This document shows positions 1 to 64,000 of a DNA stretch of 64,000 bases, one piece after another. The notes beneath the pieces are model-generated. The model had not been told where the DNA came from, did not search any database, and worked only from the letters and a program-made list of their open reading frames with translations. This stretch comes from Candidatus Gottesmanbacteria bacterium RIFCSPHIGHO2_01_FULL_40_15. GTDB taxonomy: Bacteria; Patescibacteriota; Microgenomatia; 2-02-FULL-39-11. The number at the start of each line of letters is the position of its first letter. Within the stretch, counting starts at the first letter, position 1. The stretch covers positions 76,922 to 140,921 of the forward strand of contig MFJF01000005.1 of NCBI GenBank assembly GCA_001779115.1, in the 5' to 3' direction. The position numbers and the translations under genes were made by a program.

Positions 1-457
1 CCTTTTTATGAGCATTTTTATCGACTTCGGTAACCAAATATGCTGCAAAATAAATTACATTTTCCAACGCTTTGGGGGTTATATCCAAAATCAAGGATAA
101 TTTTGAAGGTGTTCCTTTAAAAAACCAGACATGGGCTACCGGGGCTGCTAATTTTATACTGCCCATTCTCTCACGTCTAACTTTACTTTGAGTAACTTCA
201 ACACCGCATTTATCACAGACTATGCCCCGGTATCTGATTCTTTTATATTTTCCGCAATAGCATTCCCAATCCTTTGTCGGACCGAAAATTCTTTCATCGA
301 ATAAACCGTCCTTTTCGGGTTTTAAAGTGCGGTAATTTATTGTCTCGGGTTTGGTTACTTCACCGTATGACCAGGATATAATATCCTGAGGTGAAGCTAA
401 TTTAATCTGGAGTCCTTCAAAATCAACAATATTTCCGAAATTCCCTTTTTTATCCAT
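1..457 (-). CDS. rpoC: DNA-directed RNA polymerase subunit beta' (N-terminal 152 aa; gene continues beyond window start)
   Basis: The reverse-strand translation from the ATG at 455-457 reads [88 protein letters not shown]. This is the canonical beta' N-terminus with its Zn-finger Cys cluster. It starts 3 nt after the rpoB stop. Confidence 0.85.
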
Positions 458-460
458 TAT

Positions 461-3400
461 CTATTCCTCCTGTTGTAATTGTTCGTTTTTAACAACTTCT
501 TCCGATTTTCCGCTTTTATCTTCAACAATTTCTTCTCCGGCAGCCTTGGCCAATAATTTAGCCTCGACAATTTCTGATGCTTCGGTCACGTCAGATGGAG
601 GGGCCTGCTTCTTGGTAAATGTAACGGTACCGGTCGGCATCACATTTAATCCTAACGCCTGCAGTTCTTTTACCAGAACTTTAAAGGATTCCGGTATAGT
701 TGAAGCCGGTATATCTGTTCCTTTGACAATGGCTTCAAATGCACGGGCACGTCCGACAACATCATCTGATTTTATGGTTAACATTTCCTGTAAAGTGTGC
801 GCGGCCCGATGTGCTTCAAGCGCCCAGACTTCCATCTCTCCCAGTCTTTGACCTCCCATTTGAGCTTTACCTCCAAGCGGCTGTTGAGTAACAAGCGAGT
901 AAGGACCGGTCGAACGGGCATGAGTCTTATCTTCGACCATGTGGATTAATTTCATTATGTAGGCAATTCCGACAACGACGGTCTCTTTATACGGCTCACC
1001 TGTTCTACCGTCAAAAAGTATTGTTTTACCATCTACGGGTAAATTGTATTTTTTAAATTCTTCGATAATTTTATCTTCTTTTATAGTTTCAAAAACCGGC
1101 ACGCTAACTTTATAATTTGCGTGATTAGCCGCCCAGCCCAAATGAGCTTCAAGAAGCTGGCCAAGATTCATTCTGGAAAGAACTGACAAGGGTGAAATTA
1201 TGACATCAACCGGTGTGCCATCTTCAAGATAAGGCATATCAGATTGAGGAACAATTTTACTGATAACACCTTTATTTCCATGCCGTCCGGCCAGTTTATC
1301 CCCGACAACCACTTTCCGCACCTGAGCAACTTTGACGATGATTTTTTTTATCGTTCCCGGATGTAATTCATCACCCTTTTCACGGTCCAAAATTTTAACA
1401 TCGGTAACAACTCCTTTTTCTCCGTGAGGCATCCTTAATGAAGTATCTCTGACTTCCCTGGCCTTTTCACCGAAAATTGCCCTTAATAACCGTTCCTCTG
1501 CGGTTAATTCAGTCTCCCCCTTTGGAGCAATTTTTCCAACAAGAATATCATTTGGTCCAACTTCAGCGCCTACAATAACAATACCCTTATCATCAAGATT
1601 GGCTAAAGACTCTTCTCCGACGTTGGGAATATCCCGGGTAGTTTCTTCCGGCCCGAGTTTCGTATCAACAACTTCCGTATCATATTCTTCAATTGTGATT
1701 GACGTAAATATATCCTCTTTTACCAGCCTATCGGATATTACAATAGCATCTTCATAACCCATACCGTCGTAAGACGCATAAGCTATTATTAAGTTTTGGC
1801 CGAGAGCCAACTCGCCGAAATCACATGCCGGACCGTCAATAATCGATTGGTTTTTTTTAACTGAATCACCTAAAGAAACGAGAGGATTTTGTGAAAAACA
1901 AGTATTCTGACTGGTTCTGTTAAATTTTTCAATCTGGAAAGTGTGCTCTTTACCATTTGATTCTTTTAAGACTAATTTGACTGCATCAACATAGGTAATT
2001 TTGCCATCAACAGGAGCTTTGACGACTCTTTTTAAAGCCTGCGGAATTATCTCTTCCATTCCCGTACCTACAATCGGTGAACTAGGTTTTATCAGCGGCA
2101 CCGCCTGACATTGCATATGAGTGCCCATCAAAGCTCTATTGGCTTCATCATGGGCGATAAAGGGGATTAATGAAGCGGCTGTCCCAACGACCTGACGGGG
2201 TATTACATCAATATACCGGATGTTTTTTGCATCGGTTTCTAAAAAATCACCCCTATATCTGGCTGGCAGTCTTTCCGCAGTAATATATCCTTTATCATCA
2301 ATGGGTACTCCTGAGTGAGTAATATAAAAATCCTGTTCATCATCCGCCGTCAGGTAAACAATATGGTCCGAAATCTTCGGCTTTTTAGTTTTTTCGTCAA
2401 AATTTACTTCCCTATAGGGCGCTTCAAGAAAACCGTACTCATTAACGCGGGCATATAAAGCCATGTAAGTGACCAATCCGATATTAGGCCCTTCGGGACT
2501 TCTGACGGGACAAATTCTGGAATATTGGGATGAATTTATATCCCGAATTGAAAATGAAGCCCTTTCCCTGGAAATTCCACCTACTCCCATAACCGTTAAC
2601 CTTCTAAGATTATCAATTTCTGATAAGGGATTTGTTTGATCCAGAATTGTCGACAATTGGCTAGTTCTGAAAAAATCATTTATGGTCGCAATAATCGGAC
2701 GGGCGTTTACAATTTGGCTAGGTGTGATATCCATTTGAGTTTGTGCCAGGCTCATTCTTTCTTTTATGGATCTTTCAAGCCTCATCAAACCGATTTTAAA
2801 AGCATTATTGGCTACCAATTCGCCGACTCTTCTGATACGGCGATTACCTAAATGGTCAATATCATCAATCGTGCCAATATTATTTGTAAGTCCAATCAGG
2901 TATTTAATTATTCCGATAATATCTTCCTTTGTAAGGATCCAATTTTCAGGTATATTTTCAATATTGGCTATCTTTAATTTTTTATTAATCTTATACCGTC
3001 CGACTGATCCAAGATTATACCGTCTGGTATTGAAAAAAAGATTCCTGAAAAGATCCTGCGCGTTATCCAATACGGTGGGTTCTCCGGGTCGCATCTTCCG
3101 GTAAATTTCTATTACTGCTTCTTCCTGAGATTTAGTCGGATCTTTTAGTAAAGTATTTGATAAATAGTCTTTATCTTTATCGACTTCCTTAAATATGTTA
3201 AATAATTCTTCATCACTTGAAATCCCCATTGCCCTAAGAAAAGTTGTCGCGGCATATTTTCTCCGTCTGTCAATCCGAACAAGCAGAACATCATTTTTGG
3301 AAATAGAAAAATCCAACCAGGAGCCAAATAGAGGCCGAACTTCTGCAACATACAGAATTTTACCTGTGGTGGGATCGGAATCTCCGGTGAAATAAACTCC

Positions 3401-3859
3401 GGGAGAACGGACTATCTGATTAACAATACAACGTTCAACTCCGTTTATAATAAATGTGCCGTTCTCGGTCATTGAGGGAATATCACCTAAAAAAACATCC
3501 TGATGGATTTCTTTACCGGTCTGTTTATTCAAAAGAACTGTTTCAGCTTTAAGGGGTGAATCGTAAGTAAGACCTTTTTCAAGACATTCGCTTGGAGTAT
3601 AGCGAGGACTTTCAAAATAATGCTTACCAATTGTCAGGCTCCAATTTTTCCCGGTAAAATCTTCAACAGGAGAAATTTCTTTTAACAATTCTTCTATACC
3701 CTGATTTATAAACCAATCATATGAATTTTTTTGTACCTCAGTAAGATCGAGAATAGGAAGTATATCCGCTTTTTTACCCCAATTTTGTCTTTTGGGGTTC
3801 ATTTTTTGGGAATTACTTTTAGTTTTTGGCATTGGGAATAAAGAAGACAAAAACAACAA
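461..3859 (-). CDS. rpoB: DNA-directed RNA polymerase subunit beta
   Basis: The 1132-aa ORF carries conserved beta-subunit blocks (GDKLAGRHGNKGV, NLGQLLE, the rifampicin-cluster region) and sits directly upstream of rpoC. The true start could be the internal ATG at 3802 or 3832, and no clear SD is present at any candidate. Confidence 0.95.
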   Translation of the reverse strand: MLFLSSLFPMPKTKSNSQKMNPKRQNWGKKADILPILDLTEVQKNSYDWFINQGIEELLKEISPVEDFTGKNWSLTIGKHYFESPRYTPSECLEKGLTYDSPLKAETVLLNKQTGKEIHQDVFLGDIPSMTENGTFIINGVERCIVNQIVRSPGVYFTGDSDPTTGKILYVAEVRPLFGSWLDFSISKNDVLLVRIDRRRKYAATTFLRAMGISSDEELFNIFKEVDKDKDYLSNTLLKDPTKSQEEAVIEIYRKMRPGEPTVLDNAQDLFRNLFFNTRRYNLGSVGRYKINKKLKIANIENIPENWILTKEDIIGIIKYLIGLTNNIGTIDDIDHLGNRRIRRVGELVANNAFKIGLMRLERSIKERMSLAQTQMDITPSQIVNARPIIATINDFFRTSQLSTILDQTNPLSEIDNLRRLTVMGVGGISRERASFSIRDINSSQYSRICPVRSPEGPNIGLVTYMALYARVNEYGFLEAPYREVNFDEKTKKPKISDHIVYLTADDEQDFYITHSGVPIDDKGYITAERLPARYRGDFLETDAKNIRYIDVIPRQVVGTAASLIPFIAHDEANRALMGTHMQCQAVPLIKPSSPIVGTGMEEIIPQALKRVVKAPVDGKITYVDAVKLVLKESNGKEHTFQIEKFNRTSQNTCFSQNPLVSLGDSVKKNQSIIDGPACDFGELALGQNLIIAYASYDGMGYEDAIVISDRLVKEDIFTSITIEEYDTEVVDTKLGPEETTRDIPNVGEESLANLDDKGIVIVGAEVGPNDILVGKIAPKGETELTAEERLLRAIFGEKAREVRDTSLRMPHGEKGVVTDVKILDREKGDELHPGTIKKIIVKVAQVRKVVVGDKLAGRHGNKGVISKIVPQSDMPYLEDGTPVDVIISPLSVLSRMNLGQLLEAHLGWAANHANYKVSVPVFETIKEDKIIEEFKKYNLPVDGKTILFDGRTGEPYKETVVVGIAYIMKLIHMVEDKTHARSTGPYSLVTQQPLGGKAQMGGQRLGEMEVWALEAHRAAHTLQEMLTIKSDDVVGRARAFEAIVKGTDIPASTIPESFKVLVKELQALGLNVMPTGTVTFTKKQAPPSDVTEASEIVEAKLLAKAAGEEIVEDKSGKSEEVVKNEQLQQEE

Positions 3860-3911
3860 AATAAGCGTACTCCGGCAGACGTACGCCTCTAATTCTTCTT
3901 CAAGTATGATT

Positions 3912-3939
3912 ATTTTATCATCGGTTTAAATATTGTCAA
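3912..3939 (-). promoter_or_regulatory. sigma70-like promoter for rpoBC
   Basis: On the minus strand the sequence reads TTGACA, a 16-nt spacer, then TAAAAT. It lies about 50 nt upstream of the rpoB ORF start. Confidence 0.4.
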
Positions 3940-4010
3940 GAGGCAAGAGGTAAATATTTGCAGATAATTAATTATTATGATAAAATAGCGGCAAGTTAAG
4001 AAAGTTTCAG

Positions 4011-4040
4011 TTGGTGGGAATTACCCACCAATTTTTATAT
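4011..4040 (+). promoter_or_regulatory. leader hairpin plus T-tract (candidate attenuator) upstream of nusA
   Basis: TTGGTGGG-aatta-CCCACCAA forms a perfect 8-bp stem (4011-4031) followed by TTTTTATAT. It lies downstream of an extended -10 (TGaTAAAAT, 3978-3986) and immediately before the nusA ATG at 4047. The ORF-track TTG start at 4011 falls inside the stem. Confidence 0.4.
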
Positions 4041-4046
4041 AAAAAT

Positions 4047-5171
4047 ATGCCGGCGACAGTCAGAAGTGAATTTGCATTAGCATTAAATCAAGTAGCAACG
4101 GAAAGGGGCATTGATCCTGATGTGGTTTTAGAAACTATCAAAGCGGCAATCCTGGCAGCTTACCGGAAGGACTACGGAACAGAGGAGTTGGAAGAAATTG
4201 AAATAACCATTAATCCCAAAACAGGAGAAGCAATAGTTATTAAAGATAAAAAAAATATTACACCGGCCGGATTCGGCAGAATTGCAGCACAAACCGCAAA
4301 ACAGGTAATACTGCAGAGAATAAGAGAAGCTGAAAAAAAGGCGATTATTTCAGATTATTCCACCCGGATAGGCACAACAATAAACGGTATGGTTTTAAGA
4401 TTTGACGGTCCAAATGTAATTATAGATATTGGAAAAACAGAAGGCGTGATGCCTCCACAAGAACAAATTCCAAACGAGAGATACCGCTTAAATCAGAGAC
4501 TGACATTTTATATAGAATCCATAAAACAAACAATGCGCGGAAATGAAATCATTGTTTCACGCGCTCATAAAGGACTTGTTTCTGCCCTTTTTAAAAGAGA
4601 AGTGCCTGAAGTAAACAACGGAGCTGTTGTAGTCAAAGAGATAGCCAGAGAACCGGGTAATAGAACTAAAATTGCCGTCGCTTCAACTCAATCCGGTGTT
4701 GATCCGGTCGGCAGCTGTGTCGGACAAAAAGGTGTTCGGGTGCAGGCGGTTATTAATGAATTAGGCGGACTGGAAAAAATAGATATTATTCAGTGGCATG
4801 ATGACCCGAAGATTTTTATTCCGGCAGCACTTTCACCGGCAAAAGATATTGAAACAATCATTAATGAGAAAAAAAGGACTGCCATTGCTTATATTCCTGA
4901 TGACCAATTGTCACTGGCAATAGGAAAAGACGGCCAAAATGTACGTTTATCAGCAAAGCTTACCGGGTACAAAATAGATATAAAATCCAAATCAGAAGAA
5001 GGAAAAAAAGCTGATGAATTAAAAAGTGATAAAACAGCAGTTGCTGCAGATATTGAAAAAAAAGCTAAAAAAACTGTCAAGAAAAAAATTAGCGAGAAAA
5101 AAGACGCTAAAGAAAAAAAAGAGATAAAAAAAACTGAACCTAAAAAATCAAATAACACTAAAAGCCTTTAA
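4047..5171 (+). CDS. nusA: transcription termination/antitermination factor NusA
   Basis: N-terminal NusA domain, S1 and two KH regions (GSCVGQKGVRVQAV). There is also a lysine-rich C-terminal tail. Start is assigned to the ATG at 4047; the alternative is the TTG at 4011. Confidence 0.9.
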   Translation: MPATVRSEFALALNQVATERGIDPDVVLETIKAAILAAYRKDYGTEELEEIEITINPKTGEAIVIKDKKNITPAGFGRIAAQTAKQVILQRIREAEKKAIISDYSTRIGTTINGMVLRFDGPNVIIDIGKTEGVMPPQEQIPNERYRLNQRLTFYIESIKQTMRGNEIIVSRAHKGLVSALFKREVPEVNNGAVVVKEIAREPGNRTKIAVASTQSGVDPVGSCVGQKGVRVQAVINELGGLEKIDIIQWHDDPKIFIPAALSPAKDIETIINEKKRTAIAYIPDDQLSLAIGKDGQNVRLSAKLTGYKIDIKSKSEEGKKADELKSDKTAVAADIEKKAKKTVKKKISEKKDAKEKKEIKKTEPKKSNNTKSL

Positions 5172-5210
5172 AGTGAAGAAATATATATTATTTTTTCGAA
5201 AAGCTGATGT

Positions 5211-6710
5211 ATGGCAAAAAAAAATACTAATGAAATTAATGAAGCAAAAATTTCCATCCGTCCCCCTATTGTATCGGTTCTCGGACATGTAGATCACGGT
5301 AAGACAAGTCTCCTGGACCGAATCCGAAAAACCAATCTTGTTGTTCACGAGCACGGCGGTATAACACAACACATAGGAGCGTATCAAATTGAAGTTCCTC
5401 AAAATATTAAACTAAAAAATTCTGAATTTGCCCAAAAAATTACATTCATAGATACACCCGGTCATCATGCTTTTGCCAAAATGAGAAGCCAGGGGGCAAA
5501 TGCTTCCGATATTGCCATTCTCGTTATAGCCGCAAATGACGGAATAAAACCACAAACTTCAGAATCAATTGAACATATTAAAAATTCCGGCATCCCGACA
5601 ATTATCGCACTAAACAAAATTGATTTACCCGACATAAATATTGAAAAAATTAAAAAACAATTAAATAAGGAGGGCGTGAAATTGGAGCAATACGGCGGTG
5701 ACATCCCTCTGGTTCCGGTATCGGCAAAAACAGGTGAAGGAATGGATAAGTTATTGGAGACAATTCTTTTTTTAACTGATTTTTTTCAGATCAGATCTTT
5801 TTTGAACAAACCTTTTCAGGGAGTTGTCATTGAATCAAGCATTTCAAAATATAAGGGAATTACCGGTAGTGTAATTGTCAGAAACGGTGTTTTAAACGTA
5901 GGTGATGATATTGTTTATGATAATCAGATCTTCAGGGTAAGAGCGATTAATGACTGGCAAGGCAGATCTTTAAATAACTTGGGTCCAGGTGATCCGGGAG
6001 AAATTATAGGTTGGAAAACACTGCCTTCTGTCGGAACAATTCTCTACAAGAAAAATGAAACCGAAGTTATCGGACAACCAAAAACCGAAATTGAAAAAGT
6101 TAAGCCCGCTTCAATTATTCAAAGTCCACCGGTTGAAATTGAAACACAAAAAATCAATTTAATTATAAAAGCAGATACAGTCGGAACTTTAGAAGCCATT
6201 ACCCTTGGGCTTCCGGATGATATTGATCTTATCCTGAAGGGAGTCGGCCCGGTTAATGAATCGGATATTCTTCTGGGAAAAACGGTGAAAGCACTGGTAA
6301 TTGGATTCAATGTCCCTATATCGGATCAAGTAAAAAAATTAGCCCAGTCCGAAAAAGTACTCATAAAAAAATATGAAATTATTTATCAGCTTTTTGATGA
6401 AATCAAAGATGTTGTTGAAGCTATAAAAAAAGGTGATTTGGTGGATATTCTCGGAATTGCAAAAGTACTGGCTACTTTTGATATTAAAGGAGTTACGATT
6501 ATCGGAGCAAAAATTGTTTCCGGCAGGATGGCCAAAGGTGATCAGGTAAAAATATTAAGGGATGATAATGAAATAGGCCGCCGTAAAATAAAATCTCTAA
6601 AACATTTTAAGGAAGATATTACCAAGGCTGAACAGGGAAAGGAAGTAGGAATCGGATTATCAGACAGAATTGAACTATTGACAGGTGATAGTATAATAGC
6701 TATAGGCTAA
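5211..6710 (+). CDS. infB: translation initiation factor IF-2 (short form lacking N-terminal domains)
   Basis: Starts almost at the G domain (VLGHVDHGKTSLLD, DTPGH, NKID). The C-terminal beta-barrel domains are present. At 499 aa it is far shorter than the roughly 700-900 aa typical of IF-2. Confidence 0.9.
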   Translation: MAKKNTNEINEAKISIRPPIVSVLGHVDHGKTSLLDRIRKTNLVVHEHGGITQHIGAYQIEVPQNIKLKNSEFAQKITFIDTPGHHAFAKMRSQGANASDIAILVIAANDGIKPQTSESIEHIKNSGIPTIIALNKIDLPDINIEKIKKQLNKEGVKLEQYGGDIPLVPVSAKTGEGMDKLLETILFLTDFFQIRSFLNKPFQGVVIESSISKYKGITGSVIVRNGVLNVGDDIVYDNQIFRVRAINDWQGRSLNNLGPGDPGEIIGWKTLPSVGTILYKKNETEVIGQPKTEIEKVKPASIIQSPPVEIETQKINLIIKADTVGTLEAITLGLPDDIDLILKGVGPVNESDILLGKTVKALVIGFNVPISDQVKKLAQSEKVLIKKYEIIYQLFDEIKDVVEAIKKGDLVDILGIAKVLATFDIKGVTIIGAKIVSGRMAKGDQVKILRDDNEIGRRKIKSLKHFKEDITKAEQGKEVGIGLSDRIELLTGDSIIAIG

Positions 6711-6716
6711 AATCTA

Positions 6717-6739
6717 CCCCAATTGCTTGGGGTTTTTTT
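6717..6739 (+). terminator. intrinsic terminator after infB
   Basis: CCCCAA-ttgc-TTGGGG hairpin followed by TTTTTTT. Confidence 0.5.
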
Positions 6740-6756
6740 AAAAACTTTTATATAAT

Positions 6757-7806
6757 ATGGCGAATATAGATCCGGATAAAGTTAATCAAGCACAAAATAT
6801 ATTGGAAAATGCCCAGTCGATTGCGGTAACCCTGCCGGTTGATCCGAGTGTTGATAAAGTAGCTTCGGCACTATCCCTATATCTTTCACTATCAGCCGCC
6901 GGTAAACAAGTTACAGTTGCCTGTTCTACTCGGATGACAGTTCAATATAATGAACTAATAGGAGTTGATAAGATTTCAACTGTTCTTACCGGTTCATCCG
7001 GCAGAAATCTGGTTATTTCCTTTCCCTATCAGGAAGGATCGATTGAAAAGGTCAGCTACAACATTGAAAACGATAAATTTAACTTAGTCATCGAACCCCG
7101 CGAAGGATTTCCGACAATTACCCAGGAAATGATGAAATACAGCAGTTCAGGCGGAAATATTGACGCAATAGTAACGGTCGGGTGTTCACAGCTTGAGGAA
7201 TTGGGGAATCTTTATTCAAATAACCAGGATTTGTATAACGGAAAACAAATAATTAATCTGGATAATGCATCCAATAATAACAATTTCGCCAAAATCAATA
7301 TTGTAGATACTTCGGCAATATCAATTTCGGAACTTATGAATGATTTTATTAACCAGTTAGGGTTGAATATGGAACCGGATATTGCCACAAATTTACTGGC
7401 AGGGCTGACGAGTGCCACCGATAATTTTTCATCAGGTGAGGTGACAGCCTCAACTTTTGAAACAGCGGCTAATCTATTAAAACAGGGGGCCAGGAAAAAA
7501 CAAATCAGAAAAAGTTCACAGGCATTTGTGCCCCAAATGAAACAACCGGCTGCACCAACCGCACCAATAGCCAAAAGCCAAAAAACACCGTTCGGACTAA
7601 AAACATCCCCAACCCCACAAACAGATCAATCGCAACAGTCAGGACAGCGCGGAAAATTTCAACCGCCACAATTTCAGAGAACCCAACAACAACCCGGATC
7701 AGACTTTCAACAGCAAAAACCTCCGGTAAGAGAAGCAGGTAAATCTCCGGAAACACCACCGGACTGGTTAAAACCGAAAATATATAAAGGATCAACCCTG
7801 ATTTAA
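6757..7806 (+). CDS. DHH-family (NrnA-like) protein with catalytic motifs replaced; Q/P-rich disordered C-terminal tail
   Basis: Aligns to the NrnA DHH domain, for example IDHHPNEDPYGDLLWVDTSASSVSEMIYEL versus LDNASNNNNFAKINIVDTSAISISELMNDFI. The catalytic motifs are substituted: DHH becomes DNA, DPDAYGS becomes DPSVDKVAS, and GDTGRF becomes SATDNF. No DHHA1/GGGH domain is present; instead there is a roughly 110-aa Gln/Pro-rich tail. Confidence 0.55.
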   Translation: MANIDPDKVNQAQNILENAQSIAVTLPVDPSVDKVASALSLYLSLSAAGKQVTVACSTRMTVQYNELIGVDKISTVLTGSSGRNLVISFPYQEGSIEKVSYNIENDKFNLVIEPREGFPTITQEMMKYSSSGGNIDAIVTVGCSQLEELGNLYSNNQDLYNGKQIINLDNASNNNNFAKINIVDTSAISISELMNDFINQLGLNMEPDIATNLLAGLTSATDNFSSGEVTASTFETAANLLKQGARKKQIRKSSQAFVPQMKQPAAPTAPIAKSQKTPFGLKTSPTPQTDQSQQSGQRGKFQPPQFQRTQQQPGSDFQQQKPPVREAGKSPETPPDWLKPKIYKGSTLI

Positions 7807-7857
7807 CCCAAAAAGAGAGATACCACAGATTTTTGAAATTCCGAAATTTTTTCTCCG

Positions 7858-7886
7858 TTGAGATTTCATTAACAATAAGTTATAAT
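7858..7886 (+). promoter_or_regulatory. sigma70-like promoter for rpsO-pnp
   Basis: TTGAGA, a 17-nt spacer, then TATAAT. The 5'UTR hairpin TCCGCC-ggataag-GGCGGA (7916-7934) lies about 14 nt before the rpsO ATG. Confidence 0.45.
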
Positions 7887-7947
7887 AAGATTATCAGTAT
7901 AAGATTTATTCTTCTTCCGCCGGATAAGGGCGGATTGAATTTTATTT

Positions 7948-8217
7948 ATGGCGTTGGATCCTAATAACAAGAAAAAAATAATTACCGAGTATGCTACAAA
8001 AAAAGGTGATACAGGCAGTCCTGAGGTTCAAATCGCCTTATTAACCCACAAAATTGATAAACTTGTCGGACATTTAAAAGGTAATCCGAAAGATAACCAC
8101 TCCAGAAGGGGCTTATTGGGAATGATATCCAAAAGAAGAAGACTGATTAATTATTTATCCAATAAAAATAAAGACAGGTATAAGGAGATTGTCGATAAAC
8201 TGAAATTAAGCAAGTAA
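7948..8217 (+). CDS. rpsO: 30S ribosomal protein S15
   Basis: 89-aa protein with a full-length match to S15 ([14 protein letters not shown]...[16 protein letters not shown]). Confidence 0.95.
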
Positions 8218-8250
8218 AGATTCTTTCAATTCTGTGGAAAAAAGATCCTC

Positions 8251-10410
8251 ATGAAAAAAATTGTTAGCAAATCAACTGAAATCGGCGGACGGACTATAAC
8301 ATTAGAAGTCGGAAGATTCGCCGAACAGGCGACATCGGCAGTACTGGCACGGTTTGGAGACACCATGGTGATTGCGACAGTGGTGGCCTCTCCCAAAATA
8401 TCAAAACTGGATTATTTTCCATTAACTGTTGAATATGTGGAAAGGCTTTATGCAGGAGGAAGAATTAAGGGAAGCCGCTGGGTCAAGAGGGAAGGAAGAC
8501 CAAGCGACGATGCCATCCTGAAAGCACGACTTATAGACCGTTCAATAAGGCCATTATTTAACCAGAATTATAAGCATGATATCCAGATAATTATTACAGT
8601 ACTTTCAGTTGACGGGGAAAATGAACCTGATATTTTGGGAATTATTGCCACCAGTGCCGCTTTGGCAATATCCCCTATTCCCTGGAACGGACCCATCGGT
8701 TCGGTACGGGTCGGATATGTTCCTTCTCCCAACGGTGAAAGCGGTTTTTTCCTGAATCCGGGGCTTAAAGAACTCGCCTTTTCGGAGCTTGACCTGGTTG
8801 TTTCGGCGACAAAGGAAAAAGTGATTATGCTGGAAGCAGGAGCCAACCAAATAAAAGAAGAAACTTTCATTTCAGGGATTGCTTTTGCCAGGGAAGAAAC
8901 AAAAAAAATTATTTCATTAATCGATGACCTGGTTAAAGAGGTAGGCCGGGAAAAAATTGAAATCCGCGATAATGAAAAAATAAAGGAAATTAAAAAAATA
9001 ATCAATAAAGAATACAAAAAAGAAATCGGGAACCTGATATTAGCCAGAGTTTCCAAAGAACAGGAAGGAGACGAACTTACCGTATTATCAGACAGTATTG
9101 CACAAGTTTATGCTGAAAAATATGACAGAGGTGATATCGAAAAGGCAATCGATCAATTATTTAAGGAACAAATAAGACAAGATATTCTTAAAAATAAAAA
9201 AAGGGCTGATGGAAGGAAACCGGAGGATATCAGAGAAATTAGCGGGGAAGTAGGTCTATTACCGCGGACTCACGGATCGGCCATGTTCAGAAGGGGCCAA
9301 ACACAGGTGTTGACCGTAGCGACTTTAGGATCTCCTTCACTGGAACAGCTTATTGAAAGTCCTGAAGGGGAAACAGCAAAAAGATATATGCATCATTACA
9401 GCATGCCCCCCTATTCCGTCGGAGAAACCGGAAGAGTCGGCTTTCCGGCCAGAAGAGAGATCGGTCATGGAGCCCTGGCGGAAAGAGCCCTTTTACCTGT
9501 TATACCGCCACAAACTTCTTTTCCATATACCATAAGGCTTGTTTCAGAAGTGATGTCTTCAAACGGATCAACCTCCATGGCTTCTGCCTGCGGATCAACG
9601 CTGGCATTAATGGATGCCGGTGTTCCGATAAAAAATCCGGTGTCGGGAATTGCCATGGGTATGGTTGAGGAAAATAATAAATATGAACTGTTATCCGATA
9701 TTATAGGAATTGAAGATTTTTGCGGGGATATGGATTTTAAAGTGGCCGGAACAGAGGAAGGGATAACAGCAGTGCAACTGGATGTTAAAAATTCAGGATT
9801 AACCGATCAGGTAATCACAGAGTCTATAAAAAAGGCAAAGCAAGGACGGCTTCATATTCTTCAAAATATGCTCACAGTTATTCCCAAATACAGGGAAACA
9901 CTGTCAAAATTTGCCCCAAGAATTTCCGTGATTATAATTCCAAAAGAAAAAATCGGTGAAATAATCGGTCCGGGAGGAAAAATAATCCGGCAAATTATTG
10001 CCGAAACCGGCTGCGATATCAACGTTAACGATGACGGTCAGGTGACAATTGCCGGAATTGATCCGGTAAAAGTGGAAGTCGCCCTCAAATGGATAACCGG
10101 AATTATAAAGGAAGTTGTACCGGAAGAAGTATATCAGGGTTTAGTAAAAAGAATTCTACCGTTTGGAGCATTTGTGGAAATACTGCCCGGGCGTGAAGGA
10201 ATGGTTCACGTATCACAGATGGCGTCAGAATATATTTCCGATCCTTCGGAAGTCGTAAAAATCGGCCAGCAAGTGACAGTCAGAGTTATAGAAATAGATG
10301 ACCAGGGCAGAATTAATTTGTCAATGCTTTTCGGGGAGGATGCCAAGAAAAAAACTGTCAGACCACAAGGTAAAAGGGAACACTTCCAGAAGCGCAGATG
10401 GAATAAATAA
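8251..10410 (+). CDS. pnp: polynucleotide phosphorylase
   Basis: Two RNase PH domains, a KH domain and an S1 domain. The protein is 719 aa. Confidence 0.95.
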   Translation: MKKIVSKSTEIGGRTITLEVGRFAEQATSAVLARFGDTMVIATVVASPKISKLDYFPLTVEYVERLYAGGRIKGSRWVKREGRPSDDAILKARLIDRSIRPLFNQNYKHDIQIIITVLSVDGENEPDILGIIATSAALAISPIPWNGPIGSVRVGYVPSPNGESGFFLNPGLKELAFSELDLVVSATKEKVIMLEAGANQIKEETFISGIAFAREETKKIISLIDDLVKEVGREKIEIRDNEKIKEIKKIINKEYKKEIGNLILARVSKEQEGDELTVLSDSIAQVYAEKYDRGDIEKAIDQLFKEQIRQDILKNKKRADGRKPEDIREISGEVGLLPRTHGSAMFRRGQTQVLTVATLGSPSLEQLIESPEGETAKRYMHHYSMPPYSVGETGRVGFPARREIGHGALAERALLPVIPPQTSFPYTIRLVSEVMSSNGSTSMASACGSTLALMDAGVPIKNPVSGIAMGMVEENNKYELLSDIIGIEDFCGDMDFKVAGTEEGITAVQLDVKNSGLTDQVITESIKKAKQGRLHILQNMLTVIPKYRETLSKFAPRISVIIIPKEKIGEIIGPGGKIIRQIIAETGCDINVNDDGQVTIAGIDPVKVEVALKWITGIIKEVVPEEVYQGLVKRILPFGAFVEILPGREGMVHVSQMASEYISDPSEVVKIGQQVTVRVIEIDDQGRINLSMLFGEDAKKKTVRPQGKREHFQKRRWNK

Positions 10411-11564
10411 TGAAGTTTTCGACTACTTCAATCCACTCCGGCAACAAACCCAATCTTAAAGCAGGCGGCAGCGGTGATGTAATTATCCCTATTCATTTAT
10501 CAACAACTTTTGCCCGGAAAAAAATTGATAATCCTACAGCCGGATATGAATATTCACGGAGCGGAAATCCGACCAGATACGCTCTGGAAAAAAATCTTAC
10601 CAACTTGGAAGAGGGTAAATGGGCGTATGCTTTTTCCTCAGGCTTGTCAGCTATCACTGCAGTTTTATTGACTTTGCAAAAAGGTGATCATGTAGTTTCC
10701 ATTGATGATGTTTACGGCGGAACAAGACGACTATTCAACCAGGTATTTGCAAATTTCGGAATTGAATTCACTTATGGTGATTTTGCAAATAATAATGAAC
10801 TTCGGAGGCATGTTAAAACCAATACAAAATTAATCTGGATAGAATCCCCCACTAATCCTTTACTTAAAATTGTCGACATAGCTTCAGTATGCCAATTTGC
10901 CCGTGAGAAAAATATCATAACTGTTGTCGATAATACATTCGCATCGCCTTATTTCCAACGCCCATTGAAACTGGGAGCGACAATTTCATTGCATTCCATG
11001 ACAAAATACATAGGCGGACATTCAGATGTTATCGCCGGATGTATTATCGGTAATGATAAAATTTTAGGTGAAAAAATAAAATTTATACAGAATGCCGCCG
11101 GAGCCATTCTTTCTCCTTTTGACAGTTTTCAGATATTAAAAGGGATAAAAACACTTTCACTTAGAATGGAGAAACATGAAGAAAATGCCAAAAAAATCGT
11201 AACCTTCCTTTCAAAAAATGATAAGATCAAAAAAATATATTATCCGGGAATTCCAACACATAAAGGAAATAATATTGCCAGAAAACAAATGAGCGGATTT
11301 TCCGGCATGCTATCATTTGAACTTAAGGCATCGCTCCGGTCAACGTTGACTTTTTTAGAAAATCTGAAAATTATTTCCATTGCCGAAAGTTTAGGTGTTG
11401 TTGAATCTTTAATTGAACATCCGGCTTCAATGACTCATGCTTCAATTCCAAGACAAGACAGGGAAAAAATAGGCTTATCGGACGGTTTGATAAGATTATC
11501 TGTCGGAATTGAAGACGCTTATGATCTGATCAGGGATTTAAATCAGGCTTTGAAAATAATCTAA
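10410..11564 (+). CDS. PLP-dependent Cys/Met-metabolism enzyme (cystathionine gamma-synthase/beta-lyase/methionine gamma-lyase family)
   Basis: Trans-sulfuration family signature with the PLP lysine (SMTKYIGGHSDVIAGC). The start ATG overlaps the pnp stop (TAATG). Confidence 0.8.
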   Translation: MKFSTTSIHSGNKPNLKAGGSGDVIIPIHLSTTFARKKIDNPTAGYEYSRSGNPTRYALEKNLTNLEEGKWAYAFSSGLSAITAVLLTLQKGDHVVSIDDVYGGTRRLFNQVFANFGIEFTYGDFANNNELRRHVKTNTKLIWIESPTNPLLKIVDIASVCQFAREKNIITVVDNTFASPYFQRPLKLGATISLHSMTKYIGGHSDVIAGCIIGNDKILGEKIKFIQNAAGAILSPFDSFQILKGIKTLSLRMEKHEENAKKIVTFLSKNDKIKKIYYPGIPTHKGNNIARKQMSGFSGMLSFELKASLRSTLTFLENLKIISIAESLGVVESLIEHPASMTHASIPRQDREKIGLSDGLIRLSVGIEDAYDLIRDLNQALKII

Positions 11565-11600
11565 AGACTACCTTGAAAAAAATTAAGTTATAATTAAAGT

Positions 11601-12698
11601 ATGATAACAACTTCTTCTGATTCCCAGAATCAAAACGGTGAATTTTCCGAACTGATAAAACTCAGGCAAAAAATAACGGATAGTCATCTTCCTTCCGATC
11701 TTCGGGATAAAGTAAATACAATGATTGAACGGGCAGAGTTAAGTTTTAAATACCATACCCAATTTTCCCAATTCGATGCCGTTGCCGGTTATATTGATTG
11801 GATTACGGCCTTACCCTGGCAGACTTTCAGTCAGGATAATATGGAAATAGAACAGGCGAAAAAAATTCTGGATAAAAACCATTACGGTCTTAATGAATTG
11901 AAAGACAGAATTTTGGAGTATTTGTCAGTTATGAAATTAAATCTTGATCAGGCTAAAATTGATCCGTCAATTACCGATCATAATATTGCCAGGGCGCCGA
12001 TTTTATTTTTTGTCGGCTTAGTCGGGACAGGTAAAACCACAATTGCCATATCCATAGCCGAAGCATTGGGCAGAAAATTCATCCGCATTCCATTCGGAGG
12101 CATGGGATCAGCACTTGATTTAAGAGGTGAATCGAGAGTCCACCCGGATGCGGAAGTAGGCCATGTTATGAAAGCCTTAAGAAGAGCCGGAACAAAAAAT
12201 CCGGTAATTCTGCTTGATGAATTAGACAGGGTTGCCGAACATGCGCGGGCTGATATTATGGGTGTTTTGATCGAACTACTTGATCCTGAGCAAAATGTCT
12301 CTTTTACCGATCACTATATTGATTATCCGTTTGATTTGTCACATGTACTGTTTATTGCAACAGCCAATAACACCAATAATATTTCAACTGCGGTTATGGA
12401 CCGGTTGGAACCTATTCAAATGCCCTCATACAATGATGATGAAAAAATAATAATCGGTAAAGCTTATGTTTTTCCCAAAGTACTTAAATCGGCAGGTTTA
12501 AACGATAAACTATTAACAATAGACTCCAATGTCTGGCCTTTAATTGTCCGGCCGCTCGGATTTGATTCAGGTATAAGAACACTGGAGAGGACTATTGACG
12601 GAATATGCCGTAAAGTGGCCAGGCAGATAATTGAAAAAAAACATACCCAGGTTTTTATTTCAGCCGACAATGTCAAGCAATACCTGCCAACATGGTAA
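11601..12698 (+). CDS. Lon-like AAA+ ATPase module without LAN or S16 protease domains
   Basis: Collinear with the E. coli Lon region from about residue 300 to 585: YIDWITALPW, HYGLNELKDRILEYLSV, GLVGTGKTT (Walker A), LLDELD (Walker B), LLDPEQNVSFTDHY, and the alpha-helical lid. The ORF ends exactly where the Lon protease domain would begin. The RGHRRTY motif is degenerate (RGESRVH). Confidence 0.75.
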   Translation: MITTSSDSQNQNGEFSELIKLRQKITDSHLPSDLRDKVNTMIERAELSFKYHTQFSQFDAVAGYIDWITALPWQTFSQDNMEIEQAKKILDKNHYGLNELKDRILEYLSVMKLNLDQAKIDPSITDHNIARAPILFFVGLVGTGKTTIAISIAEALGRKFIRIPFGGMGSALDLRGESRVHPDAEVGHVMKALRRAGTKNPVILLDELDRVAEHARADIMGVLIELLDPEQNVSFTDHYIDYPFDLSHVLFIATANNTNNISTAVMDRLEPIQMPSYNDDEKIIIGKAYVFPKVLKSAGLNDKLLTIDSNVWPLIVRPLGFDSGIRTLERTIDGICRKVARQIIEKKHTQVFISADNVKQYLPTW

Positions 12699-12725
12699 AA
12701 TTAATCCCCGGTTTATAAATAAAAA

Positions 12726-14435
12726 ATGATCAACCCGATAAACAGGAATATCTTTGGCAATCCACAATCTATATTGCGGATTATCCCTTTGGGAGGAATA
12801 GGCAATGTGACGAAAAATTTATATGTTTACGAATACAGAAGCCGGCCTGATAACATTTCGGATATCCTAATTGTTGACTGCGGAGTAGGTTTTCCCGATG
12901 AGGCAATGTACGGAATTGATCTGGTTATTCCGGATATAACTTACTTGCGGGATAAAATAAATAAAATCAGGGGAATTATACTTACCCACGGGCATGAAGA
13001 TCATATAGGAGCGCTTCCTTATATTCTGCCGGTACTAAATGTTCCCGTATACGGAACGTTATTAACTGCCAAACTTGCCGAAGTCAAGTTACAGGACTCC
13101 GGTTTGCAAGTAAAGGTTAATGTAATAAACGAAAATATTCCGCTTAAAATAGGGCCGTTTTCGGTTGAATTTATCCATGTTACCCATTCAATTCCGGATG
13201 CTGCCAATCTTTTCATTAAAACTCCTGTTGGTAATTTTTACCACGGCAGTGATTTTAAATTTGACTGGACACCGATTGACGGCAAAAAAACAGAAGTTGA
13301 CAAAATTGCCAGGGCGGGAAAAGAGGGTATAACCTGTTTATTATCCGATTGCGTCAGGGTGGAAACAGAAGGATATACATTGTCTGAAAAAATAATTGAA
13401 GAAACTCTGGATAAGGAAATCAGGAATTGCCCGGGGAAATTTATATTCACTACCCAATCTTCAAATATTTCAAGAATCCAGCAAGCCATTGACGTCTCAA
13501 TCAGAAATAACAGAAAAATAGTCTTTTTAGGCCGGTCAATTGAAAGAAATGTCGGGGTTGCTTACAGATTAAAATATGTAAATTACAGCGAAATGTTTGT
13601 TGTAAGGGACAAAGATATCAGAAAATATAAAGACTCTGAATTAAGCCTCATTGTCACCGGCAGCCAAGCCCAGCCAAATTCGGCGCTTTCCAGAATTGCC
13701 GAAGGAATCCATAAATTCGTGAGAATTAAAGAAGGTGACGTGGTGGTTTTTTCAGCAGATCCGATTCCCGGATATGAAAATGCAGTTCATACTTTGATTG
13801 ATCTTCTGACGGTAAACGGGGCCAGAGTGGCTTATTCGGAGATACAAGACCAGCTTCATGTGTCCGGACACGGTGCGAGAAATGATTTGGCTTTAATGAT
13901 CGGTTTGACTCAGGCGTCAAATCTTTTACCCATAGGCGGAACCTACCGCCAGATGCGGCATTATTCCCAGATGGCCTTTGATATGGGGTATAAACATAAT
14001 CAGGTACTTTTACCGCTTGAAGGAGAAATTATTGAATTTTCAGCTTCCGGACAAGTTAGAATTGCAGAAAAATTAAGCCTGAAGAATGTAATGATCGACG
14101 GTTTGGGTGTCGGGGATATCGGAAATGTTGTTTTACGGGACAGGCAAACAATGGCCAGCGAAGGAATTGTGATTGTGGTTGTACCTTTGGACAAATCATC
14201 AGGAAGAGTAACTGCTGAGCCGGACATAATTTCCCGGGGATTTATCTATATGAAAGAATCTGTAGATTTAATCGATGAAGCAAAAAAAGTGATAATAAAA
14301 TCCTTAAGACTGAAAAAAGGGAGGATTACTGACTGGCAATTTGTCAGAAAACAGGTGGAAAAAAATCTGGAAGGATTCCTGTTTAAGGAAACACACAGAA
14401 GACCTCTTATTCTTGCCGTAGTAGTTCATGTATGA
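12726..14435 (+). CDS. rnj: ribonuclease J (metallo-beta-lactamase/beta-CASP)
   Basis: HGHEDHIGALPYIL motif, a beta-CASP region and a C-terminal domain. The protein is 569 aa. Confidence 0.9.
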   Translation: MINPINRNIFGNPQSILRIIPLGGIGNVTKNLYVYEYRSRPDNISDILIVDCGVGFPDEAMYGIDLVIPDITYLRDKINKIRGIILTHGHEDHIGALPYILPVLNVPVYGTLLTAKLAEVKLQDSGLQVKVNVINENIPLKIGPFSVEFIHVTHSIPDAANLFIKTPVGNFYHGSDFKFDWTPIDGKKTEVDKIARAGKEGITCLLSDCVRVETEGYTLSEKIIEETLDKEIRNCPGKFIFTTQSSNISRIQQAIDVSIRNNRKIVFLGRSIERNVGVAYRLKYVNYSEMFVVRDKDIRKYKDSELSLIVTGSQAQPNSALSRIAEGIHKFVRIKEGDVVVFSADPIPGYENAVHTLIDLLTVNGARVAYSEIQDQLHVSGHGARNDLALMIGLTQASNLLPIGGTYRQMRHYSQMAFDMGYKHNQVLLPLEGEIIEFSASGQVRIAEKLSLKNVMIDGLGVGDIGNVVLRDRQTMASEGIVIVVVPLDKSSGRVTAEPDIISRGFIYMKESVDLIDEAKKVIIKSLRLKKGRITDWQFVRKQVEKNLEGFLFKETHRRPLILAVVVHV

Positions 14436-15295
14436 GGAAAAAAAACCGGCGCAAAAAAATCGGCAAATTTAAACCGGCTCTTTTTATTATTACCTTCCTT
14501 CTCTTTCTGCCGTTTATCTATTCATACAAAATTTACAGCATAAATCCGCAACTTAAGTTTCCGAGAATCAGCAAGGTCAATCTTTCTTCTGATCCTTTGG
14601 TCCTTTCCAATATCCGTTTAAACGTTTTGGGTGCCCAGGCAATTGAACCCTTTGACATTGTCAAATACGTAAATACAGAGCGGAATAAAAAAGGGAGTCA
14701 GCCTCTTATCATTAATGAAAAACTGGTTAAAGCAGCCCGGATGCGGGCAGAAGTTATACTGAAATACCAGAACTTTTCACACCAGGATCCCTTTGAAAAC
14801 ATTGAACTTATAACAGTCATGCCAAAAGTCGGATACAGTTACTCTTATGCCACGGAAAATATCGGTATGGGCGGCTTGTCAGCGGAAGATTTCGTTTCCG
14901 GGTTTATGAACAGTACCAGTCACCGATTAAATCTGTTGGATCCCCAGCTTTATCACACCGGTACGGCAGTGGTAACGGGATCTTATAAACAGTATTTTGT
15001 CAATATCGCGGTACAATTGTTTGCCGTTCCTTCCAGCCGGGAAGAATATTTAGGTTATAACGACATTGACAGGAAAAATTACGGGGCAATACTTACAAGA
15101 CTTGATTATCAATTAAATCCCCTGATTCTGAATTTGCATAAGTTCATCAGTAATAAACAGATTAATGACGAAAAAATTCAAAAAATCAGAAAACAAAAAG
15201 AGATTCTGATGAAACTTCTGGAAATTATGAATGAGGATAAACCGTTTAAGGAAGAACATATTGCGCTTATTTCCGAATACAACGGTTATCTTTGA
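14432..15295 (+). CDS. membrane-anchored CAP/SCP (PR-1-like, YkwD-type) domain protein
   Basis: N-terminal TM helix. CAP motifs are present: ATENIGMGG...MNSTSHRLNLLDPQLYHTGTAV. The start overlaps the rnj stop (ATGA). Confidence 0.6.
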   Translation: MRKKNRRKKIGKFKPALFIITFLLFLPFIYSYKIYSINPQLKFPRISKVNLSSDPLVLSNIRLNVLGAQAIEPFDIVKYVNTERNKKGSQPLIINEKLVKAARMRAEVILKYQNFSHQDPFENIELITVMPKVGYSYSYATENIGMGGLSAEDFVSGFMNSTSHRLNLLDPQLYHTGTAVVTGSYKQYFVNIAVQLFAVPSSREEYLGYNDIDRKNYGAILTRLDYQLNPLILNLHKFISNKQINDEKIQKIRKQKEILMKLLEIMNEDKPFKEEHIALISEYNGYL

Positions 15296-15637
15296 GAAAA
15301 TCCCTGTATATGTTAAGCTGAATATATATTTAGGAAAGGGGGTGAGGTTATTGCAAAACGATTAACCTTATAACCCGGGTGGTGCTGGAGTGCCAGGAGC
15401 TGATCCTAATCCGACTCCTAACCCGCCGGCAGATATGCCACCTGTTATACCTAATCCGACCGTTCCTCCACCTCCGCCTGCAGTTGTGCCGACAGAAACA
15501 CCTGAGCGTGACGGTCAGGAACCGGTCAATCCGAACGGATCAGACGGTCCTGTCGGACAGTGAGAAACCCGATAGATAAAATCCTTCCCTTTGTTTTTTG
15601 ACAAGCGGGATGGATTTTTATATATTTCATTTCTAAA

Positions 15638-16165
15638 ATGAAATTATTCCCGATTCTGACTGTAGTTTTAGGATATACAATCTCATCCTATATTTATTCA
15701 AGTGCAATTTTTTCTAATAATAATTTTACACTTGAAAAATCCCCTTCCGGTTCAGCGTCCGCCACGGTGACACAACCGGTTTTGGAATATACAGTTATAT
15801 CGGAAACACCGGTTCCTACCGCAACCGGGACAGTAACTCCGACTCCGACTCCGACTGTTTATACCGTCGAAAACACACCAACTCAAATTAATGTACTTTT
15901 TGAGAAATACGCTTCAAAGGAATCTGTTGACATTAATATGTTAAGAAAAATTGCCCAATGTGAATCGGGATATAACTCTCAAGCGGTAAACGGGCCGTAT
16001 GCCGGTTTATTTCAATTTTCTTCCCAAACATGGATAACCAGCAGAAGAATGATGAATGCCGATACCAATCCGGATCTAAGATTCAATGCGGAAGAATCAA
16101 TCAAAACGGCTGCATTCAGAATAGCTTCGGGAAATACCGGCTTATGGTACACTTGCTTAAAATAA
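15638..16165 (+). CDS. secreted Rpf-like (transglycosylase-like domain) protein with Pro/Thr linker
   Basis: Signal or TM segment, a TPTPTPT linker, then AQCESGYNSQAVNGPYAGLFQFSSQTWITS...GLWYTC. This matches the transglycosylase-like (Rpf) domain. Confidence 0.6.
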   Translation: MKLFPILTVVLGYTISSYIYSSAIFSNNNFTLEKSPSGSASATVTQPVLEYTVISETPVPTATGTVTPTPTPTVYTVENTPTQINVLFEKYASKESVDINMLRKIAQCESGYNSQAVNGPYAGLFQFSSQTWITSRRMMNADTNPDLRFNAEESIKTAAFRIASGNTGLWYTCLK

Positions 16166-16166
16166 T

Positions 16167-16191
16167 AAACCCACCTTTTTGAGGTGGGTTT
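16167..16191. terminator. bidirectional intrinsic terminator hairpin
   Basis: AAACCCACCT-ttttg-AGGTGGGTTT is a perfect 10-bp stem. It starts 2 nt after the stop of the Rpf-like gene. Confidence 0.5.
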
Positions 16192-16365
16192 CAGGCGTTG
16201 TTAAAATGTGTTTACCGCTTAATTTAAGGAGGCAAACCGGATATTTTATACATGTTTGTAGCCCTATTTAGATAATAAAAAGATATTAGCCTATAAGTAT
16301 TAAAAGAGGGTATATCGGGAGTAATAGACAAGTAAGAGTACTTTAGTTTACTTAAATAACTATGC

Positions 16366-16791
16366 TTATGAAGTTTTTAACCTCTTTTTATGAAGATAAA
16401 AGGTAACACCTAAGAGAATGATTCCCAAAATTATCAAGACAAAGCCGAGCGGTCCTCCGGCTCTTTGGATAAAGTTAGGTTGAGGTGTCGGAGTCGGGGT
16501 CGGGGTGGCGGTCGGCAAAGGTGTCGGAGTCGGTGAATCGGTCGGTGATGCTGCGGGAGTTGGTGATCGTCTGACAGTCGGGGTTACTGCCCGGGTCGGT
16601 GCGGAAGTATTTGTAGGAGCCCCGGGAGTATTAGAAGCCTGCGCCGGAGCAACTGTCGCGGTTACAGTCGGCTCACCTGAAGTGGGTGATATTGCCGGAG
16701 TATCTGTTTGTCCATTTACGTTTAGCGGACGGAACAATACCAGACTAAGAATAAAAATTACCGCGGGGATCTTTAATAAACTCATTAACAT
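16366..16791 (-). CDS. Pro/Thr-rich secreted protein with C-terminal GG-TM-basic anchor (GlyGly-CTERM-like)
   Basis: N-terminal hydrophobic signal, a long P/T/A low-complexity region, and the C-terminus ...IQRAGGPLGFVLIILGIILLGVTFYLHKKRLKTS. No LPXTG motif is present. Confidence 0.6.
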   Translation of the reverse strand: MLMSLLKIPAVIFILSLVLFRPLNVNGQTDTPAISPTSGEPTVTATVAPAQASNTPGAPTNTSAPTRAVTPTVRRSPTPAASPTDSPTPTPLPTATPTPTPTPQPNFIQRAGGPLGFVLIILGIILLGVTFYLHKKRLKTS

Positions 16792-16843
16792 ACAGACGGA
16801 TTAAGTTGGTATTATAACAAATAAATATCTTTTGGCAACTGGA

Positions 16844-17527
16844 TCAAAAGAAGTCCGATTCATCTTCCTTACGGCTTATCCGGTTGTTTTTTCCTGAAAG
16901 TACAACAAAAAGATAACCGGCGGCAAATCCGCCGATATGCGCCCACCAGGCAACCCCTCCCCTGCCCATCAGACCAATAGTTCCTATTCCTGAAAACAAC
17001 TGGATTATAAACCAGTAACCCAACATGACACCGGCCGGGAGAGATACCTGTTGGAAAAATCCGAAAAAAGAAATGATGAGAGTATCAATTTTATGCTTGG
17101 GATACAGGACAAGATAAGCTCCCAAGACACCGCTTATAGCACCTGACGCTCCGACTGTAGGGATAGCTGAATTGGGTACAAAAAAGAATTGGGTTAAACC
17201 GGCAATAATACCGGTGGCTAAATAAAAAAAAGCATAACCAATATGTCCAAAATGTGCTTCAATATTGTCACCGAATATCCACAAAAACCACAAATTGGAT
17301 ATGACATGAAACCAACCACCGTGAAGAAAAATTGAGTAAATAAAGGGCAGAAGACTTACCGGATCGGTAAAATCAACCAATCGGGGGATCAGAGCAAAGC
17401 GCAATATAAATTCTTCAAAATCGGGAGCGGTAATCTGCAGGAAAAATACATATGAGGTAACAAGAATAACAATGATGTTTATAATGGGAAACTTATGGGA
17501 CGGATTGTGATCACGGATGGGAAACAT
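16844..17527 (-). CDS. rhomboid family intramembrane serine protease
   Basis: HGGWFHVISNLWFLWIFG, GASGAISGV (the GxSG serine) and AHIGGFAAG (the catalytic His). Six predicted TM helices. Confidence 0.85.
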   Translation of the reverse strand: MFPIRDHNPSHKFPIINIIVILVTSYVFFLQITAPDFEEFILRFALIPRLVDFTDPVSLLPFIYSIFLHGGWFHVISNLWFLWIFGDNIEAHFGHIGYAFFYLATGIIAGLTQFFFVPNSAIPTVGASGAISGVLGAYLVLYPKHKIDTLIISFFGFFQQVSLPAGVMLGYWFIIQLFSGIGTIGLMGRGGVAWWAHIGGFAAGYLFVVLSGKNNRISRKEDESDFF

Positions 17528-17530
17528 AAT

Positions 17531-18019
17531 TTACAGTTTGGATAATTCATAAAAAGTATATTTTAAATCTTTATACTGTCCCTGTCTTTTATAAAGAACT
17601 TTTTTGAATTCGTCATAATCCGGGAAAAAAGTATCAGCCTCAAATGATCCTTCGACTACAGTCAAATAGAGTTTATCGGCAAACTTGATTGCCTGGTGGT
17701 ATATTTCCCCCCCGCCGATAAAAAAGATTTCCTGCGTATCCCTGCTTTCACCCATAGAAATAGCTTCCTCTATGGTATGCGCCACAAGAACATTTTCGGC
17801 TTTGAAATCCCGGTCTTTGGTTAAAACTATATTGATTCTTCCCAAAAGCGGTTTGCCGATGGAATCAAATGTTTTTCTGCCCATTATGACAGGATGGCCC
17901 AGGGTTATAGTTTTAAAATGGTGCATATCTTCAGGGATATGCCAGAGCAGTTTATTATCAATGCCTATTTCGCGGTTTTCTCCGATGGCGGCAATAACGG
18001 AGATTTTAAACTGGATCAT
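17531..18019 (-). CDS. folA: dihydrofolate reductase
   Basis: ISVIAAIGENREIG...PVIMGRKTF. The protein is 162 aa. Confidence 0.9.
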   Translation of the reverse strand: MIQFKISVIAAIGENREIGIDNKLLWHIPEDMHHFKTITLGHPVIMGRKTFDSIGKPLLGRINIVLTKDRDFKAENVLVAHTIEEAISMGESRDTQEIFFIGGGEIYHQAIKFADKLYLTVVEGSFEADTFFPDYDEFKKVLYKRQGQYKDLKYTFYELSKL

Positions 18020-18021
18020 AA

Positions 18022-18981
18022 TCAGAAACCTCCCACAACCGTAATCTCGCCTTTAATGGGCGGATACGGATCATAGCCTTCCAGGCTGAAATGTTGGTAA
18101 CGGAAATCATCGATATTTTTTATACTTTTATCAATTTTCATGACAGGCCAGGGTTTCGGTTTTCTTTCCAGCTGTTCCCTGACCTGGTCAAAATGATTCT
18201 CATAAATATGGATATCGCCAAAGGTGTGGACAAAGTCCCCGGCTTTATACCCGGTTACCTGGGCCAGCATCATGGTCAGGAGCGCGTAACTGGCAATATT
18301 AAAAGGTACCCCCAAAAAGGAATCGGCGCTTCTTTGGTAGAGAAGAAGAGACAATTTATCGCCGGTAATATTTATGTGATAAAGGGTATGACAGGGAGCA
18401 ATCACCATGGAATTGGTCCGGCTGCCGCTCATTTCATAGATTGAGCCGGCATTCCAGGCGGAGATGACATAATGTTTTTTCTGGGGAAATTTTTTAATTT
18501 TTTCAATCGCCCATCCCAGCTGGTCGATTTCCTTTCCGTCTCCTGTCGGCCAGCGCCTCCACTGGACACCGTAAACCGGCCCGAGCTCGCCCCAGTCTTC
18601 CAGGAATTTTTTATCGGAGGTCATTTTTTGCATAAATTCCTCATACGGCAAAGGCTTTTCTTTTTTTGCATCCTTAACCCAGGTGTATTTTCTGTAAGCC
18701 CACTCGTCCCAGATATGGACATTGTTCTCAACCAGATATTTGATGTTGGAACTGCCTGATAAGAACCAAAGGAGTTCATGAATAATGCCTCTGACAAAGA
18801 CTTTTTTGGTGGTCAGGAGCGGAAATCCTTTGGATAAATCGAACCTTATTTGGCGGCCGAAGACGCTTTTTAATCTGACACCGGTTGAATGGCTGATCTT
18901 CATAGCGCCATTTTCCATGATGTCTTTTAAGAGGTTAAGATATTGATATTCCGGGTGGACAGTATTTTCCATATAAAACAA
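18022..18981 (-). CDS. thyA: thymidylate synthase (ThyA type)
   Basis: Conserved ThyA blocks: RGIIHELLWFLSGS, VIAPCHTLYH, DFVHTFGDIHIY. The gene sits 3 nt upstream of folA. Confidence 0.9.
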   Translation of the reverse strand: MFYMENTVHPEYQYLNLLKDIMENGAMKISHSTGVRLKSVFGRQIRFDLSKGFPLLTTKKVFVRGIIHELLWFLSGSSNIKYLVENNVHIWDEWAYRKYTWVKDAKKEKPLPYEEFMQKMTSDKKFLEDWGELGPVYGVQWRRWPTGDGKEIDQLGWAIEKIKKFPQKKHYVISAWNAGSIYEMSGSRTNSMVIAPCHTLYHINITGDKLSLLLYQRSADSFLGVPFNIASYALLTMMLAQVTGYKAGDFVHTFGDIHIYENHFDQVREQLERKPKPWPVMKIDKSIKNIDDFRYQHFSLEGYDPYPPIKGEITVVGGF

Positions 18982-19027
18982 TAGATCTATTTTACTATAA
19001 AAATAACTTTGCCTGAAGGCAACAATT

Positions 19028-19822
19028 TCAGTTCAATTTTATCAACTGGCCTTTGTCAAGGGCAATACGGTACATCCGTTTGAGAAAAAGGGCTGCCAGA
19101 ATCAGATAGATAAAATTTAAAAACATACTGGTTAAGAATTTCGGCCAATTAAAAATACCGGAAAAAAGGACTTCCCTCATATTTTCAAAGATATAGCTGG
19201 TCGGAGTTATCCGGGCAATCACTTGTGCCCACCGGGGCAGAATATCAACGGGATAGACGACAGCTGAAAAGGGGTAGATTACAAAAAGCATAGCCCAGGC
19301 AAAAGACTGGATTTTATAGCCGTAGCGAAGAATCAATCCGTCAATTATTAATCCGACACTCCAACCGGTAAGAATAAGACTGGCAAATGACGGAATGATC
19401 AGAAGACCGTATCTGAAAATATTAAAGTGGTAAAGCAGATATGCTAAAAAAGACAGGAAACTAATGGTTAAAATCAGCTTAATCATTCCTAATATTAAAG
19501 TGGCAATTACAAATTCGAAAATCCCGACCGGTGTTGTAAAGAGGTTGATAAGATTCCGGTTCCAAGCTTCATCAAGAAGGGGCATGTTAATCTCCCTCTG
19601 GCTACCCAAAACTACAGACCAGAAAATAATCCCTCCGATAAAAACAGCGACAATATCAAATCCCAGATTATACTGTTCTATATAAGATGAGGTCAGACCC
19701 CAGAAAATTAGATCCATGGTTGCCCACCAGAAGGCATCGACGATCCGGTCCAGATCCCTTCTCCAGGTGTACATATGCCTGATGATGATTCCTTTAACTC
19801 CTGACCAGTTTATTTTTTCCAT
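19028..19822 (-). CDS. ABC-2 type transporter permease
   Basis: Six predicted TM helices, about 264 aa, directly downstream of the ABC ATPase. Confidence 0.7.
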   Translation of the reverse strand: MEKINWSGVKGIIIRHMYTWRRDLDRIVDAFWWATMDLIFWGLTSSYIEQYNLGFDIVAVFIGGIIFWSVVLGSQREINMPLLDEAWNRNLINLFTTPVGIFEFVIATLILGMIKLILTISFLSFLAYLLYHFNIFRYGLLIIPSFASLILTGWSVGLIIDGLILRYGYKIQSFAWAMLFVIYPFSAVVYPVDILPRWAQVIARITPTSYIFENMREVLFSGIFNWPKFLTSMFLNFIYLILAALFLKRMYRIALDKGQLIKLN

Positions 19823-19829
19823 TTTAGCG

Positions 19830-20798
19830 TTATAAAGTTTTCCGTCTTTTTCGGGCTGTCAACAGAAAAAAATCTTCAAGAGTCGGTTTATCTATTGATA
19901 TCTCCCGGTAAGATATTCCTTTTTCGGCCAATAGGCTCAAAAATCGGGGAATTTCCTTTTCGGGTATTTCTACAGTTGTATACCGACCCTGAACCCGGGC
20001 GGACCAAAGATTATCGCGGACAACCGATAATAATCTTTTCAAACCGTCACCAACCATCAGGCTGATTCTTGAAATTTTAATCCTTCTGGCCAGACCCTCG
20101 GGAGTATCCTCAGCAATGATTTTTCCCTGATAAAGAAAAATAACCCGGTCACAGATTTGATCAACTTCAGCCATATTATGGGAGGTAAACAGGATGGTCG
20201 TCTTATACTTTTTTCTTAAATTAATAATTTCGGTCCTTATAGTGTCGGCACTTTCCGGATCCAGGGAAGAAGTCGGCTCGTCAAACAGAATAAAACGGGG
20301 AAAATTAAGAAATGATTTAGCCATATTCAATCTGGTTACCCAACCCGATGACAGCTCATTGACTTCCCTGTCTTTTTTTTCCTCAAGGGAAAATACTTTC
20401 ATTATTTCATTAACCCTTTTTCCCGGGTTTTCGACACCATAAAGCAGTGCCAGAACATTAAGATTTTCTCTGACAGTCAGATTCCAGGGCAAATGGGTAT
20501 AAGTTGAGGAAAAATTGGAATTTTTCAAAATTTCTTTACGGAATTTCCTTAAATCCCTGCCAAAAACTCTGATTGTACCCCGCGTCGGAGTAATTAAACC
20601 CAGTATCATCTGGATGGTGGTAGTTTTGCCGGCGCCGTTGGGCCCGAGAAGGCCAACAATCTCGCCTTCTTTTATGTCAAAAGAAATATCATCAACGGCA
20701 ATAACTTTTTTCCCGGTTTTCCGGATTTTCCAGAAAGGGCTTTTTTGGAAAAAAATTTTGGTAATATTTTTGACTTCGACAATCGGACGCACCCGCAT
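19830..20798 (-). CDS. ABC transporter ATP-binding protein
   Basis: GPNGAGKTT (Walker A), LSSGWVTRL (signature), ILFDEPTSSLD (Walker B). Confidence 0.9.
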   Translation of the reverse strand: MRVRPIVEVKNITKIFFQKSPFWKIRKTGKKVIAVDDISFDIKEGEIVGLLGPNGAGKTTTIQMILGLITPTRGTIRVFGRDLRKFRKEILKNSNFSSTYTHLPWNLTVRENLNVLALLYGVENPGKRVNEIMKVFSLEEKKDREVNELSSGWVTRLNMAKSFLNFPRFILFDEPTSSLDPESADTIRTEIINLRKKYKTTILFTSHNMAEVDQICDRVIFLYQGKIIAEDTPEGLARRIKISRISLMVGDGLKRLLSVVRDNLWSARVQGRYTTVEIPEKEIPRFLSLLAEKGISYREISIDKPTLEDFFLLTARKRRKTL

Positions 20799-20934
20799 AG
20801 GAGTATTTTACGCTTCCCTCATTGTTCTTGCCAATCCTTTGGACTACTTGACACAAACATAATAATACTATAGGATATTTGTTGTATAGCTTTTATATCA
20901 GTTTTTGTTTACCTGATATAATAAGCTACTGCCA

Positions 20935-23061
20935 ATGCCGAGAAAATACCGCCGCAGGCGGAAAAAATCCATCTTAAAACCGAAAAAGGGAACAATATTT
21001 TCAATTGTTGCCCTTATCCTGTTTTCAGGTTCAATTCTAACTTTTTTGTCTTTTTTCCAAAGAGGAACTGTTCTTGACCAGCTTAATTTCACCGCTGAGG
21101 AGTATTTCGGGCCGATGAAGTTTTTACTTCCTTTGGCAATTCTTTTATTTTCCCTGCTTTTGGCACGGCTTAAAATATTTTCCGTCAGACCAAATATACC
21201 AATCGGATTTTTTCTGGTTTTTATCTGTCTTATCGCCCTGTCGCAAAGCGGTTATGCCGGCAGTATCAGTTGGGCGATTATTGCCGATTCCGTTTCACCG
21301 GTCGGGGCTTTTCTTATTTTATCGGTAATGCTTCTTATCGGACTGATTGTTCTTTTTAACACATCAATTGAAGAAATAGTTAAAATAGCCGATTCATTTT
21401 ATACGGCAGCCAGCAAAATGCTTCAGCCTGTTTTGGATAAAAAGAAGCCGGTTTTTGTGGAAAAGCTGCCCATTAAAATACCGGCAGTTGGGGAGATAAA
21501 AGAACAGGAAAGGAATGAGGAAAAGAGAGAGACAACCGGGAAGAAAAAAACTGATTCGGTATCGGCTGATTCCTTCGGATCAAGTATTCTGACTAATTTA
21601 CCAGCCTCCGATCAGGTATGGGAATATCCGCCCTACAGTATTTTATCCGGATCGGCAGGTCAAAAGGCTGACCGGGGAGATATGAAACAGAACGCGGCTA
21701 CCATTGAACGGACTCTTGAGAGTTTCGGCATATCCGCCAAAGTGACTGAAGTTAATTTGGGGCCTGCGGTGACGCAATATTCACTTGATATTGCCCTGGG
21801 AACGAAACTGTCCAAAATAACCGCCCTGTCAAACGATCTGGCACTGGCACTGGCCGCGCCGACCGGGCAAATCAGAATTGAAGCTCCTATTCCGGGCAAA
21901 AGACTGGTCGGAATTGAAATACCGAACAGATCCCTGGAATTTGTCACTTTGAGACACATGCTCTCCCAGGACATACTTAAAAGAAGTAAAGACAAACTAT
22001 TGGTTGCCTTGGGACTTGATGTTTCGGGAAATCCTGTCATGGCCAATATTGCCAAGATGCCCCATGTTTTGATCGCCGGAACTACTGGAAGCGGAAAATC
22101 GGTTCTTATTAATTCCTGGATCGCTTCAATTCTTTTCAGAACATCTCCTTCTGAGGTAAGACTGATACTGGTTGATCCGAAAAGAGTTGAACTTAACCTG
22201 TATAGGGATATCCCCCATCTGATGGCGCCGGTTATTGTGGAACCTGACAAAATATTATCTTCCCTTAAATGGGCTATCGGGGAAATGGAAAGAAGATATA
22301 AACTTTTTGCCGAGGTCGGAGTCAGACATATTGACGGTTATAATGAACTGTCGGGTTTTCAGGCGATTCCTTACATTCTCATTTTTATTGACGAGCTGGC
22401 CGACCTGATGGCTTTTGCTCCGGTTGAAGTTGAGGATTCTATCTGCCGTCTGGCCCAAATGGCCAGAGCAACCGGCATACATCTGGTGGTGGCCACACAA
22501 AGGCCTTCCGTTGATGTTATAACGGGACTTATAAAAGCCAATATTCCCTCAAGGATCGCATTTAATGTTTCCTCAATGGTTGACTCCAGGGTTATTATAG
22601 ATATGCCGGGCGCGGAAAAACTTTTAGGCCGGGGAGACATGCTGTATATTCCGCCTGACCAGGCCAAACCGACGAGAATCCAGGGAACATATGTGGCTGA
22701 ACCTGAGTTGATCAGGCTGGTTGAATTTCTCAAGGATAAAAACAAGCCGGTTGAATATACCGAAGAGGTAATCACACAGCCCGTTACCTGGAAAAAAGGT
22801 ACCGGAGCCGGCCAGGGAGACAGCGAAACCAAAGATGATTTATTTGATTCGGCGGTCAGGGTGGTTTGCCAATATGACCGGGCATCAGCCTCACTTCTTC
22901 AAAGAAAATTATCAATCGGATACGCCCGGGCGGCCAGAATTTTAGACCAGCTTGAAGATGGCGGTATTGTCAGTCAGGGAGAAGGATCAAAACCAAGGGA
23001 TGTTCTGGTGAAAAATCCCGATGACTACTTTGCCAGCCGAGATGCCCAAATAACAATATAA
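20935..23061 (+). CDS. ftsK: DNA translocase FtsK/SpoIIIE
   Basis: N-terminal TM helices. Motor domain with GTTGSGKSV (Walker A). The gamma domain reads LLQRKLSIGYARAARILDQLEDGGIV. Confidence 0.9.
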   Translation: MPRKYRRRRKKSILKPKKGTIFSIVALILFSGSILTFLSFFQRGTVLDQLNFTAEEYFGPMKFLLPLAILLFSLLLARLKIFSVRPNIPIGFFLVFICLIALSQSGYAGSISWAIIADSVSPVGAFLILSVMLLIGLIVLFNTSIEEIVKIADSFYTAASKMLQPVLDKKKPVFVEKLPIKIPAVGEIKEQERNEEKRETTGKKKTDSVSADSFGSSILTNLPASDQVWEYPPYSILSGSAGQKADRGDMKQNAATIERTLESFGISAKVTEVNLGPAVTQYSLDIALGTKLSKITALSNDLALALAAPTGQIRIEAPIPGKRLVGIEIPNRSLEFVTLRHMLSQDILKRSKDKLLVALGLDVSGNPVMANIAKMPHVLIAGTTGSGKSVLINSWIASILFRTSPSEVRLILVDPKRVELNLYRDIPHLMAPVIVEPDKILSSLKWAIGEMERRYKLFAEVGVRHIDGYNELSGFQAIPYILIFIDELADLMAFAPVEVEDSICRLAQMARATGIHLVVATQRPSVDVITGLIKANIPSRIAFNVSSMVDSRVIIDMPGAEKLLGRGDMLYIPPDQAKPTRIQGTYVAEPELIRLVEFLKDKNKPVEYTEEVITQPVTWKKGTGAGQGDSETKDDLFDSAVRVVCQYDRASASLLQRKLSIGYARAARILDQLEDGGIVSQGEGSKPRDVLVKNPDDYFASRDAQITI

Positions 23062-23095
23062 CCTGCCCGGAAACTTTCAGGAAGCTTATTCCATT

Positions 23096-23749
23096 ATGAA
23101 GACAGTCGGAGAAATCTTAAGACGAGCCAGAGACGAAAAGGGGCTGACTTTGGATCATATCGAGGAAAAAATAAAAATCAGGAAAAAATTTCTTCAGGCG
23201 CTTGAAGAGAACGCCTGGAACAAACTTCCTTCACTTCCCTATATTAAAGGTTTTTTAAGAAACTACAGTTCATTTCTTAACCTTAATGCCGATGAAATGC
23301 TGGCAGTTTTCAGGAGGCAATATCTTTTTGAAGAGAAGGATGAGTTGATTCCCGAGAGCATTTCCAATCCTGTCAATAAACCCATCATCAGGCTGTCACC
23401 CCAAAGAATCTTCCTTTTGGTAACGGTCATTTTCCTCTTAATTTTTTTCATTAACCTGGCCCGCCAGTACCGGGCCATTTCCAACCCGCCCATGCTTTCC
23501 GTGAAACAGCCCAATGAGGGTGAAATATTAACATCTCAGGATCTGGAGGTTCGCGGAAAAACCGATCCCGACGCGGTTATTGAGATAAACAACAAAAAAA
23601 TTACAATTAATGACAAGGGTGAATTTTCTGCCACATTCCAGCTTCAGCCTGGAATCAATACAATCATAATCGAATCAGTCAGTAAACACGGGAAAAAAAG
23701 AACAGTCACCAGAACCGTCTCGGTTGAAAATCAAGGCTCGCAATTTTAA
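23096..23749 (+). CDS. RodZ-like protein (HTH_25 domain, TM helix, DUF4115-like C-terminal domain)
   Basis: GEILRRARDEKGLTLDHIEEKIKIRKKFLQALEE...LPYIKGFLRNYSSFLNL is typical of the RodZ N-terminus. A single TM helix and a beta-rich C-terminal domain follow. Confidence 0.65.
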   Translation: MKTVGEILRRARDEKGLTLDHIEEKIKIRKKFLQALEENAWNKLPSLPYIKGFLRNYSSFLNLNADEMLAVFRRQYLFEEKDELIPESISNPVNKPIIRLSPQRIFLLVTVIFLLIFFINLARQYRAISNPPMLSVKQPNEGEILTSQDLEVRGKTDPDAVIEINNKKITINDKGEFSATFQLQPGINTIIIESVSKHGKKRTVTRTVSVENQGSQF

Positions 23750-25194
23750 TGAAGCTGAAGCTTTTTTCCCTCATTCTTTTATATTTTCTGAGCCGGATTC
23801 CCTTTATCCGCAGTTACCCCGTTTATTATGATTCATTTGAATATGAAAGGATTGCCGATAAGATTAACCTTTCTAATTTCAGGCAAACAGCCCTCTTAAG
23901 CCACCAGCCGGTCCATACTTTTTACCTGGCAACAGCCGCTTTTTTCAAATCGTTTTTTCCCTATCTTAATTCCGGACAGGTGCTTTCCTTAATTTCATTT
24001 CTGTCCGGACTATTTACCGTTATCATTTTTTATTTGGCAATAAAAGATATTGACGGTGAAAACAGGGGGTTTTGGGCGGGACTTTTTCTTTTATCGTTTC
24101 CCTATTTTTTGGCAGTTAACAGTAATATTTTATACGAAGGAGAGCTTTTGATGTTTCTGGCTCTGGCCTTATTATTGGGGATTAAGCCCGGGAAAAAAAA
24201 CAATATGTACTTGACAGCGCTTTCCGGTGTCAGCTACGGGTTATCGGTTCTTATTTTTATCGGCAGTCTGTTTTTTCTGCCAATAATTCTTATTGTTAAT
24301 ATTGCCAAAAAGAAGAAACCGGTATTTAATCTTTTTATCTTTCTCCTGGCTTTTTCTTTAACCGCTATTCTGTCAGATTTAATATTGTTTTCCTCAATTA
24401 TTAATCTGGCTGATAAATATCTTTCCCATGCCTCGGATTTTACTTCAGCCCGGGGCGGGATTTTAATTTTTACGGCCAGGATTTTAAGAAATATTTTCCT
24501 TCAAACAAGCCTTAATCTTTCCGCTATCGGAGCGGCTATTTTCTTTGCGGCACTTATTTTTTTTCTTTATAAAAAACGAGTTTACCGGACATATTTTTTA
24601 GTTTTGGGAATACCGCTTATGATTTTGATGCAGTATTGGCATGCCGGTCTTTACGGAAGACTGGCTGTTATTATACTTTTTCCGGCCGCTTATGTTTTAT
24701 CCCAAATCGGCAAAAATTCACTTTCCAAATTATTAATTATTCTTCTAATCCTGACAACAACCGGAAAATACGCCAAAGCTTTTTTAAGCCGCCCGCCCTC
24801 ATACCACTATCTTAAACTTATTAATAATAATCCCGTTTTAAATGGGTCCGCCGTTGTTACATCAGATTACAACCGTTTTATTTATGAAAGATACGGGTCG
24901 CCTGTTTTTATCATCAGGGATACACCCGGAATATATGACCAACTGGATGTTTTTATCAGCAGGCAGCTTCAAAACAACAGAATTGTAGCGGTTGATTCGC
25001 AGGCAGTTTTTTTCCCAAATAGGCAATTTGACGGGGATTTTTACCATCCCTTAACATTTAAAAAAAGGGCAAATGAAAAAATTCAAACAATATTGAAAAA
25101 ATATCCGACAGTCAGTACAGTCAAAGACTCCGGAAATGAAGAGATTTACTTCCTGATTTTAAATCCCGGTGAATCTTTGGCAATTTATCATTGA
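23749..25194 (+). CDS. GT-C family glycosyltransferase (ArnT/PMT-like)
   Basis: More than 10 TM helices. The first-loop motif YYDSFEYERIADKI resembles the DExRYAxIAR signature of ArnT/PMT. Confidence 0.55.
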   Translation: MKLKLFSLILLYFLSRIPFIRSYPVYYDSFEYERIADKINLSNFRQTALLSHQPVHTFYLATAAFFKSFFPYLNSGQVLSLISFLSGLFTVIIFYLAIKDIDGENRGFWAGLFLLSFPYFLAVNSNILYEGELLMFLALALLLGIKPGKKNNMYLTALSGVSYGLSVLIFIGSLFFLPIILIVNIAKKKKPVFNLFIFLLAFSLTAILSDLILFSSIINLADKYLSHASDFTSARGGILIFTARILRNIFLQTSLNLSAIGAAIFFAALIFFLYKKRVYRTYFLVLGIPLMILMQYWHAGLYGRLAVIILFPAAYVLSQIGKNSLSKLLIILLILTTTGKYAKAFLSRPPSYHYLKLINNNPVLNGSAVVTSDYNRFIYERYGSPVFIIRDTPGIYDQLDVFISRQLQNNRIVAVDSQAVFFPNRQFDGDFYHPLTFKKRANEKIQTILKKYPTVSTVKDSGNEEIYFLILNPGESLAIYH

Positions 25195-25243
25195 CATAAA
25201 CTGAAGCTCTGGTTAGAATTAAACAAAGTTAAACAACTGCTCT

Positions 25244-25516
25244 ATGATAGAACCGACCCAGGTACTTCTTTTTTCAGTGGTAACTATTTTGACCGTAATA
25301 CTGGTTCTTATCGGCTGGCAAATTTTCCAGATTCTTTCGGAAATCCGCAAAATGATGATGAAATTCAATACCATGGTTGACGGCGCTGTTTCGGTTACCG
25401 GAAACCTGGGAAAATCATTTGAAAAACTGGGTGGCTTTTCGGAGGGAGTCCAGGCGGTATTTTCCCTATTTAGGTTATTTTCGGTTAAAAAGAGGGAAAA
25501 AAAAGAGGAAGACTGA
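25244..25516 (+). CDS. small membrane protein (hypothetical)
   Basis: 90 aa with one N-terminal TM helix. The stop overlaps the RBS and start of the next gene. Confidence 0.4.
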   Translation: MIEPTQVLLFSVVTILTVILVLIGWQIFQILSEIRKMMMKFNTMVDGAVSVTGNLGKSFEKLGGFSEGVQAVFSLFRLFSVKKREKKEED

Positions 25517-25517
25517 T

Positions 25518-25913
25518 ATGGAAGAAAAGAGCAATAAAGCCGGAAATTTCTGGTTGGGATTTTTCCTCGGCGGAATAGTCGGGGCTTTCGTCATTTTTGT
25601 ATTGGGCACAAAAGAAGGCAAGAAGCTGGCGGAAAAGATACGCGAAAACGGCGAGATATTGGAGGAAGATCTGGAAGAGAAAGTCGCCAAACTTCAAAAA
25701 AAGGGAGAAGATATTGTGAAACAGGCCAAAAAGGTTAAGGAGCAGGTGGTAAAGGAAATTGAAGAGAAAAAAGGAGCTACTTCTGACGCCCTTGTTACAA
25801 AAATGGATGAAGCGTTTACGAAAATTGAGGACCTGCAGAAAAAAGGGACAGCCCTGACGGAAGAGGTTCATCAACGCTACTTCAAAAAAGACGGCAAACC
25901 CCTGAATTCGTAA
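25518..25913 (+). CDS. YtxH-like membrane-anchored coiled-coil protein
   Basis: AGNFWLGFFLGGIVGAFVIFVLG followed by a K/E-rich coiled coil. An AGGAAG RBS lies before the ATG. The ORF-track N-terminal extension (25377) is rejected. Confidence 0.5.
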   Translation: MEEKSNKAGNFWLGFFLGGIVGAFVIFVLGTKEGKKLAEKIRENGEILEEDLEEKVAKLQKKGEDIVKQAKKVKEQVVKEIEEKKGATSDALVTKMDEAFTKIEDLQKKGTALTEEVHQRYFKKDGKPLNS

Positions 25914-25936
25914 AAATTCAAATTCTAAAGCGAAGC

Positions 25937-26647
25937 TTACTGGTTGGCCGGTTCGTTTTGACCGTCAGTTTCCACGTAGGACACGCAATCTCCCTGATTA
26001 TTAAAGACACCAAACTCTTCCCAGCCGTCTTTTTTACACTCTTCCTTATCAGCGGGCATGACCGTCTGGGGCGGAAGAGAAACGATTTCCTCAACGATTA
26101 CATTATCCAACGCCGGGCCGTATGCAGAGTCTACATTACTGGTAAAAGTTAAGACAGTAGTTCCAGCAGTTGCGGTGAATTCAAAATTTCTTGTCTCCCA
26201 ACCCATAGTTTCTTTAGTATTCTTGGTATGATTGGTTGTATCAAAACTAAATGGGGAGATTGGGTCACCACCGACATCCGCAGTCAAAGTTTTAATTCCA
26301 GATCCGCCCTCGGGATTACCGGCCATGTCAAATTTCACAATATAATTCTTTCCGGCTTCTGTGGGAAACGGCTGTCTGATTGAGCCTGCTACCAGTCCGC
26401 TTAAATCGATACTCCGGCTGCCTTCTGATGCCGGCCAATAAGTACCGATTATTTCCACGTTTCCAGAAACAACTTCCCAATTAACAATATCCGTATCCTC
26501 TGTATCAACCTGTAAGTACAGTCCCGGTTCGGTTCCGTATTCGAAACTGCCGTTTTGGACAATTGAAGCTGCCAAAGCAACGGTTGTAACACTAACGAGA
26601 ACCATACCGGCGACCGCACTTGTGAGTATCAGTTTTTTAATTTTCAT
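25937..26647 (-). CDS. secreted DUF642-like protein
   Basis: Signal peptide (AVAGMVLVSVTTVALAAS) then NGSFEYGTEPG...WEVVSGNVEII...SIDLSG, which resembles DUF642. A strong AAAGGAG RBS and an ACTTGACAAA -35 box lie upstream. Confidence 0.6.
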   Translation of the reverse strand: MKIKKLILTSAVAGMVLVSVTTVALAASIVQNGSFEYGTEPGLYLQVDTEDTDIVNWEVVSGNVEIIGTYWPASEGSRSIDLSGLVAGSIRQPFPTEAGKNYIVKFDMAGNPEGGSGIKTLTADVGGDPISPFSFDTTNHTKNTKETMGWETRNFEFTATAGTTVLTFTSNVDSAYGPALDNVIVEEIVSLPPQTVMPADKEECKKDGWEEFGVFNNQGDCVSYVETDGQNEPANQ

Positions 26648-26749
26648 ATATTTCTCCTTTCGTTAAGAGAAAATTATATTTTCCGTCAAGGACTGGATAA
26701 ACATATCAATCCATAAAGCTTTTGTCAAGTTTTGGAGCATAAAAACCGG

Positions 26750-26791
26750 CATTATAAAACAACCCGCAGGTATTATGCCTGCAGGTTGTTT
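26750..26791 (-). terminator. intrinsic terminator for gene 26829..27146
   Basis: AAACAACC(c/t)GCAGG-tattatg-CCTGCAGGTTGTTT stem, followed by TTTTATAAT on the minus strand. Confidence 0.5.
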
Positions 26792-26828
26792 GAAAAAAAG
26801 TTAAACTAATTTGCTTTATTAAACAAAT

Positions 26829-27146
26829 TTAGTTCTGCGGATTTCCGCAAAGATGGCTATTGTTAATGCCGGTCTGCTGACCATCAGCTCCCGGTCCGGG
26901 ATATGAGCCACCGGGATAATGTCCTGATTGTTCATTTCCAAGATTCCAGTCTTTACCGAAATAACCGAATGATCCGTGTCCCTGACATTCTGTATGACTT
27001 GCAGAAACATCGTGACCCGGTTGAGTTCCGTAACCGGAACCGTCACCTTCATTTCCGGCAAAAGCAGGTGCTACTAAACTTCCGTACATTAAAGCACCGG
27101 CTGCTGTTCCGATTAAAAATTTCTTAATATTCATAAAATTTTTCAC
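26829..27146 (-). CDS. small secreted Gly/His-rich protein (hypothetical)
   Basis: 105 aa with a signal peptide (...SLVAPAFA). The mature part is about 75 aa, Gly-rich with two Cys. It has a very strong RBS (AAAGGAGGTG), a TTGACA-N17-TATGGT promoter and its own terminator. Confidence 0.5.
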   Translation of the reverse strand: MKNFMNIKKFLIGTAAGALMYGSLVAPAFAGNEGDGSGYGTQPGHDVSASHTECQGHGSFGYFGKDWNLGNEQSGHYPGGSYPGPGADGQQTGINNSHLCGNPQN

Positions 27147-27397
27147 CTCCTTTCGGGTATTAAAAATCCGCCTCTGCTGCGGACTTGGGTTATTATTCGG
27201 AGTCTTTAATTATATAGATGCGGGTCAATATATTCACGGATTCCTAAACCATACCAGTCAATATTTTTTTTGTCAAGTTATAATCATCCAATTTTAGGGT
27301 TTCTTACTTATTTATTACTATGATGTAAGAAGTCTGCACTAGGTTGATAAAATAACCGTTATATTTTTTTAAAAAGTAATATATACTTACAAAACAT

Positions 27398-28090
27398 ATG
27401 AAAAAGTTGTTGGTAGTTTTTGTTGTTTTAATATTATTGGCGGGAGCGGGAATTATATATTTAGTACAGCCAAAAAATCTGGGTATAAAATATTCTGCCC
27501 AAGACCATCAGGCTTTTAATAATAAAATCAAAGTTTCACATGAAGAACTTCCGGCCGATTCCCCTTCCGGTAAAACCCTGATTGCCTCAGGCAACCATCC
27601 GGTAGACGAAACATTCTCCAGTGAAGAATTATCAGCCGCAGCTGACAACCGCCATAAAGACTATGTTTATTTTCCCTTTCATAAAGTTCAAATCAGGGTA
27701 AACAGTGACGGATCGGTTGAAGGCAGCGCTTCTGTTTCTTTTCAGGATGCGGTGAATTATCTTCTGGCTCTGGGGGTGAATTCCGCCGATATATCGGAGG
27801 GCACTAAAAAATTTAAGATCCCCAATGCCAGCCTTCCCGTTTATCTGAAAGTATCCGGATCGGTTGAAAATAATACGAGCCGAATCAGTGTCCAACAAGC
27901 CAAAATTGCCAATATAGGAGTTCCCCAGAATTTAATTGATGAGTACGGTCCGGGATTAAATGACTTGGTTAACTCTGTTATTTCAGACCGGCAGCCAAGT
28001 TATAATGTTGAAAAACTGGAAGCAGTCGGAGGTAAAGTCCACTTCAAAGGCACATCACCGGACCGCGAGCAGTCAGTCAGAAGCAAGTAA
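27398..28090 (+). CDS. N-terminally membrane-anchored extracytoplasmic protein (hypothetical)
   Basis: 230 aa with an N-terminal TM helix. The last 45 nt are duplicated at 29311-29355. Confidence 0.55.
   Translation: MKKLLVVFVVLILLAGAGIIYLVQPKNLGIKYSAQDHQAFNNKIKVSHEELPADSPSGKTLIASGNHPVDETFSSEELSAAADNRHKDYVYFPFHKVQIRVNSDGSVEGSASVSFQDAVNYLLALGVNSADISEGTKKFKIPNASLPVYLKVSGSVENNTSRISVQQAKIANIGVPQNLIDEYGPGLNDLVNSVISDRQPSYNVEKLEAVGGKVHFKGTSPDREQSVRSK
28046..28090 (+). repeat. 45-bp direct repeat, copy 1 (3' end of gene 27398..28090)
   Basis: aaaggcacatcaccggaccgcgagcagtcagtcagaagcaagtaa matches 29311-29355 at 42 of 45 positions. Confidence 0.8.
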
Positions 28091-28130
28091 AGGGATTAAA
28101 TATTATACGGAGCATGTTAAAATTAAAACA

Positions 28131-28343
28131 ATGGTAGAAACATTTACTCCATTCAGAGCGGGTCCAACAGGAGAAAAAGAAAATGGCGGGCCGGCTGTGC
28201 AACCCCTGGGAACAACTTTTACTGAGATCGATCAACTTGCGGCAGGATTAACTGATGAACAAGCCGAAGGAATGGATCCAAAAGATGTTGAAGCCCTGGC
28301 GGATTTTGAAAGTGAAACCAGCGATAGATTTGTCGGTTGCTGA
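28131..28343 (+). CDS. small acidic protein (hypothetical)
   Basis: 70 aa, starting MVETFTPFRAGPTGEKENGG. It lies inside the repeat-bracketed segment. The ORF-track extension from 27960 overlaps the upstream gene and is rejected. Confidence 0.35.
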   Translation: MVETFTPFRAGPTGEKENGGPAVQPLGTTFTEIDQLAAGLTDEQAEGMDPKDVEALADFESETSDRFVGC

Positions 28344-28441
28344 TTCCAATAATAAATAAAACACAAACTCTTCTCCGACTCTTCTCTGAATTTTTCTTTT
28401 TTTATTTTATACTATAGGACTATTATGCTATAATTCTCCTC

Positions 28442-29275
28442 ATGAAAATTGAGGCTTTAAAGCCGATGGAAGCTGCTACCTTATTGGAATTGCCGGAAAT
28501 AGAATCCGGTTTTAATAAACTGGTTGATGTCCGTAATCATTATTACAGTAATTTCGGGACTGAAAGTTCCGGAGAAAAAACTCTTGAAAGTATTTATCTT
28601 TGGTGGAAAGATTTTGAAAACACAAATGAAACCATGTCCCGTTTCCGCAGCGCAATTACCCGACCCCATATACCGCCCTTGGAACAGCAGCAAGTCAGGG
28701 AAGAATATTCTTCCAGTCAACAGACTGTAAATCAAATAGTCAGAGGTATAGTTTTATTAACTCTGACTGAAAAACCGACTGATGCGGATTGGGATAAAGC
28801 TTTAGAGATTAATACAATTATAGAAAATGTAAAGAGCTGGGAAAAATACGATAATCAGATTATTGCCTTTTGCGAAGCAGTTTTTGAAGCCGGTGAAGAA
28901 TTATCAGCAGTAGGAATCCGGCTAAGAGTCGCCCAGCACTCATGGGATGAATTGACCGCACTTTTCGGATACGCAAAGGCAATACGCGTAACTACCGTTG
29001 ATGATATAGACAGTGAAAAAAGAGAATTATCGGATGCGTTACGCGGTAACTTATGGTCTGAAGATGAATTGGTGATGAAGTCGAAAGTTTATAAAAATTA
29101 CCAAAAACAACTAAAAAGTTTTCCTGAAGATTTACGGAAAAAATTAAAGTTTCTCTGGAAATGTGCTCAGGGAAAAATTCCAAGAGGAACATCTGCCTTT
29201 GATATACTGCATACTCAGGAATCCATTCTCAAAGACCTCTATAAAGAAGGAGCATTTGACCCTGAAGAAAGTTGA
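28442..29275 (+). CDS. hypothetical protein (277 aa, no recognised domain)
   Basis: Long clean ORF inside the repeat-bracketed segment. I recognise no motif. Confidence 0.5.
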   Translation: MKIEALKPMEAATLLELPEIESGFNKLVDVRNHYYSNFGTESSGEKTLESIYLWWKDFENTNETMSRFRSAITRPHIPPLEQQQVREEYSSSQQTVNQIVRGIVLLTLTEKPTDADWDKALEINTIIENVKSWEKYDNQIIAFCEAVFEAGEELSAVGIRLRVAQHSWDELTALFGYAKAIRVTTVDDIDSEKRELSDALRGNLWSEDELVMKSKVYKNYQKQLKSFPEDLRKKLKFLWKCAQGKIPRGTSAFDILHTQESILKDLYKEGAFDPEES

Positions 29276-29310
29276 TATTACATTCCTGAGGAGAGATGCT
29301 TTTTTATTAT

Positions 29311-29355
29311 AAAGGCACAACACCGGACCGCGGGCAGTCAGTCAGAAGCAAGTGA
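29311..29355 (+). repeat. 45-bp direct repeat, copy 2 (orphan 3'-end fragment)
   Basis: aaaggcacaacaccggaccgcgggcagtcagtcagaagcaagtga encodes KGTTPDRGQSVRSK*. The terminator hairpin follows immediately. Confidence 0.8.
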
Positions 29356-29365
29356 TCATAAAATA

Positions 29366-29398
29366 AACAACCCACCGGTATTTCAGCGATGGGTTGTT
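29366..29398 (-). terminator. intrinsic terminator (for gene 29443..29943; possibly ancestral terminator of 27398..28090)
   Basis: AACAACCCACCG-gtatttca-CGATGGGTTGTT stem with a minus-strand T-tract (GTTTATTTTATG). Confidence 0.5.
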
Positions 29399-29442
29399 AT
29401 AAAAATGAGTTGTCAGTAATCTGCACTCATTTTGAATCTACT

Positions 29443-29943
29443 TTATTCAGGCCTGTTTGATCCAACTGCAACAAGTCCGGAACTATTCCAGGGAGCACTC
29501 GAAAGCGTAGTTAATTTTGCTGAATCAGCAACTCCATCACAAACTACTGTGTTTGGATTATCTAAACGAACATTAACACGCGGCTCAGGACCGGGTTTGG
29601 TCGGATCGATATCAGCAACTGAAAAACCGTTAGCATTAAGATGTCCGGTTCCGCCGGCAATTGCCACAAAACATCCAAGTGAATGAACATTACCATCGTA
29701 GAAAATTACTTCATAAGATACACCAGGAACCAAACCTTGAGCATTTACATTAACAACCCAGTTGTCTTTTCCGCTTCTATAATTTAATACTACTTTCCCT
29801 TTTGCACTATCATATTCATCCGCTTCACTTGAATCTTGAGATAATGAACCTTGCCAATTATCAAATTTACCAGCTGCTAACACACCATTTGCTGTCAGAA
29901 GCCATAATACGGCTACTGAAGTACCGATTAATTTTTTCATCAA
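29443..29943 (-). CDS. secreted protein (hypothetical)
   Basis: Signal peptide (AVLWLLTANGVLAAG), 166 aa, two Cys. A strong RBS (AAGGGGGTGA) lies upstream. Confidence 0.55.
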   Translation of the reverse strand: MMKKLIGTSVAVLWLLTANGVLAAGKFDNWQGSLSQDSSEADEYDSAKGKVVLNYRSGKDNWVVNVNAQGLVPGVSYEVIFYDGNVHSLGCFVAIAGGTGHLNANGFSVADIDPTKPGPEPRVNVRLDNPNTVVCDGVADSAKLTTLSSAPWNSSGLVAVGSNRPE

Positions 29944-30133
29944 TTTTCACCCCCTTTTTGGCAGGATATTGGAAGACAGATTTTTGGGCAGAGGAAAATT
30001 AAGCTTTGAGTACCGCAAAGACTATCATAACAACAAAACTCTTGTCAAACAAATTTATATTTCCCAAAAAAACAATCCGCGGGCAATATACCTACGGGTT
30101 GAATATATATAAATTATATATTTTTAAAAGGAT

Positions 30134-30319
30134 ATGCCTGACCAGGCGGGATGTGTGATTAAAGGAAATATGGATAATAACGGGAGAAACCGCATTTATT
30201 ATCTGCCGGGGTGCACACAGTATAAGTTTACCGTGGTTGAAAAGGATAAGGGAGAGGCATGGTTTTGTATGCAGAGGCAGGCGCAGCAGACGGGATTTGT
30301 TAAAGCTAAAACCTGTTAG
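30134..30319 (+). CDS. small ORF with a motif resembling the conserved C-terminal module of thermonuclease-family proteins
   Basis: 61 aa: IKGNMDNNGRNRIYYLPGCTQYKFTVVEKDKGEAWFCMQRQAQQTGF. This follows the KGN-x-NG-x-IYH-x-PG...WFC...AG-x-R pattern. It is convergent with the Fic gene. Confidence 0.3.
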   Translation: MPDQAGCVIKGNMDNNGRNRIYYLPGCTQYKFTVVEKDKGEAWFCMQRQAQQTGFVKAKTC

Positions 30320-30332
30320 AGGTTGAGAAAGA

Positions 30333-31358
30333 TTACTTATAATAGGTTGATCTTCCTTTGCCAAAGCGTTTGATTAAACCCATATTCTGAAGTTTTTTAA
30401 AATCAAGAATTCTGGTTGATTTTCCCCGGTCTGTCAGTTTGGCATATTCCCTATCGGTAATAAAACCATTTTTTTCGATATATTCCAACATCTTTTCATG
30501 ATAGGGCATCAGTTTAGTTTCCGGACTAACTGATATTTCCGGCAGCAGCTTTTTGACCCTTAACAGCTCATCAATAATACCGTCAGTAAAATATTCCAGC
30601 CAGGAGGTAAAATCGATCGAATCACGGGTTTCGTAGTAATTTCCGATTACTCCAACACTTTTGAAGTAGTTGGATACATTACGATTATAATAATTTTCAA
30701 AGCTGAAAAGATTAAAGGTATCAAGACCAAGATCTTTTAACAGAACTTTTGTTGCCAGTCTTGAAGTCCTGCCATTACCGTCCATAAAGGGATGAATAAT
30801 GACAAGCTGTTTATGAAATAAACCGGCTAAAATAAGAGGATCGAAATTGCCTTTTTTTATTTTAATAAACTCAATTAATTGACTCATAAGTATCGGGATA
30901 TCTTTTGCGTCCGGAGGCCAATAAATAGTTTGATTTTTCTTAGGATCATTGACAAAGACCGGTTTTAATCTGAATTTTCCTGATTCATGTATTGGCACTA
31001 ATTTTTCGGTTACCTGCTTTTGAATTGTACAAATTGATTCAACAGTCAGTGAAAAATGTCCTCTCAGGCTTAATTTTTTATTCAAATTTACAAGAGCTTT
31101 ATTGTAATTAATGACTTCCTGTTCGCTTGATCCCAGATTTTGCGGTGTTGATTTAAGAATTTGTTTGACATCAGTCAAAGGAAGCGGATTGCCCTCAATT
31201 GATGTTGAGGCAAAAGTGGAAATTTCGCGGGCAGATTTCTCCATTTTATGGAGTACGATTTTGGAAAACTTTTTCCGGTTGAGCTCATAAACCCGCTTAT
31301 TTATAGACTTTATGTTGGAAAGAAGTTTATGGGAAATCGCGTACTTAGGATTGAACAT
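30333..31358 (-). CDS. Fic-family protein (class II, N-terminal inhibitory motif, C-terminal wHTH)
   Basis: Fic active-site motif IIHPFMDGNGRTSRL. The inhibitory motif STSIEGNPL matches (S/T)xxxE(G/N). The C-terminus has a winged-HTH-like segment. Confidence 0.85.
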   Translation of the reverse strand: MFNPKYAISHKLLSNIKSINKRVYELNRKKFSKIVLHKMEKSAREISTFASTSIEGNPLPLTDVKQILKSTPQNLGSSEQEVINYNKALVNLNKKLSLRGHFSLTVESICTIQKQVTEKLVPIHESGKFRLKPVFVNDPKKNQTIYWPPDAKDIPILMSQLIEFIKIKKGNFDPLILAGLFHKQLVIIHPFMDGNGRTSRLATKVLLKDLGLDTFNLFSFENYYNRNVSNYFKSVGVIGNYYETRDSIDFTSWLEYFTDGIIDELLRVKKLLPEISVSPETKLMPYHEKMLEYIEKNGFITDREYAKLTDRGKSTRILDFKKLQNMGLIKRFGKGRSTYYK

Positions 31359-31400
31359 AATAGTCGAATTATAGTCGATTATTAGTCTATTAACAATTGT

Positions 31401-32339
31401 TTACCGAAAAACGGGCAAGTGGGAAGGATGATATTTGTCATCAAGGAGTGAAACCGAGAAGACTTGCCCGTGCTTTTTGAGGATTTTTTGCTTTTTCAGG
31501 AGGTCTTTTTCAGAAACGGTGTCTGCTTTGGTGAGAAGGATTATTTCTTCTTTTTTGGCCATGTCGGGGTTAAACTGTGTTAATTCTTTTCTGACAACAC
31601 GGTAATCTTTATCCGGATTGTCGGATTCTGCGGATATGCAGTGGAGTAGCAATTTTACTTTTTCAATGTGTTTTAAAAATTTTATTCCCAACCCCCGACC
31701 AGAGGATGCGCCTTCAATGAGTCCGGGGATATCCGCCAGGATAATGCTTCCCATGACGCCGAGATTGGGTTCAAGAGTGGTAAAAGGATAATCGGCGACT
31801 TTGACATTGGAATTGGTCAGTTCATTGAGGAGGCTGCTTTTGCCGGCATTGGGAAGACCGATTAACCCGAGGTCGGCTATTAATTTCAGGACAATTTTGA
31901 TTCTTTTTTCCTGTCCCGGTTTACCCGGCTGGGCAAATTTAGGAGTGGTGTTTGAGGGTGAGGCCAGGGCATTGGTGCCTTTTCCGCCCCTGCCGCCTTT
32001 GGCAATGAGGATTTTTTGTCCGATATCGTTTAATTCGATGGTCTCACCGGTATCCTGATCAATGAGGATTGACCCAAGCGGCAATACAATTGTCAGATCA
32101 TCGCCTTTTTTGCCGGTTTTATTGTATTTACCTCCCGTCTGGCCGTCTTGTGCTTTCCACAACTTTTTTCCCTGAAACCGGTTAAGAAGGGATAAATCAG
32201 AGCTTGTCTCAAGATAAATATTGCCTCCGTCACCCCCGTTGCCTCCGTCAGGGCCGGATTTAAACCCTGGATAAAATGAGGCTTTCCCGTCTCCGCCACG
32301 GCCGGCATGGAATATAACTTGTACTTCATCGACAAACAT
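31401..32339 (-). CDS. obg: GTPase Obg (short form without C-terminal domain)
   Basis: Gly-rich Obg-fold N-domain (GGDGGNGGDGGNIY) followed by a G domain (GLPNAGKSSLLN). Confidence 0.85.
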   Translation of the reverse strand: MFVDEVQVIFHAGRGGDGKASFYPGFKSGPDGGNGGDGGNIYLETSSDLSLLNRFQGKKLWKAQDGQTGGKYNKTGKKGDDLTIVLPLGSILIDQDTGETIELNDIGQKILIAKGGRGGKGTNALASPSNTTPKFAQPGKPGQEKRIKIVLKLIADLGLIGLPNAGKSSLLNELTNSNVKVADYPFTTLEPNLGVMGSIILADIPGLIEGASSGRGLGIKFLKHIEKVKLLLHCISAESDNPDKDYRVVRKELTQFNPDMAKKEEIILLTKADTVSEKDLLKKQKILKKHGQVFSVSLLDDKYHPSHLPVFR

Positions 32340-32422
32340 ATGAGAATTATAGAGGATTCGGGAAAGAAAAGTACGGAATTAGAATTTTTAAAAAACGCAA
32401 AAAAGAGTAGAATTAGATCGCT

Positions 32423-33232
32423 ATGACGGGCAGCAGAGAAAGACTCTTGTATGTTGATCCCAAATACCGGGTCAGAGATTCCATTGACAGAGGGTTGGAT
32501 TTTGTATTTTTAAGGGCTGTCCGGGAGATTGAAACTTCTGGGACTGAGGCAAATATTCCCCAAAAAGGCGGCTTGGTGGTCGGATTTGCTCCTCACAACG
32601 GATGGATAGAACCGATAGCCATTGATCATTTTTTAAGAAAAAAAAGAGCGGATAAACGCGGGGGTGTCTGGGTGACGCGGAAAGAAAATGCGCAAGAAAT
32701 TCCGGCCGTTCTGACAGGAGAACGGCGCTTTATCTATATAGACAGGGACTATCCCAAACCGAGTATATTCAGAAAAGTGGCCTCTGTATTGCAGAATCAA
32801 GGAGTGATTGCTTCGGCTTTTGAGGGAACCAGATACGGATCAGGAGACAGAGAGGGAGGTGATATTTTAACTTTGGGAAAGTTCAAACCGGGATTGGTTT
32901 TGTTTGCCCGACGGCATAATATTCCCATTTTGCCGGTGGTTGTATTGGGGGCTGAACGAATCATCCCTTCCCCTGAAAAAATCAAAGTTAAATACGGAAT
33001 ATTGGGGGTTGTCAGGGAATTGATAAAAGAGATAACCGCCGGAGATGATTTGCTGCAGGTGAGATTTTTGCCTTTATATGATGAACATTTATCTTCCGGA
33101 GATGAACTGCCGGACAGGGATGAGTTTTTAAATCATCACACCCGGCTATTGGCTGAGAAAATGGTTGGAGAAATCAGGAGACTGAGGACTGATTATCCTC
33201 TGGGATATTACCGGGAAGGCGGAAGTTTTTAA
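32423..33232 (+). CDS. lysophospholipid acyltransferase (PlsC/LPLAT family)-like protein
   Basis: FEGTR and PILPVVV blocks are present. The first motif is variant (APHNGWIEP, i.e. Hx4E instead of Hx4D). Confidence 0.5.
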   Translation: MTGSRERLLYVDPKYRVRDSIDRGLDFVFLRAVREIETSGTEANIPQKGGLVVGFAPHNGWIEPIAIDHFLRKKRADKRGGVWVTRKENAQEIPAVLTGERRFIYIDRDYPKPSIFRKVASVLQNQGVIASAFEGTRYGSGDREGGDILTLGKFKPGLVLFARRHNIPILPVVVLGAERIIPSPEKIKVKYGILGVVRELIKEITAGDDLLQVRFLPLYDEHLSSGDELPDRDEFLNHHTRLLAEKMVGEIRRLRTDYPLGYYREGGSF

Positions 33233-33594
33233 TAATAATATTTGTGCAGTATAATTAACGGCTATGGAGAAAATACCTAATTATCCCAGAGATATTATTG
33301 TTCCTGCCGAAACGGAGATAAACACAGGAAAACATGAAGATGGAGAGTCTTTTTTTACAAACCAACCTACAACTTTAAGAATTATTGGACCCATATCGGA
33401 CAATGCCTATCCCGTACTTATTGTCGAAAATGGAGAAGTGGGACAGGATCTATTCTTTTTTCATCAGCCGGAACCTTAACGAAATGTTATTTTATATGTA
33501 ACTTGATCATCACCTCCCTGCGTTTCAAACATTTTCAATAGCTTTGACTTTATAAAGAAGGATATAATAGAATTCGGTGGGTTTTTTTGCACTT

Positions 33595-35436
33595 ATGATA
33601 CATAAGGAAATCAGGGAAAAATATATCAGTTTTTTTACGACCAACCCCAGGAACCATAAGGAAATTCCGTCGTCTCCCCTTATTCCTGAGAATGACCCGA
33701 CGGTTCTTTTTATAACAGCCGGTATGCATCCGTTGGTTCCCTACCTGATGGGTGAACCCCATCCGTTGGGCAAACGCCTGGTTAATATCCAGAAGTCTTT
33801 CCGGACCGATGACATTGAAGAGGTTGGTGACCATTCGCATTTTACTTTTTTTGAAATGCTGGGAAACTGGTCTTTGGGTGATTATTTCAAAAAGGAAGCA
33901 ATCGAGTGGTCGTTTGATTTTCTGACATCAAAAGACTGGTTGTTCTATGACCCGAAAAAAATATACGTCTCCGTATTTGAAGGAGACCGGGACGCGCCCC
34001 GGGACGAGGATTCCATCAGGGTTTGGAAAGAAGTGTATAAGAATGCCGGGATAACGGCTGAGATTGGTGACAGTAAAAAGGGGGTCAGCGGCAACAGCCG
34101 GATATTCCCCTATCCAAAGACTAAAAACTGGTGGGGACCGGCAGGAACAACAGGACCGTGCGGGCCGGATTCGGAAATGTTTTATGATACAGAGCTTCCA
34201 TTGCATAAAAAAGAACTATACGGTCCGGTTTGCCATATAAACTGCGACTGCGGCAGGTATATTGAAGTGTGGAATGATGTTTTCATGGAATTTAATAAAA
34301 ATGCGGACGGAACCTATGAACCCCTGAAACAGAAAAATGTTGATACAGGCATGGGTATGGAGAGGGTAACGGCACTGACTTCCTGGTTAAGAAAAGCGAT
34401 TCCCGAACCGGATCCGTTTCTGACTGACTTGTTTGGCAAATCCCGGTATTTTATCCAGCAGATTTCCAACAAGGATTATGAAGAGCCTTTTAAGAAATCC
34501 ATCAGGATAATCCTGGACCATGTGCGGGCGGTAACATTTCTAATTGCCGACGGAGCGGAACCCGGCAATAAGGAAAGAGGCTATGTGACCAGAAGGCTCA
34601 TCAGAAGGGCAATCCGGCACGGGCAAATTTTGGGAATTCATGTAGATTTCATGTCCGATACGGCCGGGCAGATAATCAGTAATTACCGGGAAATTTATCC
34701 GGAAGTTAAAAACAAAGAGGAAATTATAAAATCCATACTTTCAACAGAAGAGGTAAATTTCCGTAAATTATTAAAAAAGGGCCTTGATTTCATTGAAAAA
34801 CAGGCGTCGCTCAACGGAAAAATAGCTTTTGATTTATACCAGAGTTTCGGCTTTCCGCCGGAGTTAACATTTGAGATTGCCAAAGAACGGGGAATTGAGA
34901 TGGACAGAAAAACTTATGAGGAAGAATTTGCCAAACACCAGGAAAAATCAAGAACGGCAACGAAGGGCGTTTTTAAGGGCGGGCTCCAGGACCATTCTGA
35001 GGAAACAAAAAAACTTCATACGGCAACCCATCTCCTGCAAAAAGCGCTTGTTGACGTCTTGGGACGCCATGTCAGGCAAAAAGGAAGCCATATTACGGCG
35101 GAAAGGTTGAGGTTTGATTTTTCCCATGACAGGAAAATGACCGGGGAGGAAATTGAGAAAACGGAGGAGCTTGTCAACCGGAAAATCAGGGAAAATCTGG
35201 CGGTAACCAAAGAGACAGTTAAAATTGAAGACGCACTTAAATCGGGAGCGTTAACAGTTCCGGGAGTTAAATATCCCGAAAAGGTGACCGTTTATAAAAT
35301 GGGAAATTTTTCCAGGGAAGTCTGCGGCGGACCCCATGTTGACTTTACAGGCTCGTTGGGAAAGTTTAAGATAATAAAAGAGGAAGCAGCCGGGAACCTG
35401 AACCGGCGGATCTACGCAATTCTTTCAAAAACTTAG
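33595..35436 (+). CDS. alaS: alanine--tRNA ligase (compact form lacking C-Ala domain)
   Basis: Class II catalytic core (FTTNPRNHKEIPSSPLIP...FFEMLGNWSLGDYFK). Minimal editing module with HTATH...CGGPH. The ATG at 33595 is chosen as start; the track's GTG at 33577 is the alternative. Confidence 0.85.
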   Translation: MIHKEIREKYISFFTTNPRNHKEIPSSPLIPENDPTVLFITAGMHPLVPYLMGEPHPLGKRLVNIQKSFRTDDIEEVGDHSHFTFFEMLGNWSLGDYFKKEAIEWSFDFLTSKDWLFYDPKKIYVSVFEGDRDAPRDEDSIRVWKEVYKNAGITAEIGDSKKGVSGNSRIFPYPKTKNWWGPAGTTGPCGPDSEMFYDTELPLHKKELYGPVCHINCDCGRYIEVWNDVFMEFNKNADGTYEPLKQKNVDTGMGMERVTALTSWLRKAIPEPDPFLTDLFGKSRYFIQQISNKDYEEPFKKSIRIILDHVRAVTFLIADGAEPGNKERGYVTRRLIRRAIRHGQILGIHVDFMSDTAGQIISNYREIYPEVKNKEEIIKSILSTEEVNFRKLLKKGLDFIEKQASLNGKIAFDLYQSFGFPPELTFEIAKERGIEMDRKTYEEEFAKHQEKSRTATKGVFKGGLQDHSEETKKLHTATHLLQKALVDVLGRHVRQKGSHITAERLRFDFSHDRKMTGEEIEKTEELVNRKIRENLAVTKETVKIEDALKSGALTVPGVKYPEKVTVYKMGNFSREVCGGPHVDFTGSLGKFKIIKEEAAGNLNRRIYAILSKT

Positions 35437-35453
35437 GTTTTTAAATTTTCTAA

Positions 35454-37625
35454 ATGTCATTACTTACCCAGATTTTGCCGAAAAAGGAAGGCACAAATTA
35501 TTTCATTCTTTTAGGTCTTGAGGAGAATATTGTCAGGGCGGCGGTTGGAGAAATTTCTGACAGCAAAGTCAGAATCCTGGGAACCGGTAAAAGCGAATTT
35601 GCCGACGAAAAGAATGAAACGGAGGCGGTTGATATGGCCATATCCATGGCCGAAAAATCCCTGCCTGAAGAAATACTTCCGGAAAATGTCATATTTGCCC
35701 TGCCCCAGTTTTATCTTGAAGGAACAAACGTCAAAGAAGAATATTTGAAAAGACTGAAAAAAATTTCCAAAGAGCTGAATTTGAAAGCGGAAGGCTTTGT
35801 CGATTATGCTTCTGCTATCAGCTATTACCTGGATAATGAAGAGGGCGCGCCGCCAACAGTATTGCTTTTTGACCTGACCAAAAACCACCTGACGATAACC
35901 CTTATCAGAATCGGAAAAATTTCCCAGCATGTTATCGTTGACAGAACAGATTCCATAGTATCTGATTTTTCCGGGGCTTTGCCCGAATTTAAGGCGGAAA
36001 TTCTGCCTTCAAGAATTATTCTTTATGACGGTGCGGAAAAAATTGACGAGATAAAAGAAGAACTTCTCAGATTCCCCTGGCACAAGCATTCCATATTCTT
36101 ACATACCCCCAAAATCGAAATTCTGTCAAATGATAAAATTCTGAAATCCATAATTGAGGCGGCATCGACGACATTTCTGCCTAAACCTGACGCATTAATC
36201 CAAATGAAACAGTCTTATAACCCGGAAGACACCGGTGAAAAAGAAACCGTAACTGAAAATCCGCCGAAAATTGGAGAAACACAAAAAATTGTAGGCGATG
36301 AGAATGACAAAGCGCCAGATACGGATAATGAAAATAAACAGAATTTCGGATTTGTCAGTGAAACACTGGCGGAAAAAGCGGAGAAATTTAAAAGAGAAAC
36401 ATCACCATATTCTGAAAGGTCCGGCAGGAAAAACGGACATGAGGCGCCAATTGATATAGGCGCAATTAGCGGTCAAATCATAACCAAATTTAATAATATC
36501 AAAGGAGTTTTTTACCTGGTACCATTGGTTTTATTAATTTTTGTTGCTTATCTTTTTATATTAAATTATCCCAGGGCGTCCGTTTCCTTAATAACTTACC
36601 CCAGACCGTATGATCAGACATTGGATATCGTATTTTCACAGGAAGCCGGGGCGGGAGACGATTTGCCTCTTATATTAACCAGAACTGTTAAAGGCGAGGC
36701 AGGCGGAGAAAAATCAGCCAAAACTACCGGAAAAAACCAGATCGGAGAAAAAGCCAAAGGTGAAATTTCAATTTACAATAAAACTTTATCCTCAAAACAA
36801 TTGCCTAAAGGAACAATTTTACAAACCGGACCGTTAAAATTTACTTTGGATGGTGATGTAAAAATTGCCTCAGCAACGGAAACCGGAGAAGGAATAAACT
36901 TCGGAAAAGCATCGGCTAAAGTAATTGCGGCAGTTATCGGACCGGAAGGAAATCTGGCGGCTAACAGTAATTTCACGGTGGTTGATTTTTCCGACTCTAC
37001 ACTGACTGCCAAAAACAGCCAGCCATTCTCAGGCGGAACAAGCCGGGAGATTGCCAGCATTTCAAGGGAAGACCGGGATAATCTGGAAGAAAAGTTAATG
37101 ACTGAGCTTGTCAATAAAGCCAAACAGAGTCTGGTAAAAGAATTATCATCAGGAGAAAGACTCCTCGAAACACCAATATCAACTGAGATTTCAGCCAAGA
37201 AATTCAGCGGTGAGGCGGGAAGTGAAGCTGAAAAACTTAATCTGTCCATGACATTAACAGTTGAAGCCCAGGTTTTTAAGCAAAACGAATTGGAAAAACT
37301 GGCAGAGGAAAACAAATTATCGGCAATAGCCGGTTATACTTTGGACAAGGATAAAGTGAGCTTCAGCGTTTTAGAGAGTGTGATTGAAAAAAACGGATCA
37401 ATCAAGGCAAAGGTTAAACTTGTTTCCTATTTTATTCCCGATCTTGACATGGGGAAAATCAAAAAAGACCTCAAAGGAAAAACCTATGACGGAGCCGTTT
37501 CATATCTGGAGAAAATCGAAAACATTGCCGGAGTTAAAATATCGGTAATAAGGAAACTGCCTCTTTTTAATAAACGCCTCCCGTATTTGCCGGATAATAT
37601 CAGTGTATCACTGGTATCCAGATAA
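35454..37625 (+). CDS. bitopic membrane protein: N-terminal FtsA/PilM-like (degenerate actin-fold) cytoplasmic region, TM helix, large extracytoplasmic domain
   Basis: The N-terminus YFILLGLEENIVRAAVGEISDSKVRILGTGKS resembles the first phosphate-binding strand of FtsA/PilM but lacks DxGT. A TM helix lies at about residue 345. The 3' end overlaps the sortase ORF. Confidence 0.45.
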   Translation: MSLLTQILPKKEGTNYFILLGLEENIVRAAVGEISDSKVRILGTGKSEFADEKNETEAVDMAISMAEKSLPEEILPENVIFALPQFYLEGTNVKEEYLKRLKKISKELNLKAEGFVDYASAISYYLDNEEGAPPTVLLFDLTKNHLTITLIRIGKISQHVIVDRTDSIVSDFSGALPEFKAEILPSRIILYDGAEKIDEIKEELLRFPWHKHSIFLHTPKIEILSNDKILKSIIEAASTTFLPKPDALIQMKQSYNPEDTGEKETVTENPPKIGETQKIVGDENDKAPDTDNENKQNFGFVSETLAEKAEKFKRETSPYSERSGRKNGHEAPIDIGAISGQIITKFNNIKGVFYLVPLVLLIFVAYLFILNYPRASVSLITYPRPYDQTLDIVFSQEAGAGDDLPLILTRTVKGEAGGEKSAKTTGKNQIGEKAKGEISIYNKTLSSKQLPKGTILQTGPLKFTLDGDVKIASATETGEGINFGKASAKVIAAVIGPEGNLAANSNFTVVDFSDSTLTAKNSQPFSGGTSREIASISREDRDNLEEKLMTELVNKAKQSLVKELSSGERLLETPISTEISAKKFSGEAGSEAEKLNLSMTLTVEAQVFKQNELEKLAEENKLSAIAGYTLDKDKVSFSVLESVIEKNGSIKAKVKLVSYFIPDLDMGKIKKDLKGKTYDGAVSYLEKIENIAGVKISVIRKLPLFNKRLPYLPDNISVSLVSR

Positions 37626-37632
37626 GGGAAAA

Positions 37633-38337
37633 ATGGCAATTTATTCCTACACCAAAACAAAAGCGCCGATATCAAAAAAACTTCTATCGGTAATATCAGT
37701 CGTTCTCATACTGACAGGACTGACTCTTTTAACTGCCGTCATCTACCCGATCGTTGCTTTTGAAATTTATTATTCTTCAAAATATGCCAATTTAATCAAG
37801 CCGATTCCTGATGACAATAAATCATTAACCGGAAATTTATCGGAGGTGCTGGGTACGGCCTTTACCGATTACACAAAAGCAAGCATCTGGTTTCCCAAGG
37901 CCAGCCGGGTTAATCTTGTCAGGAATTCTTCCCAATATCTGTTGTCGATTCCCAAATTAAAAGTAAATAAGGCAAATGTTATTGTCGGATCAGATGACCT
38001 GTCAAAATCGCTGATACACTTTACCGGACCGCTACCGGGAAGCCGCGGAAATCCGGTCATATTCGGGCATTCAACCATACTTCTTTTTTACAACCCTTCA
38101 GACTATAAAGCGATTTTTTCCAAACTTCCTGATCTTGAACTGGGAGATGAGATATTTATTGAACTGGATAATGTCACCTATACTTTCAGAGTTTATGATA
38201 TGTTTATAACATCACCTTCGGATCTGTCGGTGCTGGAGCAAAATACCGACGATGAAGAAATTACTTTGATAACTTGTGTTCCTCCGGGAACATATCTTAA
38301 GCGGTTTATAGTTAAAGCGAGACTGGAAAAAATATAA
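37633..38337 (+). CDS. sortase family transpeptidase
   Basis: N-terminal TM helix, catalytic His (IFGHS), TLITC (TLxTC Cys) and a conserved Arg (VKARL). The start is placed at the ATG with an AAGGGA RBS; the track start at 37603 is rejected. Confidence 0.8.
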   Translation: MAIYSYTKTKAPISKKLLSVISVVLILTGLTLLTAVIYPIVAFEIYYSSKYANLIKPIPDDNKSLTGNLSEVLGTAFTDYTKASIWFPKASRVNLVRNSSQYLLSIPKLKVNKANVIVGSDDLSKSLIHFTGPLPGSRGNPVIFGHSTILLFYNPSDYKAIFSKLPDLELGDEIFIELDNVTYTFRVYDMFITSPSDLSVLEQNTDDEEITLITCVPPGTYLKRFIVKARLEKI

Positions 38338-38342
38338 ACTTC

Positions 38343-39641
38343 ATGAAAAAAATAAAAGACGTCAATGTTACCCGGTCCTTTAATAATTATCAGGCCGTCT
38401 CGGCAATTAAAAAGAAATTACTCGGAAAAAGACTTAATTACCAGGAAATTTTCTCCTTAATGGATGAAGTAGCCCATGAACGGCTGGGACCTATTCTGAC
38501 AACTTATTTTGTCGCCGCCGGATTCAAGGAAGGATTTACCAAAACGGAACTTTTCTATTTGACAAAAGCCATGGCCGATACCGGCCAAAAACTGAATTTA
38601 AAAGGAACAGTGGCCGATAAGCATTCTACCGGGGGCCTGGCCGGAACCAGAACAACAATGATTTTGGTACCGATAGTTGCCTCGGCCGGTTTTAAAATAC
38701 CCAAGAATTCATCCCGGGCTATTACAACACCGGCCGGAACCGCCGATACCATGGAAGTTTTGGCACCGGTTACTTTTCCCTTGAAAAAAATAGAGCAAAT
38801 GGTCAATAAAACAGGAGGAGTAATTGTATGGGGCGGCCATTTAGGTCTGGCTCCGGCGGATGATGTGATTATCCAGGTAGAAACACCGTTATCTTTTGAG
38901 TCATTTGACAAAATAATCGTATCAATTATGGCTAAAAAAATTGCATCGGGAGCAACCCATCTGGTACTGGACATTCCGGTCGGGCCAACCGTTAAAATTA
39001 ATCATTTCAAAGACGCGGAATTAATTGCCGATAAATTCAAGTTTTTAGCCAAACGTTTCAAAATAAAAGTGACTGTTGATATTAACCAGGCGCTTGAACC
39101 GGCCGGGCACGGAGTTGGACCGGCTTTGGAGGCAAGAGACGTACTCAAAGTTTTGGAACAGAGACCGGACCGGCCTTTCATGCTTGAGGCTAAAGCATTA
39201 AGACTTGCCGGAAAGCTTCTTGATCTTTGTCTGTCAAACGGCAAAAACGGCAAAAAAAAACCGGCCGGCAGCAGCGGAGAGGAAATGGCCGTCAAAATTC
39301 TTAAAAGCGGAAAAGCTTTAAAAAAGATGAGGGAAATAATTAAAATCCAGGGAGGAAACAGCCAGATCAGCAGCGAATCAGTCAAACTCGGACAATACCG
39401 CTTCGATGTTCCTTCCATAACCAAAGGAACGATTACCGGCTTCAACAATAACGATCTGACGGTAATTGCCAAGATTCTGGGCTGCCCCCAAGATAAAACG
39501 GCCGGAATATACTTAAACCGCAGAATAGATGAAAAAGTGGACAAGAACGATATTTTGTGTATATTATATTCTGGCGACAAATGGAGGTTGGAAGAAGCAA
39601 AAGATACACTTTTGAATGTTCCTATTTACCGGATTGAATAG
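38343..39641 (+). CDS. pyrimidine-nucleoside (thymidine)/AMP phosphorylase family protein
   Basis: DKHSTGGLAG and ...TTPAGTADTMEVL match the thymidine phosphorylase signatures. The protein is 432 aa. Confidence 0.8.
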   Translation: MKKIKDVNVTRSFNNYQAVSAIKKKLLGKRLNYQEIFSLMDEVAHERLGPILTTYFVAAGFKEGFTKTELFYLTKAMADTGQKLNLKGTVADKHSTGGLAGTRTTMILVPIVASAGFKIPKNSSRAITTPAGTADTMEVLAPVTFPLKKIEQMVNKTGGVIVWGGHLGLAPADDVIIQVETPLSFESFDKIIVSIMAKKIASGATHLVLDIPVGPTVKINHFKDAELIADKFKFLAKRFKIKVTVDINQALEPAGHGVGPALEARDVLKVLEQRPDRPFMLEAKALRLAGKLLDLCLSNGKNGKKKPAGSSGEEMAVKILKSGKALKKMREIIKIQGGNSQISSESVKLGQYRFDVPSITKGTITGFNNNDLTVIAKILGCPQDKTAGIYLNRRIDEKVDKNDILCILYSGDKWRLEEAKDTLLNVPIYRIE

Positions 39642-39654
39642 AATATAAAGCAAA

Positions 39655-39861
39655 ATGTTTAAAAACGTAATTGCACCGGTTCAAGCCTGGCTTATTTCCC
39701 AGGGAAGATGCGTCGGTTGCGGCAAATCGTTGAAAAGCGGAAAAAGAGTCAAGGAAATCAGCCAAGAAGAAAGGGTTACCTGTAAATACTGCGGCAGGAT
39801 TTATCTTTTTGATGTAACAAAAAGAATTTACCGCCGGGCCCCGGTACCCGTTAAAAAATGA
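39655..39861 (+). CDS. small zinc-ribbon protein (hypothetical)
   Basis: CVGCG...CKYCG forms a four-Cys ribbon in a 68-aa protein. Confidence 0.4.
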   Translation: MFKNVIAPVQAWLISQGRCVGCGKSLKSGKRVKEISQEERVTCKYCGRIYLFDVTKRIYRRAPVPVKK

Positions 39862-40823
39862 AAAAAAAACTTTATGTTCTGGTCATTGTTTTGGTAATTA
39901 TCAGTCTGCCTTTATATCTATGGTATTTGCAGGCTGTTAAACCGGTAAATCCGTTAAACCGTGATTTTGAAACCTTCACAATAGAAAAGGGTGAAAATGT
40001 CAGAACAATCAGCCAAAGACTGGAGAGTGAGAAACTGGTCCGATCAGGTCTGGTTTTTTTTCTTGTGTCCCGATTCACGGATCTGGGCAAAAGTATTCAG
40101 GCCGGAGATTTTCTTTTAAGTCCCTCTATGAACTTAAACGAAATAGCCGAAGAACTTAAACACGGGACAACCGATATCCGGCTGACAATTCCTGAGGGCT
40201 GGCGCAAAGAGGAGATAGCCACAAAAGTTGCCGTTACATTTCAAATTCCGGAGAGCGAATTTCTTAAAACCTCAGAAGAAGGATATTTATTTCCGGACAC
40301 TTACTCCATGCCGAAAGAAATAATAGCCCAGGAAATTGTCCAAATCATGAAGGATAATTTTAATAAAAAAATGGGCACTATTGACTTGGGAGCTTTGGAT
40401 AAATTCGGATTGTCTTTGAACGATCTGGTTATTATCGCCTCCCTGGTTGAAAGAGAGGCAAAACTGCATGAAGACCGGCCGCTTATAGCCAGTGTGATTT
40501 TAAACCGGCTGAAAATTGGCATGAAACTGGATATTGATGCCACTGTCCAGTATATTTTGGGTTACCAGCCGAACGAAAAAAGCTGGTGGAAGAAAGATTT
40601 AACACTTGAAGATTTGGAGACTGACTCTTCTTATAACACTTATATTAACGCCGGACTGCCGCCGGCACCGATTGCCAACCCGGGTTATCTTTCACTTAAG
40701 GCTGTTTTGGAAGCTCCGGGGAATAATTATCTTTATTATGTGGCCGACAGTAACGGTAAATCACACTTTGCCGAAAGCTTTGAAGAACACGCTTCCAATA
40801 TCAGTAAATACTTAAGCAAGTAA
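39858..40823 (+). CDS. mltG: endolytic murein transglycosylase MltG (YceG-like)
   Basis: N-terminal TM helix. The catalytic block is IASLVEREAKLHEDRPLIASVILNRL. Confidence 0.85.
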   Translation: MKKKLYVLVIVLVIISLPLYLWYLQAVKPVNPLNRDFETFTIEKGENVRTISQRLESEKLVRSGLVFFLVSRFTDLGKSIQAGDFLLSPSMNLNEIAEELKHGTTDIRLTIPEGWRKEEIATKVAVTFQIPESEFLKTSEEGYLFPDTYSMPKEIIAQEIVQIMKDNFNKKMGTIDLGALDKFGLSLNDLVIIASLVEREAKLHEDRPLIASVILNRLKIGMKLDIDATVQYILGYQPNEKSWWKKDLTLEDLETDSSYNTYINAGLPPAPIANPGYLSLKAVLEAPGNNYLYYVADSNGKSHFAESFEEHASNISKYLSK

Positions 40824-40859
40824 TTAATTTGCCGTTTTTATGGTAAAATAAGGCAGAAT

Positions 40860-40970
40860 ATGGCCAATCAGGAACGGGAACCTAATCCAAATAAAGAGGC
40901 ACTGAAAAAAATCGGTAAAGCACTGGGTATTGCGGCTATTGCAGTTCTGGGCTTGGCTTTTATCTTATAA
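40860..40970 (+). CDS. possible 36-aa single-TM micro-protein
   Basis: MANQEREPNPNKEALKKIGKALGIAAIAVLGLAFIL. It has a weak RBS and is too short to trust. Confidence 0.2.
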   Translation: MANQEREPNPNKEALKKIGKALGIAAIAVLGLAFIL

Positions 40971-40991
40971 AATTTATCCCCTTTCAATAAT

Positions 40992-42119
40992 ATGCTGTCA
41001 AACGTTAAATGTCCCAATTGCGGCCATTCCATTGAATTAACCGAAGCCGTGAAAAAAGAATGGGAAGCGGAATTTACAAAAAAGGACGAGCAAAAGAGGA
41101 AGGAAGAACTCGCCCGAGCGGTAAAAAACGCGGAAGTGAAAGCGTTTGAAAAAGTAACACAAGATTTCAACATTAAGCTAAAACAATCAATTGAGGAAGC
41201 CAGTGAAGAAAAGGAGAGAAACAGGAAATTACTTACCGATTTAAGTGAGAATAACAAGCTAATAAGGGAGCTGAAAAGAAAAGATGAGGAAAGACAAATC
41301 GAAACGGAAAAGAAAATGATGGAAATGGAAGAAAAGATTAAGACTGAAGCCAGAAAACAGGCCGATTATGAGAATAAACTGAAACTTTTGGAGAAAGAAA
41401 AAAAACTGGCAGAGGCTTTGAAAATGAATGAGGAACTGACCCGGAAACTTAATCAGGGATCACAGCAAACCCAGGGGGAAGTTCTGGAACTGGAACTGGA
41501 AAAAATATTAAATACAGCTTTTCCGACTGATGAGATAAAACCCGTTGAAAAAGGCATAAGAGGCGCCGACATAGTTCAAAAAGTCTGGGACAGGCAGGGA
41601 AATTGCTGCGGAACAATTCTCTGGGAGACGAAAAATGCCAAATGGAACAGTGAATGGATTGATAAACTGAAAGCTGATTTGAGAACCGTCAAAGCTGAAA
41701 TCGCCATTCTGGTATCTGAAGAGATTCCCAAAGACATCAAATCAGCCGGTTTCAGGGACGGTGTTTGGATAACGGAACGCAGGTTTATTGTTGCTTTGGC
41801 AACGGCACTCCGGGCGGTTATTATCCAGAATTACCATGTGAAAAAATCAGTAAAGGGAAAAAATGAAAAGATGGAAACCATATACCAATATATATCGGGA
41901 GTGGAATTTAAACACCGGATAGAAACAATCGTTGATGCTTTTTCCCTTCTCCAGGATGAACTGGAAAAGGAAAAAAGGTTTTTCGCTTCCAAATGGTCCA
42001 GACAGGAAAAATATTTAAGGGGCATTATCGATCATACGCTGGGGATTCACGGGGATCTGAAAGGAATACTGGGTTCGTCACTTCCCGAACTGAAGGGACT
42101 GCAATTATCGCTTGAGTAA
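40992..42119 (+). CDS. DUF2130-type protein: N-terminal Zn-ribbon, long coiled coil, C-terminal PD-(D/E)xK-like domain
   Basis: Starts with a CPNCGH zinc ribbon, then roughly 130 aa of K/E-rich coiled coil. The C-terminal domain has nuclease-like motifs GEVLELELE...GADIVQKV...ILWETKN (an E...D...ExK arrangement). Confidence 0.55.
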   Translation: MLSNVKCPNCGHSIELTEAVKKEWEAEFTKKDEQKRKEELARAVKNAEVKAFEKVTQDFNIKLKQSIEEASEEKERNRKLLTDLSENNKLIRELKRKDEERQIETEKKMMEMEEKIKTEARKQADYENKLKLLEKEKKLAEALKMNEELTRKLNQGSQQTQGEVLELELEKILNTAFPTDEIKPVEKGIRGADIVQKVWDRQGNCCGTILWETKNAKWNSEWIDKLKADLRTVKAEIAILVSEEIPKDIKSAGFRDGVWITERRFIVALATALRAVIIQNYHVKKSVKGKNEKMETIYQYISGVEFKHRIETIVDAFSLLQDELEKEKRFFASKWSRQEKYLRGIIDHTLGIHGDLKGILGSSLPELKGLQLSLE

Positions 42120-42121
42120 GT

Positions 42122-42709
42122 ATGTTAAAACTCCGCTTATTTATAGCCATACCGCTTCCCGATAATCTTCTGGATAATATTATAAAATGCCAAAATTCCC
42201 TGAAAACTGAAAAAGCTTTGTCCAATTCGGGAGCTCGATTTACCAGTCGGGAAAATCTGCACATAACCGTATTATTTTTAGGATACCTTGAGGAGAAATC
42301 GGTTGACCAACTACTGGAAATTATCAGGCAAACCACCAATCGTGTCTCCCCTTTCAGTCTTACTCCGGTAAATTTTACTTTTGCTTCGCCCGGTGCCCCC
42401 CCGAGAATGGTTTGGCTAAATTTTCAGAAAAACGATGAGTATAATTGGCTTTACCGTAATTTAAGCCGGCCGGTTAAAGATTTTTTCAATAAATCCCAAC
42501 AGAAATTTGATTATGAGAAAAGGGAAAAATTAATCCATGTAACGGCTGCCAGATTTAAAAGCCCCCCAGTAAAAAATGAAACGGATAAAATTAAGTTACC
42601 GGCAATAAGTCATGAAGAATTTCTTTGCAGGGAAATCATCCTTTATAAATCAATCTTAAAAAAAGAAGGGGCACAATATGTCCAAATTTCCCGGTTTAAC
42701 TTAACTTAA
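42122..42709 (+). CDS. thpR: RNA 2',3'-cyclic phosphodiesterase (2H family, ThpR/LigT-like)
   Basis: Two H-x-T motifs (LHITVLFLG and IHVTAARF) in a 195-aa protein. Confidence 0.7.
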   Translation: MLKLRLFIAIPLPDNLLDNIIKCQNSLKTEKALSNSGARFTSRENLHITVLFLGYLEEKSVDQLLEIIRQTTNRVSPFSLTPVNFTFASPGAPPRMVWLNFQKNDEYNWLYRNLSRPVKDFFNKSQQKFDYEKREKLIHVTAARFKSPPVKNETDKIKLPAISHEEFLCREIILYKSILKKEGAQYVQISRFNLT

Positions 42710-42712
42710 GAT

Positions 42713-43024
42713 ATGACTCAAGAAGAAAAAGTATTCAGGTTTGTTTCAGCCATACCGGCAGGGAAAGTTACGACTTATAAAAACCTGGCCGGGGTTTGCG
42801 GTATTAAAAATCCAAGATTGGTGGGCAGAATCCTTCATAAAAACACCGATCCGCTAAATATCCCCTGCCACCGGGTGGTAAGAGCGGACGGATCCCTTTC
42901 AGCAGGCTACGCATACGGAGGCAAACGGGGTCAAAAGAAAAGGCTTATTGCCGAAGGGATTATCATCAACAATCATAAAATTGACTTAAACAAATTCTGC
43001 TTCTATTTTCCCCGATCGGGCTGA
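42713..43024 (+). CDS. MGMT-family DNA-binding domain protein (methylated-DNA-protein-cysteine methyltransferase-like)
   Basis: VTTYKNLAGVCG...IPCHRVVRADGSL carries the PCHRV active-site motif in a 103-aa single-domain protein. Confidence 0.7.
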   Translation: MTQEEKVFRFVSAIPAGKVTTYKNLAGVCGIKNPRLVGRILHKNTDPLNIPCHRVVRADGSLSAGYAYGGKRGQKKRLIAEGIIINNHKIDLNKFCFYFPRSG

Positions 43025-43039
43025 AACGGATTATTAATT

Positions 43040-43915
43040 CTATTCCAATTCTTCACCTAATTGTTTTAAGAGTTCCTTTTGCCGGTTATTCAGTTTCTGG
43101 GGGATATTGATTATTACCCTGACGTATAGGTCTCCGCGGCCGGAATCTCTGACATGAGGAACTCCTTTACCTCTTAATCTTATTAAAGTACCGGGTTGAG
43201 TTCCCGGTTGTATTTTTATATTTACCGGGCCGTCAACGGTCGGGACTGCGATGACATCTCCGAGAGCTGCCCGGACTATTGAGATATTCAGATCGGTTAT
43301 AAGGTCATAGCCGTCCCTTTTAAATCTTGAGTCAGGAGTAACATTAATGACAATATCATAATCCTTAAATCTGACGATAGATCCGGTATCGACTCCTTTG
43401 GGAATTTTTACGGTCACTTCTTTTGAATCCAGGGTAACTTTTTTCTCGGTACCCTTAACAGCTTCCATAAAATCAATGGTCAACCGGTAGGCCGGTCTTG
43501 AACGGTATCTGCCTCCGAAGGGAGACGCTCCACCGAAGAACTGTTCAAATATTTCAAACGGATCGGAAAAACCGCCGAAATCAATCCCTTCAAAAGGCGA
43601 GCCGCCGCCGGTTGAAGTATAGGTATAGGTGAACGGACCATATCTGCCCGTATGGCTTCCTTGCCCGGCCTGACCTTGACCGAAACCCGAACCGGGAGCA
43701 AAAGCTTGCGAACCGTACTGGTCATATACTTCCTTCTTTTTGGAGTCTGATAAAACTTCATAAGCCCTGGTAATTTCCTTAAATTTTTCAGCCGCTTTGG
43801 GGTCTTTATTCCGGTCAGGATGCCACTCCAATGCCAATTTACGGTAGGCTTTTTTTAAATCAGCCGGTGAGGCATTTTTTGATACACCGAGAATCTGGTA
43901 ATAATCCTGTGCCAT
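43040..43915 (-). CDS. dnaJ: DnaJ-family co-chaperone (CbpA-like, no Zn-finger domain)
   Basis: J domain with HPD (YYQILGV...EWHPDRNKD), a G/F region and C-terminal substrate-binding domains. No CxxCxGxG repeats. Confidence 0.85.
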
Positions 43916-43971
43916 ATTTATAAACCTAATTTAATAATTTTATTATGAATTGACAAGTAACGCCAATAATA

Positions 43972-43994
43972 GGGCGCGCTAAATTTGCGCGCCC
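43972..43994 (-). terminator. GC-rich perfect palindrome between dnaK and dnaJ (attenuator/partial terminator)
   Basis: GGGCGCGC-taaattt-GCGCGCCC, flanked by T-rich sequence on both strands. It stands out against the AT-rich surroundings. Confidence 0.45.
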
Positions 43995-44018
43995 GTTCTT
44001 TTTATTGTTAATAAGAAT

Positions 44019-45926
44019 TCAGCTTACTACTTCGCCTTCCTGAACTTCATCTTCTTTTTTCTTCCCGTCTTTTTTACCTTTAGATTCTTTTTCATCAACC
44101 TCTGGTTTTTCTTCAGAATGTTGTCCTTCTTTTTGACCCTGATACATAGCCTGGCCTATTTTTTGCAGGCTGTCTGACAGCTCCCGGGTTTTTGTTTCAA
44201 TTTCTGCCGAACCGGCCTTATCCAAGCTTGATTTCAGAGAAGAAATTTTTTCTTCAACTTCTTTTTTAACAGACGGGTCTACCTTTTCCCCGGTATCTTT
44301 TAAGGATTTTTCGGCTACATAAATCAGATTATCGGCTTTATTTCTGGCTTCAATTGTTTCTTTCTTTTCCCGGTCTTCGTCGGCATGTTTTTCAGCTTCT
44401 TTTGTCATCCGGTCAATCTCATCTTTAGCAAGTCCGGTCGTAGCCGTTATTTTTATGCTTTGGGACTTTCCGGTAGCTTTATCTTTGGCTGACACATTAA
44501 GAATGCCGTTGGCATCAATATCAAATGTAACTTCCACTTGGGGAACTCCTCTTTGAGCCGGAGGGATGCCGTCCAGAATAAAGCGGCCGAGTGATTTATT
44601 ATCAGCGGCCATGGGACGCTCACCCTGTAAAACATTTATTTCAACAGACGTCTGATTATCGGCGGCGGTTGAAAAAACTTCGGTTTTACTGGTAGGAATT
44701 GTCGTATTTCTGGAAATTAAGGGTGTTGTTACCGCTCCCAATGTTTCCAATCCCAGAGTCAGGGGTGTAACATCAAGAAGCACGACATCTTTAACGTCTC
44801 CCATAAGAATACCACCCTGGACTGCCGCTCCAACAGAAACCACCTCATCGGGATTGACGCTTTTATTAGGTTCTTTACCGAAAAACTTTTTAACCCTTTC
44901 CAAAACCTTGGGCATTCTGGTCATTCCTCCGACCAAAACAATTTCATCTATTTTATCTTTGCCGATTTTAGCGTCTTTTAAACAGGCTTCAATCGGCGGA
45001 ATTGTTTTTTCAATCAGATCCGATACGATTGATTCCAATTTCGCTCTGGTTAATTTCTGGACCAAATGGAGCGGTCCCTGATTTCCCTGGGTAATAAAGG
45101 GCAGATTAATTTCCGCTTCCATTGAAGTGGACAACTCAATTTTGGCTTTTTCGGCAGCGTCTCTTAATCTTTGAAGGGCCTGGGGGTCTTTTCTCAGATC
45201 GATATTGTTCTCCTTTTTGAATTCATCGGCAATATGATTCAAAATATCCTTGTCAAAATCGTCTCCTCCCAAATGGGTATCTCCATTGGTTGCTTTTACC
45301 TGATAAACACCTTCACCCAACTCCAAAACGGAGATGTCAAAGGTGCCTCCGCCCAGATCGTAAACGGCAACTGTATGGGCGTGTTTTTTATCAAGACCAT
45401 AAGCAAGTGCGGCAGCTGTGGGTTCATTAATTATCCTTTTTACTTCCAAACCGGCTATCTCACCTGCCTGTTTGGTTGCCTGTCTTTGTGAATCGTCAAA
45501 ATATGCCGGAACAGTTATAACCGCCTCCGTAACTTTTCCGCCGAGATAATTTTCGGCATCGGTTTTGATTTTTTGGAGAATTTGAGCTGATATCTCCTGC
45601 GGGGTAAAAGTTTTACCGTCAACCTCAACTACTGCCATTCCGTCCCTTCCGGCCTTAATGGTATAAGGCAACCATTTTAAATCGAATTGGATCGATTCAT
45701 CCTTAAAACGGCGGCCCATTAACCTTTTAACGGAAAAAATTGTGGTTTTGGGTTTCATAACCATTTGACGTTTAGCGACATCACCGACTATCCTTTTTAA
45801 AGGATCAACAACTGAAGGGATAACGTTTCTTCCTTCAGCCGAATGGATTACTTTCGGTTTGCCTCCCTCCATTACAGCAACGCAGCTGTTGGTTGTTCCC
45901 AAATCTATTCCGATTATTTTTGCCAT
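44019..45926 (-). CDS. dnaK: molecular chaperone DnaK (Hsp70)
   Basis: [22 protein letters not shown] and the rest of the canonical Hsp70 sequence in a 635-aa protein. A strong AAGGAGG RBS lies upstream. Confidence 0.95.
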
Positions 45927-45957
45927 TTTTCTATCCTCCTTTGAATTAAAAATTTAG

Positions 45958-46449
45958 TTAATGTCCGGCCTTCCGGTTAACAATTACCTGGGCCGGTCTT
46001 AAAACCTGATTATTCATCATATAAGCAGGTCTTATTTGCCCAATGACCTGATTGTCCGGTTTGCCCGGAGTTACGGAAACGCATTCCATAAACGTAGGAT
46101 CAAATTTACGGTCAAGACAATCAACTTTTTCCACATTTTCTTCCTGAAGCAGATTTATAAATTTATTCAATATCAGTTCAAGACCCTTATCAGGTAAGAG
46201 CTTGGCGGCTGTTTCCAAATCGTCAATTATCGGCAACAGTTTCAAAATAAAATCTTTATTGGCGAATTTTTTAACTTCGGCCGCTTTCTCGCTGACTCTT
46301 CTTTCCAAATTCCTGTAGTCAGCCAGCGCCCGGAGATATTTATCCTTCCATTCGTCGGAATTTAGTTCAGACTTTTTATCCTGATCCGGCTTTTTTCCTT
46401 TATTTGGTTCATTTTCCTGTACGGTTTTAGTATTGTTGCTTTTTTTCAT
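45958..46449 (-). CDS. grpE: nucleotide exchange factor GrpE
   Basis: The GrpE coiled-coil and beta-domain are present. The start is assigned to MKKSNNT at 46449; the track's upstream extension overlaps hrcA and is rejected. Confidence 0.85.
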   Translation of the reverse strand: MKKSNNTKTVQENEPNKGKKPDQDKKSELNSDEWKDKYLRALADYRNLERRVSEKAAEVKKFANKDFILKLLPIIDDLETAAKLLPDKGLELILNKFINLLQEENVEKVDCLDRKFDPTFMECVSVTPGKPDNQVIGQIRPAYMMNNQVLRPAQVIVNRKAGH

Positions 46450-46453
46450 TGGT

Positions 46454-47188
46454 TTACCAGGATTTAGCCAGATCATTAATGAGATCACCCATATACCTGA
46501 CAATCGGGACAATACGGGGATAATTGAGCCTGACCGGGCCGACAACACCGATTGCCCCCTGATGATGGGGTGAATTGAACTTGACGAATACCGTACCGCA
46601 TGAGCTTAATAATTGACCGCCCAATTCTTCACCGACCAGGATGCGGAGCGATTCTTCCTCTTTATTATCAAAAGCTGAAAATATTTTCCACCAGTAATCA
46701 TACTGATCCAGGGTATCAAGCAGATGTTTGGTGATATCGATATCGTAAAATTCAGGCATATCCAATATGTTTCCCAGCCCTGAGGTAAAAAAATCTCCCT
46801 CATTTGTAGCTGCCAATGACATGGCATTGGTTTGTTTGGCTAATGTTTTGGTCGCCTCTCTTAAAAGGCGGTCCATTTCATTACGGTAATCCCAAATCTT
46901 TTGCTTAACATTAACTTCTTCATTTACCGATAATTCCTTGGTTTTCATCAGTTTATCAACATAATATTTCAAAGCATGCGGAGTGGGTGTCCTTCCAGCA
47001 GAAGTGTGAGGCTGCTGGAGAAATCCGGCATCAGTTAATTTGACCATTTCGTTTCTGATTGTTGCCGGTGAGACACCCAAATCGTACTTCTTATCCAAAG
47101 TTTCCGAAGCCACCGGTTGGGCCGTATTAATAAATTCATCGATTATAGCCTTAAGTATTTGGAGCTGTCTATCAGTTAAATCAGCCAT
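46454..47188 (-). CDS. hrcA: heat-inducible transcriptional repressor HrcA (short form)
   Basis: N-terminal wHTH LQILKAIIDEFINTAQPVASETL. The protein is 244 aa. Confidence 0.85.
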   Translation of the reverse strand: MADLTDRQLQILKAIIDEFINTAQPVASETLDKKYDLGVSPATIRNEMVKLTDAGFLQQPHTSAGRTPTPHALKYYVDKLMKTKELSVNEEVNVKQKIWDYRNEMDRLLREATKTLAKQTNAMSLAATNEGDFFTSGLGNILDMPEFYDIDITKHLLDTLDQYDYWWKIFSAFDNKEEESLRILVGEELGGQLLSSCGTVFVKFNSPHHQGAIGVVGPVRLNYPRIVPIVRYMGDLINDLAKSW

Positions 47189-47192
47189 GGAA

Positions 47193-47229
47193 TTAGCACT
47201 AAAATATCATGACTGCTAAAGTTTGTCAA
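47193..47229 (-). promoter_or_regulatory. hrcA promoter with embedded CIRCE operator
   Basis: CIRCE-like inverted repeat TTAGCACT-N9-TGACTGCTAA (47193-47219), matching 8 of 9 positions in each half. On the minus strand, TTGACA (47224-47229), a 17-nt spacer and TATTTT (47201-47206) form the promoter. The repeat overlaps the spacer and -10, and the implied transcript start is only a few nt before the ATG. Confidence 0.6.
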
Positions 47230-47267
47230 GTGAGAACAGATACGTTACCATTTTTAAAGAAGAGTAT

Positions 47268-49184
47268 ATGAACCGACTCCGTAACAAACTGATAATTCTT
47301 ACTTTTGTTTTATTGACACTTCCCTTTTTTATTTATTCACAACAGTTTATTGTGACCATTTTGAGCCGCGCGATTGAAAAAAAAGCAAATATAGCGGTAG
47401 ATGTTAATAGCTACACAGGAGAAATAAAAAACGGTTGGCTTAATTTTGCCCAGGGAGGTGAAGAGCCGCCGCCCATGCTTCATAACAGTGTTACCAGAAT
47501 GAAACTTATTTCTCCTTACCTTATAAGACTTGATCATATTTTTGACTACTACGGAGTACTTTCTGATGACGGCAGTTACAATTTTCAAAACTTGGACGAA
47601 ACTGTTGAAGATATCATTAACATGGGAGCAATTCCTTTTTTCAGTCTCTCATATATGCCTAAGTCAATTAGCAGTGACGGAACGGTAACCGGTAAACCGC
47701 GAAATTGGCAATTATGGCAGGAACTTATCAAAAAAACGATTGAACATTACAGCGGAAAAAACAATAAGAATTTAACCGGTGTTTATTATGAAGTCTGGAA
47801 TGAACCGGAACTTGTCCAATTCGGATCTTATAAATTAAACGGCAATAAAAATTATAATGAACTCTATTATTTTGCTGCCAAAGGAGCGCAGGAAGCTGTT
47901 AATGTCAACAAATTTTATATCGGCGGACCGGCGGTTGGTTCCTATTATCCCCTGTGGGTTGACGGGTTTTTAACATATATTAATGAAAATAAACTCCGGC
48001 TGGATTTTTATTCATGGCACCGGTACCATACCGATCCCAGAAAATTTGCCGAAGATGCCCAAAACATCAGGAACAAACTTGCCAAATACAACGGATTTTC
48101 ACAATTGCCTCTGATTTTATCCGAATGGGGAATAGACTCCGGAAATAACGGAAACAACAATACGGCTAAAGCTGCTGCCTTCAGTATGGCTACTGTTTTT
48201 AAGACATACGGACTTATAGATCAACTATTTGCATTTGAGGTAAAAGACGGCCCCCCTCCCGGGGGAGGAAAATGGGGCTTAATGACGCATGAAAAAGATC
48301 AAAAACCGCTTTTTTTAAAACCGAGATTTAAAGCTTTTTCCGCCTCAACAAAACTGACCGGAACCGGGCTTAAGCTTGCCGGTGAGGGAACTTATATTTC
48401 GGGAATGGCAGTCAAAGCCGCGGATAATACCATTAATTTACTTCTTACTAATTATGACAAAAATGAGCGCAACTGGGAAAATGTTCCGGTAACATTTACC
48501 GGTATTAAGACAGGATCCTACCAATTGACCGCGAGAAATATAACAGTTAATTCATCCCAAGTTTCGGAGGTTATTTCAATAAACGGAGAAATTAAAAAAG
48601 AGATTCTGATGCTCCCGAATTCCGTTATTTATCTGGAATTAAAAGAAAAAGGAAAGCTTTCCGAATTCATCAAAGGAGCCGGCGGTACTTTTGATGACCG
48701 CGCTCTGGTTTTAGCCGGTACGGGAGACCTTCTTATTTCCCGACCGGAATCAGACTTTTCCCAAAGCCTTCAATTATCATTTAATATCCTACCTTTTTGG
48801 GAGAAAGATGAAAAAACGGATATTAGCATTGTGATGGCGCAATACCAAAATACTGACGGGGGCACCACTTCTTTAAGTTTGAAAAAAACCGCATCCAAGG
48901 GAATTGATTTTCTGCTTTTAACATTAAATGAAACCCCGGCGGAATTGAGACTATCATATCCGATTGAGAATTGGTCGAATGACGCCTGGCATGATATAAA
49001 TCTGAATCTTACCGAAAATAGAATCAGTTTATCGGTTGATGGAAATGAATTTTCCAAAGAAATCCTTTTTAAGAAGGATTTAAAGAAACTGGAAAGCGTT
49101 TATTTTTTTCCGTTTAACGGTGCTTTGGATAATGTAAAAATTTCAGCTGATGACAAGCTGATGGAATTTCGGAACTTTGATTAA
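47268..49184 (+). CDS. secreted glycoside hydrolase (clan GH-A, GH39-like) with C-terminal LamG/concanavalin-like domain
   Basis: Signal or TM segment (LIILTFVLLTLPFFIY). GVYYEVWNEPE supplies the NEP acid/base motif of clan A. The C-terminus LSVDGNEFSKEI...FNGALDNVKI is lectin-like. The track's TTG at 47223 is the alternative start. Confidence 0.55.
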   Translation: MNRLRNKLIILTFVLLTLPFFIYSQQFIVTILSRAIEKKANIAVDVNSYTGEIKNGWLNFAQGGEEPPPMLHNSVTRMKLISPYLIRLDHIFDYYGVLSDDGSYNFQNLDETVEDIINMGAIPFFSLSYMPKSISSDGTVTGKPRNWQLWQELIKKTIEHYSGKNNKNLTGVYYEVWNEPELVQFGSYKLNGNKNYNELYYFAAKGAQEAVNVNKFYIGGPAVGSYYPLWVDGFLTYINENKLRLDFYSWHRYHTDPRKFAEDAQNIRNKLAKYNGFSQLPLILSEWGIDSGNNGNNNTAKAAAFSMATVFKTYGLIDQLFAFEVKDGPPPGGGKWGLMTHEKDQKPLFLKPRFKAFSASTKLTGTGLKLAGEGTYISGMAVKAADNTINLLLTNYDKNERNWENVPVTFTGIKTGSYQLTARNITVNSSQVSEVISINGEIKKEILMLPNSVIYLELKEKGKLSEFIKGAGGTFDDRALVLAGTGDLLISRPESDFSQSLQLSFNILPFWEKDEKTDISIVMAQYQNTDGGTTSLSLKKTASKGIDFLLLTLNETPAELRLSYPIENWSNDAWHDINLNLTENRISLSVDGNEFSKEILFKKDLKKLESVYFFPFNGALDNVKISADDKLMEFRNFD

Positions 49185-49191
49185 ACTTAAA

Positions 49192-50850
49192 CTATTGTTC
49201 CTGGAGATTAACCACTTCCTGAGACGTATCAATTAAAACTTTGGGCCTTTTCACAGCATATTTTCTGAACAGTTTGAATAAAATCTCTATTTGCGGGACA
49301 TCCATAAACCAGGCAAAAAAAAGATAGACAAAAATGCCAAGCGCGGTGGAGATTCCTGTCAGAATTAAAAGATTAATGGTTCTGGTTGTATCAAAAACAA
49401 GCTGATCCAATAGTTTAATGGGGATATAAAGAGCAACAGCCGCCACAAACGAGGCTAAAAATATTTTTACCGAAGGAAGGATTATTTCTCCGGGAGTGAT
49501 ATTACCGATCTTTTTATAAAGCATTAATAGAAGAAGCAGCATGTTTAATATGCTGGCAATAGACGCGGATAATGCCAAAACCCAAACATCCAATTGGAAT
49601 ACCAAAACAAACAATAATGAAAGAATCGTGTTAGTGATGACAGAAACTGCTCCGATTATAACAGGAGTTTTACTGTCCTGAAGCGCATAAAAACTTCTGG
49701 CCAAAAGGTGTGCCAATGATTGGGCAAAAAGTGAAAGGGAAAAAAAGGCAAGAGTATGACCGGTAAGGACAGTTGATTGCCAGTCAAAAAGCGTTGAAGC
49801 ACCAAAAACCAACCGAACGACAGGAATCCGTAAAACTATGAGTATGGCGGAGAGAGGAACTATCAAAAACATAATCTGATGAAATGATGAAAGAAAAATC
49901 GTTTTAAATTTTTCAGTGTCCTTTTTGGCATAAAGTGACGATAAAGTTGGAAGACTGGCTTGGGCAATGGATACGCCAAACAGTCCGATCGGAAGCTGCT
50001 GAAGATGCTGGGCAAAATTAAAAACCGTCACTGATGAAGCTCCCAATAAACTGGATAAGGCAAGATCTATGGTTGTATCAATTTGGGAAACCGCCAAACC
50101 CAATGTTCTGGGAAGCATTAACCGGCCAACTGACCTGACACCCGGATTTTTATAGGAAAAATCAGCACTGTGTTTATAACCGTATGACAAAACAGGAGGA
50201 ATTTGTATTAAGGTGAACAAAAAAGCTCCTATAACAACTCCGATGACCGGAGCGTAAAGCCCTGCCGTGGGAGTTAAAAAAAGAATTCCGATAATTATTC
50301 CCAGGTTATAAATAACAGGGGCAAGAGAAGGTACCAGGAAATTGCGGAATGATTGGAGTATTCCGGTTAGAAAATTGCCGATGATAAGGGGAAAAACCTG
50401 GGCAATAATCATAATTCTGGTAAATGAAACCATTACTTCAATTTGTGAATCCGAAAAACCGGGAGCCATAAGTGCTGATATGTTACGGGCAAAAATATAT
50501 ATAGGTACGGCGGCAATAACGAATAGAACCATGCCGATATTAATAACGGCTGAAGCTAAACGAAAGGCATTTTCTTTACCTTTAGTATCCAGAAAAGCCG
50601 TAAAAACGGGTATAAAAGCAGAAGCCAAGGCGCCCATAACCAGGAGCTCAAAGATCATATTGGGAAGTCTGAAAGCGGCGTAATAAATACCCAATTCCTC
50701 AGGAGTGAAACGGCCGGCTAACAGCCTGTCCCGGAATAAACCGAGAATCCGTGACAGAAAAACCGCGGTCATAATGACTGACGCGGCTGAGAGTATATTC
50801 GTCTGCTGCCTGTTTAGAATATTGAATGTTTTTCTTAACAGCTTGACCAT
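49192..50850 (-). CDS. murJ: lipid II flippase MurJ (MviN)
   Basis: 14 predicted TM helices. The N-terminus AASVIMTAVFLSRILGLFRDRLLAGRFTPEELGIYYAAFRLPNMIFEL is typical of MurJ. Confidence 0.85.
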   Translation of the reverse strand: MVKLLRKTFNILNRQQTNILSAASVIMTAVFLSRILGLFRDRLLAGRFTPEELGIYYAAFRLPNMIFELLVMGALASAFIPVFTAFLDTKGKENAFRLASAVINIGMVLFVIAAVPIYIFARNISALMAPGFSDSQIEVMVSFTRIMIIAQVFPLIIGNFLTGILQSFRNFLVPSLAPVIYNLGIIIGILFLTPTAGLYAPVIGVVIGAFLFTLIQIPPVLSYGYKHSADFSYKNPGVRSVGRLMLPRTLGLAVSQIDTTIDLALSSLLGASSVTVFNFAQHLQQLPIGLFGVSIAQASLPTLSSLYAKKDTEKFKTIFLSSFHQIMFLIVPLSAILIVLRIPVVRLVFGASTLFDWQSTVLTGHTLAFFSLSLFAQSLAHLLARSFYALQDSKTPVIIGAVSVITNTILSLLFVLVFQLDVWVLALSASIASILNMLLLLLMLYKKIGNITPGEIILPSVKIFLASFVAAVALYIPIKLLDQLVFDTTRTINLLILTGISTALGIFVYLFFAWFMDVPQIEILFKLFRKYAVKRPKVLIDTSQEVVNLQEQ

Positions 50851-50879
50851 TTAAGTTCTCATTAGTATACTACTTCATT

Positions 50880-51146
50880 ATGCCAGTCACTAGTTCGGCA
50901 AAAAAGAAACTTAAGCAGGATAACAAAAGACATCAGATCAATCTGGCGGCAAAAAATGCCGTCAAAAACGCCGTTAAAAAATTCCGGCAGAAACCGTCCC
51001 CAAAATTATTGACCGAAGCATATTCAAAGCTTGACCTTTCCAGTAAAAAAAATATTTACCACGCCAACAAAGTTGCCAGAATGAAATCGGCACTGGCCAA
51101 ATTACTGAACGCTAAAAAGACATCTCCAAAACCTAAAAAGTCCTGA
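50880..51146 (+). CDS. rpsT: 30S ribosomal protein S20
   Basis: 88-aa basic protein. SAKKKLKQDNKRHQINLAAKNAVKNAVKKF matches S20. Confidence 0.9.
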   Translation: MPVTSSAKKKLKQDNKRHQINLAAKNAVKNAVKKFRQKPSPKLLTEAYSKLDLSSKKNIYHANKVARMKSALAKLLNAKKTSPKPKKS

Positions 51147-51276
51147 CCGGTTTTTCCATCTTTCCACTTCAGGAGTTGAATTCTCATGACAGTTTGGGAA
51201 CTGACTAGAACTGTTGTTTTTTGTGTATAATGAGAACAGTCCTTTATTGAGGTTTTTTTCATTATTGGTTTTTAGC

Positions 51277-51834
51277 ATGCCTGCCTCAAAACAGAAAACA
51301 AGCATAAATCTGGTTATTAAGCCGGAAGAACAGTTAAATCTGTCATCGCAATTCTTAAATTGGGCATTAACATACGGCAGGTATATTATTATCATTATTC
51401 AAATTGTAGTTTTATCCGTTTTTTTCATGAGATTTAAATTTGACCGTGATAGAACCGATCTTCGGGAAACCGTTTCACAAAAAAAGGCGTTAATTGAATC
51501 AATCACGGAAATGGAAAATGAAATAAGAAAAGTGCAAAAAAAATTGGCCGATATAAAACTCATTACAACAGAACAGGATATATATCTGCGACTGATCAAT
51601 TTCCTGGAAGATAATACACCGGTCGAAACTACTTTTTCCTTATTATCTTTTTCCAGTGATAAAGTCAGTTTTGTAGCGGTGGCGCAGGATTTAAAAACTT
51701 TCAATTATCTGCTAAAAAGAATCCAGGATGAGAAACTTTTTACTGATATCGCTCTTGAGGATTTAAAAAGACGGGCAGACGGAAAGGTTGAATTCCGGGT
51801 AATGACTAAATTAGTTACCAAATCATATGAATAA
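51277..51834 (+). CDS. type IV pilus assembly PilN-like protein
   Basis: N-terminal INLLP-like motif (SINLVIKPEE), a TM helix and a periplasmic coiled coil. The track's upstream extension from 51214 is rejected. Confidence 0.5.
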   Translation: MPASKQKTSINLVIKPEEQLNLSSQFLNWALTYGRYIIIIIQIVVLSVFFMRFKFDRDRTDLRETVSQKKALIESITEMENEIRKVQKKLADIKLITTEQDIYLRLINFLEDNTPVETTFSLLSFSSDKVSFVAVAQDLKTFNYLLKRIQDEKLFTDIALEDLKRRADGKVEFRVMTKLVTKSYE

Positions 51835-52453
51835 AGGTCCGCAATCGCTGTCGGCTATCAAAAACAGTCTGATATTAAAAACCCGCCGCAGGCTAAAACC
51901 GGTAATACAGAACCGTAGAACCGCCTCCTACTTTACTTTAACGCTGACTCTTTTTTCCCTTTCGTTTTTCGGGCTGTTTGCCATCAGACCGACGCTGATT
52001 ACGGCTATCACATTAATTAAAGAAGTAAATGATCTTAAAAAATTAAGCCTGGATTATGAAAATAAAATCAGTAATATAATTCTTGCCCAATCGGAATATG
52101 AAAGAATAAGAGAGTCGCTTCTTAATATTGAGGCGGCCCTGCCGGGAAAATCAGATTTTACAGGTTTTTCCAAAGCCATGGAAAAGTTAGCTTTTAATAA
52201 CGGAGTGGTAATTAACCAACTGCAAATTGATTCGGCACCAATATCAATCCCCCAAACGAACGGATTATTATCCCGCTTTAATTTTATTCTTATCGGTGTG
52301 GGCGCTTACGAAAATGTTAATTCTTATTTAGCCGACATTTATAATTATAAAAGAATTGTTACAATAAATTCGATGGATTTTACTCCTGAAGGAGGAACGG
52401 TAAGCGGTATACTGCGTATTTCCATGAAAGGCAAAGCATATTATGAACCGTAA
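51827..52453 (+). CDS. type IV pilus assembly PilO-like protein
   Basis: TM helix, coiled coil and a C-terminal alpha/beta domain. The gene is translationally coupled to the PilN-like gene. Confidence 0.45.
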   Translation: MNKGPQSLSAIKNSLILKTRRRLKPVIQNRRTASYFTLTLTLFSLSFFGLFAIRPTLITAITLIKEVNDLKKLSLDYENKISNIILAQSEYERIRESLLNIEAALPGKSDFTGFSKAMEKLAFNNGVVINQLQIDSAPISIPQTNGLLSRFNFILIGVGAYENVNSYLADIYNYKRIVTINSMDFTPEGGTVSGILRISMKGKAYYEP

Positions 52454-52634
52454 AGAATTGTATATTCTGGCGCTGATAACATTTATGACTGTTGTTGTCT
52501 GGATTATTTTTGGGATATCCGGCGCCCGAAAGATATCCAAAGTTGAAGATCAGACTTTAAAAACTATTGTTCCTTTAACTCCCACATTTGACAGTGACAT
52601 TATCAACCAACTCAACCGGCGGGAGGCAGAATAA
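52443..52634 (+). CDS. small single-TM protein (hypothetical)
   Basis: 63 aa with overlapping start and stop with its neighbours (operon-like). Confidence 0.35.
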   Translation: MNRKELYILALITFMTVVVWIIFGISGARKISKVEDQTLKTIVPLTPTFDSDIINQLNRREAE

Positions 52635-54064
52635 TGTACCGGAAAGTTAAAAAAATACCGACAATTCTGGCGCTTTTACTAATCATGTTCGGTTTGGGAG
52701 CGGGACTTTATCTGGACGGCACTTACCAACAATTTTTTACAAGCGCTTCACCACCGGTTGCTCCATCAGATATTCATTTAACCAATATTTCCGATAACTC
52801 AATCACAGTTTCCTATATTACGGAAAAACCGGAAACCGGAGCGGTCATATTAACTCTAAATGGAAAACAGACTACCCATCTTGACGACATTGATAACGAC
52901 TGGATAACAAAATCCCGGCTGACCCATATGTTTACTCTCAAAAATCTAATGCCAGATACTTTTTACAACATAAAAATCGTCAGCGGAAAATCATCATGCA
53001 GAAATACAGCTTGTCCCGAATTTACTCAAAAAACCGGCGTCAAACTGGATTCTCCTTTGGAATTACCGCCGATTACCGGCAGGTTAGTTGATAATAAAAA
53101 CGATCCGACCGAAGAGGGCCTTATTTATCTTCTTATAGGAAAGGCCAGTCCGCTGTCGGCCAGAACTGACGGAAAAGGAATATTTGCCATTCCGCTAAAT
53201 AATTTAAGAAGCCAGGATTTTCTGAAAAGACCGGATTTAGATGATAATTCACCTATTCAAATTACCTTTAAGAAAAGTCCATCGAGTTATGCTTCGGTAA
53301 TAAGCAGACTGGGTCTTGTTAAAAACGATCCTTCGCTTGAAGACATTGAACTTGGAAAAACTTATAATTTTCTAAACGCTGAAGAAAGTGGAGCTGAAAG
53401 CGGAAGACCGGCAGTATTGGGAAACAGATCATCGCGTTTAAATCCAACTGGCCCGACACCGACCATAATAAAAAAAGGCGTAGAACTTTTTTTCCCGGAA
53501 AAAAACCTGGATACGACAATTGATAATAATCCGAAATTCCGCGGAGCCGGAATTCCGGGAGACACCCTTAAAATAACAGTCAAATCCAAAATTCAGACGG
53601 CAAACATTATCGTCGGCAGTGACGGAACCTGGGAATTCCGGCCTAAAGAACCACTGGAACCGGGAAGTCATGAAATTACCGTTGAAGGAAAAGACATCAA
53701 CGGAAAAAAAGTCTCTGTAACCCGCAAATTCGTGGTTTTTAAAAGCGGAGAACAGATTCTGGGAGAATCAACTCCTTCGGGAGATTTGACCCCGACAGAA
53801 ACACCGGATATTACTCCGACGGAAACACCGGATATTTCCATAACAATCAGTCCCACCCCGCAATTATCTCCGACATATACTCCTACTCCAACGCCTTCGG
53901 AAACACCGACGCCCTCCCAAACACCGACACCGACAGATGAAGGAGAAGTTGCAGTGACGGATATCCCGCCGCGTGCAGGGACCACAGGCATGACCAATGC
54001 AATCCTTATAAGCAGTTTGGCAATATTGTTTTACGGAATACGAATGCTTTTGGTGAATTTATAA
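52634..54064 (+). CDS. surface protein: N-terminal TM helix, FN3-like and bacterial Ig-like domains, Pro/Thr linker, C-terminal RAG-TM anchor
   Basis: The FN3-like block reads SDIHLTNISDNSITVSYI...FYNIKIVSG. The Ig-like block reads GDTLKITVKS...GSHEITVEGKD. TPTETPDI tandem repeats follow, and the protein ends ...DIPPRAGTTGMTNAILISSLAILFYGIRMLLVNL. Confidence 0.6.
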   Translation: MYRKVKKIPTILALLLIMFGLGAGLYLDGTYQQFFTSASPPVAPSDIHLTNISDNSITVSYITEKPETGAVILTLNGKQTTHLDDIDNDWITKSRLTHMFTLKNLMPDTFYNIKIVSGKSSCRNTACPEFTQKTGVKLDSPLELPPITGRLVDNKNDPTEEGLIYLLIGKASPLSARTDGKGIFAIPLNNLRSQDFLKRPDLDDNSPIQITFKKSPSSYASVISRLGLVKNDPSLEDIELGKTYNFLNAEESGAESGRPAVLGNRSSRLNPTGPTPTIIKKGVELFFPEKNLDTTIDNNPKFRGAGIPGDTLKITVKSKIQTANIIVGSDGTWEFRPKEPLEPGSHEITVEGKDINGKKVSVTRKFVVFKSGEQILGESTPSGDLTPTETPDITPTETPDISITISPTPQLSPTYTPTPTPSETPTPSQTPTPTDEGEVAVTDIPPRAGTTGMTNAILISSLAILFYGIRMLLVNL

Positions 54065-55168
54065 ATCAGGTTGTTTTATTATCGAGCAACTGTCATTTTT
54101 GAGATTGCAGGAAATAAATTCATGAATCTCTTCAAAAGTTCCTGAACGGGGTGCCAAAACCCATATTCCATCATACTGCCATAAAGGCGGATTGACCAGA
54201 AGTCCAGGAATATCCTTTGAAAGATCTCCCGTATCAAGCACTAAATGTCTGGCACTTATGTCCTGATTGAAATAAAGAAATTTACCCAAAGACATCATTT
54301 CGGCAAACGACATATCCGTCGTTAACGAATCATAAACAGTAGAGTAGATTTTTTTAAAAAGTCCAATATTTTTCAGACTGACAGTACTTTTTATTTTTTT
54401 GGCAATTGCGGTAATGACAAGCTGCTGACGCTGTGAACGGGAAAAATCATTACCCTGACCATTATCCAGAGAACCCCGGCTGCGGACGAATTTTAATGCC
54501 AAGGTGCCATCCATATTTTGGACACCTTTTTCAAACCGGACAGTTTCATACCGGCAGGTAAATTCCGGATCACTGCCCCCGCAGTTGTCATTTTCTTTAC
54601 CGGCTATGGGAAAAAGCTTATCTTCAAAAGGAGCGTTGACATTAATTTCAATTCCGCCTATGAGATCAATGACCTTCCGGAAAGCCTCAAAATCAAGAAT
54701 AAATCCATAAGAAACCGGCTTACCGACAACTTCAGATACGGAAGATTTGGCCAAAATAAGACCGCCTCCTTTTTTCTTTTTTTCACCGTAATAAAAGGAA
54801 GAGTTAATTTTTGTTTTAAGAGACGGTAACCAGACATCCCGGGGAATTGAAACCAAAAGAACTTCTTTTTTTGTAAAATCAATACTGCCAAAAATAATTG
54901 AATCCGTCAGCGTAGATCCGGCATGATTACCTCCGGAAATTCCCAAAATGACAAAATTTGTCCGGTTATCCGTAATTTTTATCCGTGGGGTTTTTTCCAA
55001 AAGAAGAGAAACCAGAGTAAAAGGGCTTATTTTTGTTTCGGAAATAAAATTTACCGCCGGACGCATAAGACCGATGACAAATAACAGAAGAGACAAAAAA
55101 ATTACTGTTAAAACAGCAAGTAAAAGAGGCAAGCGGTATTTGAGGAATTTTCTTTTAACCGGCGGCAT
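54059..55168 (-). CDS. LytR-CpsA-Psr (LCP) family cell-wall polymer transferase
   Basis: N-terminal TM helix. LCP core with FVILGISGG...TDSIIFGSIDFTKKEVLLVSIPRD. Confidence 0.85.
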   Translation of the reverse strand: MPPVKRKFLKYRLPLLLAVLTVIFLSLLLFVIGLMRPAVNFISETKISPFTLVSLLLEKTPRIKITDNRTNFVILGISGGNHAGSTLTDSIIFGSIDFTKKEVLLVSIPRDVWLPSLKTKINSSFYYGEKKKKGGGLILAKSSVSEVVGKPVSYGFILDFEAFRKVIDLIGGIEINVNAPFEDKLFPIAGKENDNCGGSDPEFTCRYETVRFEKGVQNMDGTLALKFVRSRGSLDNGQGNDFSRSQRQQLVITAIAKKIKSTVSLKNIGLFKKIYSTVYDSLTTDMSFAEMMSLGKFLYFNQDISARHLVLDTGDLSKDIPGLLVNPPLWQYDGIWVLAPRSGTFEEIHEFISCNLKNDSCSIIKQPDL

Positions 55169-55841
55169 TTATCAGCATTTTATAAAATGAAATCGGGTCG
55201 AGACTTGATTTGCCGGGTAAGACTCCGTCAATATATTCCTTTTCCATAAAACTTTTTATATTTTCGGATGTAACACTTCCGCCATAGATAACCGGAGTGT
55301 TTATATAATTTTTTTTAATTACGCCAATTGTCCGATTAGCGTTTTCCGGTGTATCGGGTTTTCCGGTGCCGATGGCAAAAACGGGCTCATAAGCAATAAC
55401 GGCAACTCCGTCCGGAACCGGAATTTTACTGTCAGGCACACAGTAAATAACTTTAAGTCCGTTTGTTAAAGCGTTTTTTGCTTTATCGGCCAAAATTTTT
55501 TCATTTTCGGCAAAATTACTTCTTCTTTCCGAGTGTCCGATTATGACATATCTGACATATTCCTTCAATTGGGAAGCGCTGACTTCACCGGTAAACGCAC
55601 CCTCACCGTAAGGTGAAATATTCTGAGCGCCAAGTTCTACCGGTAAATTATATTTTTTTATAAGATCCCGACTTAAAGGCAAATGGATATATGACGGACA
55701 AATAACTATTTTGGGAATTTTTAAGGGTATTTTTTTTATGTTCTTACATTTGTGAGCAAATATTTTCAAAAATCCAGCAACATCAGTTGAGTTTTTATTG
55801 GATTTCCAGTTACCGATTAAATATTTTTCAGCGGCTGACAT
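55155..55841 (-). CDS. tpiA: triosephosphate isomerase
   Basis: IGNWKSN, GHSERR and AYEPVFAIGTG motifs. The start is placed at the ATG at 55841; the track start at 55868 is the alternative. Confidence 0.9.
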   Translation of the reverse strand: MSAAEKYLIGNWKSNKNSTDVAGFLKIFAHKCKNIKKIPLKIPKIVICPSYIHLPLSRDLIKKYNLPVELGAQNISPYGEGAFTGEVSASQLKEYVRYVIIGHSERRSNFAENEKILADKAKNALTNGLKVIYCVPDSKIPVPDGVAVIAYEPVFAIGTGKPDTPENANRTIGVIKKNYINTPVIYGGSVTSENIKSFMEKEYIDGVLPGKSSLDPISFYKMLINAAG

Positions 55842-55866
55842 GTTATTATATAAATTCAATTGTACC

Positions 55867-57678
55867 ATGCGTCAAAAAATACTTAATAGCTTAAACAAAG
55901 AACAAAATGAAGCTGTTTTTGAAACTGAAGGACCGGTTCTTATTCTGGCCGGCGCCGGTTCGGGAAAAACAAGAGTTTTAACTTATAAAGTTGCATACCT
56001 GATTTCAGAAAAAAATATACCTGCCGAAAATATTCTGATGGTAACTTTTACCAACAAGGCAGCCAGGGAAATGAAAGACAGATTGGAGAAACTGACCGGA
56101 ATCCAAAGGAGTAAAATCAAAAATAATTTACCGGTCACATCAACCTATCATTCCTTTTGCGCGAGAATATTAAGAAGGGAAGGAAAACACCTGGGAATCA
56201 GTGCCAATTTTGTGATTTATGATGATTTGGACACCAAAGAAGCCATTTCCCAGGCTATGGAAAAACTGTCCATTGATAAAAAATCAGTATCTCCCCAGGC
56301 TTTGGCAGCAACAATCGCGAACGCAAAAAATGAATTAATTTCTTATTCCGAGTACCAGCAAATGGCCAGGGGATTTTTCCAAGAAACAGCAGCCCGCGTT
56401 TATCCGGTTTACCAGAATATTTTAAGGGAAAATTCAGCGCTTGATTTTGAAGATCTTATCTACCTGACCGTGGAATTGTTCCGGAAACAGCCTCTTATTT
56501 TATCTTATTACCAACAGCAATTCCGGTATATTCTGGTTGATGAATTCCAGGATACTAACAGAGCACAATATATTCTGACTCAGATGCTTGCCCAAAAATC
56601 AAAAAATATTACGGTTGTCGGGGATGCTTCACAAAGCATATATGCCTGGAGAGGAGCAGATTTTCGAAATATTCTTAATTTCAAAAAAGACTATATGAAA
56701 GTCAAAATTTTCAATCTGGAAAAAAATTACCGGTCAACCCAAATTATTCTGGATGCGGCTAATGCGGTTATCTCCAAAAATAAAAGCCATCCCGTTTTAA
56801 ATCTTTGGACTGATAAAATTTCCGGTGAAAGGATTACTGTATATAATGCCGCCAATGAACACGACGAAGCAAATTTTATAATTAATAATCTGGATGACGA
56901 GAATCTCTCCGGAACGGCAATTTTATACAGAACCAATGCCCAAAGCCGGATTATTGAAGAAGGACTTCTGCATCAGGGAATTCCTTATGAACTAGTCGGC
57001 GGAACAAGATTTTATGAAAGAAAAGAAATAAAGGATGTTTTGGCATATATCAGGTTATATGTAAATACGGCCGATTCTGTTTCATTAAAAAGGGCGCGGA
57101 AAATCGGCAAAAGAAGAACGGAAGATTTTTTTAAATTAAAGGAAAGTCTTAACAATAAAAGTGAGCCTGTTGACACCCTTACCCTACTGGACAAAATAGT
57201 CGAATCGACCAAGTATCTGTCTTTATATGATAAAAATAATCCTGAAGAACTGGCCCGGTTGGAAAATATCAAAGAATTAAGATCAGTAGCGGATGAATTC
57301 CCGAAAATTAATGAATTTTTGGAAACGGTTGCCCTGATTGAAAAAGAATATTCACCAGATCATCCGGCTTTAAAAAAGAACAATCAGAAAGTGACTTTAA
57401 TGACACTCCATGCAGCCAAAGGACTGGAATTTGAAAGAGTATTTATTATCGGTATGGAAGAAGGGTTGTTCCCCCATTCAATGTCACTTTTTGACCAGTA
57501 TGAATTGGAGGAAGAACGCCGGCTCTGTTATGTCGGAATTACCCGTGCCAAAAATAAGCTTTTTTTAACCTATGCCAGAAGAAGACTTTATTTCGGTCAG
57601 AGAATGTCCAATATGATTTCAAGGTTTATCAATGAACTGCCCGAGAACTTAACGGAAACAATCAATAATTTTATTTAG
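55867..57678 (+). CDS. UvrD/PcrA/Rep-family DNA helicase (compact)
   Basis: LNKEQNEAV, GAGSGKT (Walker A), DEFQDTN, and VGDASQSIYAWRGA. The track's N-terminal extension from 55798 is rejected. Confidence 0.85.
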   Translation: MRQKILNSLNKEQNEAVFETEGPVLILAGAGSGKTRVLTYKVAYLISEKNIPAENILMVTFTNKAAREMKDRLEKLTGIQRSKIKNNLPVTSTYHSFCARILRREGKHLGISANFVIYDDLDTKEAISQAMEKLSIDKKSVSPQALAATIANAKNELISYSEYQQMARGFFQETAARVYPVYQNILRENSALDFEDLIYLTVELFRKQPLILSYYQQQFRYILVDEFQDTNRAQYILTQMLAQKSKNITVVGDASQSIYAWRGADFRNILNFKKDYMKVKIFNLEKNYRSTQIILDAANAVISKNKSHPVLNLWTDKISGERITVYNAANEHDEANFIINNLDDENLSGTAILYRTNAQSRIIEEGLLHQGIPYELVGGTRFYERKEIKDVLAYIRLYVNTADSVSLKRARKIGKRRTEDFFKLKESLNNKSEPVDTLTLLDKIVESTKYLSLYDKNNPEELARLENIKELRSVADEFPKINEFLETVALIEKEYSPDHPALKKNNQKVTLMTLHAAKGLEFERVFIIGMEEGLFPHSMSLFDQYELEEERRLCYVGITRAKNKLFLTYARRRLYFGQRMSNMISRFINELPENLTETINNFI

Positions 57679-58077
57679 ACCGGCGTGATAAATATAGTCG
57701 GATCCTTTGGCATTTAAATAGATCAGGAATCCGGGCGTTATTACCTGAATATAGAATTTGTTTTTTTGCGGACAACCCAGACTGGTATCATTGAAATTTA
57801 TTTTTTCGACGGATACAACTTTTATGTCATTTCTGGCAACATCTGTTTTTCCCGCCAGATCACCTATTGCCAAATCTACGTAATTTTCCGTATCGTCATT
57901 TCCCCAGGGAGCAACTTTCAGGGAAGCTTGGAAACTGTTATTATTAACAGGCGTTATTCCTTTAATTAAAATCAATTTATTAAAGAGAGCAAGAAGAAAA
58001 AAAGGGAAAACAAGTACGGTAAATACAGTTAACAGTAAAAAAGTTTTTGAATTATTTTTCCTATTTTTTCCGGACAT
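57649..58077 (-). CDS. membrane-anchored hypothetical protein
   Basis: 142 aa with an N-terminal TM helix. The 3' end overlaps the helicase stop by about 30 nt. Confidence 0.4.
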   Translation of the reverse strand: MSGKNRKNNSKTFLLLTVFTVLVFPFFLLALFNKLILIKGITPVNNNSFQASLKVAPWGNDDTENYVDLAIGDLAGKTDVARNDIKVVSVEKINFNDTSLGCPQKNKFYIQVITPGFLIYLNAKGSDYIYHAGLNKIIDCFR

Positions 58078-58107
58078 CTCTTATATAATACCATTTAAAA
58101 AATTACC

Positions 58108-59121
58108 ATGATCGCCACAGTTTTTAAAGAAAAAAAAGAGGGATTTAACAGACTGGCGAGTCACCCACTCCAATCCTGGGAGTGGGGTGAATTCCGGCTG
58201 AAAACCGGAATTGAGGTTTTGAGGCTTGGTTTATTTTCCAAAAATAAATTGGTAGAAACCGCCCAAATCAGCCTCCATCAGATTCCCTTTACAGGGTACC
58301 GCATCGGTTATTTTCCCAAAGGGAATTTTCCTTCAAAAGAAATGCTTGACGAATTTATGAAAATCGGGGCTTCGGAAAATCTGATATTTATTAAAATCGA
58401 ACCGAATATTGAGAAAAAAAATCTGGTTATTTCAGATTTGAAAAAAGATTTTCCGGTCAAGGAATCACCCCATCCCCTTTTTACCCGGTATACTTTCCGG
58501 CTTAACATGAACCGAAGTGAGGACGAACTTTTGTCCGTTATGCATCATAAAACCAGATACAATATAAAACTGGCCGAAAAAAAGGGTGTTTATGTTGTTG
58601 AGGATAACAGTGATGAGGCTTTTAATAAATATCTTGCACTTTTGGATGAGACAACAGTGCGGCAAAAATTTTACGCGCATACCCCAAAATATCACCGATT
58701 GATGTGGGAAACATTAAAACCGGCAAAAATTGCCAGACTGCTTCTTGCCAAATATAAAGACCAGGGAGGTGAAAAAACACTGGTTGCCTGGGTGTTATTT
58801 CTTTTTAATAACGTCATGTATTATCCTTACGGAGCTTCATCTGCGGAATTTCGCAATCTTATGCCTTCCAATCTGATAATGTGGAAAGCAATAACCTACG
58901 CTAAAAAACATAAAGCCGAAACTTTTGACATGTGGGGAGCCTTGGGACCTAATCCCGATCCCAATGATCCCTGGTACGGTTTTCATAAATTCAAGGAAGG
59001 ATTCGGGGCAGATCTTACTGAACTGGCCGGCAGTTATGATTTGGTGATTAATAAGAAGGCATACTTATCTTATAATTTATTGCATAACTTCAGGGAATTG
59101 TATTTGAAAATGAAAAGATAA
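58108..59121 (+). CDS. FemAB-family peptidoglycan aminoacyl-transferase (GNAT fold)
   Basis: HPLQSWEWGEFRL at the N-terminus and GFHKFKEGFGAD at the C-terminus are FemABX hallmarks. Confidence 0.7.
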   Translation: MIATVFKEKKEGFNRLASHPLQSWEWGEFRLKTGIEVLRLGLFSKNKLVETAQISLHQIPFTGYRIGYFPKGNFPSKEMLDEFMKIGASENLIFIKIEPNIEKKNLVISDLKKDFPVKESPHPLFTRYTFRLNMNRSEDELLSVMHHKTRYNIKLAEKKGVYVVEDNSDEAFNKYLALLDETTVRQKFYAHTPKYHRLMWETLKPAKIARLLLAKYKDQGGEKTLVAWVLFLFNNVMYYPYGASSAEFRNLMPSNLIMWKAITYAKKHKAETFDMWGALGPNPDPNDPWYGFHKFKEGFGADLTELAGSYDLVINKKAYLSYNLLHNFRELYLKMKR

Positions 59122-59124
59122 GGA

Positions 59125-59994
59125 ATGCCTACAACTTCTTCCGATATCAGACAATCTGCCGAATTTGCCTCTTTTATGTCGGATATCGGCTGGCAAACGC
59201 TTAAGTTAAACGGGCAAAACTGTTATCTGAAAAAAATTCCCCTGTTGGGATTTTTCGCCAAGTGTCCGCGACCGGACAGCGCTAAAATCAAAGATGATAT
59301 TAACAGCTTAATCCGGGAAAAAAATATTTTCAGATTTAAGATTTCACCTTTTATCAGAATCAACCAACAAAACTATAAAAGCATCAGAGATAATCTGTTA
59401 AAGAAAGGATTTAAAATTGACCGCGATCCTTTTAATCCGACAACTTCCATAACTTTAGATCTTAAAAAAAGCGAAGAAATACTTTTTGCCCATATGAAGG
59501 AAGCCAAAAGAAGAGGGGTTAGGCGGGCGATTAAAAACGGCATTAAAGTCTTTATATCTGATGATATATCCGCTTTTATTGCAATAAGAAAGAGACAGTT
59601 TAACCCAATGGGATTTATTGTTGAAAAAGAAATGAAAATGCTCTGGAAAAATTTTTATCCCGGAAAAGCCACCCTGCTAATGGCCACCGGCAATAAAAAA
59701 ACTCTTGCCGGAATACTGCTTCTTTTCCATAAAAAATATGCTTACTACTGGTATGCATCTTCCCTGAATGAGGGCAAAAAATTATTTGCCCCGACCATGC
59801 TGGTTTGGGAAGCAATCAGGGAAGCAAAGAAAAAAAACTGCGAAATATTTGATTTTGAGGGCGTATATGACGACAGATTTCCCAAAGCTTCGGAAAACTG
59901 GCGCGGGTTTACTAAATTCAAAGAAGGATTTTCCGGCCGGAAAGTGATTTATATGGAGAATTTTTTTCTGAAAAGACCTATCATCAGATTATGA
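59125..59994 (+). CDS. second FemAB-family paralog (shorter)
   Basis: Shares the AHMKEAKRRGVRRAIKNG and GFTKFKEGFSGR blocks with the upstream Fem gene. Confidence 0.6.
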   Translation: MPTTSSDIRQSAEFASFMSDIGWQTLKLNGQNCYLKKIPLLGFFAKCPRPDSAKIKDDINSLIREKNIFRFKISPFIRINQQNYKSIRDNLLKKGFKIDRDPFNPTTSITLDLKKSEEILFAHMKEAKRRGVRRAIKNGIKVFISDDISAFIAIRKRQFNPMGFIVEKEMKMLWKNFYPGKATLLMATGNKKTLAGILLLFHKKYAYYWYASSLNEGKKLFAPTMLVWEAIREAKKKNCEIFDFEGVYDDRFPKASENWRGFTKFKEGFSGRKVIYMENFFLKRPIIRL

Positions 59995-60593
59995 TTGATG
60001 AAAAATTTATTATTTTCGGAGCTGTTTTAAGCTTTATCGGGCAAATCAGTTATCTCACCAACACAATTGGGGGAAAAGTGAAACCCAATAAAGTCACCTG
60101 GTTTTTCTGGGCATTGATTCCGCTTGTTGCTTTTGCCGCGGAAATAAAACAGGGAGTCGGCCTGGTATCTTTAATGACTTTTATGGTCGGATTCGGACCG
60201 CTGACTATTTTTATTGCTTCATTTGTCAATAAAAAATCTTATTGGAAAATTCACCCTCTGGATATTTTTTGCGGTTTTTTGTCAGTATCGGGCTTGGTAA
60301 TGTGGTTTTTAACAAAAAATGCCAATCTGGCAATAATGTTCAGCATTTTTGCCGACGGGACAGCCGGTGTGCCGACAGTCATAAAAGCTTCTATTGCCCC
60401 TGAAACGGAAAGCAGTACTATTTTCTTTCTGTCAGGAATTAATGCCTTAATTACACTTTTGGCAATAACGATCTGGGATTTTGCCCACTATGCTTTTCCA
60501 TTATATATATTTTTTCTGTGTTTTCTGATGGTAATACTCATTAAATTTAAAGCAGGAAAAATTCTAAGCAGGATTATTTCGAAAAGTAAATAA
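59991..60593 (+). CDS. polytopic membrane protein (hypothetical; about 6 TM helices)
   Basis: 200-aa hydrophobic protein. Its start overlaps the Fem paralog stop. Confidence 0.45.
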   Translation: MIDEKFIIFGAVLSFIGQISYLTNTIGGKVKPNKVTWFFWALIPLVAFAAEIKQGVGLVSLMTFMVGFGPLTIFIASFVNKKSYWKIHPLDIFCGFLSVSGLVMWFLTKNANLAIMFSIFADGTAGVPTVIKASIAPETESSTIFFLSGINALITLLAITIWDFAHYAFPLYIFFLCFLMVILIKFKAGKILSRIISKSK

Positions 60594-60934
60594 AAAAAAT
60601 GTCTTTCAGTTAAGATTGTTCTCTTGGGTTTTTCCCTAATACCCTTCTTCTGAATATGATTCCTCCCGGCAAAGGCGTCGGTTCATTTTCCTGCCCGTAA
60701 GCTTTTCCGATTTCATCCCAAATATCGATCTCTCTTGGTCTTCTTGCCTGTCTGATAATTTTTTTTGTTGGATCTATTTTACCCGGGATGACCAAACTTT
60801 CCATATTATTTCCAAGCATACCGACAGAATAGACTGAAGTTATAAGAGTTTTATATTCAAATTTTAAGAAACATAAAATAATATAATTCGGGAAGGATAT
60901 TTTTTACCTGGGTAAAAGCAGTACTCTTCAGGAT

Positions 60935-61714
60935 TTATATTTCGTTATCCAGCTCCAACCAGACAGAGGTGATTTGGGGAAGATCTTTTTTCACTTTTGC
61001 CATTAAAGCTTTGATACCGAACATTTCGGTATGATAATGTCCGCCGGCAATAAAATTTATTCCTGTCTCACGGAATAGTTCCCTATTCCATTCATGGACT
61101 TCGCCGGTTATAAATAGATCAATATTTTCATTTATAAGATAAGTCATATCAGACGGGTGGGGCGCTCCCTTGCCGGAAACCGCGACAATTTTTTTTAAAT
61201 TTTTCGGGCCGAAATCATAAAAAACCGACCGCGGAGAAAGATAGGGTTTTAAAGTATTTTTAACCGTTGTCAAACTGACATTATTAGCTTTTCCCATATA
61301 CCCCCAGGGCTGTTGTAAATGAAGGTATGGTTTTTCGGGAGTAAATCCCACTGTTTTTAGAATTGAGGCATTATTGCCGATTTCCGGATGGGCATCCAAG
61401 AGAAAATGGTACCCAAAAAGTGTGATGTTATTTTTTACCAGAAACCCGATTCTATTCTGGAAAATAAAATCATAAGAATTAATTTTTGGCAGATTGAATA
61501 CATGATGAACAATTAAGGCCCGGCAATTATTCTTTTGGGCTAATTTAAAAATTTCAACGGAGGCAGAGACGGCAAAACCGATTTTTCCGATTTCCCCGTT
61601 ACCTTTTACCGTTAAGCCGTTGGCCATGAAGGGATCAATTTTCCCAATATCCAGTCCGGGATCAAAAACCAACAGTTTTTCTAAATAATCATTCAATCGC
61701 TTAAGAGGAATCAC
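60935..61714 (-). CDS. Nif3-family (YqfO/DUF34) dinuclear metal-binding protein
   Basis: LIVHHVF, a His/Glu-rich metal site and a C-terminal HYHTE motif. The protein is 259 aa. Confidence 0.75.
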   Translation of the reverse strand: MIPLKRLNDYLEKLLVFDPGLDIGKIDPFMANGLTVKGNGEIGKIGFAVSASVEIFKLAQKNNCRALIVHHVFNLPKINSYDFIFQNRIGFLVKNNITLFGYHFLLDAHPEIGNNASILKTVGFTPEKPYLHLQQPWGYMGKANNVSLTTVKNTLKPYLSPRSVFYDFGPKNLKKIVAVSGKGAPHPSDMTYLINENIDLFITGEVHEWNRELFRETGINFIAGGHYHTEMFGIKALMAKVKKDLPQITSVWLELDNEI

Positions 61715-61757
61715 AACTTTATTACTATAAACAAAAAACTAAAAACTGACAACTTCA

Positions 61758-64000
61758 TTACTGCCAGGCTTCGCAGATGAGGCGGAAATCACAGAAATCG
61801 CACCAGGGACCGACTTTGGGGAAAAATTGGCTTTTTTCAATATCACCGGCAATATTGACTATTTTAGTTTTGGCTTCAACCAGTTGTTGTTTTTCTCTTT
61901 TGGATGATATTTTTCGGGACTCTTCAAGAAAATAAAAAGAGAGAGTAACATTTTCAGGATCAGTATTATATATCCCCCTATCCGAGGCGGCCAGGGCGTA
62001 GACCGTCATCTGCAAATTCCCGGCAATATCCTTATCTGAAAGTATTTTTCCGGTTTTATAATCGATAATCTCGATCGAATTTGAATTCAATTTATCCACC
62101 CGGTCGATTTTTCCGCCAAGCTTGAGGCTGGGTGTCAATTTAATGGTGAACAGTTTCTCCAAGTCATCAATTTTTACATCTGAACTGTGACCTTTATCGT
62201 AATAGAGGGACAGCATACCTTCGGCCCTTTTTTTCATGACCGCTTCGTATTTTTTATTTTTGTATCCTAAGGGAATCCAAACCCGGTGAAGAAGATTTAA
62301 AAGAGTATTTTTGTCCGGATTTAGGCTTTTCCTGTAAAGTTGATAAAAGTTTTGGAGAGCCAGATGGACGGATGACCCGAAAGATGCCGCGGCTGAAGAT
62401 GGAACGGGAATTTTAAGAATATGGCGGTATTTATACTGGAGAGGACAAGTTAAAAAGGTTGAGATTTGTGAATAAGACAAATAATTAACATTCTGTCTTT
62501 TTGGTTCTTCTTCTTTTAAATCCTGCTTTTTCCAGGCAAGGAGTGTCAGTTGTTCATTATTTCCTGATTCAATTTCAATTCCGGGTAAGTCATTTTTACC
62601 AAGAATTTCATAAACAAAAGGTGAAATTTTTTTTACCCGTTTACCTTCACCGTAATAAAGAGCGGCCGTTAAAAATAACATGTCCCGGGCACGGGTTGCT
62701 CCGACATAAAATAACCGCCTTTCTTCCTGCTGGTGAAAGTCCCCAACAGGTAATATTTCTTTAATAAGTTCATCGGGGATTGGAATTTTTTCAGTCCTTT
62801 CCCTGGTCGGGAAACGGTCCGAAACAAGATTAACGAGATATACAACCGGAAATTCCAAACCTTTTGAACTGTGAACAGTCAAAATATTTACGGCATCATT
62901 TTTTATCCAGTCAGTATCGGTGGCTTGCGGACTTTCCCCCAGCTCCATACTCATATCCAGCCAGTCGGATACGGCATAAACCGTGGCATCCTCATGTTCG
63001 GCTTCAAAACCTTTCAGCTTGTCAAAGAATTTGGAAATATTTGATATTTCTTTTTCTTCTTTTATTGACTGGTAATCGGTAAATTTTTGCAGCATGCCCG
63101 ACTTTTCAAGGAAGGAATAAAGAATCTGTCCGGCAGAATCCGTTTTGGCTGATTTAAGATGATCTTCTATCATGGCGGCTATTTTCAGGAGAATTCCGGC
63201 TGAGCGGTCTGACAAATAAGGAAGATAGGGTTGGTAATTTAATTTTTTACTCCAGTGATCCATTTTTTTACCGATATCGGCCGTGAATATATCCAGAGCT
63301 TCATAAAGGGTTCTGCCTGTTTTTTTGGAAAAATTCAGAAGCGCTGACAGATCGCGTACGGAGATGTCAAATACCGGCAAACTGAGAACGCTGAATAGGG
63401 CAACGGAGTCATCAGGATTGGCCAGAAATTTGATATAAGCTAAAAGTTCCTTAACTTCCTTCTGCCTGAAAAGCATACCGGGACCCAGAAACTGAAATGG
63501 GATGTTTAACCTCCGGAAAGCACTGGTAAAAGGAACGGAATGCTGATTGGCTCTGACCAGAACGGCAAAGTCACTCCATTTATACTTTTTATCATCGCTT
63601 TCCTGTATTTCCGCTTGCTTTTTAATTTGCACAATTTTACGGGCAATACTTTCCGCCTCATCTTCAACCCGGTTTTTAAAGATAAATTCAGGCGGTTCTC
63701 CCTGGATACCGCGGACACTTATCAGTTTTTTGTTAATTTTCTCTTTTACTTCAAGCCGGTCAGGATTATTTTTTTGAATCAACCGGTAGACTGAATCAAG
63801 TATGGTCTGGGTTGAACGGTAATTTTTCTTCAAAACGATAATTTCAGCTTTTTTATAGCGCTTTCTGAATTGGATAATATTGGAAACAGCTGCGCCTCTC
63901 CAGCGGTAGATGGCCTGGTCATCATCACCGGTTGCAGTTATATCGGCTTTTACTCCGGCCAAAAGCATAGCCAGCTCATTTTGGGCAAAATTAGTATCCT
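61758..64000 (-). CDS. UvrD-like helicase fused to a RecB/Cas4-type Fe-S nuclease (AddA/AdnB-like); 5' end lies beyond the window
   Basis: Helicase motifs (TGDDDQAIYRWRGA, GTRARDML). The nuclease part has QMTVYALA and IEIIDYKTGK, plus a four-Cys cluster (CPLQYKY...CDFCDFRLIC). The reading frame stays open to nt 64000. Confidence 0.8.
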   Translation of the reverse strand, partial: DTNFAQNELAMLLAGVKADITATGDDDQAIYRWRGAAVSNIIQFRKRYKKAEIIVLKKNYRSTQTILDSVYRLIQKNNPDRLEVKEKINKKLISVRGIQGEPPEFIFKNRVEDEAESIARKIVQIKKQAEIQESDDKKYKWSDFAVLVRANQHSVPFTSAFRRLNIPFQFLGPGMLFRQKEVKELLAYIKFLANPDDSVALFSVLSLPVFDISVRDLSALLNFSKKTGRTLYEALDIFTADIGKKMDHWSKKLNYQPYLPYLSDRSAGILLKIAAMIEDHLKSAKTDSAGQILYSFLEKSGMLQKFTDYQSIKEEKEISNISKFFDKLKGFEAEHEDATVYAVSDWLDMSMELGESPQATDTDWIKNDAVNILTVHSSKGLEFPVVYLVNLVSDRFPTRERTEKIPIPDELIKEILPVGDFHQQEERRLFYVGATRARDMLFLTAALYYGEGKRVKKISPFVYEILGKNDLPGIEIESGNNEQLTLLAWKKQDLKEEEPKRQNVNYLSYSQISTFLTCPLQYKYRHILKIPVPSSAAASFGSSVHLALQNFYQLYRKSLNPDKNTLLNLLHRVWIPLGYKNKKYEAVMKKRAEGMLSLYYDKGHSSDVKIDDLEKLFTIKLTPSLKLGGKIDRVDKLNSNSIEIIDYKTGKILSDKDIAGNLQMTVYALAASDRGIYNTDPENVTLSFYFLEESRKISSKREKQQLVEAKTKIVNIAGDIEKSQFFPKVGPWCDFCDFRLICEAWQ

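Follow-up and report, generated by a model that had tools for sequence, protein, structure and literature searches.

The region between 25.9 and 31.4 kb of the window (the whole 64-kb stretch of DNA that was analysed) from Candidatus Gottesmanbacteria, uncultivated and found in groundwater, is a fast-changing part of the chromosome with separately transcribed genes for exported proteins, and it varies both between strains and between species. It contains three monocistronic genes for predicted exported proteins, namely a DUF642/choice-of-anchor C protein, a 101-aa Gly/His-rich peptide (s101), and a 165-aa protein (s165), together with a membrane-anchored 230-aa protein (p230), a 1.22-kb insertion, and a class II Fic protein. 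The stretch is a mosaic flexible region whose pieces have separate histories, and its arrival as one mobile island is rejected. The explanation that we consider rather probable is an exoproteome or cell-surface locus, which would be strongly expressed and subject to fast turnover, its content being altered by homologous recombination in conserved flanks. The surface assignment is plausible, since signal peptides and a choice-of-anchor C domain are present, and the effector or episymbiosis-related role named in the preliminary description is no more than a candidate. Variable surface-protein loci are a familiar kind, and the lineage considered here is little studied.

Genes for predicted exported proteins and their expression signals

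The left edge of the stretch is core. The 90-aa membrane protein tm90 (25244..25516, + strand; promoter TTGACA-17-TAGAAT at 25191-25219) has 80% identity with its counterpart in the related locus L094, where it follows FtsK-RodZ in synteny. The adjoining YtxH-like 131-aa membrane protein (25518..25913, +; Pfam PF12732, 38.0 bits with a cut-off of 37.5) shows 63% identity and is likewise syntenic with FtsK-RodZ in L094. Because of this synteny in a related species, neither gene is accessory, and both lie outside the variable region. The domain of the DUF642 protein (236 aa; 25937..26647, −) exceeds the curated cut-off of each of two families (Pfam PF04862, 1.3e-22; NCBIfam choice-of-anchor C, TIGR04362, 148 bits with a cut-off of 120) and, as in those families, comes after a signal peptide. 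The hypervariable beta-sandwich core (~26000-26545) is succeeded by an invariant C-terminal two-Cys module (25937-26035). Unlike choice-of-anchor C proteins, the DUF642 protein carries in its C-terminal part no PEP-CTERM or LPXTG anchor but a module of ~30 aa, CKKDGW...NQGDCVSYV, which is also found on an unrelated protein and alone, and is shared with a 295-aa protein of L010 (E 7e-9). For s101 (26829..27134, −), which has two Cys, the start was re-assigned from the SD site: translation truly begins with the ATG at 27134, for a product of 101 aa, and the listed GTG falls within the SD. The end of its signal peptide and the start of the mature part read VAPAFA/GNEG, and the protein has no match in Pfam, NCBIfam, PHROG, or PADLOC. 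The third protein, s165 (29443..29940, −), ends in GSNRPE and is modelled, with moderate confidence (pLDDT 70-71), as a beta-sandwich like that of Cu/Zn superoxide dismutase and SOD-like proteins such as B. subtilis YojM, although without metal ligands. It has one invariant His, whereas the SOD ligand set comprises six His and one Asp, and no match to Pfam Sod_Cu was found. At the N-termini of the three, MKIKKLILTSAVAGMVLVSVTTVALA/A, MNIKKFLIGTAAGALMYGSLVAPAFA/G, and MKKLIGTSVAVLWLLTANGVLA/A were taken from the sequence as signal peptides. Of the two secreted proteins that the preliminary description had placed at 27398 and 29443, the latter, s165, is indeed predicted to be exported, but the former, p230 (27398..28090, +), carries an N-terminal hydrophobic anchor that looks uncleaved; it has no match in Pfam, NCBIfam, or PDB.

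Near-consensus promoters, matching at 10 of 12 positions, are located at 26728-26700, 27276-27248, and 30048-30021. The expectation that each small gene has its own strong promoter was borne out for DUF642, s101, and s165 but not for p230, which has no consensus promoter; nor does promoter strength set the stretch apart, as had been proposed, since the housekeeping genes for FtsK and AlaRS also reach 10/12. Full SD sites are present at 27140-27153 and 29944-29957. They are the sole matches to AAAGGAGGTGAAAA with at most one mismatch in 64 kb, and their count was reached in 0 of 100 shuffles. An SD core of at least 6 nt, with one mismatch allowed for s165 (AAGGGGGTGA), precedes about 5 of the 64 genes in the window (DUF642, s101, s165, DHFR, and DnaK). 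The unusually strong SD, described as rare elsewhere, is confirmed for the three exported-protein genes but is lacking in p230 and p277. In 1.4 Mb of related loci, an SD site was found in 49 of 1548 genes. Signal-peptide N-termini, called by inspection and with a crude hydrophobicity rule, occur in 19 of these 49 (39%) and in at most 24.5% of the others (OR 1.9, p 0.03), a weak enrichment in loci that were not sampled independently; the remaining SD-led genes include those of Hsp20-like proteins, DnaK, and stress-related membrane proteins. Terminators with a AACAACCC stem are concentrated here as well, with 7 of the 9 matches in the window falling in 26758-30083. The bidirectional intrinsic terminator at 29363..29397 (AACAACCC...GGGTTGTT stem) is common to the convergent p230/p277 and s165 units and shows 89% identity with L010 1130-1164. 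A private terminator for every small gene, as suggested earlier, does not extend to DUF642, which is convergent with the YtxH-like gene at a distance of 23 nt. The strength of these signals suggests that the exported-protein genes are highly expressed. Each unit comprises a promoter of the sigma-70 type, a leader of 50-110 nt, a full-length SD, a signal-peptide ORF, and an intrinsic terminator, with export presumably via Sec.

Conserved junctions and probable exchange of coding regions

The regulatory junctions form a small homologous family, conserved across species before unrelated ORFs. Copy A of the terminator-promoter-leader-SD module, belonging to s165 (29929..30115, −), consists of a relic terminator (30066-30101), −35 (30048-30043) and −10 (30026-30021) elements, a leader of ~70-80 nt, and the SD at 29944-29957. 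It is homologous to modules in L010 (1709-1895, 80% identity) and L094 (10998-11184, 60%), which are 67% identical to each other, and the signal-peptide ORFs behind the three are mutually unrelated (BLASTP E 0.23). Copy B (26645..26804, −) joins the s101 terminator (26756-26790) to the DUF642 promoter (26728-26700) and its SD, AAAGGAG (~26654-26660); an nhmmer profile of the s165-type module matches 26665-26798, upstream of DUF642, with E 1e-7. The s101 promoter (27276-27248) and ~110-nt leader (together with the SD at 27140-27153 occupying 27135..27276, −) contain a hairpin resembling an intrinsic terminator (27166-27184) and a U-run (27161-27165) directly before the full SD. This leader is orthologous to that of an unrelated 202-aa gene in L010, and in L097 a promoter and leader are 98% identical between two unrelated secreted ORFs. 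It is proposed that the junctions are kept between species and the ORF behind them is swapped.

Exchange on a smaller scale is visible between co-existing strains. The DUF642 core has 64-81% nucleotide identity within flanks of 100% identity, and at least three alleles occur among strains, one of them a mosaic. The core dS is 1.32, whereas values for the signal peptide and the C-terminal module are 0.00-0.04; core omega is 0.25, and omega values of 0.25-0.44 do not point directly to positive selection. The DUF642 versions thus look like old alleles moved by recombination, and the domain may be exchanged within the population as a cassette between the invariant signal peptide and the invariant C-terminal module. 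The s101 protein is 99-100% conserved among strains. Homologous recombination in the conserved flanks probably alters the content of the locus. The likeliest selection on the exposed proteins would come from phage or predator recognition, or from attachment to partners or substrates.

Between species, the gene content itself differs. In L012, the closest species found (Obg 76% identity), Obg has as neighbours a nuclease of full length and a restriction-modification system of type III, and DUF642, s101, p230, p277, s165, and Fic are all absent beside it. L094, L095, and L010 retain p230 (65-78% identity, omega 0.10) with different neighbours in each, and the equivalent regions in four related genomes contain no DUF642, s101, s165, p277, or Fic; the comparison is based on few loci (L010, L012, L094, L095, and L097), mostly short metagenome contigs of uncertain relationship. 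As synteny around obg is poor throughout the clade, non-conservation is less specific to the stretch than it appears. The block was rightly called accessory, as it is not conserved in the related genomes and universal synteny was not found.

Insertion, nuclease remnant, and Fic gene

Three mutually unrelated events, an insertion, a nuclease truncation, and the gain of a Fic gene, are superimposed on this turnover. In the first, the 1.22-kb segment with p70 and p277 (28089..29310, +) would have entered p230 at its 3′ end, duplicating 43 nt. The direct repeats bracketing it are 95% identical: copy 1 (28046..28088, +) is the functional 3′ end of p230 and codes KGTSPDREQSVRSK, in agreement with p230 of relatives, and copy 2 (29311..29353, +) is an orphan with two nonsynonymous changes. 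At least nine independent assemblies of the same species contain the segment, which was not found at the p230 site in L010, L094, or L095. Its p277 gene (28442..29275, +; own promoter at 28406-28434) encodes a cytoplasmic protein of an uncharacterised family, all-alpha in a model of only moderate confidence (pLDDT 70-71), and its start is probably leaderless, without an SD. The coding status of p70, an acidic 70-aa ORF (28131..28343, +), is doubtful; it has no homologue beyond the species, and 9 strain differences are clustered in 30 nt (28197-28225). CIME-like elements are attL/attR-flanked remnants of integrative elements without their own recombinase. The insertion resembles them in that it is short, has on both sides long imperfect direct repeats (43 nt) in which the 3′ end of the target gene is duplicated, and leaves that gene intact. 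However, it is only 1.22 kb long, no recombinase was found in it or in the neighbourhoods of its homologues, and the homologues are not repeat-flanked. Single-crossover integration of a circularised fragment and illegitimate duplication fit equally well.

In the second event, the 5′ two-thirds of a thermonuclease gene would have been replaced, leaving a 61-aa C-terminal remnant with the sunset domain (30134..30319, +; NF051437, 31.8 bits with a cut-off of 27). The remnant aligns with residues 163-221 of the 221-aa nuclease adjoining Obg in L012, and stop codons lie upstream of it. It does not appear in the preliminary description.

The third event would be the insertion beside obg of a gene for a class II, SoFic-like Fic protein (341 aa; 30333..31358, −), which was not found at the equivalent site in L012. 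Its promoter region (TTGTTA-17-TATAAT; 31360..31396, −) contains three 11-nt tandem repeats. The protein matches Pfam Fic (2.8e-17) and FICD in PDB (1e-17), and resembles SoFic/FICD-type class II Fic AMP-transferases in the Fic core HPFxDGNGRxxR, the N-terminal inhibitory motif (S/T)xxxE(G/N), and a C-terminal helix-turn-helix, winged-helix region. Both motifs, HPFMDGNGR and STSIEG, are intact as read from the sequence. One might consider that the locus is a defence hot spot beside obg, in which Fic resembles SoFic in acting as an abortive-infection AMPylase, a defence island is marked by the nuclease remnant together with the type III restriction-modification system of the sister species, and the secreted-protein genes are bystanders. 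The intact motifs, the PADLOC SoFic HMM match of 1.2e-42 across residues 9-340, and the restriction-modification system at the equivalent place in L012 are consistent with this. SoFic has been reported as an anti-phage toxin with a small downstream antitoxin-like gene (PMC12249575); no such gene is evident beside Fic here. Orthology with SoFic was rejected, since the protein scores 57.7 bits against the NCBIfam SoFic equivalog cut-off of 550. Moreover, only one of about nine genes is defence-like, and no other protein has a PADLOC match. The L012 nuclease belongs to the secreted type of SNase and has a membrane anchor; to our knowledge such an SNase is not a known defence gene. Nor does the defence explanation account for the conservation of the expression modules or for the allele structure of DUF642, and we regard it as unlikely.

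Origin of the region and its likeness to known variable loci

Classical horizontal acquisition would mean that one block from a foreign donor was integrated by a mobile element between housekeeping operons. The gene content missing from related species, the single pair of 43-nt repeats, and the presence of Fic, whose genes are often carried on mobile DNA, agree with such an origin. However, GC and tetranucleotide usage proved ordinary for the stretch and typical of the genome (z −1.4 to +1.0), there is no tRNA in the 64-kb window, no integrase, transposase, or recombinase match was obtained among the ten proteins of the stretch (Pfam, NCBIfam, and PHROG), and the repeats enclose just 1.22 kb. 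Relatives share p230 and the regulatory modules with differing neighbours, therefore turnover was piecemeal. Typical composition and piecemeal sharing largely refute a one-block foreign island, which we consider very improbable. The DUF642 protein, Gly/His-rich peptide, repeat-flanked insertion, and Fic protein of the preliminary description were all found, and the content of its proposed island is accessory, but the first 0.7 kb is core and a single island of foreign composition is not supported.

It is still less probable that this is a bacteriocin or antimicrobial-peptide locus, with s101, and perhaps also s165, acting as toxins on competitors and p230 as the immunity factor. Although s101 is small, Gly-rich, lineage-restricted, and predicted to be exported, with a pair of Cys and strong signals for expression, and is adjoined by the divergent gene of a membrane protein, p230, no bacteriocin, immunity, or dedicated-transporter family was matched in Pfam or NCBIfam, relatives without s101 still conserve p230, and the signal peptide of s101 is an ordinary Sec one, not a double-glycine leader. 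A conserved housekeeping envelope operon, unusual-looking merely through its strong signals, accords with the purifying selection on conserved tm90, YtxH, and p230 but is hardly credible, being refuted for 25937-31358 by the absences in four related genomes, and the genes are monocistronic and use both strands.

The favoured reading, an exchangeable surface-protein locus, has two counterparts. Mycoplasma Vlp/Vsp-type loci are families of variable surface-protein genes whose 5′ expression regions are conserved. The likeness lies in a highly conserved promoter, leader, and signal-peptide start before differing coding regions, and in arrayed genes with products predicted to be exported; in contrast, the ORFs behind the conserved 5′ regions here are wholly non-homologous, and no homopolymer tracts or invertible elements indicative of phase variation were found at the locus. 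Flexible (“replacement” or “additive”) genomic islands, a concept from marine bacterial population genomics, encode exposed surface structures in free-living bacteria and vary between co-existing strains. The locus shares with them its constant place in the chromosome, an unremarkable composition, products predicted to be exposed, old and highly divergent alleles (dS 1.3) within near-identical flanks in one population, sister species that differ in their gene sets, and a nearby defence gene. However, the scale differs, single domains or small genes being exchanged here and multi-gene glycosylation clusters there; homologous terminator-promoter-leader-SD modules mark the limits of the exchanged units, and the host is a small-genome CPR bacterium.

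Gene content of the stretch and related loci

The window derives from a population of Candidatus Gottesmanbacteria (Microgenomates, CPR) in the Rifle aquifer, and between 25937 and 31358 it is a mosaic of flexible content, made up mainly of units in which a single gene codes for an exported protein. Unusually strong translation signals mark these units, and their content probably changes by recombination. Separate from them, the region also contains a small insertion, the remnant of a gene, and a Fic gene. The stretch was compared with loci surrounding obg homologues in species-representative genomes and p230 homologues in metagenomes, and the window proteins were mapped onto the fetched loci. 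In one of them, L094, the order g19830-FtsK-RodZ-tm90-YtxH is syntenic with the window and tm90 is 80% identical; because of this synteny, the first 0.7 kb, encoding tm90 (25244-25516) and the YtxH-like protein (25518-25913) on the plus strand, is core, and the preliminary description erred in counting it as accessory. The otherwise syntenic L094 lacks the PMT_2-type glycosyltransferase gene that lies between RodZ and tm90 in the window (23749-25194); this gene is thus itself variable. After YtxH, L094 continues with amino-acid metabolism genes, a nuclease, a toxin-antitoxin pair, and then a p230 homologue (65%) and other secreted proteins.

In the closest species found (locus L012, Obg 76% identical), 130 nt after obg, a full-length membrane-anchored thermonuclease of 221 aa with a C-terminal sunset domain is encoded, followed by unrelated genes and a type III restriction-modification system. 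Missing from this locus are the DUF642 gene (25937-26647, minus strand), the ORFs s101 (26829-27134, minus), p230 (27398-28090, plus), p277 (28442-29275, plus), and s165 (29443-29940, minus), and the Fic gene (30333-31358, minus). The type III restriction-modification system near obg and short ORFs comprising only an FtsK-gamma winged helix were noted at 8121-13259 and 14749-15063 in L012; such a winged-helix ORF also occurs in another contig (L101, 2231-2458), directly upstream of a p277-family gene. The gene downstream of p230 is different in four of four genomes: in the window p230 is followed by the p70/p277 insertion and s165, in L010 by a gene for purine-nucleoside phosphorylase, in L094 by one for a FecR-like protein, and in L095 by one for a membrane protein. 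Most genes of the stretch are missing at the equivalent place in L012, L094, L095, and L010; since contents and neighbours differ among these loci, universal conservation in syntenic order does not apply and the accessory character claimed in the preliminary description holds for presence and absence across relatives, with the reservation that synteny around obg is generally weak in the clade, which makes non-conservation at this stretch less telling.

The deviating composition that was to be checked for such an island was not observed: the GC content of the stretch (0.36-0.43) is similar to that of the remaining window, and the tetranucleotide distance of 5-kb windows across it is ordinary (z from -1.4 to +1.0). 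No integrase, transposase, or recombinase family was found among the ten proteins of the stretch (Pfam, NCBIfam, PHROGs) and no tRNA within the 64 kb window. A horizontally acquired genomic island is improbable on these grounds, the presence/absence pattern being its only expected feature that was observed. The flanking repeats bound only 28089-29310, not the whole stretch. Elsewhere in the window, at 55000-63000, tetranucleotide composition is deviant (z up to 3.3) and GC is lower; encoded there are UvrD/PcrA-like and AddB-like helicase-nucleases, two FemAB-family proteins, and NIF3.

Alleles, insertion, and gene remnant

The identity of the DUF642 protein, as first assigned, is confirmed by scores above the curated Pfam and NCBIfam cut-offs (PF04862, 80.7 bits vs 27; TIGR04362, choice-of-anchor C, 148.3 bits vs 120); no match was found among PDB sequences, and a search of the literature on bacterial DUF642 gave nothing specific. 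The p277 protein, with identical neighbours, is encoded on contigs of GCA_001779255.1, GCA_001779275.1, and seven further assemblies, and these same-species contigs are 96-100% identical to the window. Within the species, all parts of the stretch are 98-100% identical between assemblies, with the exception of the DUF642 body. The core of this gene is only 64-81% identical between strains at the nucleotide level, while its flanks are 100% identical, and two public assemblies break within the body. The protein alignment distinguishes at least three alleles, including one assembled from segments of the other two types; all of them have an invariant signal peptide and 42 invariant C-terminal residues. 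In the core, the Nei-Gojobori method gives a dS of 1.32, a dN of 0.33, and an omega of 0.25, as compared with a dS of 0.00-0.04 in the adjoining signal peptide and C-terminal module; as a yardstick, core genes differ between the window and L094 by a dS of about 2 or more. Because of this difference between adjoining segments, the DUF642 variants are probably old alleles that recombination, breaking at the domain borders, has introduced into genomes that are otherwise clonal. Recent hypermutation is rejected by the core dS and by the presence of indels. The gene is also not the target of a diversity-generating retroelement, since there is no reverse transcriptase among the proteins of the stretch and no repeat of the variable region, and the differences span about 550 nt, including indels, at a dS of 1.3.

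The C-terminal CKKDGWEEFGVFNNQGDCVSYV module of the DUF642 protein also ends an otherwise unrelated secreted protein of about 292 aa in L010 (E 7e-9) and occurs stand-alone as a membrane-anchored protein of 68 aa, whose gene adjoins cupredoxin, HMA, and DsbD_2 genes. This two-Cys module of about 30 aa (CKKDGW..F.NQGDCVSYV) is located at 25937-26035 in the window, 2748-2846 in L010, and 3617-3823 in L100, and it was matched by no family model. The 41-aa C-terminal module used as a query gave one match only, in a word-indexed search for whose index such a query is too short.

A further site of change is the 3′ end of p230, a gene under purifying selection (omega 0.10). Its last 14 codons and stop codon are duplicated as a 43-nt direct repeat (28046-28088 and 29311-29353; 41 of 43 positions identical), both copies of which end in a stop codon in the p230 frame. 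Copy 1, joined to p230, codes for KGTSPDREQSVRSK, the sequence also found in relatives. The orphan copy 2 has two nonsynonymous changes, and the shared terminator follows it immediately. The 1.22 kb between the copies carries p70 (28131-28343, plus strand), a doubtful ORF without homologues outside the species, and p277. Within p70, nine nucleotide differences in 30 nt (28197-28225) separate two strain groups, the surrounding 400 nt being otherwise identical, and one public assembly has Ns exactly at these positions. The -10 box of the p277 promoter ends 7 nt before the ATG. The p277 homologues of L010 and L011 lie in unrelated contexts with no repeats, and their DNA similarity is limited to the coding sequence, stop codon included, and about 38 nt before its start. 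The family (280-310 aa) is represented by three clusters in a word-indexed search and by 57 representative clusters in an exhaustive HMMER search; its profile has no Pfam or PDB match, and no consistent gene neighbours were found among five homologues. The structural model predicted for p277, built before the deeper alignment of the family, is all-alpha (pLDDT 71) and gave generic bundle matches only.

The insertion could have arisen in three ways. It could be a site-specific event catalyzed by a recombinase that is now absent; the duplicated gene end is of the kind such an event leaves, and no cognate recombinase was found in the 1.22-kb segment or beside the p277 homologues. It could equally result from a single crossover of a circular fragment bearing the 43 nt, or from an illegitimate duplication. 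An insertion-free p230 was not found in the species, 12 of 12 contigs either carrying the insertion or ending before it.

Another change concerns sunset61 (30134-30319, plus strand), whose sunset domain scores 31.8 bits (cut-off 27). It is not a full-length sunset domain protein but only a C-terminal piece: it is aligned to residues 163-221 of the L012 nuclease, the last 59 of that protein, stop codons lie upstream, and no SNase domain is found anywhere in the window. According to this alignment, sunset61 is the rest of a nuclease gene whose 5′ part the s165 module has replaced. Between sunset61 and obg (31401-32339, minus strand), where L012 has only 130 nt, the Fic gene is located. Its product has both motifs of class II (SoFic/FICD-like) Fic proteins: the catalytic HxFx(D/E)GNGRxxR, found in translation as IIHPFMDGNGRTSRL (HPFMDGNGRTSR) and aligned to that of FICD, and the inhibitory (S/T)xxxE(G/N), STSIEGN at residues 50-56, aligned to TVAIEGN of FICD (FICD alignment 1e-17). 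The PADLOC SoFic model is matched over the full length (1.2e-42); an orthologue of SoFic is rejected, as NF046030 gives 57.7 bits vs the equivalog cut-off of 550. SoFic proteins were reported as abortive-infection AMPylases against phage (PMC12249575), a role that the Fic protein of the window may share. Three tandem 11-nt repeats (ATAGTCGATT) at 31360-31392 overlap the Fic promoter; possibly they form an operator bound by the C-terminal helix-turn-helix region of the Fic protein itself.

Expression signals, modules, and leaders

According to the preliminary description, each small gene of the stretch has its own strong promoter, an unusually strong Shine-Dalgarno sequence (SD) where most genes have none, and a private terminator. 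A TTGACA-type promoter matching 10 of 12 positions is indeed found upstream of DUF642, s101, and s165 each, but the housekeeping promoters of ftsK and alaS are equally good. The strong SD likewise applies to these three genes but not to p230 and p277, which lack one, and the private terminator is contradicted by DUF642, which has none of its own. The 14-mer AAAGGAGGTGAAAA, at up to one mismatch, occurs in the window solely before s101 and s165, and none of 100 shuffles matched the observed count. An SD core of at least 6 nt stands at the start of about 5 of 64 window genes by a simple gene call (allowing one mismatch for s165, AAGGGGGTGA), namely DUF642, s101, s165, DHFR, and DnaK. The position of the SD sets the start of s101 at the ATG at 27134 (101 aa) and that of s165 at 29940 (165 aa), with which public gene calls concur. 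Many other window genes have no SD and look leaderless, because a TATAAT-like box is located only 6-10 nt before the ATG. Such starts are seen at 32339(-), 33264(+), 39655(+), 50850(-)/50880(+), 58077(-), 28442(+), and 31358(-), and they suggest that leaderless mRNAs may be widespread in this genome.

Across 1.4 Mb of fetched related loci, 49 of 1548 genes (about 3%) have an SD of at least 7 nt. Signal-peptide-like N-termini are modestly over-represented among these genes (OR 1.9, p 0.03; the loci were not randomly sampled), and the remaining ones include DnaK, Hsp20-like proteins, and stress-related membrane proteins, on account of which the full SD fits a mark of high translational demand. 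It would tag exported proteins while being barely used elsewhere in the genome, and could provide a simple rule by which the exoproteome of such genomes, in its probably abundant part, is recognized from sequence. Surface exposure of the exported proteins is plausible from the signal peptides read from the sequence and from the choice-of-anchor C domain. The exported proteins have no LPXTG signal; elsewhere in the window, at 35454-38337, the start of a sortase gene is overlapped by the gene for a membrane protein of 723 aa that matches Baseplate_J faintly. No family match was obtained for s101 and p230 (Pfam, NCBIfam), none for p230 among PDB sequences, and none for s101, p230, p70, p277, and s165 in PHROGs and PADLOC. 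In the seven-sequence alignment of the s165 family there is one invariant His, H100, and no Pfam match was found. The fold may be a beta-sandwich like that of superoxide dismutase; a true Cu/Zn superoxide dismutase, with a ligand set of six His and one Asp, is contradicted by the alignment. All seven members share a C-terminal (G/V)S(N/E)RPE and two invariant Cys; the C-terminal peptide is possibly a signal for processing or sorting.

The 187 nt upstream of s165 form a module of decayed terminator, promoter, leader, and SD. It is 80% identical to the region before a secreted ORF of 176 aa in L010 and 60% identical to that before a secreted ORF of 86 aa in L094 (67% between L010 and L094). The s165 protein is unrelated to the L010 ORF (BLASTP E 0.23); for the L094 ORF, tblastn at 1e-5 found no similarity to s165, and the remaining comparison was by eye. 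The terminator downstream of s165 is 89% identical in L010. An nhmmer profile of the three modules also matches 26665-26798, upstream of DUF642 (E 1e-7), and in addition several terminators and the L010 sequence where two secreted genes adjoin; seven of nine window matches to the AACAACCC...GGGTTGTT terminator stem are inside the stretch. A second type of leader, before s101, is orthologous to that of an unrelated L010 ORF of 202 aa, of which only the signal peptide aligns. In both leaders, promoter and SD are separated by a terminator-like hairpin with a U-run. In the more distant L097, which has an s165 homologue, the promoter and leader of two unrelated secreted ORFs are 98% identical and include a similar hairpin. 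Hairpins with U-runs were located at 27161-27184 in the window, at about 2560-2590 in L010, 280-305 and 1650-1676 in L097, and 12200 in L094. They are found in the leaders of 5 of 16 SD-led signal-peptide genes vs 30 of 1436 other genes (2%; p 2e-5), the five representing only about three independent families from loci not sampled at random. These hairpins may be attenuators. Rfam covariance models run over 24800-31800 (E up to 5) gave chance-level matches only, with nothing near a gathering score.

Interpretation and comparison with known systems

It is conceivable, although we consider it improbable, that the exoproteome genes of Gottesmanbacteria and related Microgenomates are organised as arrays of exchangeable "expression cassettes". 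The module family would then be a common regulatory device, in some cases with a hairpin between promoter and SD, possibly an uncharacterised attenuator leader, and the modules would also serve as homology arms for swapping unrelated signal-peptide ORFs between lineages. The proposal is compatible with the data because one module precedes three unrelated ORFs in three species, the second leader type is common to two unrelated ORFs, a nearly identical duplicated leader precedes two unrelated ORFs in one locus, and leader hairpins are more frequent in SD-led signal-peptide genes than in others. Conserved modules before swapped ORFs offer a testable hypothesis for gene-content turnover in very small genomes without obvious mobile elements.

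The prevailing view of CPR bacteria is that they attach to other cells or depend on them; to our knowledge, almost nothing is known about the exposed proteins that mediate this, and literature searches on Gottesmanbacteria secreted proteins and on CPR genomic islands returned nothing specific. The locus supplies candidates for such proteins: the DUF642 domain, which we take to be of a carbohydrate-binding type, held as several old alleles in one aquifer population, and further, two small exported protein families and the two-Cys C-terminal module.

Features of two known systems are recognized here. Divergent alleles between near-identical flanks in co-existing strains, characteristic of flexible (replacement) islands, are found at DUF642, and att-like repeats restoring the end of the target gene, as in CIME-like elements, at p230. 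Novelty might be sought only in two parts, the leader hairpins and the conserved modules before swapped ORFs, for both of which the evidence is slender. The stretch is a further case, from a CPR lineage, of a phenomenon already known, variable regions for surface proteins or defence; it does not overturn current views and is a useful example of such regions.

Follow-up and report, generated by a model that had tools for sequence, protein, structure and literature searches.

Direct repeats around a two-ORF segment in a Gottesmanbacteria species: the probable scar of an insertion behind a membrane-protein gene

How did the last 45 bp of an intact gene come to stand a second time about 1.2 kb downstream, in front of the hairpin of a convergent gene, and what does the DNA between the two copies represent? 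We addressed this question in a species of Candidatus Gottesmanbacteria, the host being an uncultured groundwater bacterium. Positions are those of the window, by which we mean the whole 64-kb stretch of DNA that was analysed, and the features concerned are as follows.

27398 to 28090, plus strand: A230, intact ORF for a 230-aa membrane-anchored protein of a Microgenomates-conserved family
28046 to 28090, plus strand: repeat copy 1, the true 3' end of A230, with its functional last 14 codons (KGTSPDREQSVRSK) and a TAA stop
28131 to 28343, plus strand: B70, acidic 70-aa ORF, species-restricted and fast-changing
28406 to 28434, plus strand: promoter-like site for C277 (TTTATA, 17 nt, TG-TATAAT), near-identical to sequence upstream of the C277 homologs in loci L031 and L032
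28442 to 29275, plus strand: C277, 277-aa all-alpha cytoplasmic protein of an uncharacterised family, main cargo of the segment
29311 to 29355, plus strand: repeat copy 2, orphan, decaying A230 3' fragment (KGTTPDRGQSVRSK, TGA stop), 42/45 identity to copy 1
29367 to 29398, minus strand: terminator hairpin of D166 (given as 29366-29398 in the earlier note), U-tract UAUUUUAU at 29359-29366 on the minus strand
29402 to 29433, minus strand: first hairpin after the D166 stop
29443 to 29943, minus strand: D166, convergent 166-aa ORF with a signal-peptide-like hydrophobic N-terminus

The repeat pair and its constancy within the species

Both copies of the repeat lie on the plus strand (28046-28090, AAAGGCACATCACCGGACCGCGAGCAGTCAGTCAGAAGCAAGTAA; 29311-29355, AAAGGCACAACACCGGACCGCGGGCAGTCAGTCAGAAGCAAGTGA) and agree at 42 of 45 positions, the three mismatches being T/A, A/G and A/G. 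An earlier note on this DNA had claimed that the gene end recurs in this way, and the statistics bear it out: a degenerate 45-mer with up to three mismatches finds only the two copies when both strands of the 64 kb are searched, none of 100 dinucleotide shuffles matches it, and local alignment of the C277 flanks gives a score of 76, whereas 300 shuffles reach 31 at most. The repeat has sharp edges on both sides, with no similarity upstream of 28046/29311 or downstream of either stop codon, and the longest uninterrupted identity between the copies is now 20 bp. The right edge coincides exactly with the stop codon and the left edge is abrupt, as would be expected if the homology between the parental molecules had been confined to coding sequence. 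The same note had proposed a search for further copies; in the window and in same-species loci the 45-mer was found only at the two cognate sites, and it is absent from viral contigs, so that within these sequences it does not behave as a dispersed repeat.

Roughly 40 contigs of this species, drawn from several assembly projects (NCBI MAGs, ENA MEGAHIT assemblies, ANAN16 scaffolds and JGI contigs), share this layout, and no empty site occurs among them. In addition, all 12 same-species loci that reach far enough (L021-L030, L034 and L101) show this arrangement, and in each of them the copies differ by the same three mismatches. Because so many contigs from independent projects agree, the repeat cannot be ascribed to assembly: a chimeric join or a collapsed repeat, for which only the general risk of metagenome-assembled genomes speaks, has practically no probability when samples, assemblers and projects concur and the three differences recur in every locus inspected at sequence level. 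The argument that three mismatches speak against a very recent event or an artefact is likewise upheld, since structure and mismatches are fixed in all assemblies of the species. Copy 1 is identical in 9 of 10 aligned strain loci and the orphan copy in all strains, and the loci L100-L105 carry a second allele of the 230-aa protein in the same gene layout.

The two gene ends, the segment between them and the hairpins

A230 has no Pfam family, and its homologs (n=99, 46-72% identity) share a conserved C-terminus, FKGTSPDKEQAVRSL. Copy 1 retains the family-conserved Ser/Ala220 and the invariant Glu224. The orphan shows two derived changes, Ser to Thr and Glu to Gly, so that Thr replaces the Ser or Ala found in 36 homologs, and Gly the invariant Glu224. 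It ends in TGA, as do all six closest relatives, and copy 1 ends in TAA. Because it has lost conserved residues and kept the stop codon of the closest relatives, the orphan is most likely the displaced and decaying original 3' end of A230. Its frame is closed upstream by a TGA at 29287-29289 and opens only as a 19-codon ORF from an ATG at 29296, with GAGGAG just 2 nt before that ATG. The description of the second copy as an orphan 3'-end fragment is supported, the fragment being displaced and non-functional; annotators should enter 29311-29355 as the remnant of a pseudogene.

The segment between the copies now spans 28091-29310 (~1.22 kb) and comprises the B70 region and C277 with its own promoter; its G+C content does not differ from that of the surroundings. 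It had been described as holding an acidic 70-aa ORF and a 277-aa ORF with no recognisable domain, and indeed neither belongs to a Pfam, PHROG, NCBIfam or PADLOC family. That B70 is a real gene is doubtful. Its matches among 5.8 billion proteins come from the same species only, its strain differences are clustered (28197-28225 and 28284-28295) and mostly nonsynonymous, and a +1 frameshift is present in L025 and L027; no template for the strain haplotypes was found elsewhere in the window. C277 has full-length homologs in other genomes, which occupy unrelated contexts in L031, L032, L106 and L108, and the promoter-like site accompanies them into L031 and L032. B70 was never found beside these homologs. 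In L031, from a related genome, the C277 homolog lies 3.7 kb downstream of A230, and the two genes may thus have been linked for longer than a simple insertion would suggest; the idea that L031 is a circular contig was discarded, as terminal overlap is absent. A phage or defence origin of the cargo was also rejected, with no PHROG, PADLOC, phage tblastn or viral-contig match, which includes the comparison of the 277-aa ORF with phage proteins that the first analysis had suggested.

The second of the two hairpins after D166 begins 10 nt past the orphan stop and lies downstream of the convergent gene at 29443-29943. Its fold z-score is -4.5 on the minus strand and -1.4 on the plus strand, and with its T-tract on the minus strand it is the terminator of D166 and bidirectional at best. 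Similar hairpins are dispersed (at 26757-26793 in the window, five in L007 and three in L031), and the family trails many small secreted-protein genes in these genomes. The earlier note rightly placed a hairpin directly after the second repeat copy, but its view of this hairpin as the original terminator of the 230-aa gene needs correcting, as the hairpin is not specific to that gene, given a T-tract on the minus strand and a dispersed family; the hairpin should be assigned to D166 in annotation. D166 itself is present in all strains at 88-99% identity and was not seen next to A230 in other genomes.

A single insertion as the probable origin

Among 85 A230 loci from other organisms, none has B70, C277 or D166 adjoining A230, and none has a second A230 3' end. 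A direct comparison comes from L013 and L041, in which A230 is 73% identical and which read '...AAAGTCCACTTC-CAAGGCAC...TGA', 21 nt, then AAAAAACAACCCACCGGT...CGATGGGTTG. Their left flank is shared with copy 1 only and their right flank with copy 2 only, so that joining the gene body before copy 1 to the hairpin after copy 2 rebuilds the contiguous L013/L041 order. L013, one of the two closest relatives with a readable flank, thus resembles an empty site, its A230 stop being followed directly by a homologous hairpin, although this hairpin may reflect family membership rather than orthology because the hairpin family is dispersed. In L040, AAAAAACAACCCACCGG lies 25 nt past the A230 stop, and half of one homologous hairpin follows that stop. 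No available genome has an A230 between 73% and 99% identity, and neither a true empty site nor a donor arrangement was seen; a donor-like genome with A230, B70 and C277 and no orphan was not found. The comparison with relatives that had been called for therefore agrees with an insertion, B70 and C277 being absent beside the gene in 85/85 other-organism loci and L013 being empty-site-like. What had been proposed was that a two-gene cassette entered after the gene and duplicated its 3' end. The segment does appear to be an addition, in keeping with the other contexts in which C277 homologs lie; a recurring two-gene cassette was rejected, as B70 is species-restricted, hypervariable, frameshifted in some strains and never associated with C277 homologs elsewhere.

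We believe that the repeat is probably a recombination scar left by one insertion event in an ancestor of this Gottesmanbacteria species. In the sequence of events that we envisage, the ancestral A230 would have stopped only a few bases short of the hairpin that terminates the convergent, likely secreted-protein gene. A segment of ~1.22 kb would then have joined 45 bp ahead of the A230 end, leaving a second copy of those 45 bp to the left of the insert, either brought by the incoming DNA or made during the event, so that A230 was kept intact. The original last 45 bp would have moved 1,265 bp downstream, where they still abut the hairpin; this orphan is decaying and belongs to no translated gene. 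The repeat, its fixation in the species, the orphan's decay, the lack of the insert in relatives and the empty-site-like order of L013 were all observed, and from them we infer a single event, its direction and the recombination route. Transcription of A230 probably reads through into B70. C277 would be expressed from its own conserved promoter, with a transcript that would run up to the shared hairpins and include the orphan in its 3' untranslated region.

Two routes seem likeliest. The first would be one-sided homologous recombination combined with an illegitimate join (homology-facilitated illegitimate recombination, or '3'-end displacement'); this process usually deletes recipient DNA rather than duplicating it, which counts against the route. 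The second would be a single Campbell-type crossover with a circular molecule bearing the 45-bp homology. Campbell-type integration of circular DNA leaves the insert flanked by directly repeated copies of the homologous segment, and a direct duplication likewise flanks the inserted DNA here. In contrast to that model, the homology amounts to only 45 bp, with a longest uninterrupted identity now of 20 bp, and no circular form is known. Homology of such length is near the lower limit for RecA-dependent exchange.

The arrangement has a precedent: PMC5361080 (citing Jackson et al., 2009; de Vries and Wackernagel, 2002; Prudhomme et al., 2002) explains the orphan 3' ends of rhs/type VI secretion effector-immunity loci by homology-facilitated illegitimate recombination. 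As in those loci, acquired genes separate an intact gene from an orphan 3' fragment downstream of it in the same orientation, no recombinase is implicated, and one side lies in coding homology while the other junction is abrupt. However, the displaced ends of rhs/type VI loci differ in sequence and function, representing toxin tips with immunity genes, and form arrays, whereas here we see a near-identical 45-bp copy, apparently from a single event, and no functional diversification. Moreover, the C-terminus of A230 is conserved throughout its family, so A230 is no polymorphic toxin. Two features of a displacement scar are present all the same: the same-orientation orphan 3' fragment lies downstream of an intact gene, and the insert is absent in relatives with contiguous flanks, the nearest comparator being only 73% identical and the hairpin family dispersed.

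Nothing points to a mobile element: ORFs of at least 150 aa encode no recombinase, terminal inverted repeats are absent, and no other genome shows such an occupied gene end. Pfam searches of all ORFs of at least 150 aa in the 64 kb found no integrase, transposase or reverse transcriptase, and the domains that could be identified in these ORFs all belong to housekeeping or cell-envelope functions. No terminal inverted repeats pair the ends of 28091-29310. A transposon or IS with a target-site duplication (2-15 bp) does not match a 45-bp duplication without a transposase, and an integron gene cassette does not match a locus with no IntI in Pfam and with hairpins that are 31-33-nt terminator-like stems with U-tracts rather than attC-like. 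An integrative element would show a recombinase (which a CIME does not require) and a recurrent site or recurrent ends, and these were not found.

Other explanations and the wider neighbourhood

A different history, which we regard as unlikely, is that the orphan is all that is left of a complete tandem copy of A230, most of which was overwritten by later insertion and deletion. Such a history would also leave a 3' fragment beside the original downstream sequence, and it could draw on a 16-nt exact match between A230 (27621-27636) and C277 (28893-28908), one of only six exact direct 16-mers in the window, whose offset of 1272 is close to the 1265 of the repeat. However, it needs at least two events, tandem A230 copies occur in no relative, and the diagonal of the 16-nt match holds no other similarity, the A230 and C277 proteins being dissimilar; protein homology between them was considered and rejected. 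Furthermore, C277 is homologous over its full length to genes elsewhere, and is therefore not derived from A230, and the 16-nt patch already reads LSAA in the L031 homolog, so that part of the match reflects chance amino-acid similarity and codon bias.

Integrative elements, including integrase-less CIMEs, reside between attL/attR direct repeats in the 3' ends of protein or tRNA genes, as ICESt1/ICESt3 do at fda and SCCmec at rlmH. We consider it improbable that the repeats are the attL and attR of such an integrase-less, CIME-like cassette that was mobilised in trans, targeted the 3' end of A230 and carried a replacement gene end. The likeness is evident: direct repeats flank the insert, the left one completes the target gene, the right one is a non-functional duplicate of the gene end, and the stop codon is precisely where the repeat ends. 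In L032, too, a weak direct repeat of 23 nt (20/23) flanks the C277 homolog, but it holds a Shine-Dalgarno sequence and an ATG and may be mere ribosome-binding-site similarity. Unlike in known elements of this kind, no integrase or other recombinase is encoded in ORFs of at least 150 aa in the 64 kb, there are no conserved ends, and the site is not recurrent, an occupied site or duplicated 3' end being present in 0/85 other A230 loci. No repeat flanks the C277 homologs of L031, L106 and L108, and the one in L032 is marginal, so that the cargo occurs elsewhere without such repeats; B70 does not travel with C277; none of the roughly 40 species contigs has an empty site; and the 45-mer is absent from viral contigs. 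On a further reading, which we hold to be very improbable, a minimal recombinase-less cassette, moved in trans, would use the 45-bp repeats as its recombination sites; its target would be the conserved end of a membrane-protein gene specific to Microgenomates, at the 3' side, and the C277 family would be its cargo. If this were true, the C277 family would repeatedly land with long target duplications, in the window and possibly in L032, and the cassette would be the first integrative type described for candidate-phyla-radiation bacteria.

The second copy could also have been kept for a function, as a 19-codon micro-ORF at 29296-29355 (MLFYYKGTTPDRGQSVRSK) or as an RNA element in the C277 3' untranslated region, and we see hardly any likelihood in this. 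An ATG with GAGGAG just upstream opens the frame, both copies keep the stop position, with TAA in copy 1 and TGA in the orphan, and the fragment is identical in all strains. This invariance is uninformative, however, because most of the flanking sequence is also identical between these strains. In addition, GAGGAG lies only 2 nt from the ATG, both amino-acid changes fall at conserved positions of the parent family, the plus-strand fold (z = -1.4) is no better than that of shuffles, and there is neither an Rfam match nor such a fragment in any other genome. Diversity-generating retroelements are common in these bacteria, and the copies sit where a template and variable repeat might, one closing a surface-protein gene at its 3' end and its partner ~1.2 kb downstream, but this reading has next to no chance and was excluded, given that the repeat is only 45 nt long, that the putative template has adenine at only one of the three mismatches, that no reverse transcriptase was found in ORFs of at least 150 aa in the 64 kb, and that the stretch which should vary does not differ between strains and is conserved in the family as a whole.

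On the insertion reading, the scar is a real but ordinary mark of genome rearrangement. It provides a clean, dated footprint of a gene addition to the very small genomes of the candidate phyla radiation that took place without mobile-element machinery; the insertion spared the recipient gene and left the old end behind, and beyond that no functional consequence of the scar is evident. The surroundings of the scar vary strongly between strains. Identity of the nearby DUF642 gene ranges from 62 to 100% between strains, and B70 varies in patches; because of this strong strain-level mosaicism, recombination with diverged DNA is frequent in the neighbourhood, which favours the insertion reading. 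The 4-kb neighbourhood is mosaic between otherwise near-identical strains, which marks it as a local recombination hot-spot.

The repeat pair in this species

The gene and the DNA behind it are laid out as follows.

27398-28090, plus strand: A230, a 230-aa gene
28046-28090: copy 1 of the repeat, the 3' end of A230
28091-29310: insert
28131-28343, plus strand: B70, a 70-aa ORF
28442-29275, plus strand: C277, a 277-aa gene
29311-29355: copy 2 of the repeat, the orphan
29366-29398: strong stem (hairpin)
29443-29943, minus strand: D166, a convergent 166-aa gene

As the earlier note had claimed, the 3' end of A230 recurs behind C277 as a 45-bp direct repeat: the two copies are identical at 42 of 45 positions, they are the only two in the 64-kb window when both strands are scanned, and 100 shuffles of the window gave zero matches. 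Local alignment of the two C277 flanks scored 76 against a shuffle maximum of 31 (n=300). The repeat has sharp boundaries on either side, the upstream contexts being unrelated and the downstream likeness ceasing at the stop codon.

A230 belongs to a well-populated, unnamed family (99 matches, 46-72% identity, in Gottesman-, Roizman-, Beckwith- and Collierbacteria) characterised by a membrane anchor at the N-terminus and by the conserved C-terminal sequence FKGTSPDKEQAVRSL; in an alignment of 36 sequences Glu224 is invariant and position 220 is Ser or Ala without exception. Copy 1 encodes KGTSPDREQSVRSK, which fits this C-terminus, and copy 2 encodes KGTTPDRGQSVRSK. The three differences between the copies are two amino-acid changes and the stop codon, and the location of the former, at position 220 and the invariant Glu, indicates that the orphan is under relaxed constraint. 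The lineage-specific states Arg222, Ser226 and terminal Lys are common to both copies, which argues that they are mutual closest relatives and not imports from a distant donor. The orphan ends in TGA, as do six of the six closest relatives (L031, L064, L041, L040, L035 and L037), and copy 1 in TAA. The orphan's frame is shut by a TGA at 29287-29289 and reopens only as a 19-codon ORF, translation of which is unlikely because its GAGGAG lies just 2 nt from the ATG.

The A230 protein is identical to NCBI entries of RIFCSP groundwater MAGs, and looking up the exact 230-aa protein and a single-residue variant returned ~40 contigs from NCBI MAGs, ENA MEGAHIT assemblies, ANAN16 scaffolds and JGI metagenomes. 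Each of them runs A230, 70-aa ORF, 269/277-aa gene, convergent 165/166-aa gene, with no empty site among them, and both copies with the same three differences are present in 12/12 loci long enough and read at sequence level (L021-L030, L034, L101). This shared layout across several assembly projects, together with the recurring differences, rules out an assembly artefact, as had been anticipated. Across ten aligned loci (L021-L030) copy 2 is invariant, and copy 1 has two additional SNPs in a single strain, L025.

Relatives and the downstream hairpin

Our scans for A230 homologs returned 20 loci in genomes and 67 in metagenomes. In the 85 of these that belong to other organisms there is neither a B70, C277 or D166 homolog beside A230 nor a second copy of A230's own 3' end; a loose ancestral synteny places a YtxH-family gene upstream and Fic/Obg downstream. 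Among relatives whose downstream flank is readable, the two closest both have the hairpin motif of the window shortly past the A230 stop: in L013/L041 (one relative, 73% identity) the stop is followed by 21 nt and then the full hairpin, and in L040 (71%) AAAAAACAACCCACCGG, the motif that follows the orphan in the window, lies 25 nt past the stop. A three-way alignment shows L013 agreeing with the sequence to the left of copy 1 (AAAGTCCACTTC) and with that to the right of copy 2 (AAACAACCCACCGGT...CGATGGGTTG), with no match to the right flank of copy 1 or the left flank of copy 2. This is the classic empty-site pattern, with the caveat of a distant comparator (73% identity) and a dispersed hairpin family; the comparison with relatives speaks for insertion.

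The hairpin had been taken for A230's original terminator, which its sequence contradicts. The U-tract UAUUUUAU (29359-29366) comes after the stem on the minus strand, where the stem is the second of two hairpins past the D166 stop (z = -4.5); on the plus strand, orphan and hairpin together fold no better than shuffles (z = -1.4). Moreover, the motif AACAACCC...GGGTTG stands behind a 105-aa gene in the window and after small genes with a signal-peptide-like N-terminus in the comparison loci L007 and L031. From the minus-strand U-tract and these other occurrences, the hairpin is D166's terminator, bidirectional at best, and not a private terminator of A230.

Copies of the hairpin
Window 26757-26793, minus strand, behind the 105-aa gene
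Window 29366-29398
L007 8389-11048, five copies
L013 2677-2706
L031 1129-1164, 1830-1865 and 2689-2724, three copies

In several Gottesmanbacteria genomes a sequence-conserved hairpin, AAAAACAACCC...GGGTTG(TT), lies directly behind many small genes whose products are probably secreted. Four of these hairpins were read in sequence (two in the window, L013, L031), and each has its T-tract on the same strand as the gene. In L031 the ribosome-binding regions of these genes are likewise conserved (TTTTCACCTCCTTTC). This pattern suggests arrays of duplicated gene cassettes, each with its own terminator.

The inserted DNA and its neighbourhood

A set of 5.8 billion proteins contains only three close relatives of C277, and 1.8 billion cluster representatives include 57 matches at E<1e-3. 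Its homologs in comparison loci L031 and L032, and more distant ones in L106 and L108, lie in contexts different from the window's, none flanked by an A230 fragment and only that in L032 by a repeat, a marginal 23-nt one whose score was reached by 3-4 of 300-500 shuffles. B70 is found in this species only. The idea of a 'cassette' needs correction. In L031 the C277 homolog lies 3.7 kb downstream of an A230 homolog, with four other genes between, and the two genes downstream of it have homologs in the pair that lies upstream of A230 in L013; gene order here is evidently fluid.

Between strains otherwise ~100% identical, B70 differs in two clustered, mostly nonsynonymous patches, 28197-28225 (9-10 changes in 30 nt) and 28284-28295 (5 in 12 nt), and has a +1 frameshift in two strains (L025, L027); no template for the alternative haplotypes occurs in the window. 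Because of this pattern and its restriction to the species, B70 is either a gene of very recent origin that evolves fast or a spacer that encodes no protein. A more diverged variant also exists (P0159).

The promoter TTTATA-17-TG-TATAAT is common to the C277 homologs in L031 and L032. Promoter and leader TTTTATACTATAGGACTATTATGnTATAATTC (window 28403-28441; L031 about 3750-3788; L032 about 2112-2150) are conserved near base for base between genomes, with proteins only 65% identical. The L032 repeat (2028-2050/3428-3450, 20/23) brackets a frameshifted C277 homolog and a 74-aa ORF; its downstream copy covers the start of a small ORF, with Shine-Dalgarno sequence, ATG and first codons, and its upstream copy is a shortened version. 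The divergent pair at L031 4884-5823 (212 aa minus, 85 aa plus) is 71-73% identical to that at L013 1112-1931, just upstream of A230; the same genes remain in the neighbourhood and their order changes. The ends of L031 do not overlap, so this contig is no closed circle.

The DNA of the window is chromosomal and comes from a Candidatus Gottesmanbacteria bacterium (candidate phyla radiation, Microgenomates); the insert has the G+C content of its surroundings. Any implication of mobility needs correction too: every domain identifiable in ORFs of at least 150 aa across the 64 kb serves housekeeping or the cell envelope (RpoB, NusA, IF-2, PNPase, RNase J, ThyA, DHFR, FtsK, Obg, AlaRS, DnaK/DnaJ/GrpE, MurJ, UvrD-type helicases, PilO), with no integrase, transposase or reverse transcriptase among them, and there is no recurrence. 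A protein with a Fic domain and, at its C-terminus, a weak HTH-like match (30333-31358, minus strand) sits between the variable region and Obg, and Fic homologs also occur near A230 homologs in several distant relatives (L009/L054, L043, L061).

Between strains, the DUF642 protein (25937-26647, minus strand) is 62-100% identical with flanking genes 100% identical, the D166 protein is 88-99% identical, and Obg (31401-32339) is 83% identical in one strain only, L026, beside a 100%-identical Fic. The pattern points to sharply bounded recombination mosaics over a ~4-6 kb neighbourhood, and such mosaicism fits frequent recombination with diverged DNA.

Routes to the proposed recombination scar

Any model must cover the 45-bp direct duplication, a right boundary that coincides with the stop codon and an abrupt left one, the lack of recombinase, inverted ends and recurrence, and an orphan with the ancestral stop and downstream context. 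We propose a single recombination event, in which a second gene end would have been supplied or created left of the insert and the original end displaced. This could have occurred through homologous pairing within the coding sequence and an illegitimate junction formed 45 bp short of the resident stop, the homology-facilitated illegitimate recombination that has been put forward to account for orphaned 3' gene ends at rhs and type VI secretion loci (PMC5361080), or through one Campbell-type crossover with a circular molecule that bears the 45-bp homology; both routes fit, and we rank neither above the other. A two-step history via a tandem A230 copy may be an alternative. The core of the insertion reading stands; what it says of the terminator, its 'cassette' and any implied mobility are to be corrected. 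As a fresh instance of a known event type the repeat and orphan are not surprising; they help annotation and illustrate how a streamlined genome can gain genes independently of a recombinase.

A further match of 16 nt, GTGAAGAATTATCAGC, is exact between A230 (27621-27636) and C277 (28893-28908), reaches 21/24 when extended, and lies at an offset of 1272, where the main repeat has 1265. Both genes read it in frame, as EELSA, and their proteins are unrelated outside it. Only six exact direct 16-mers occur in the whole window, four of them AT-rich, and no Markov simulation (n=1,000) reached this length. Part of the match is chance amino-acid similarity plus codon bias, since the L031 homolog of C277 already encodes LSAA at this position; the match could also be a short conversion patch, and the main conclusion of a recombination scar is unaltered by it.
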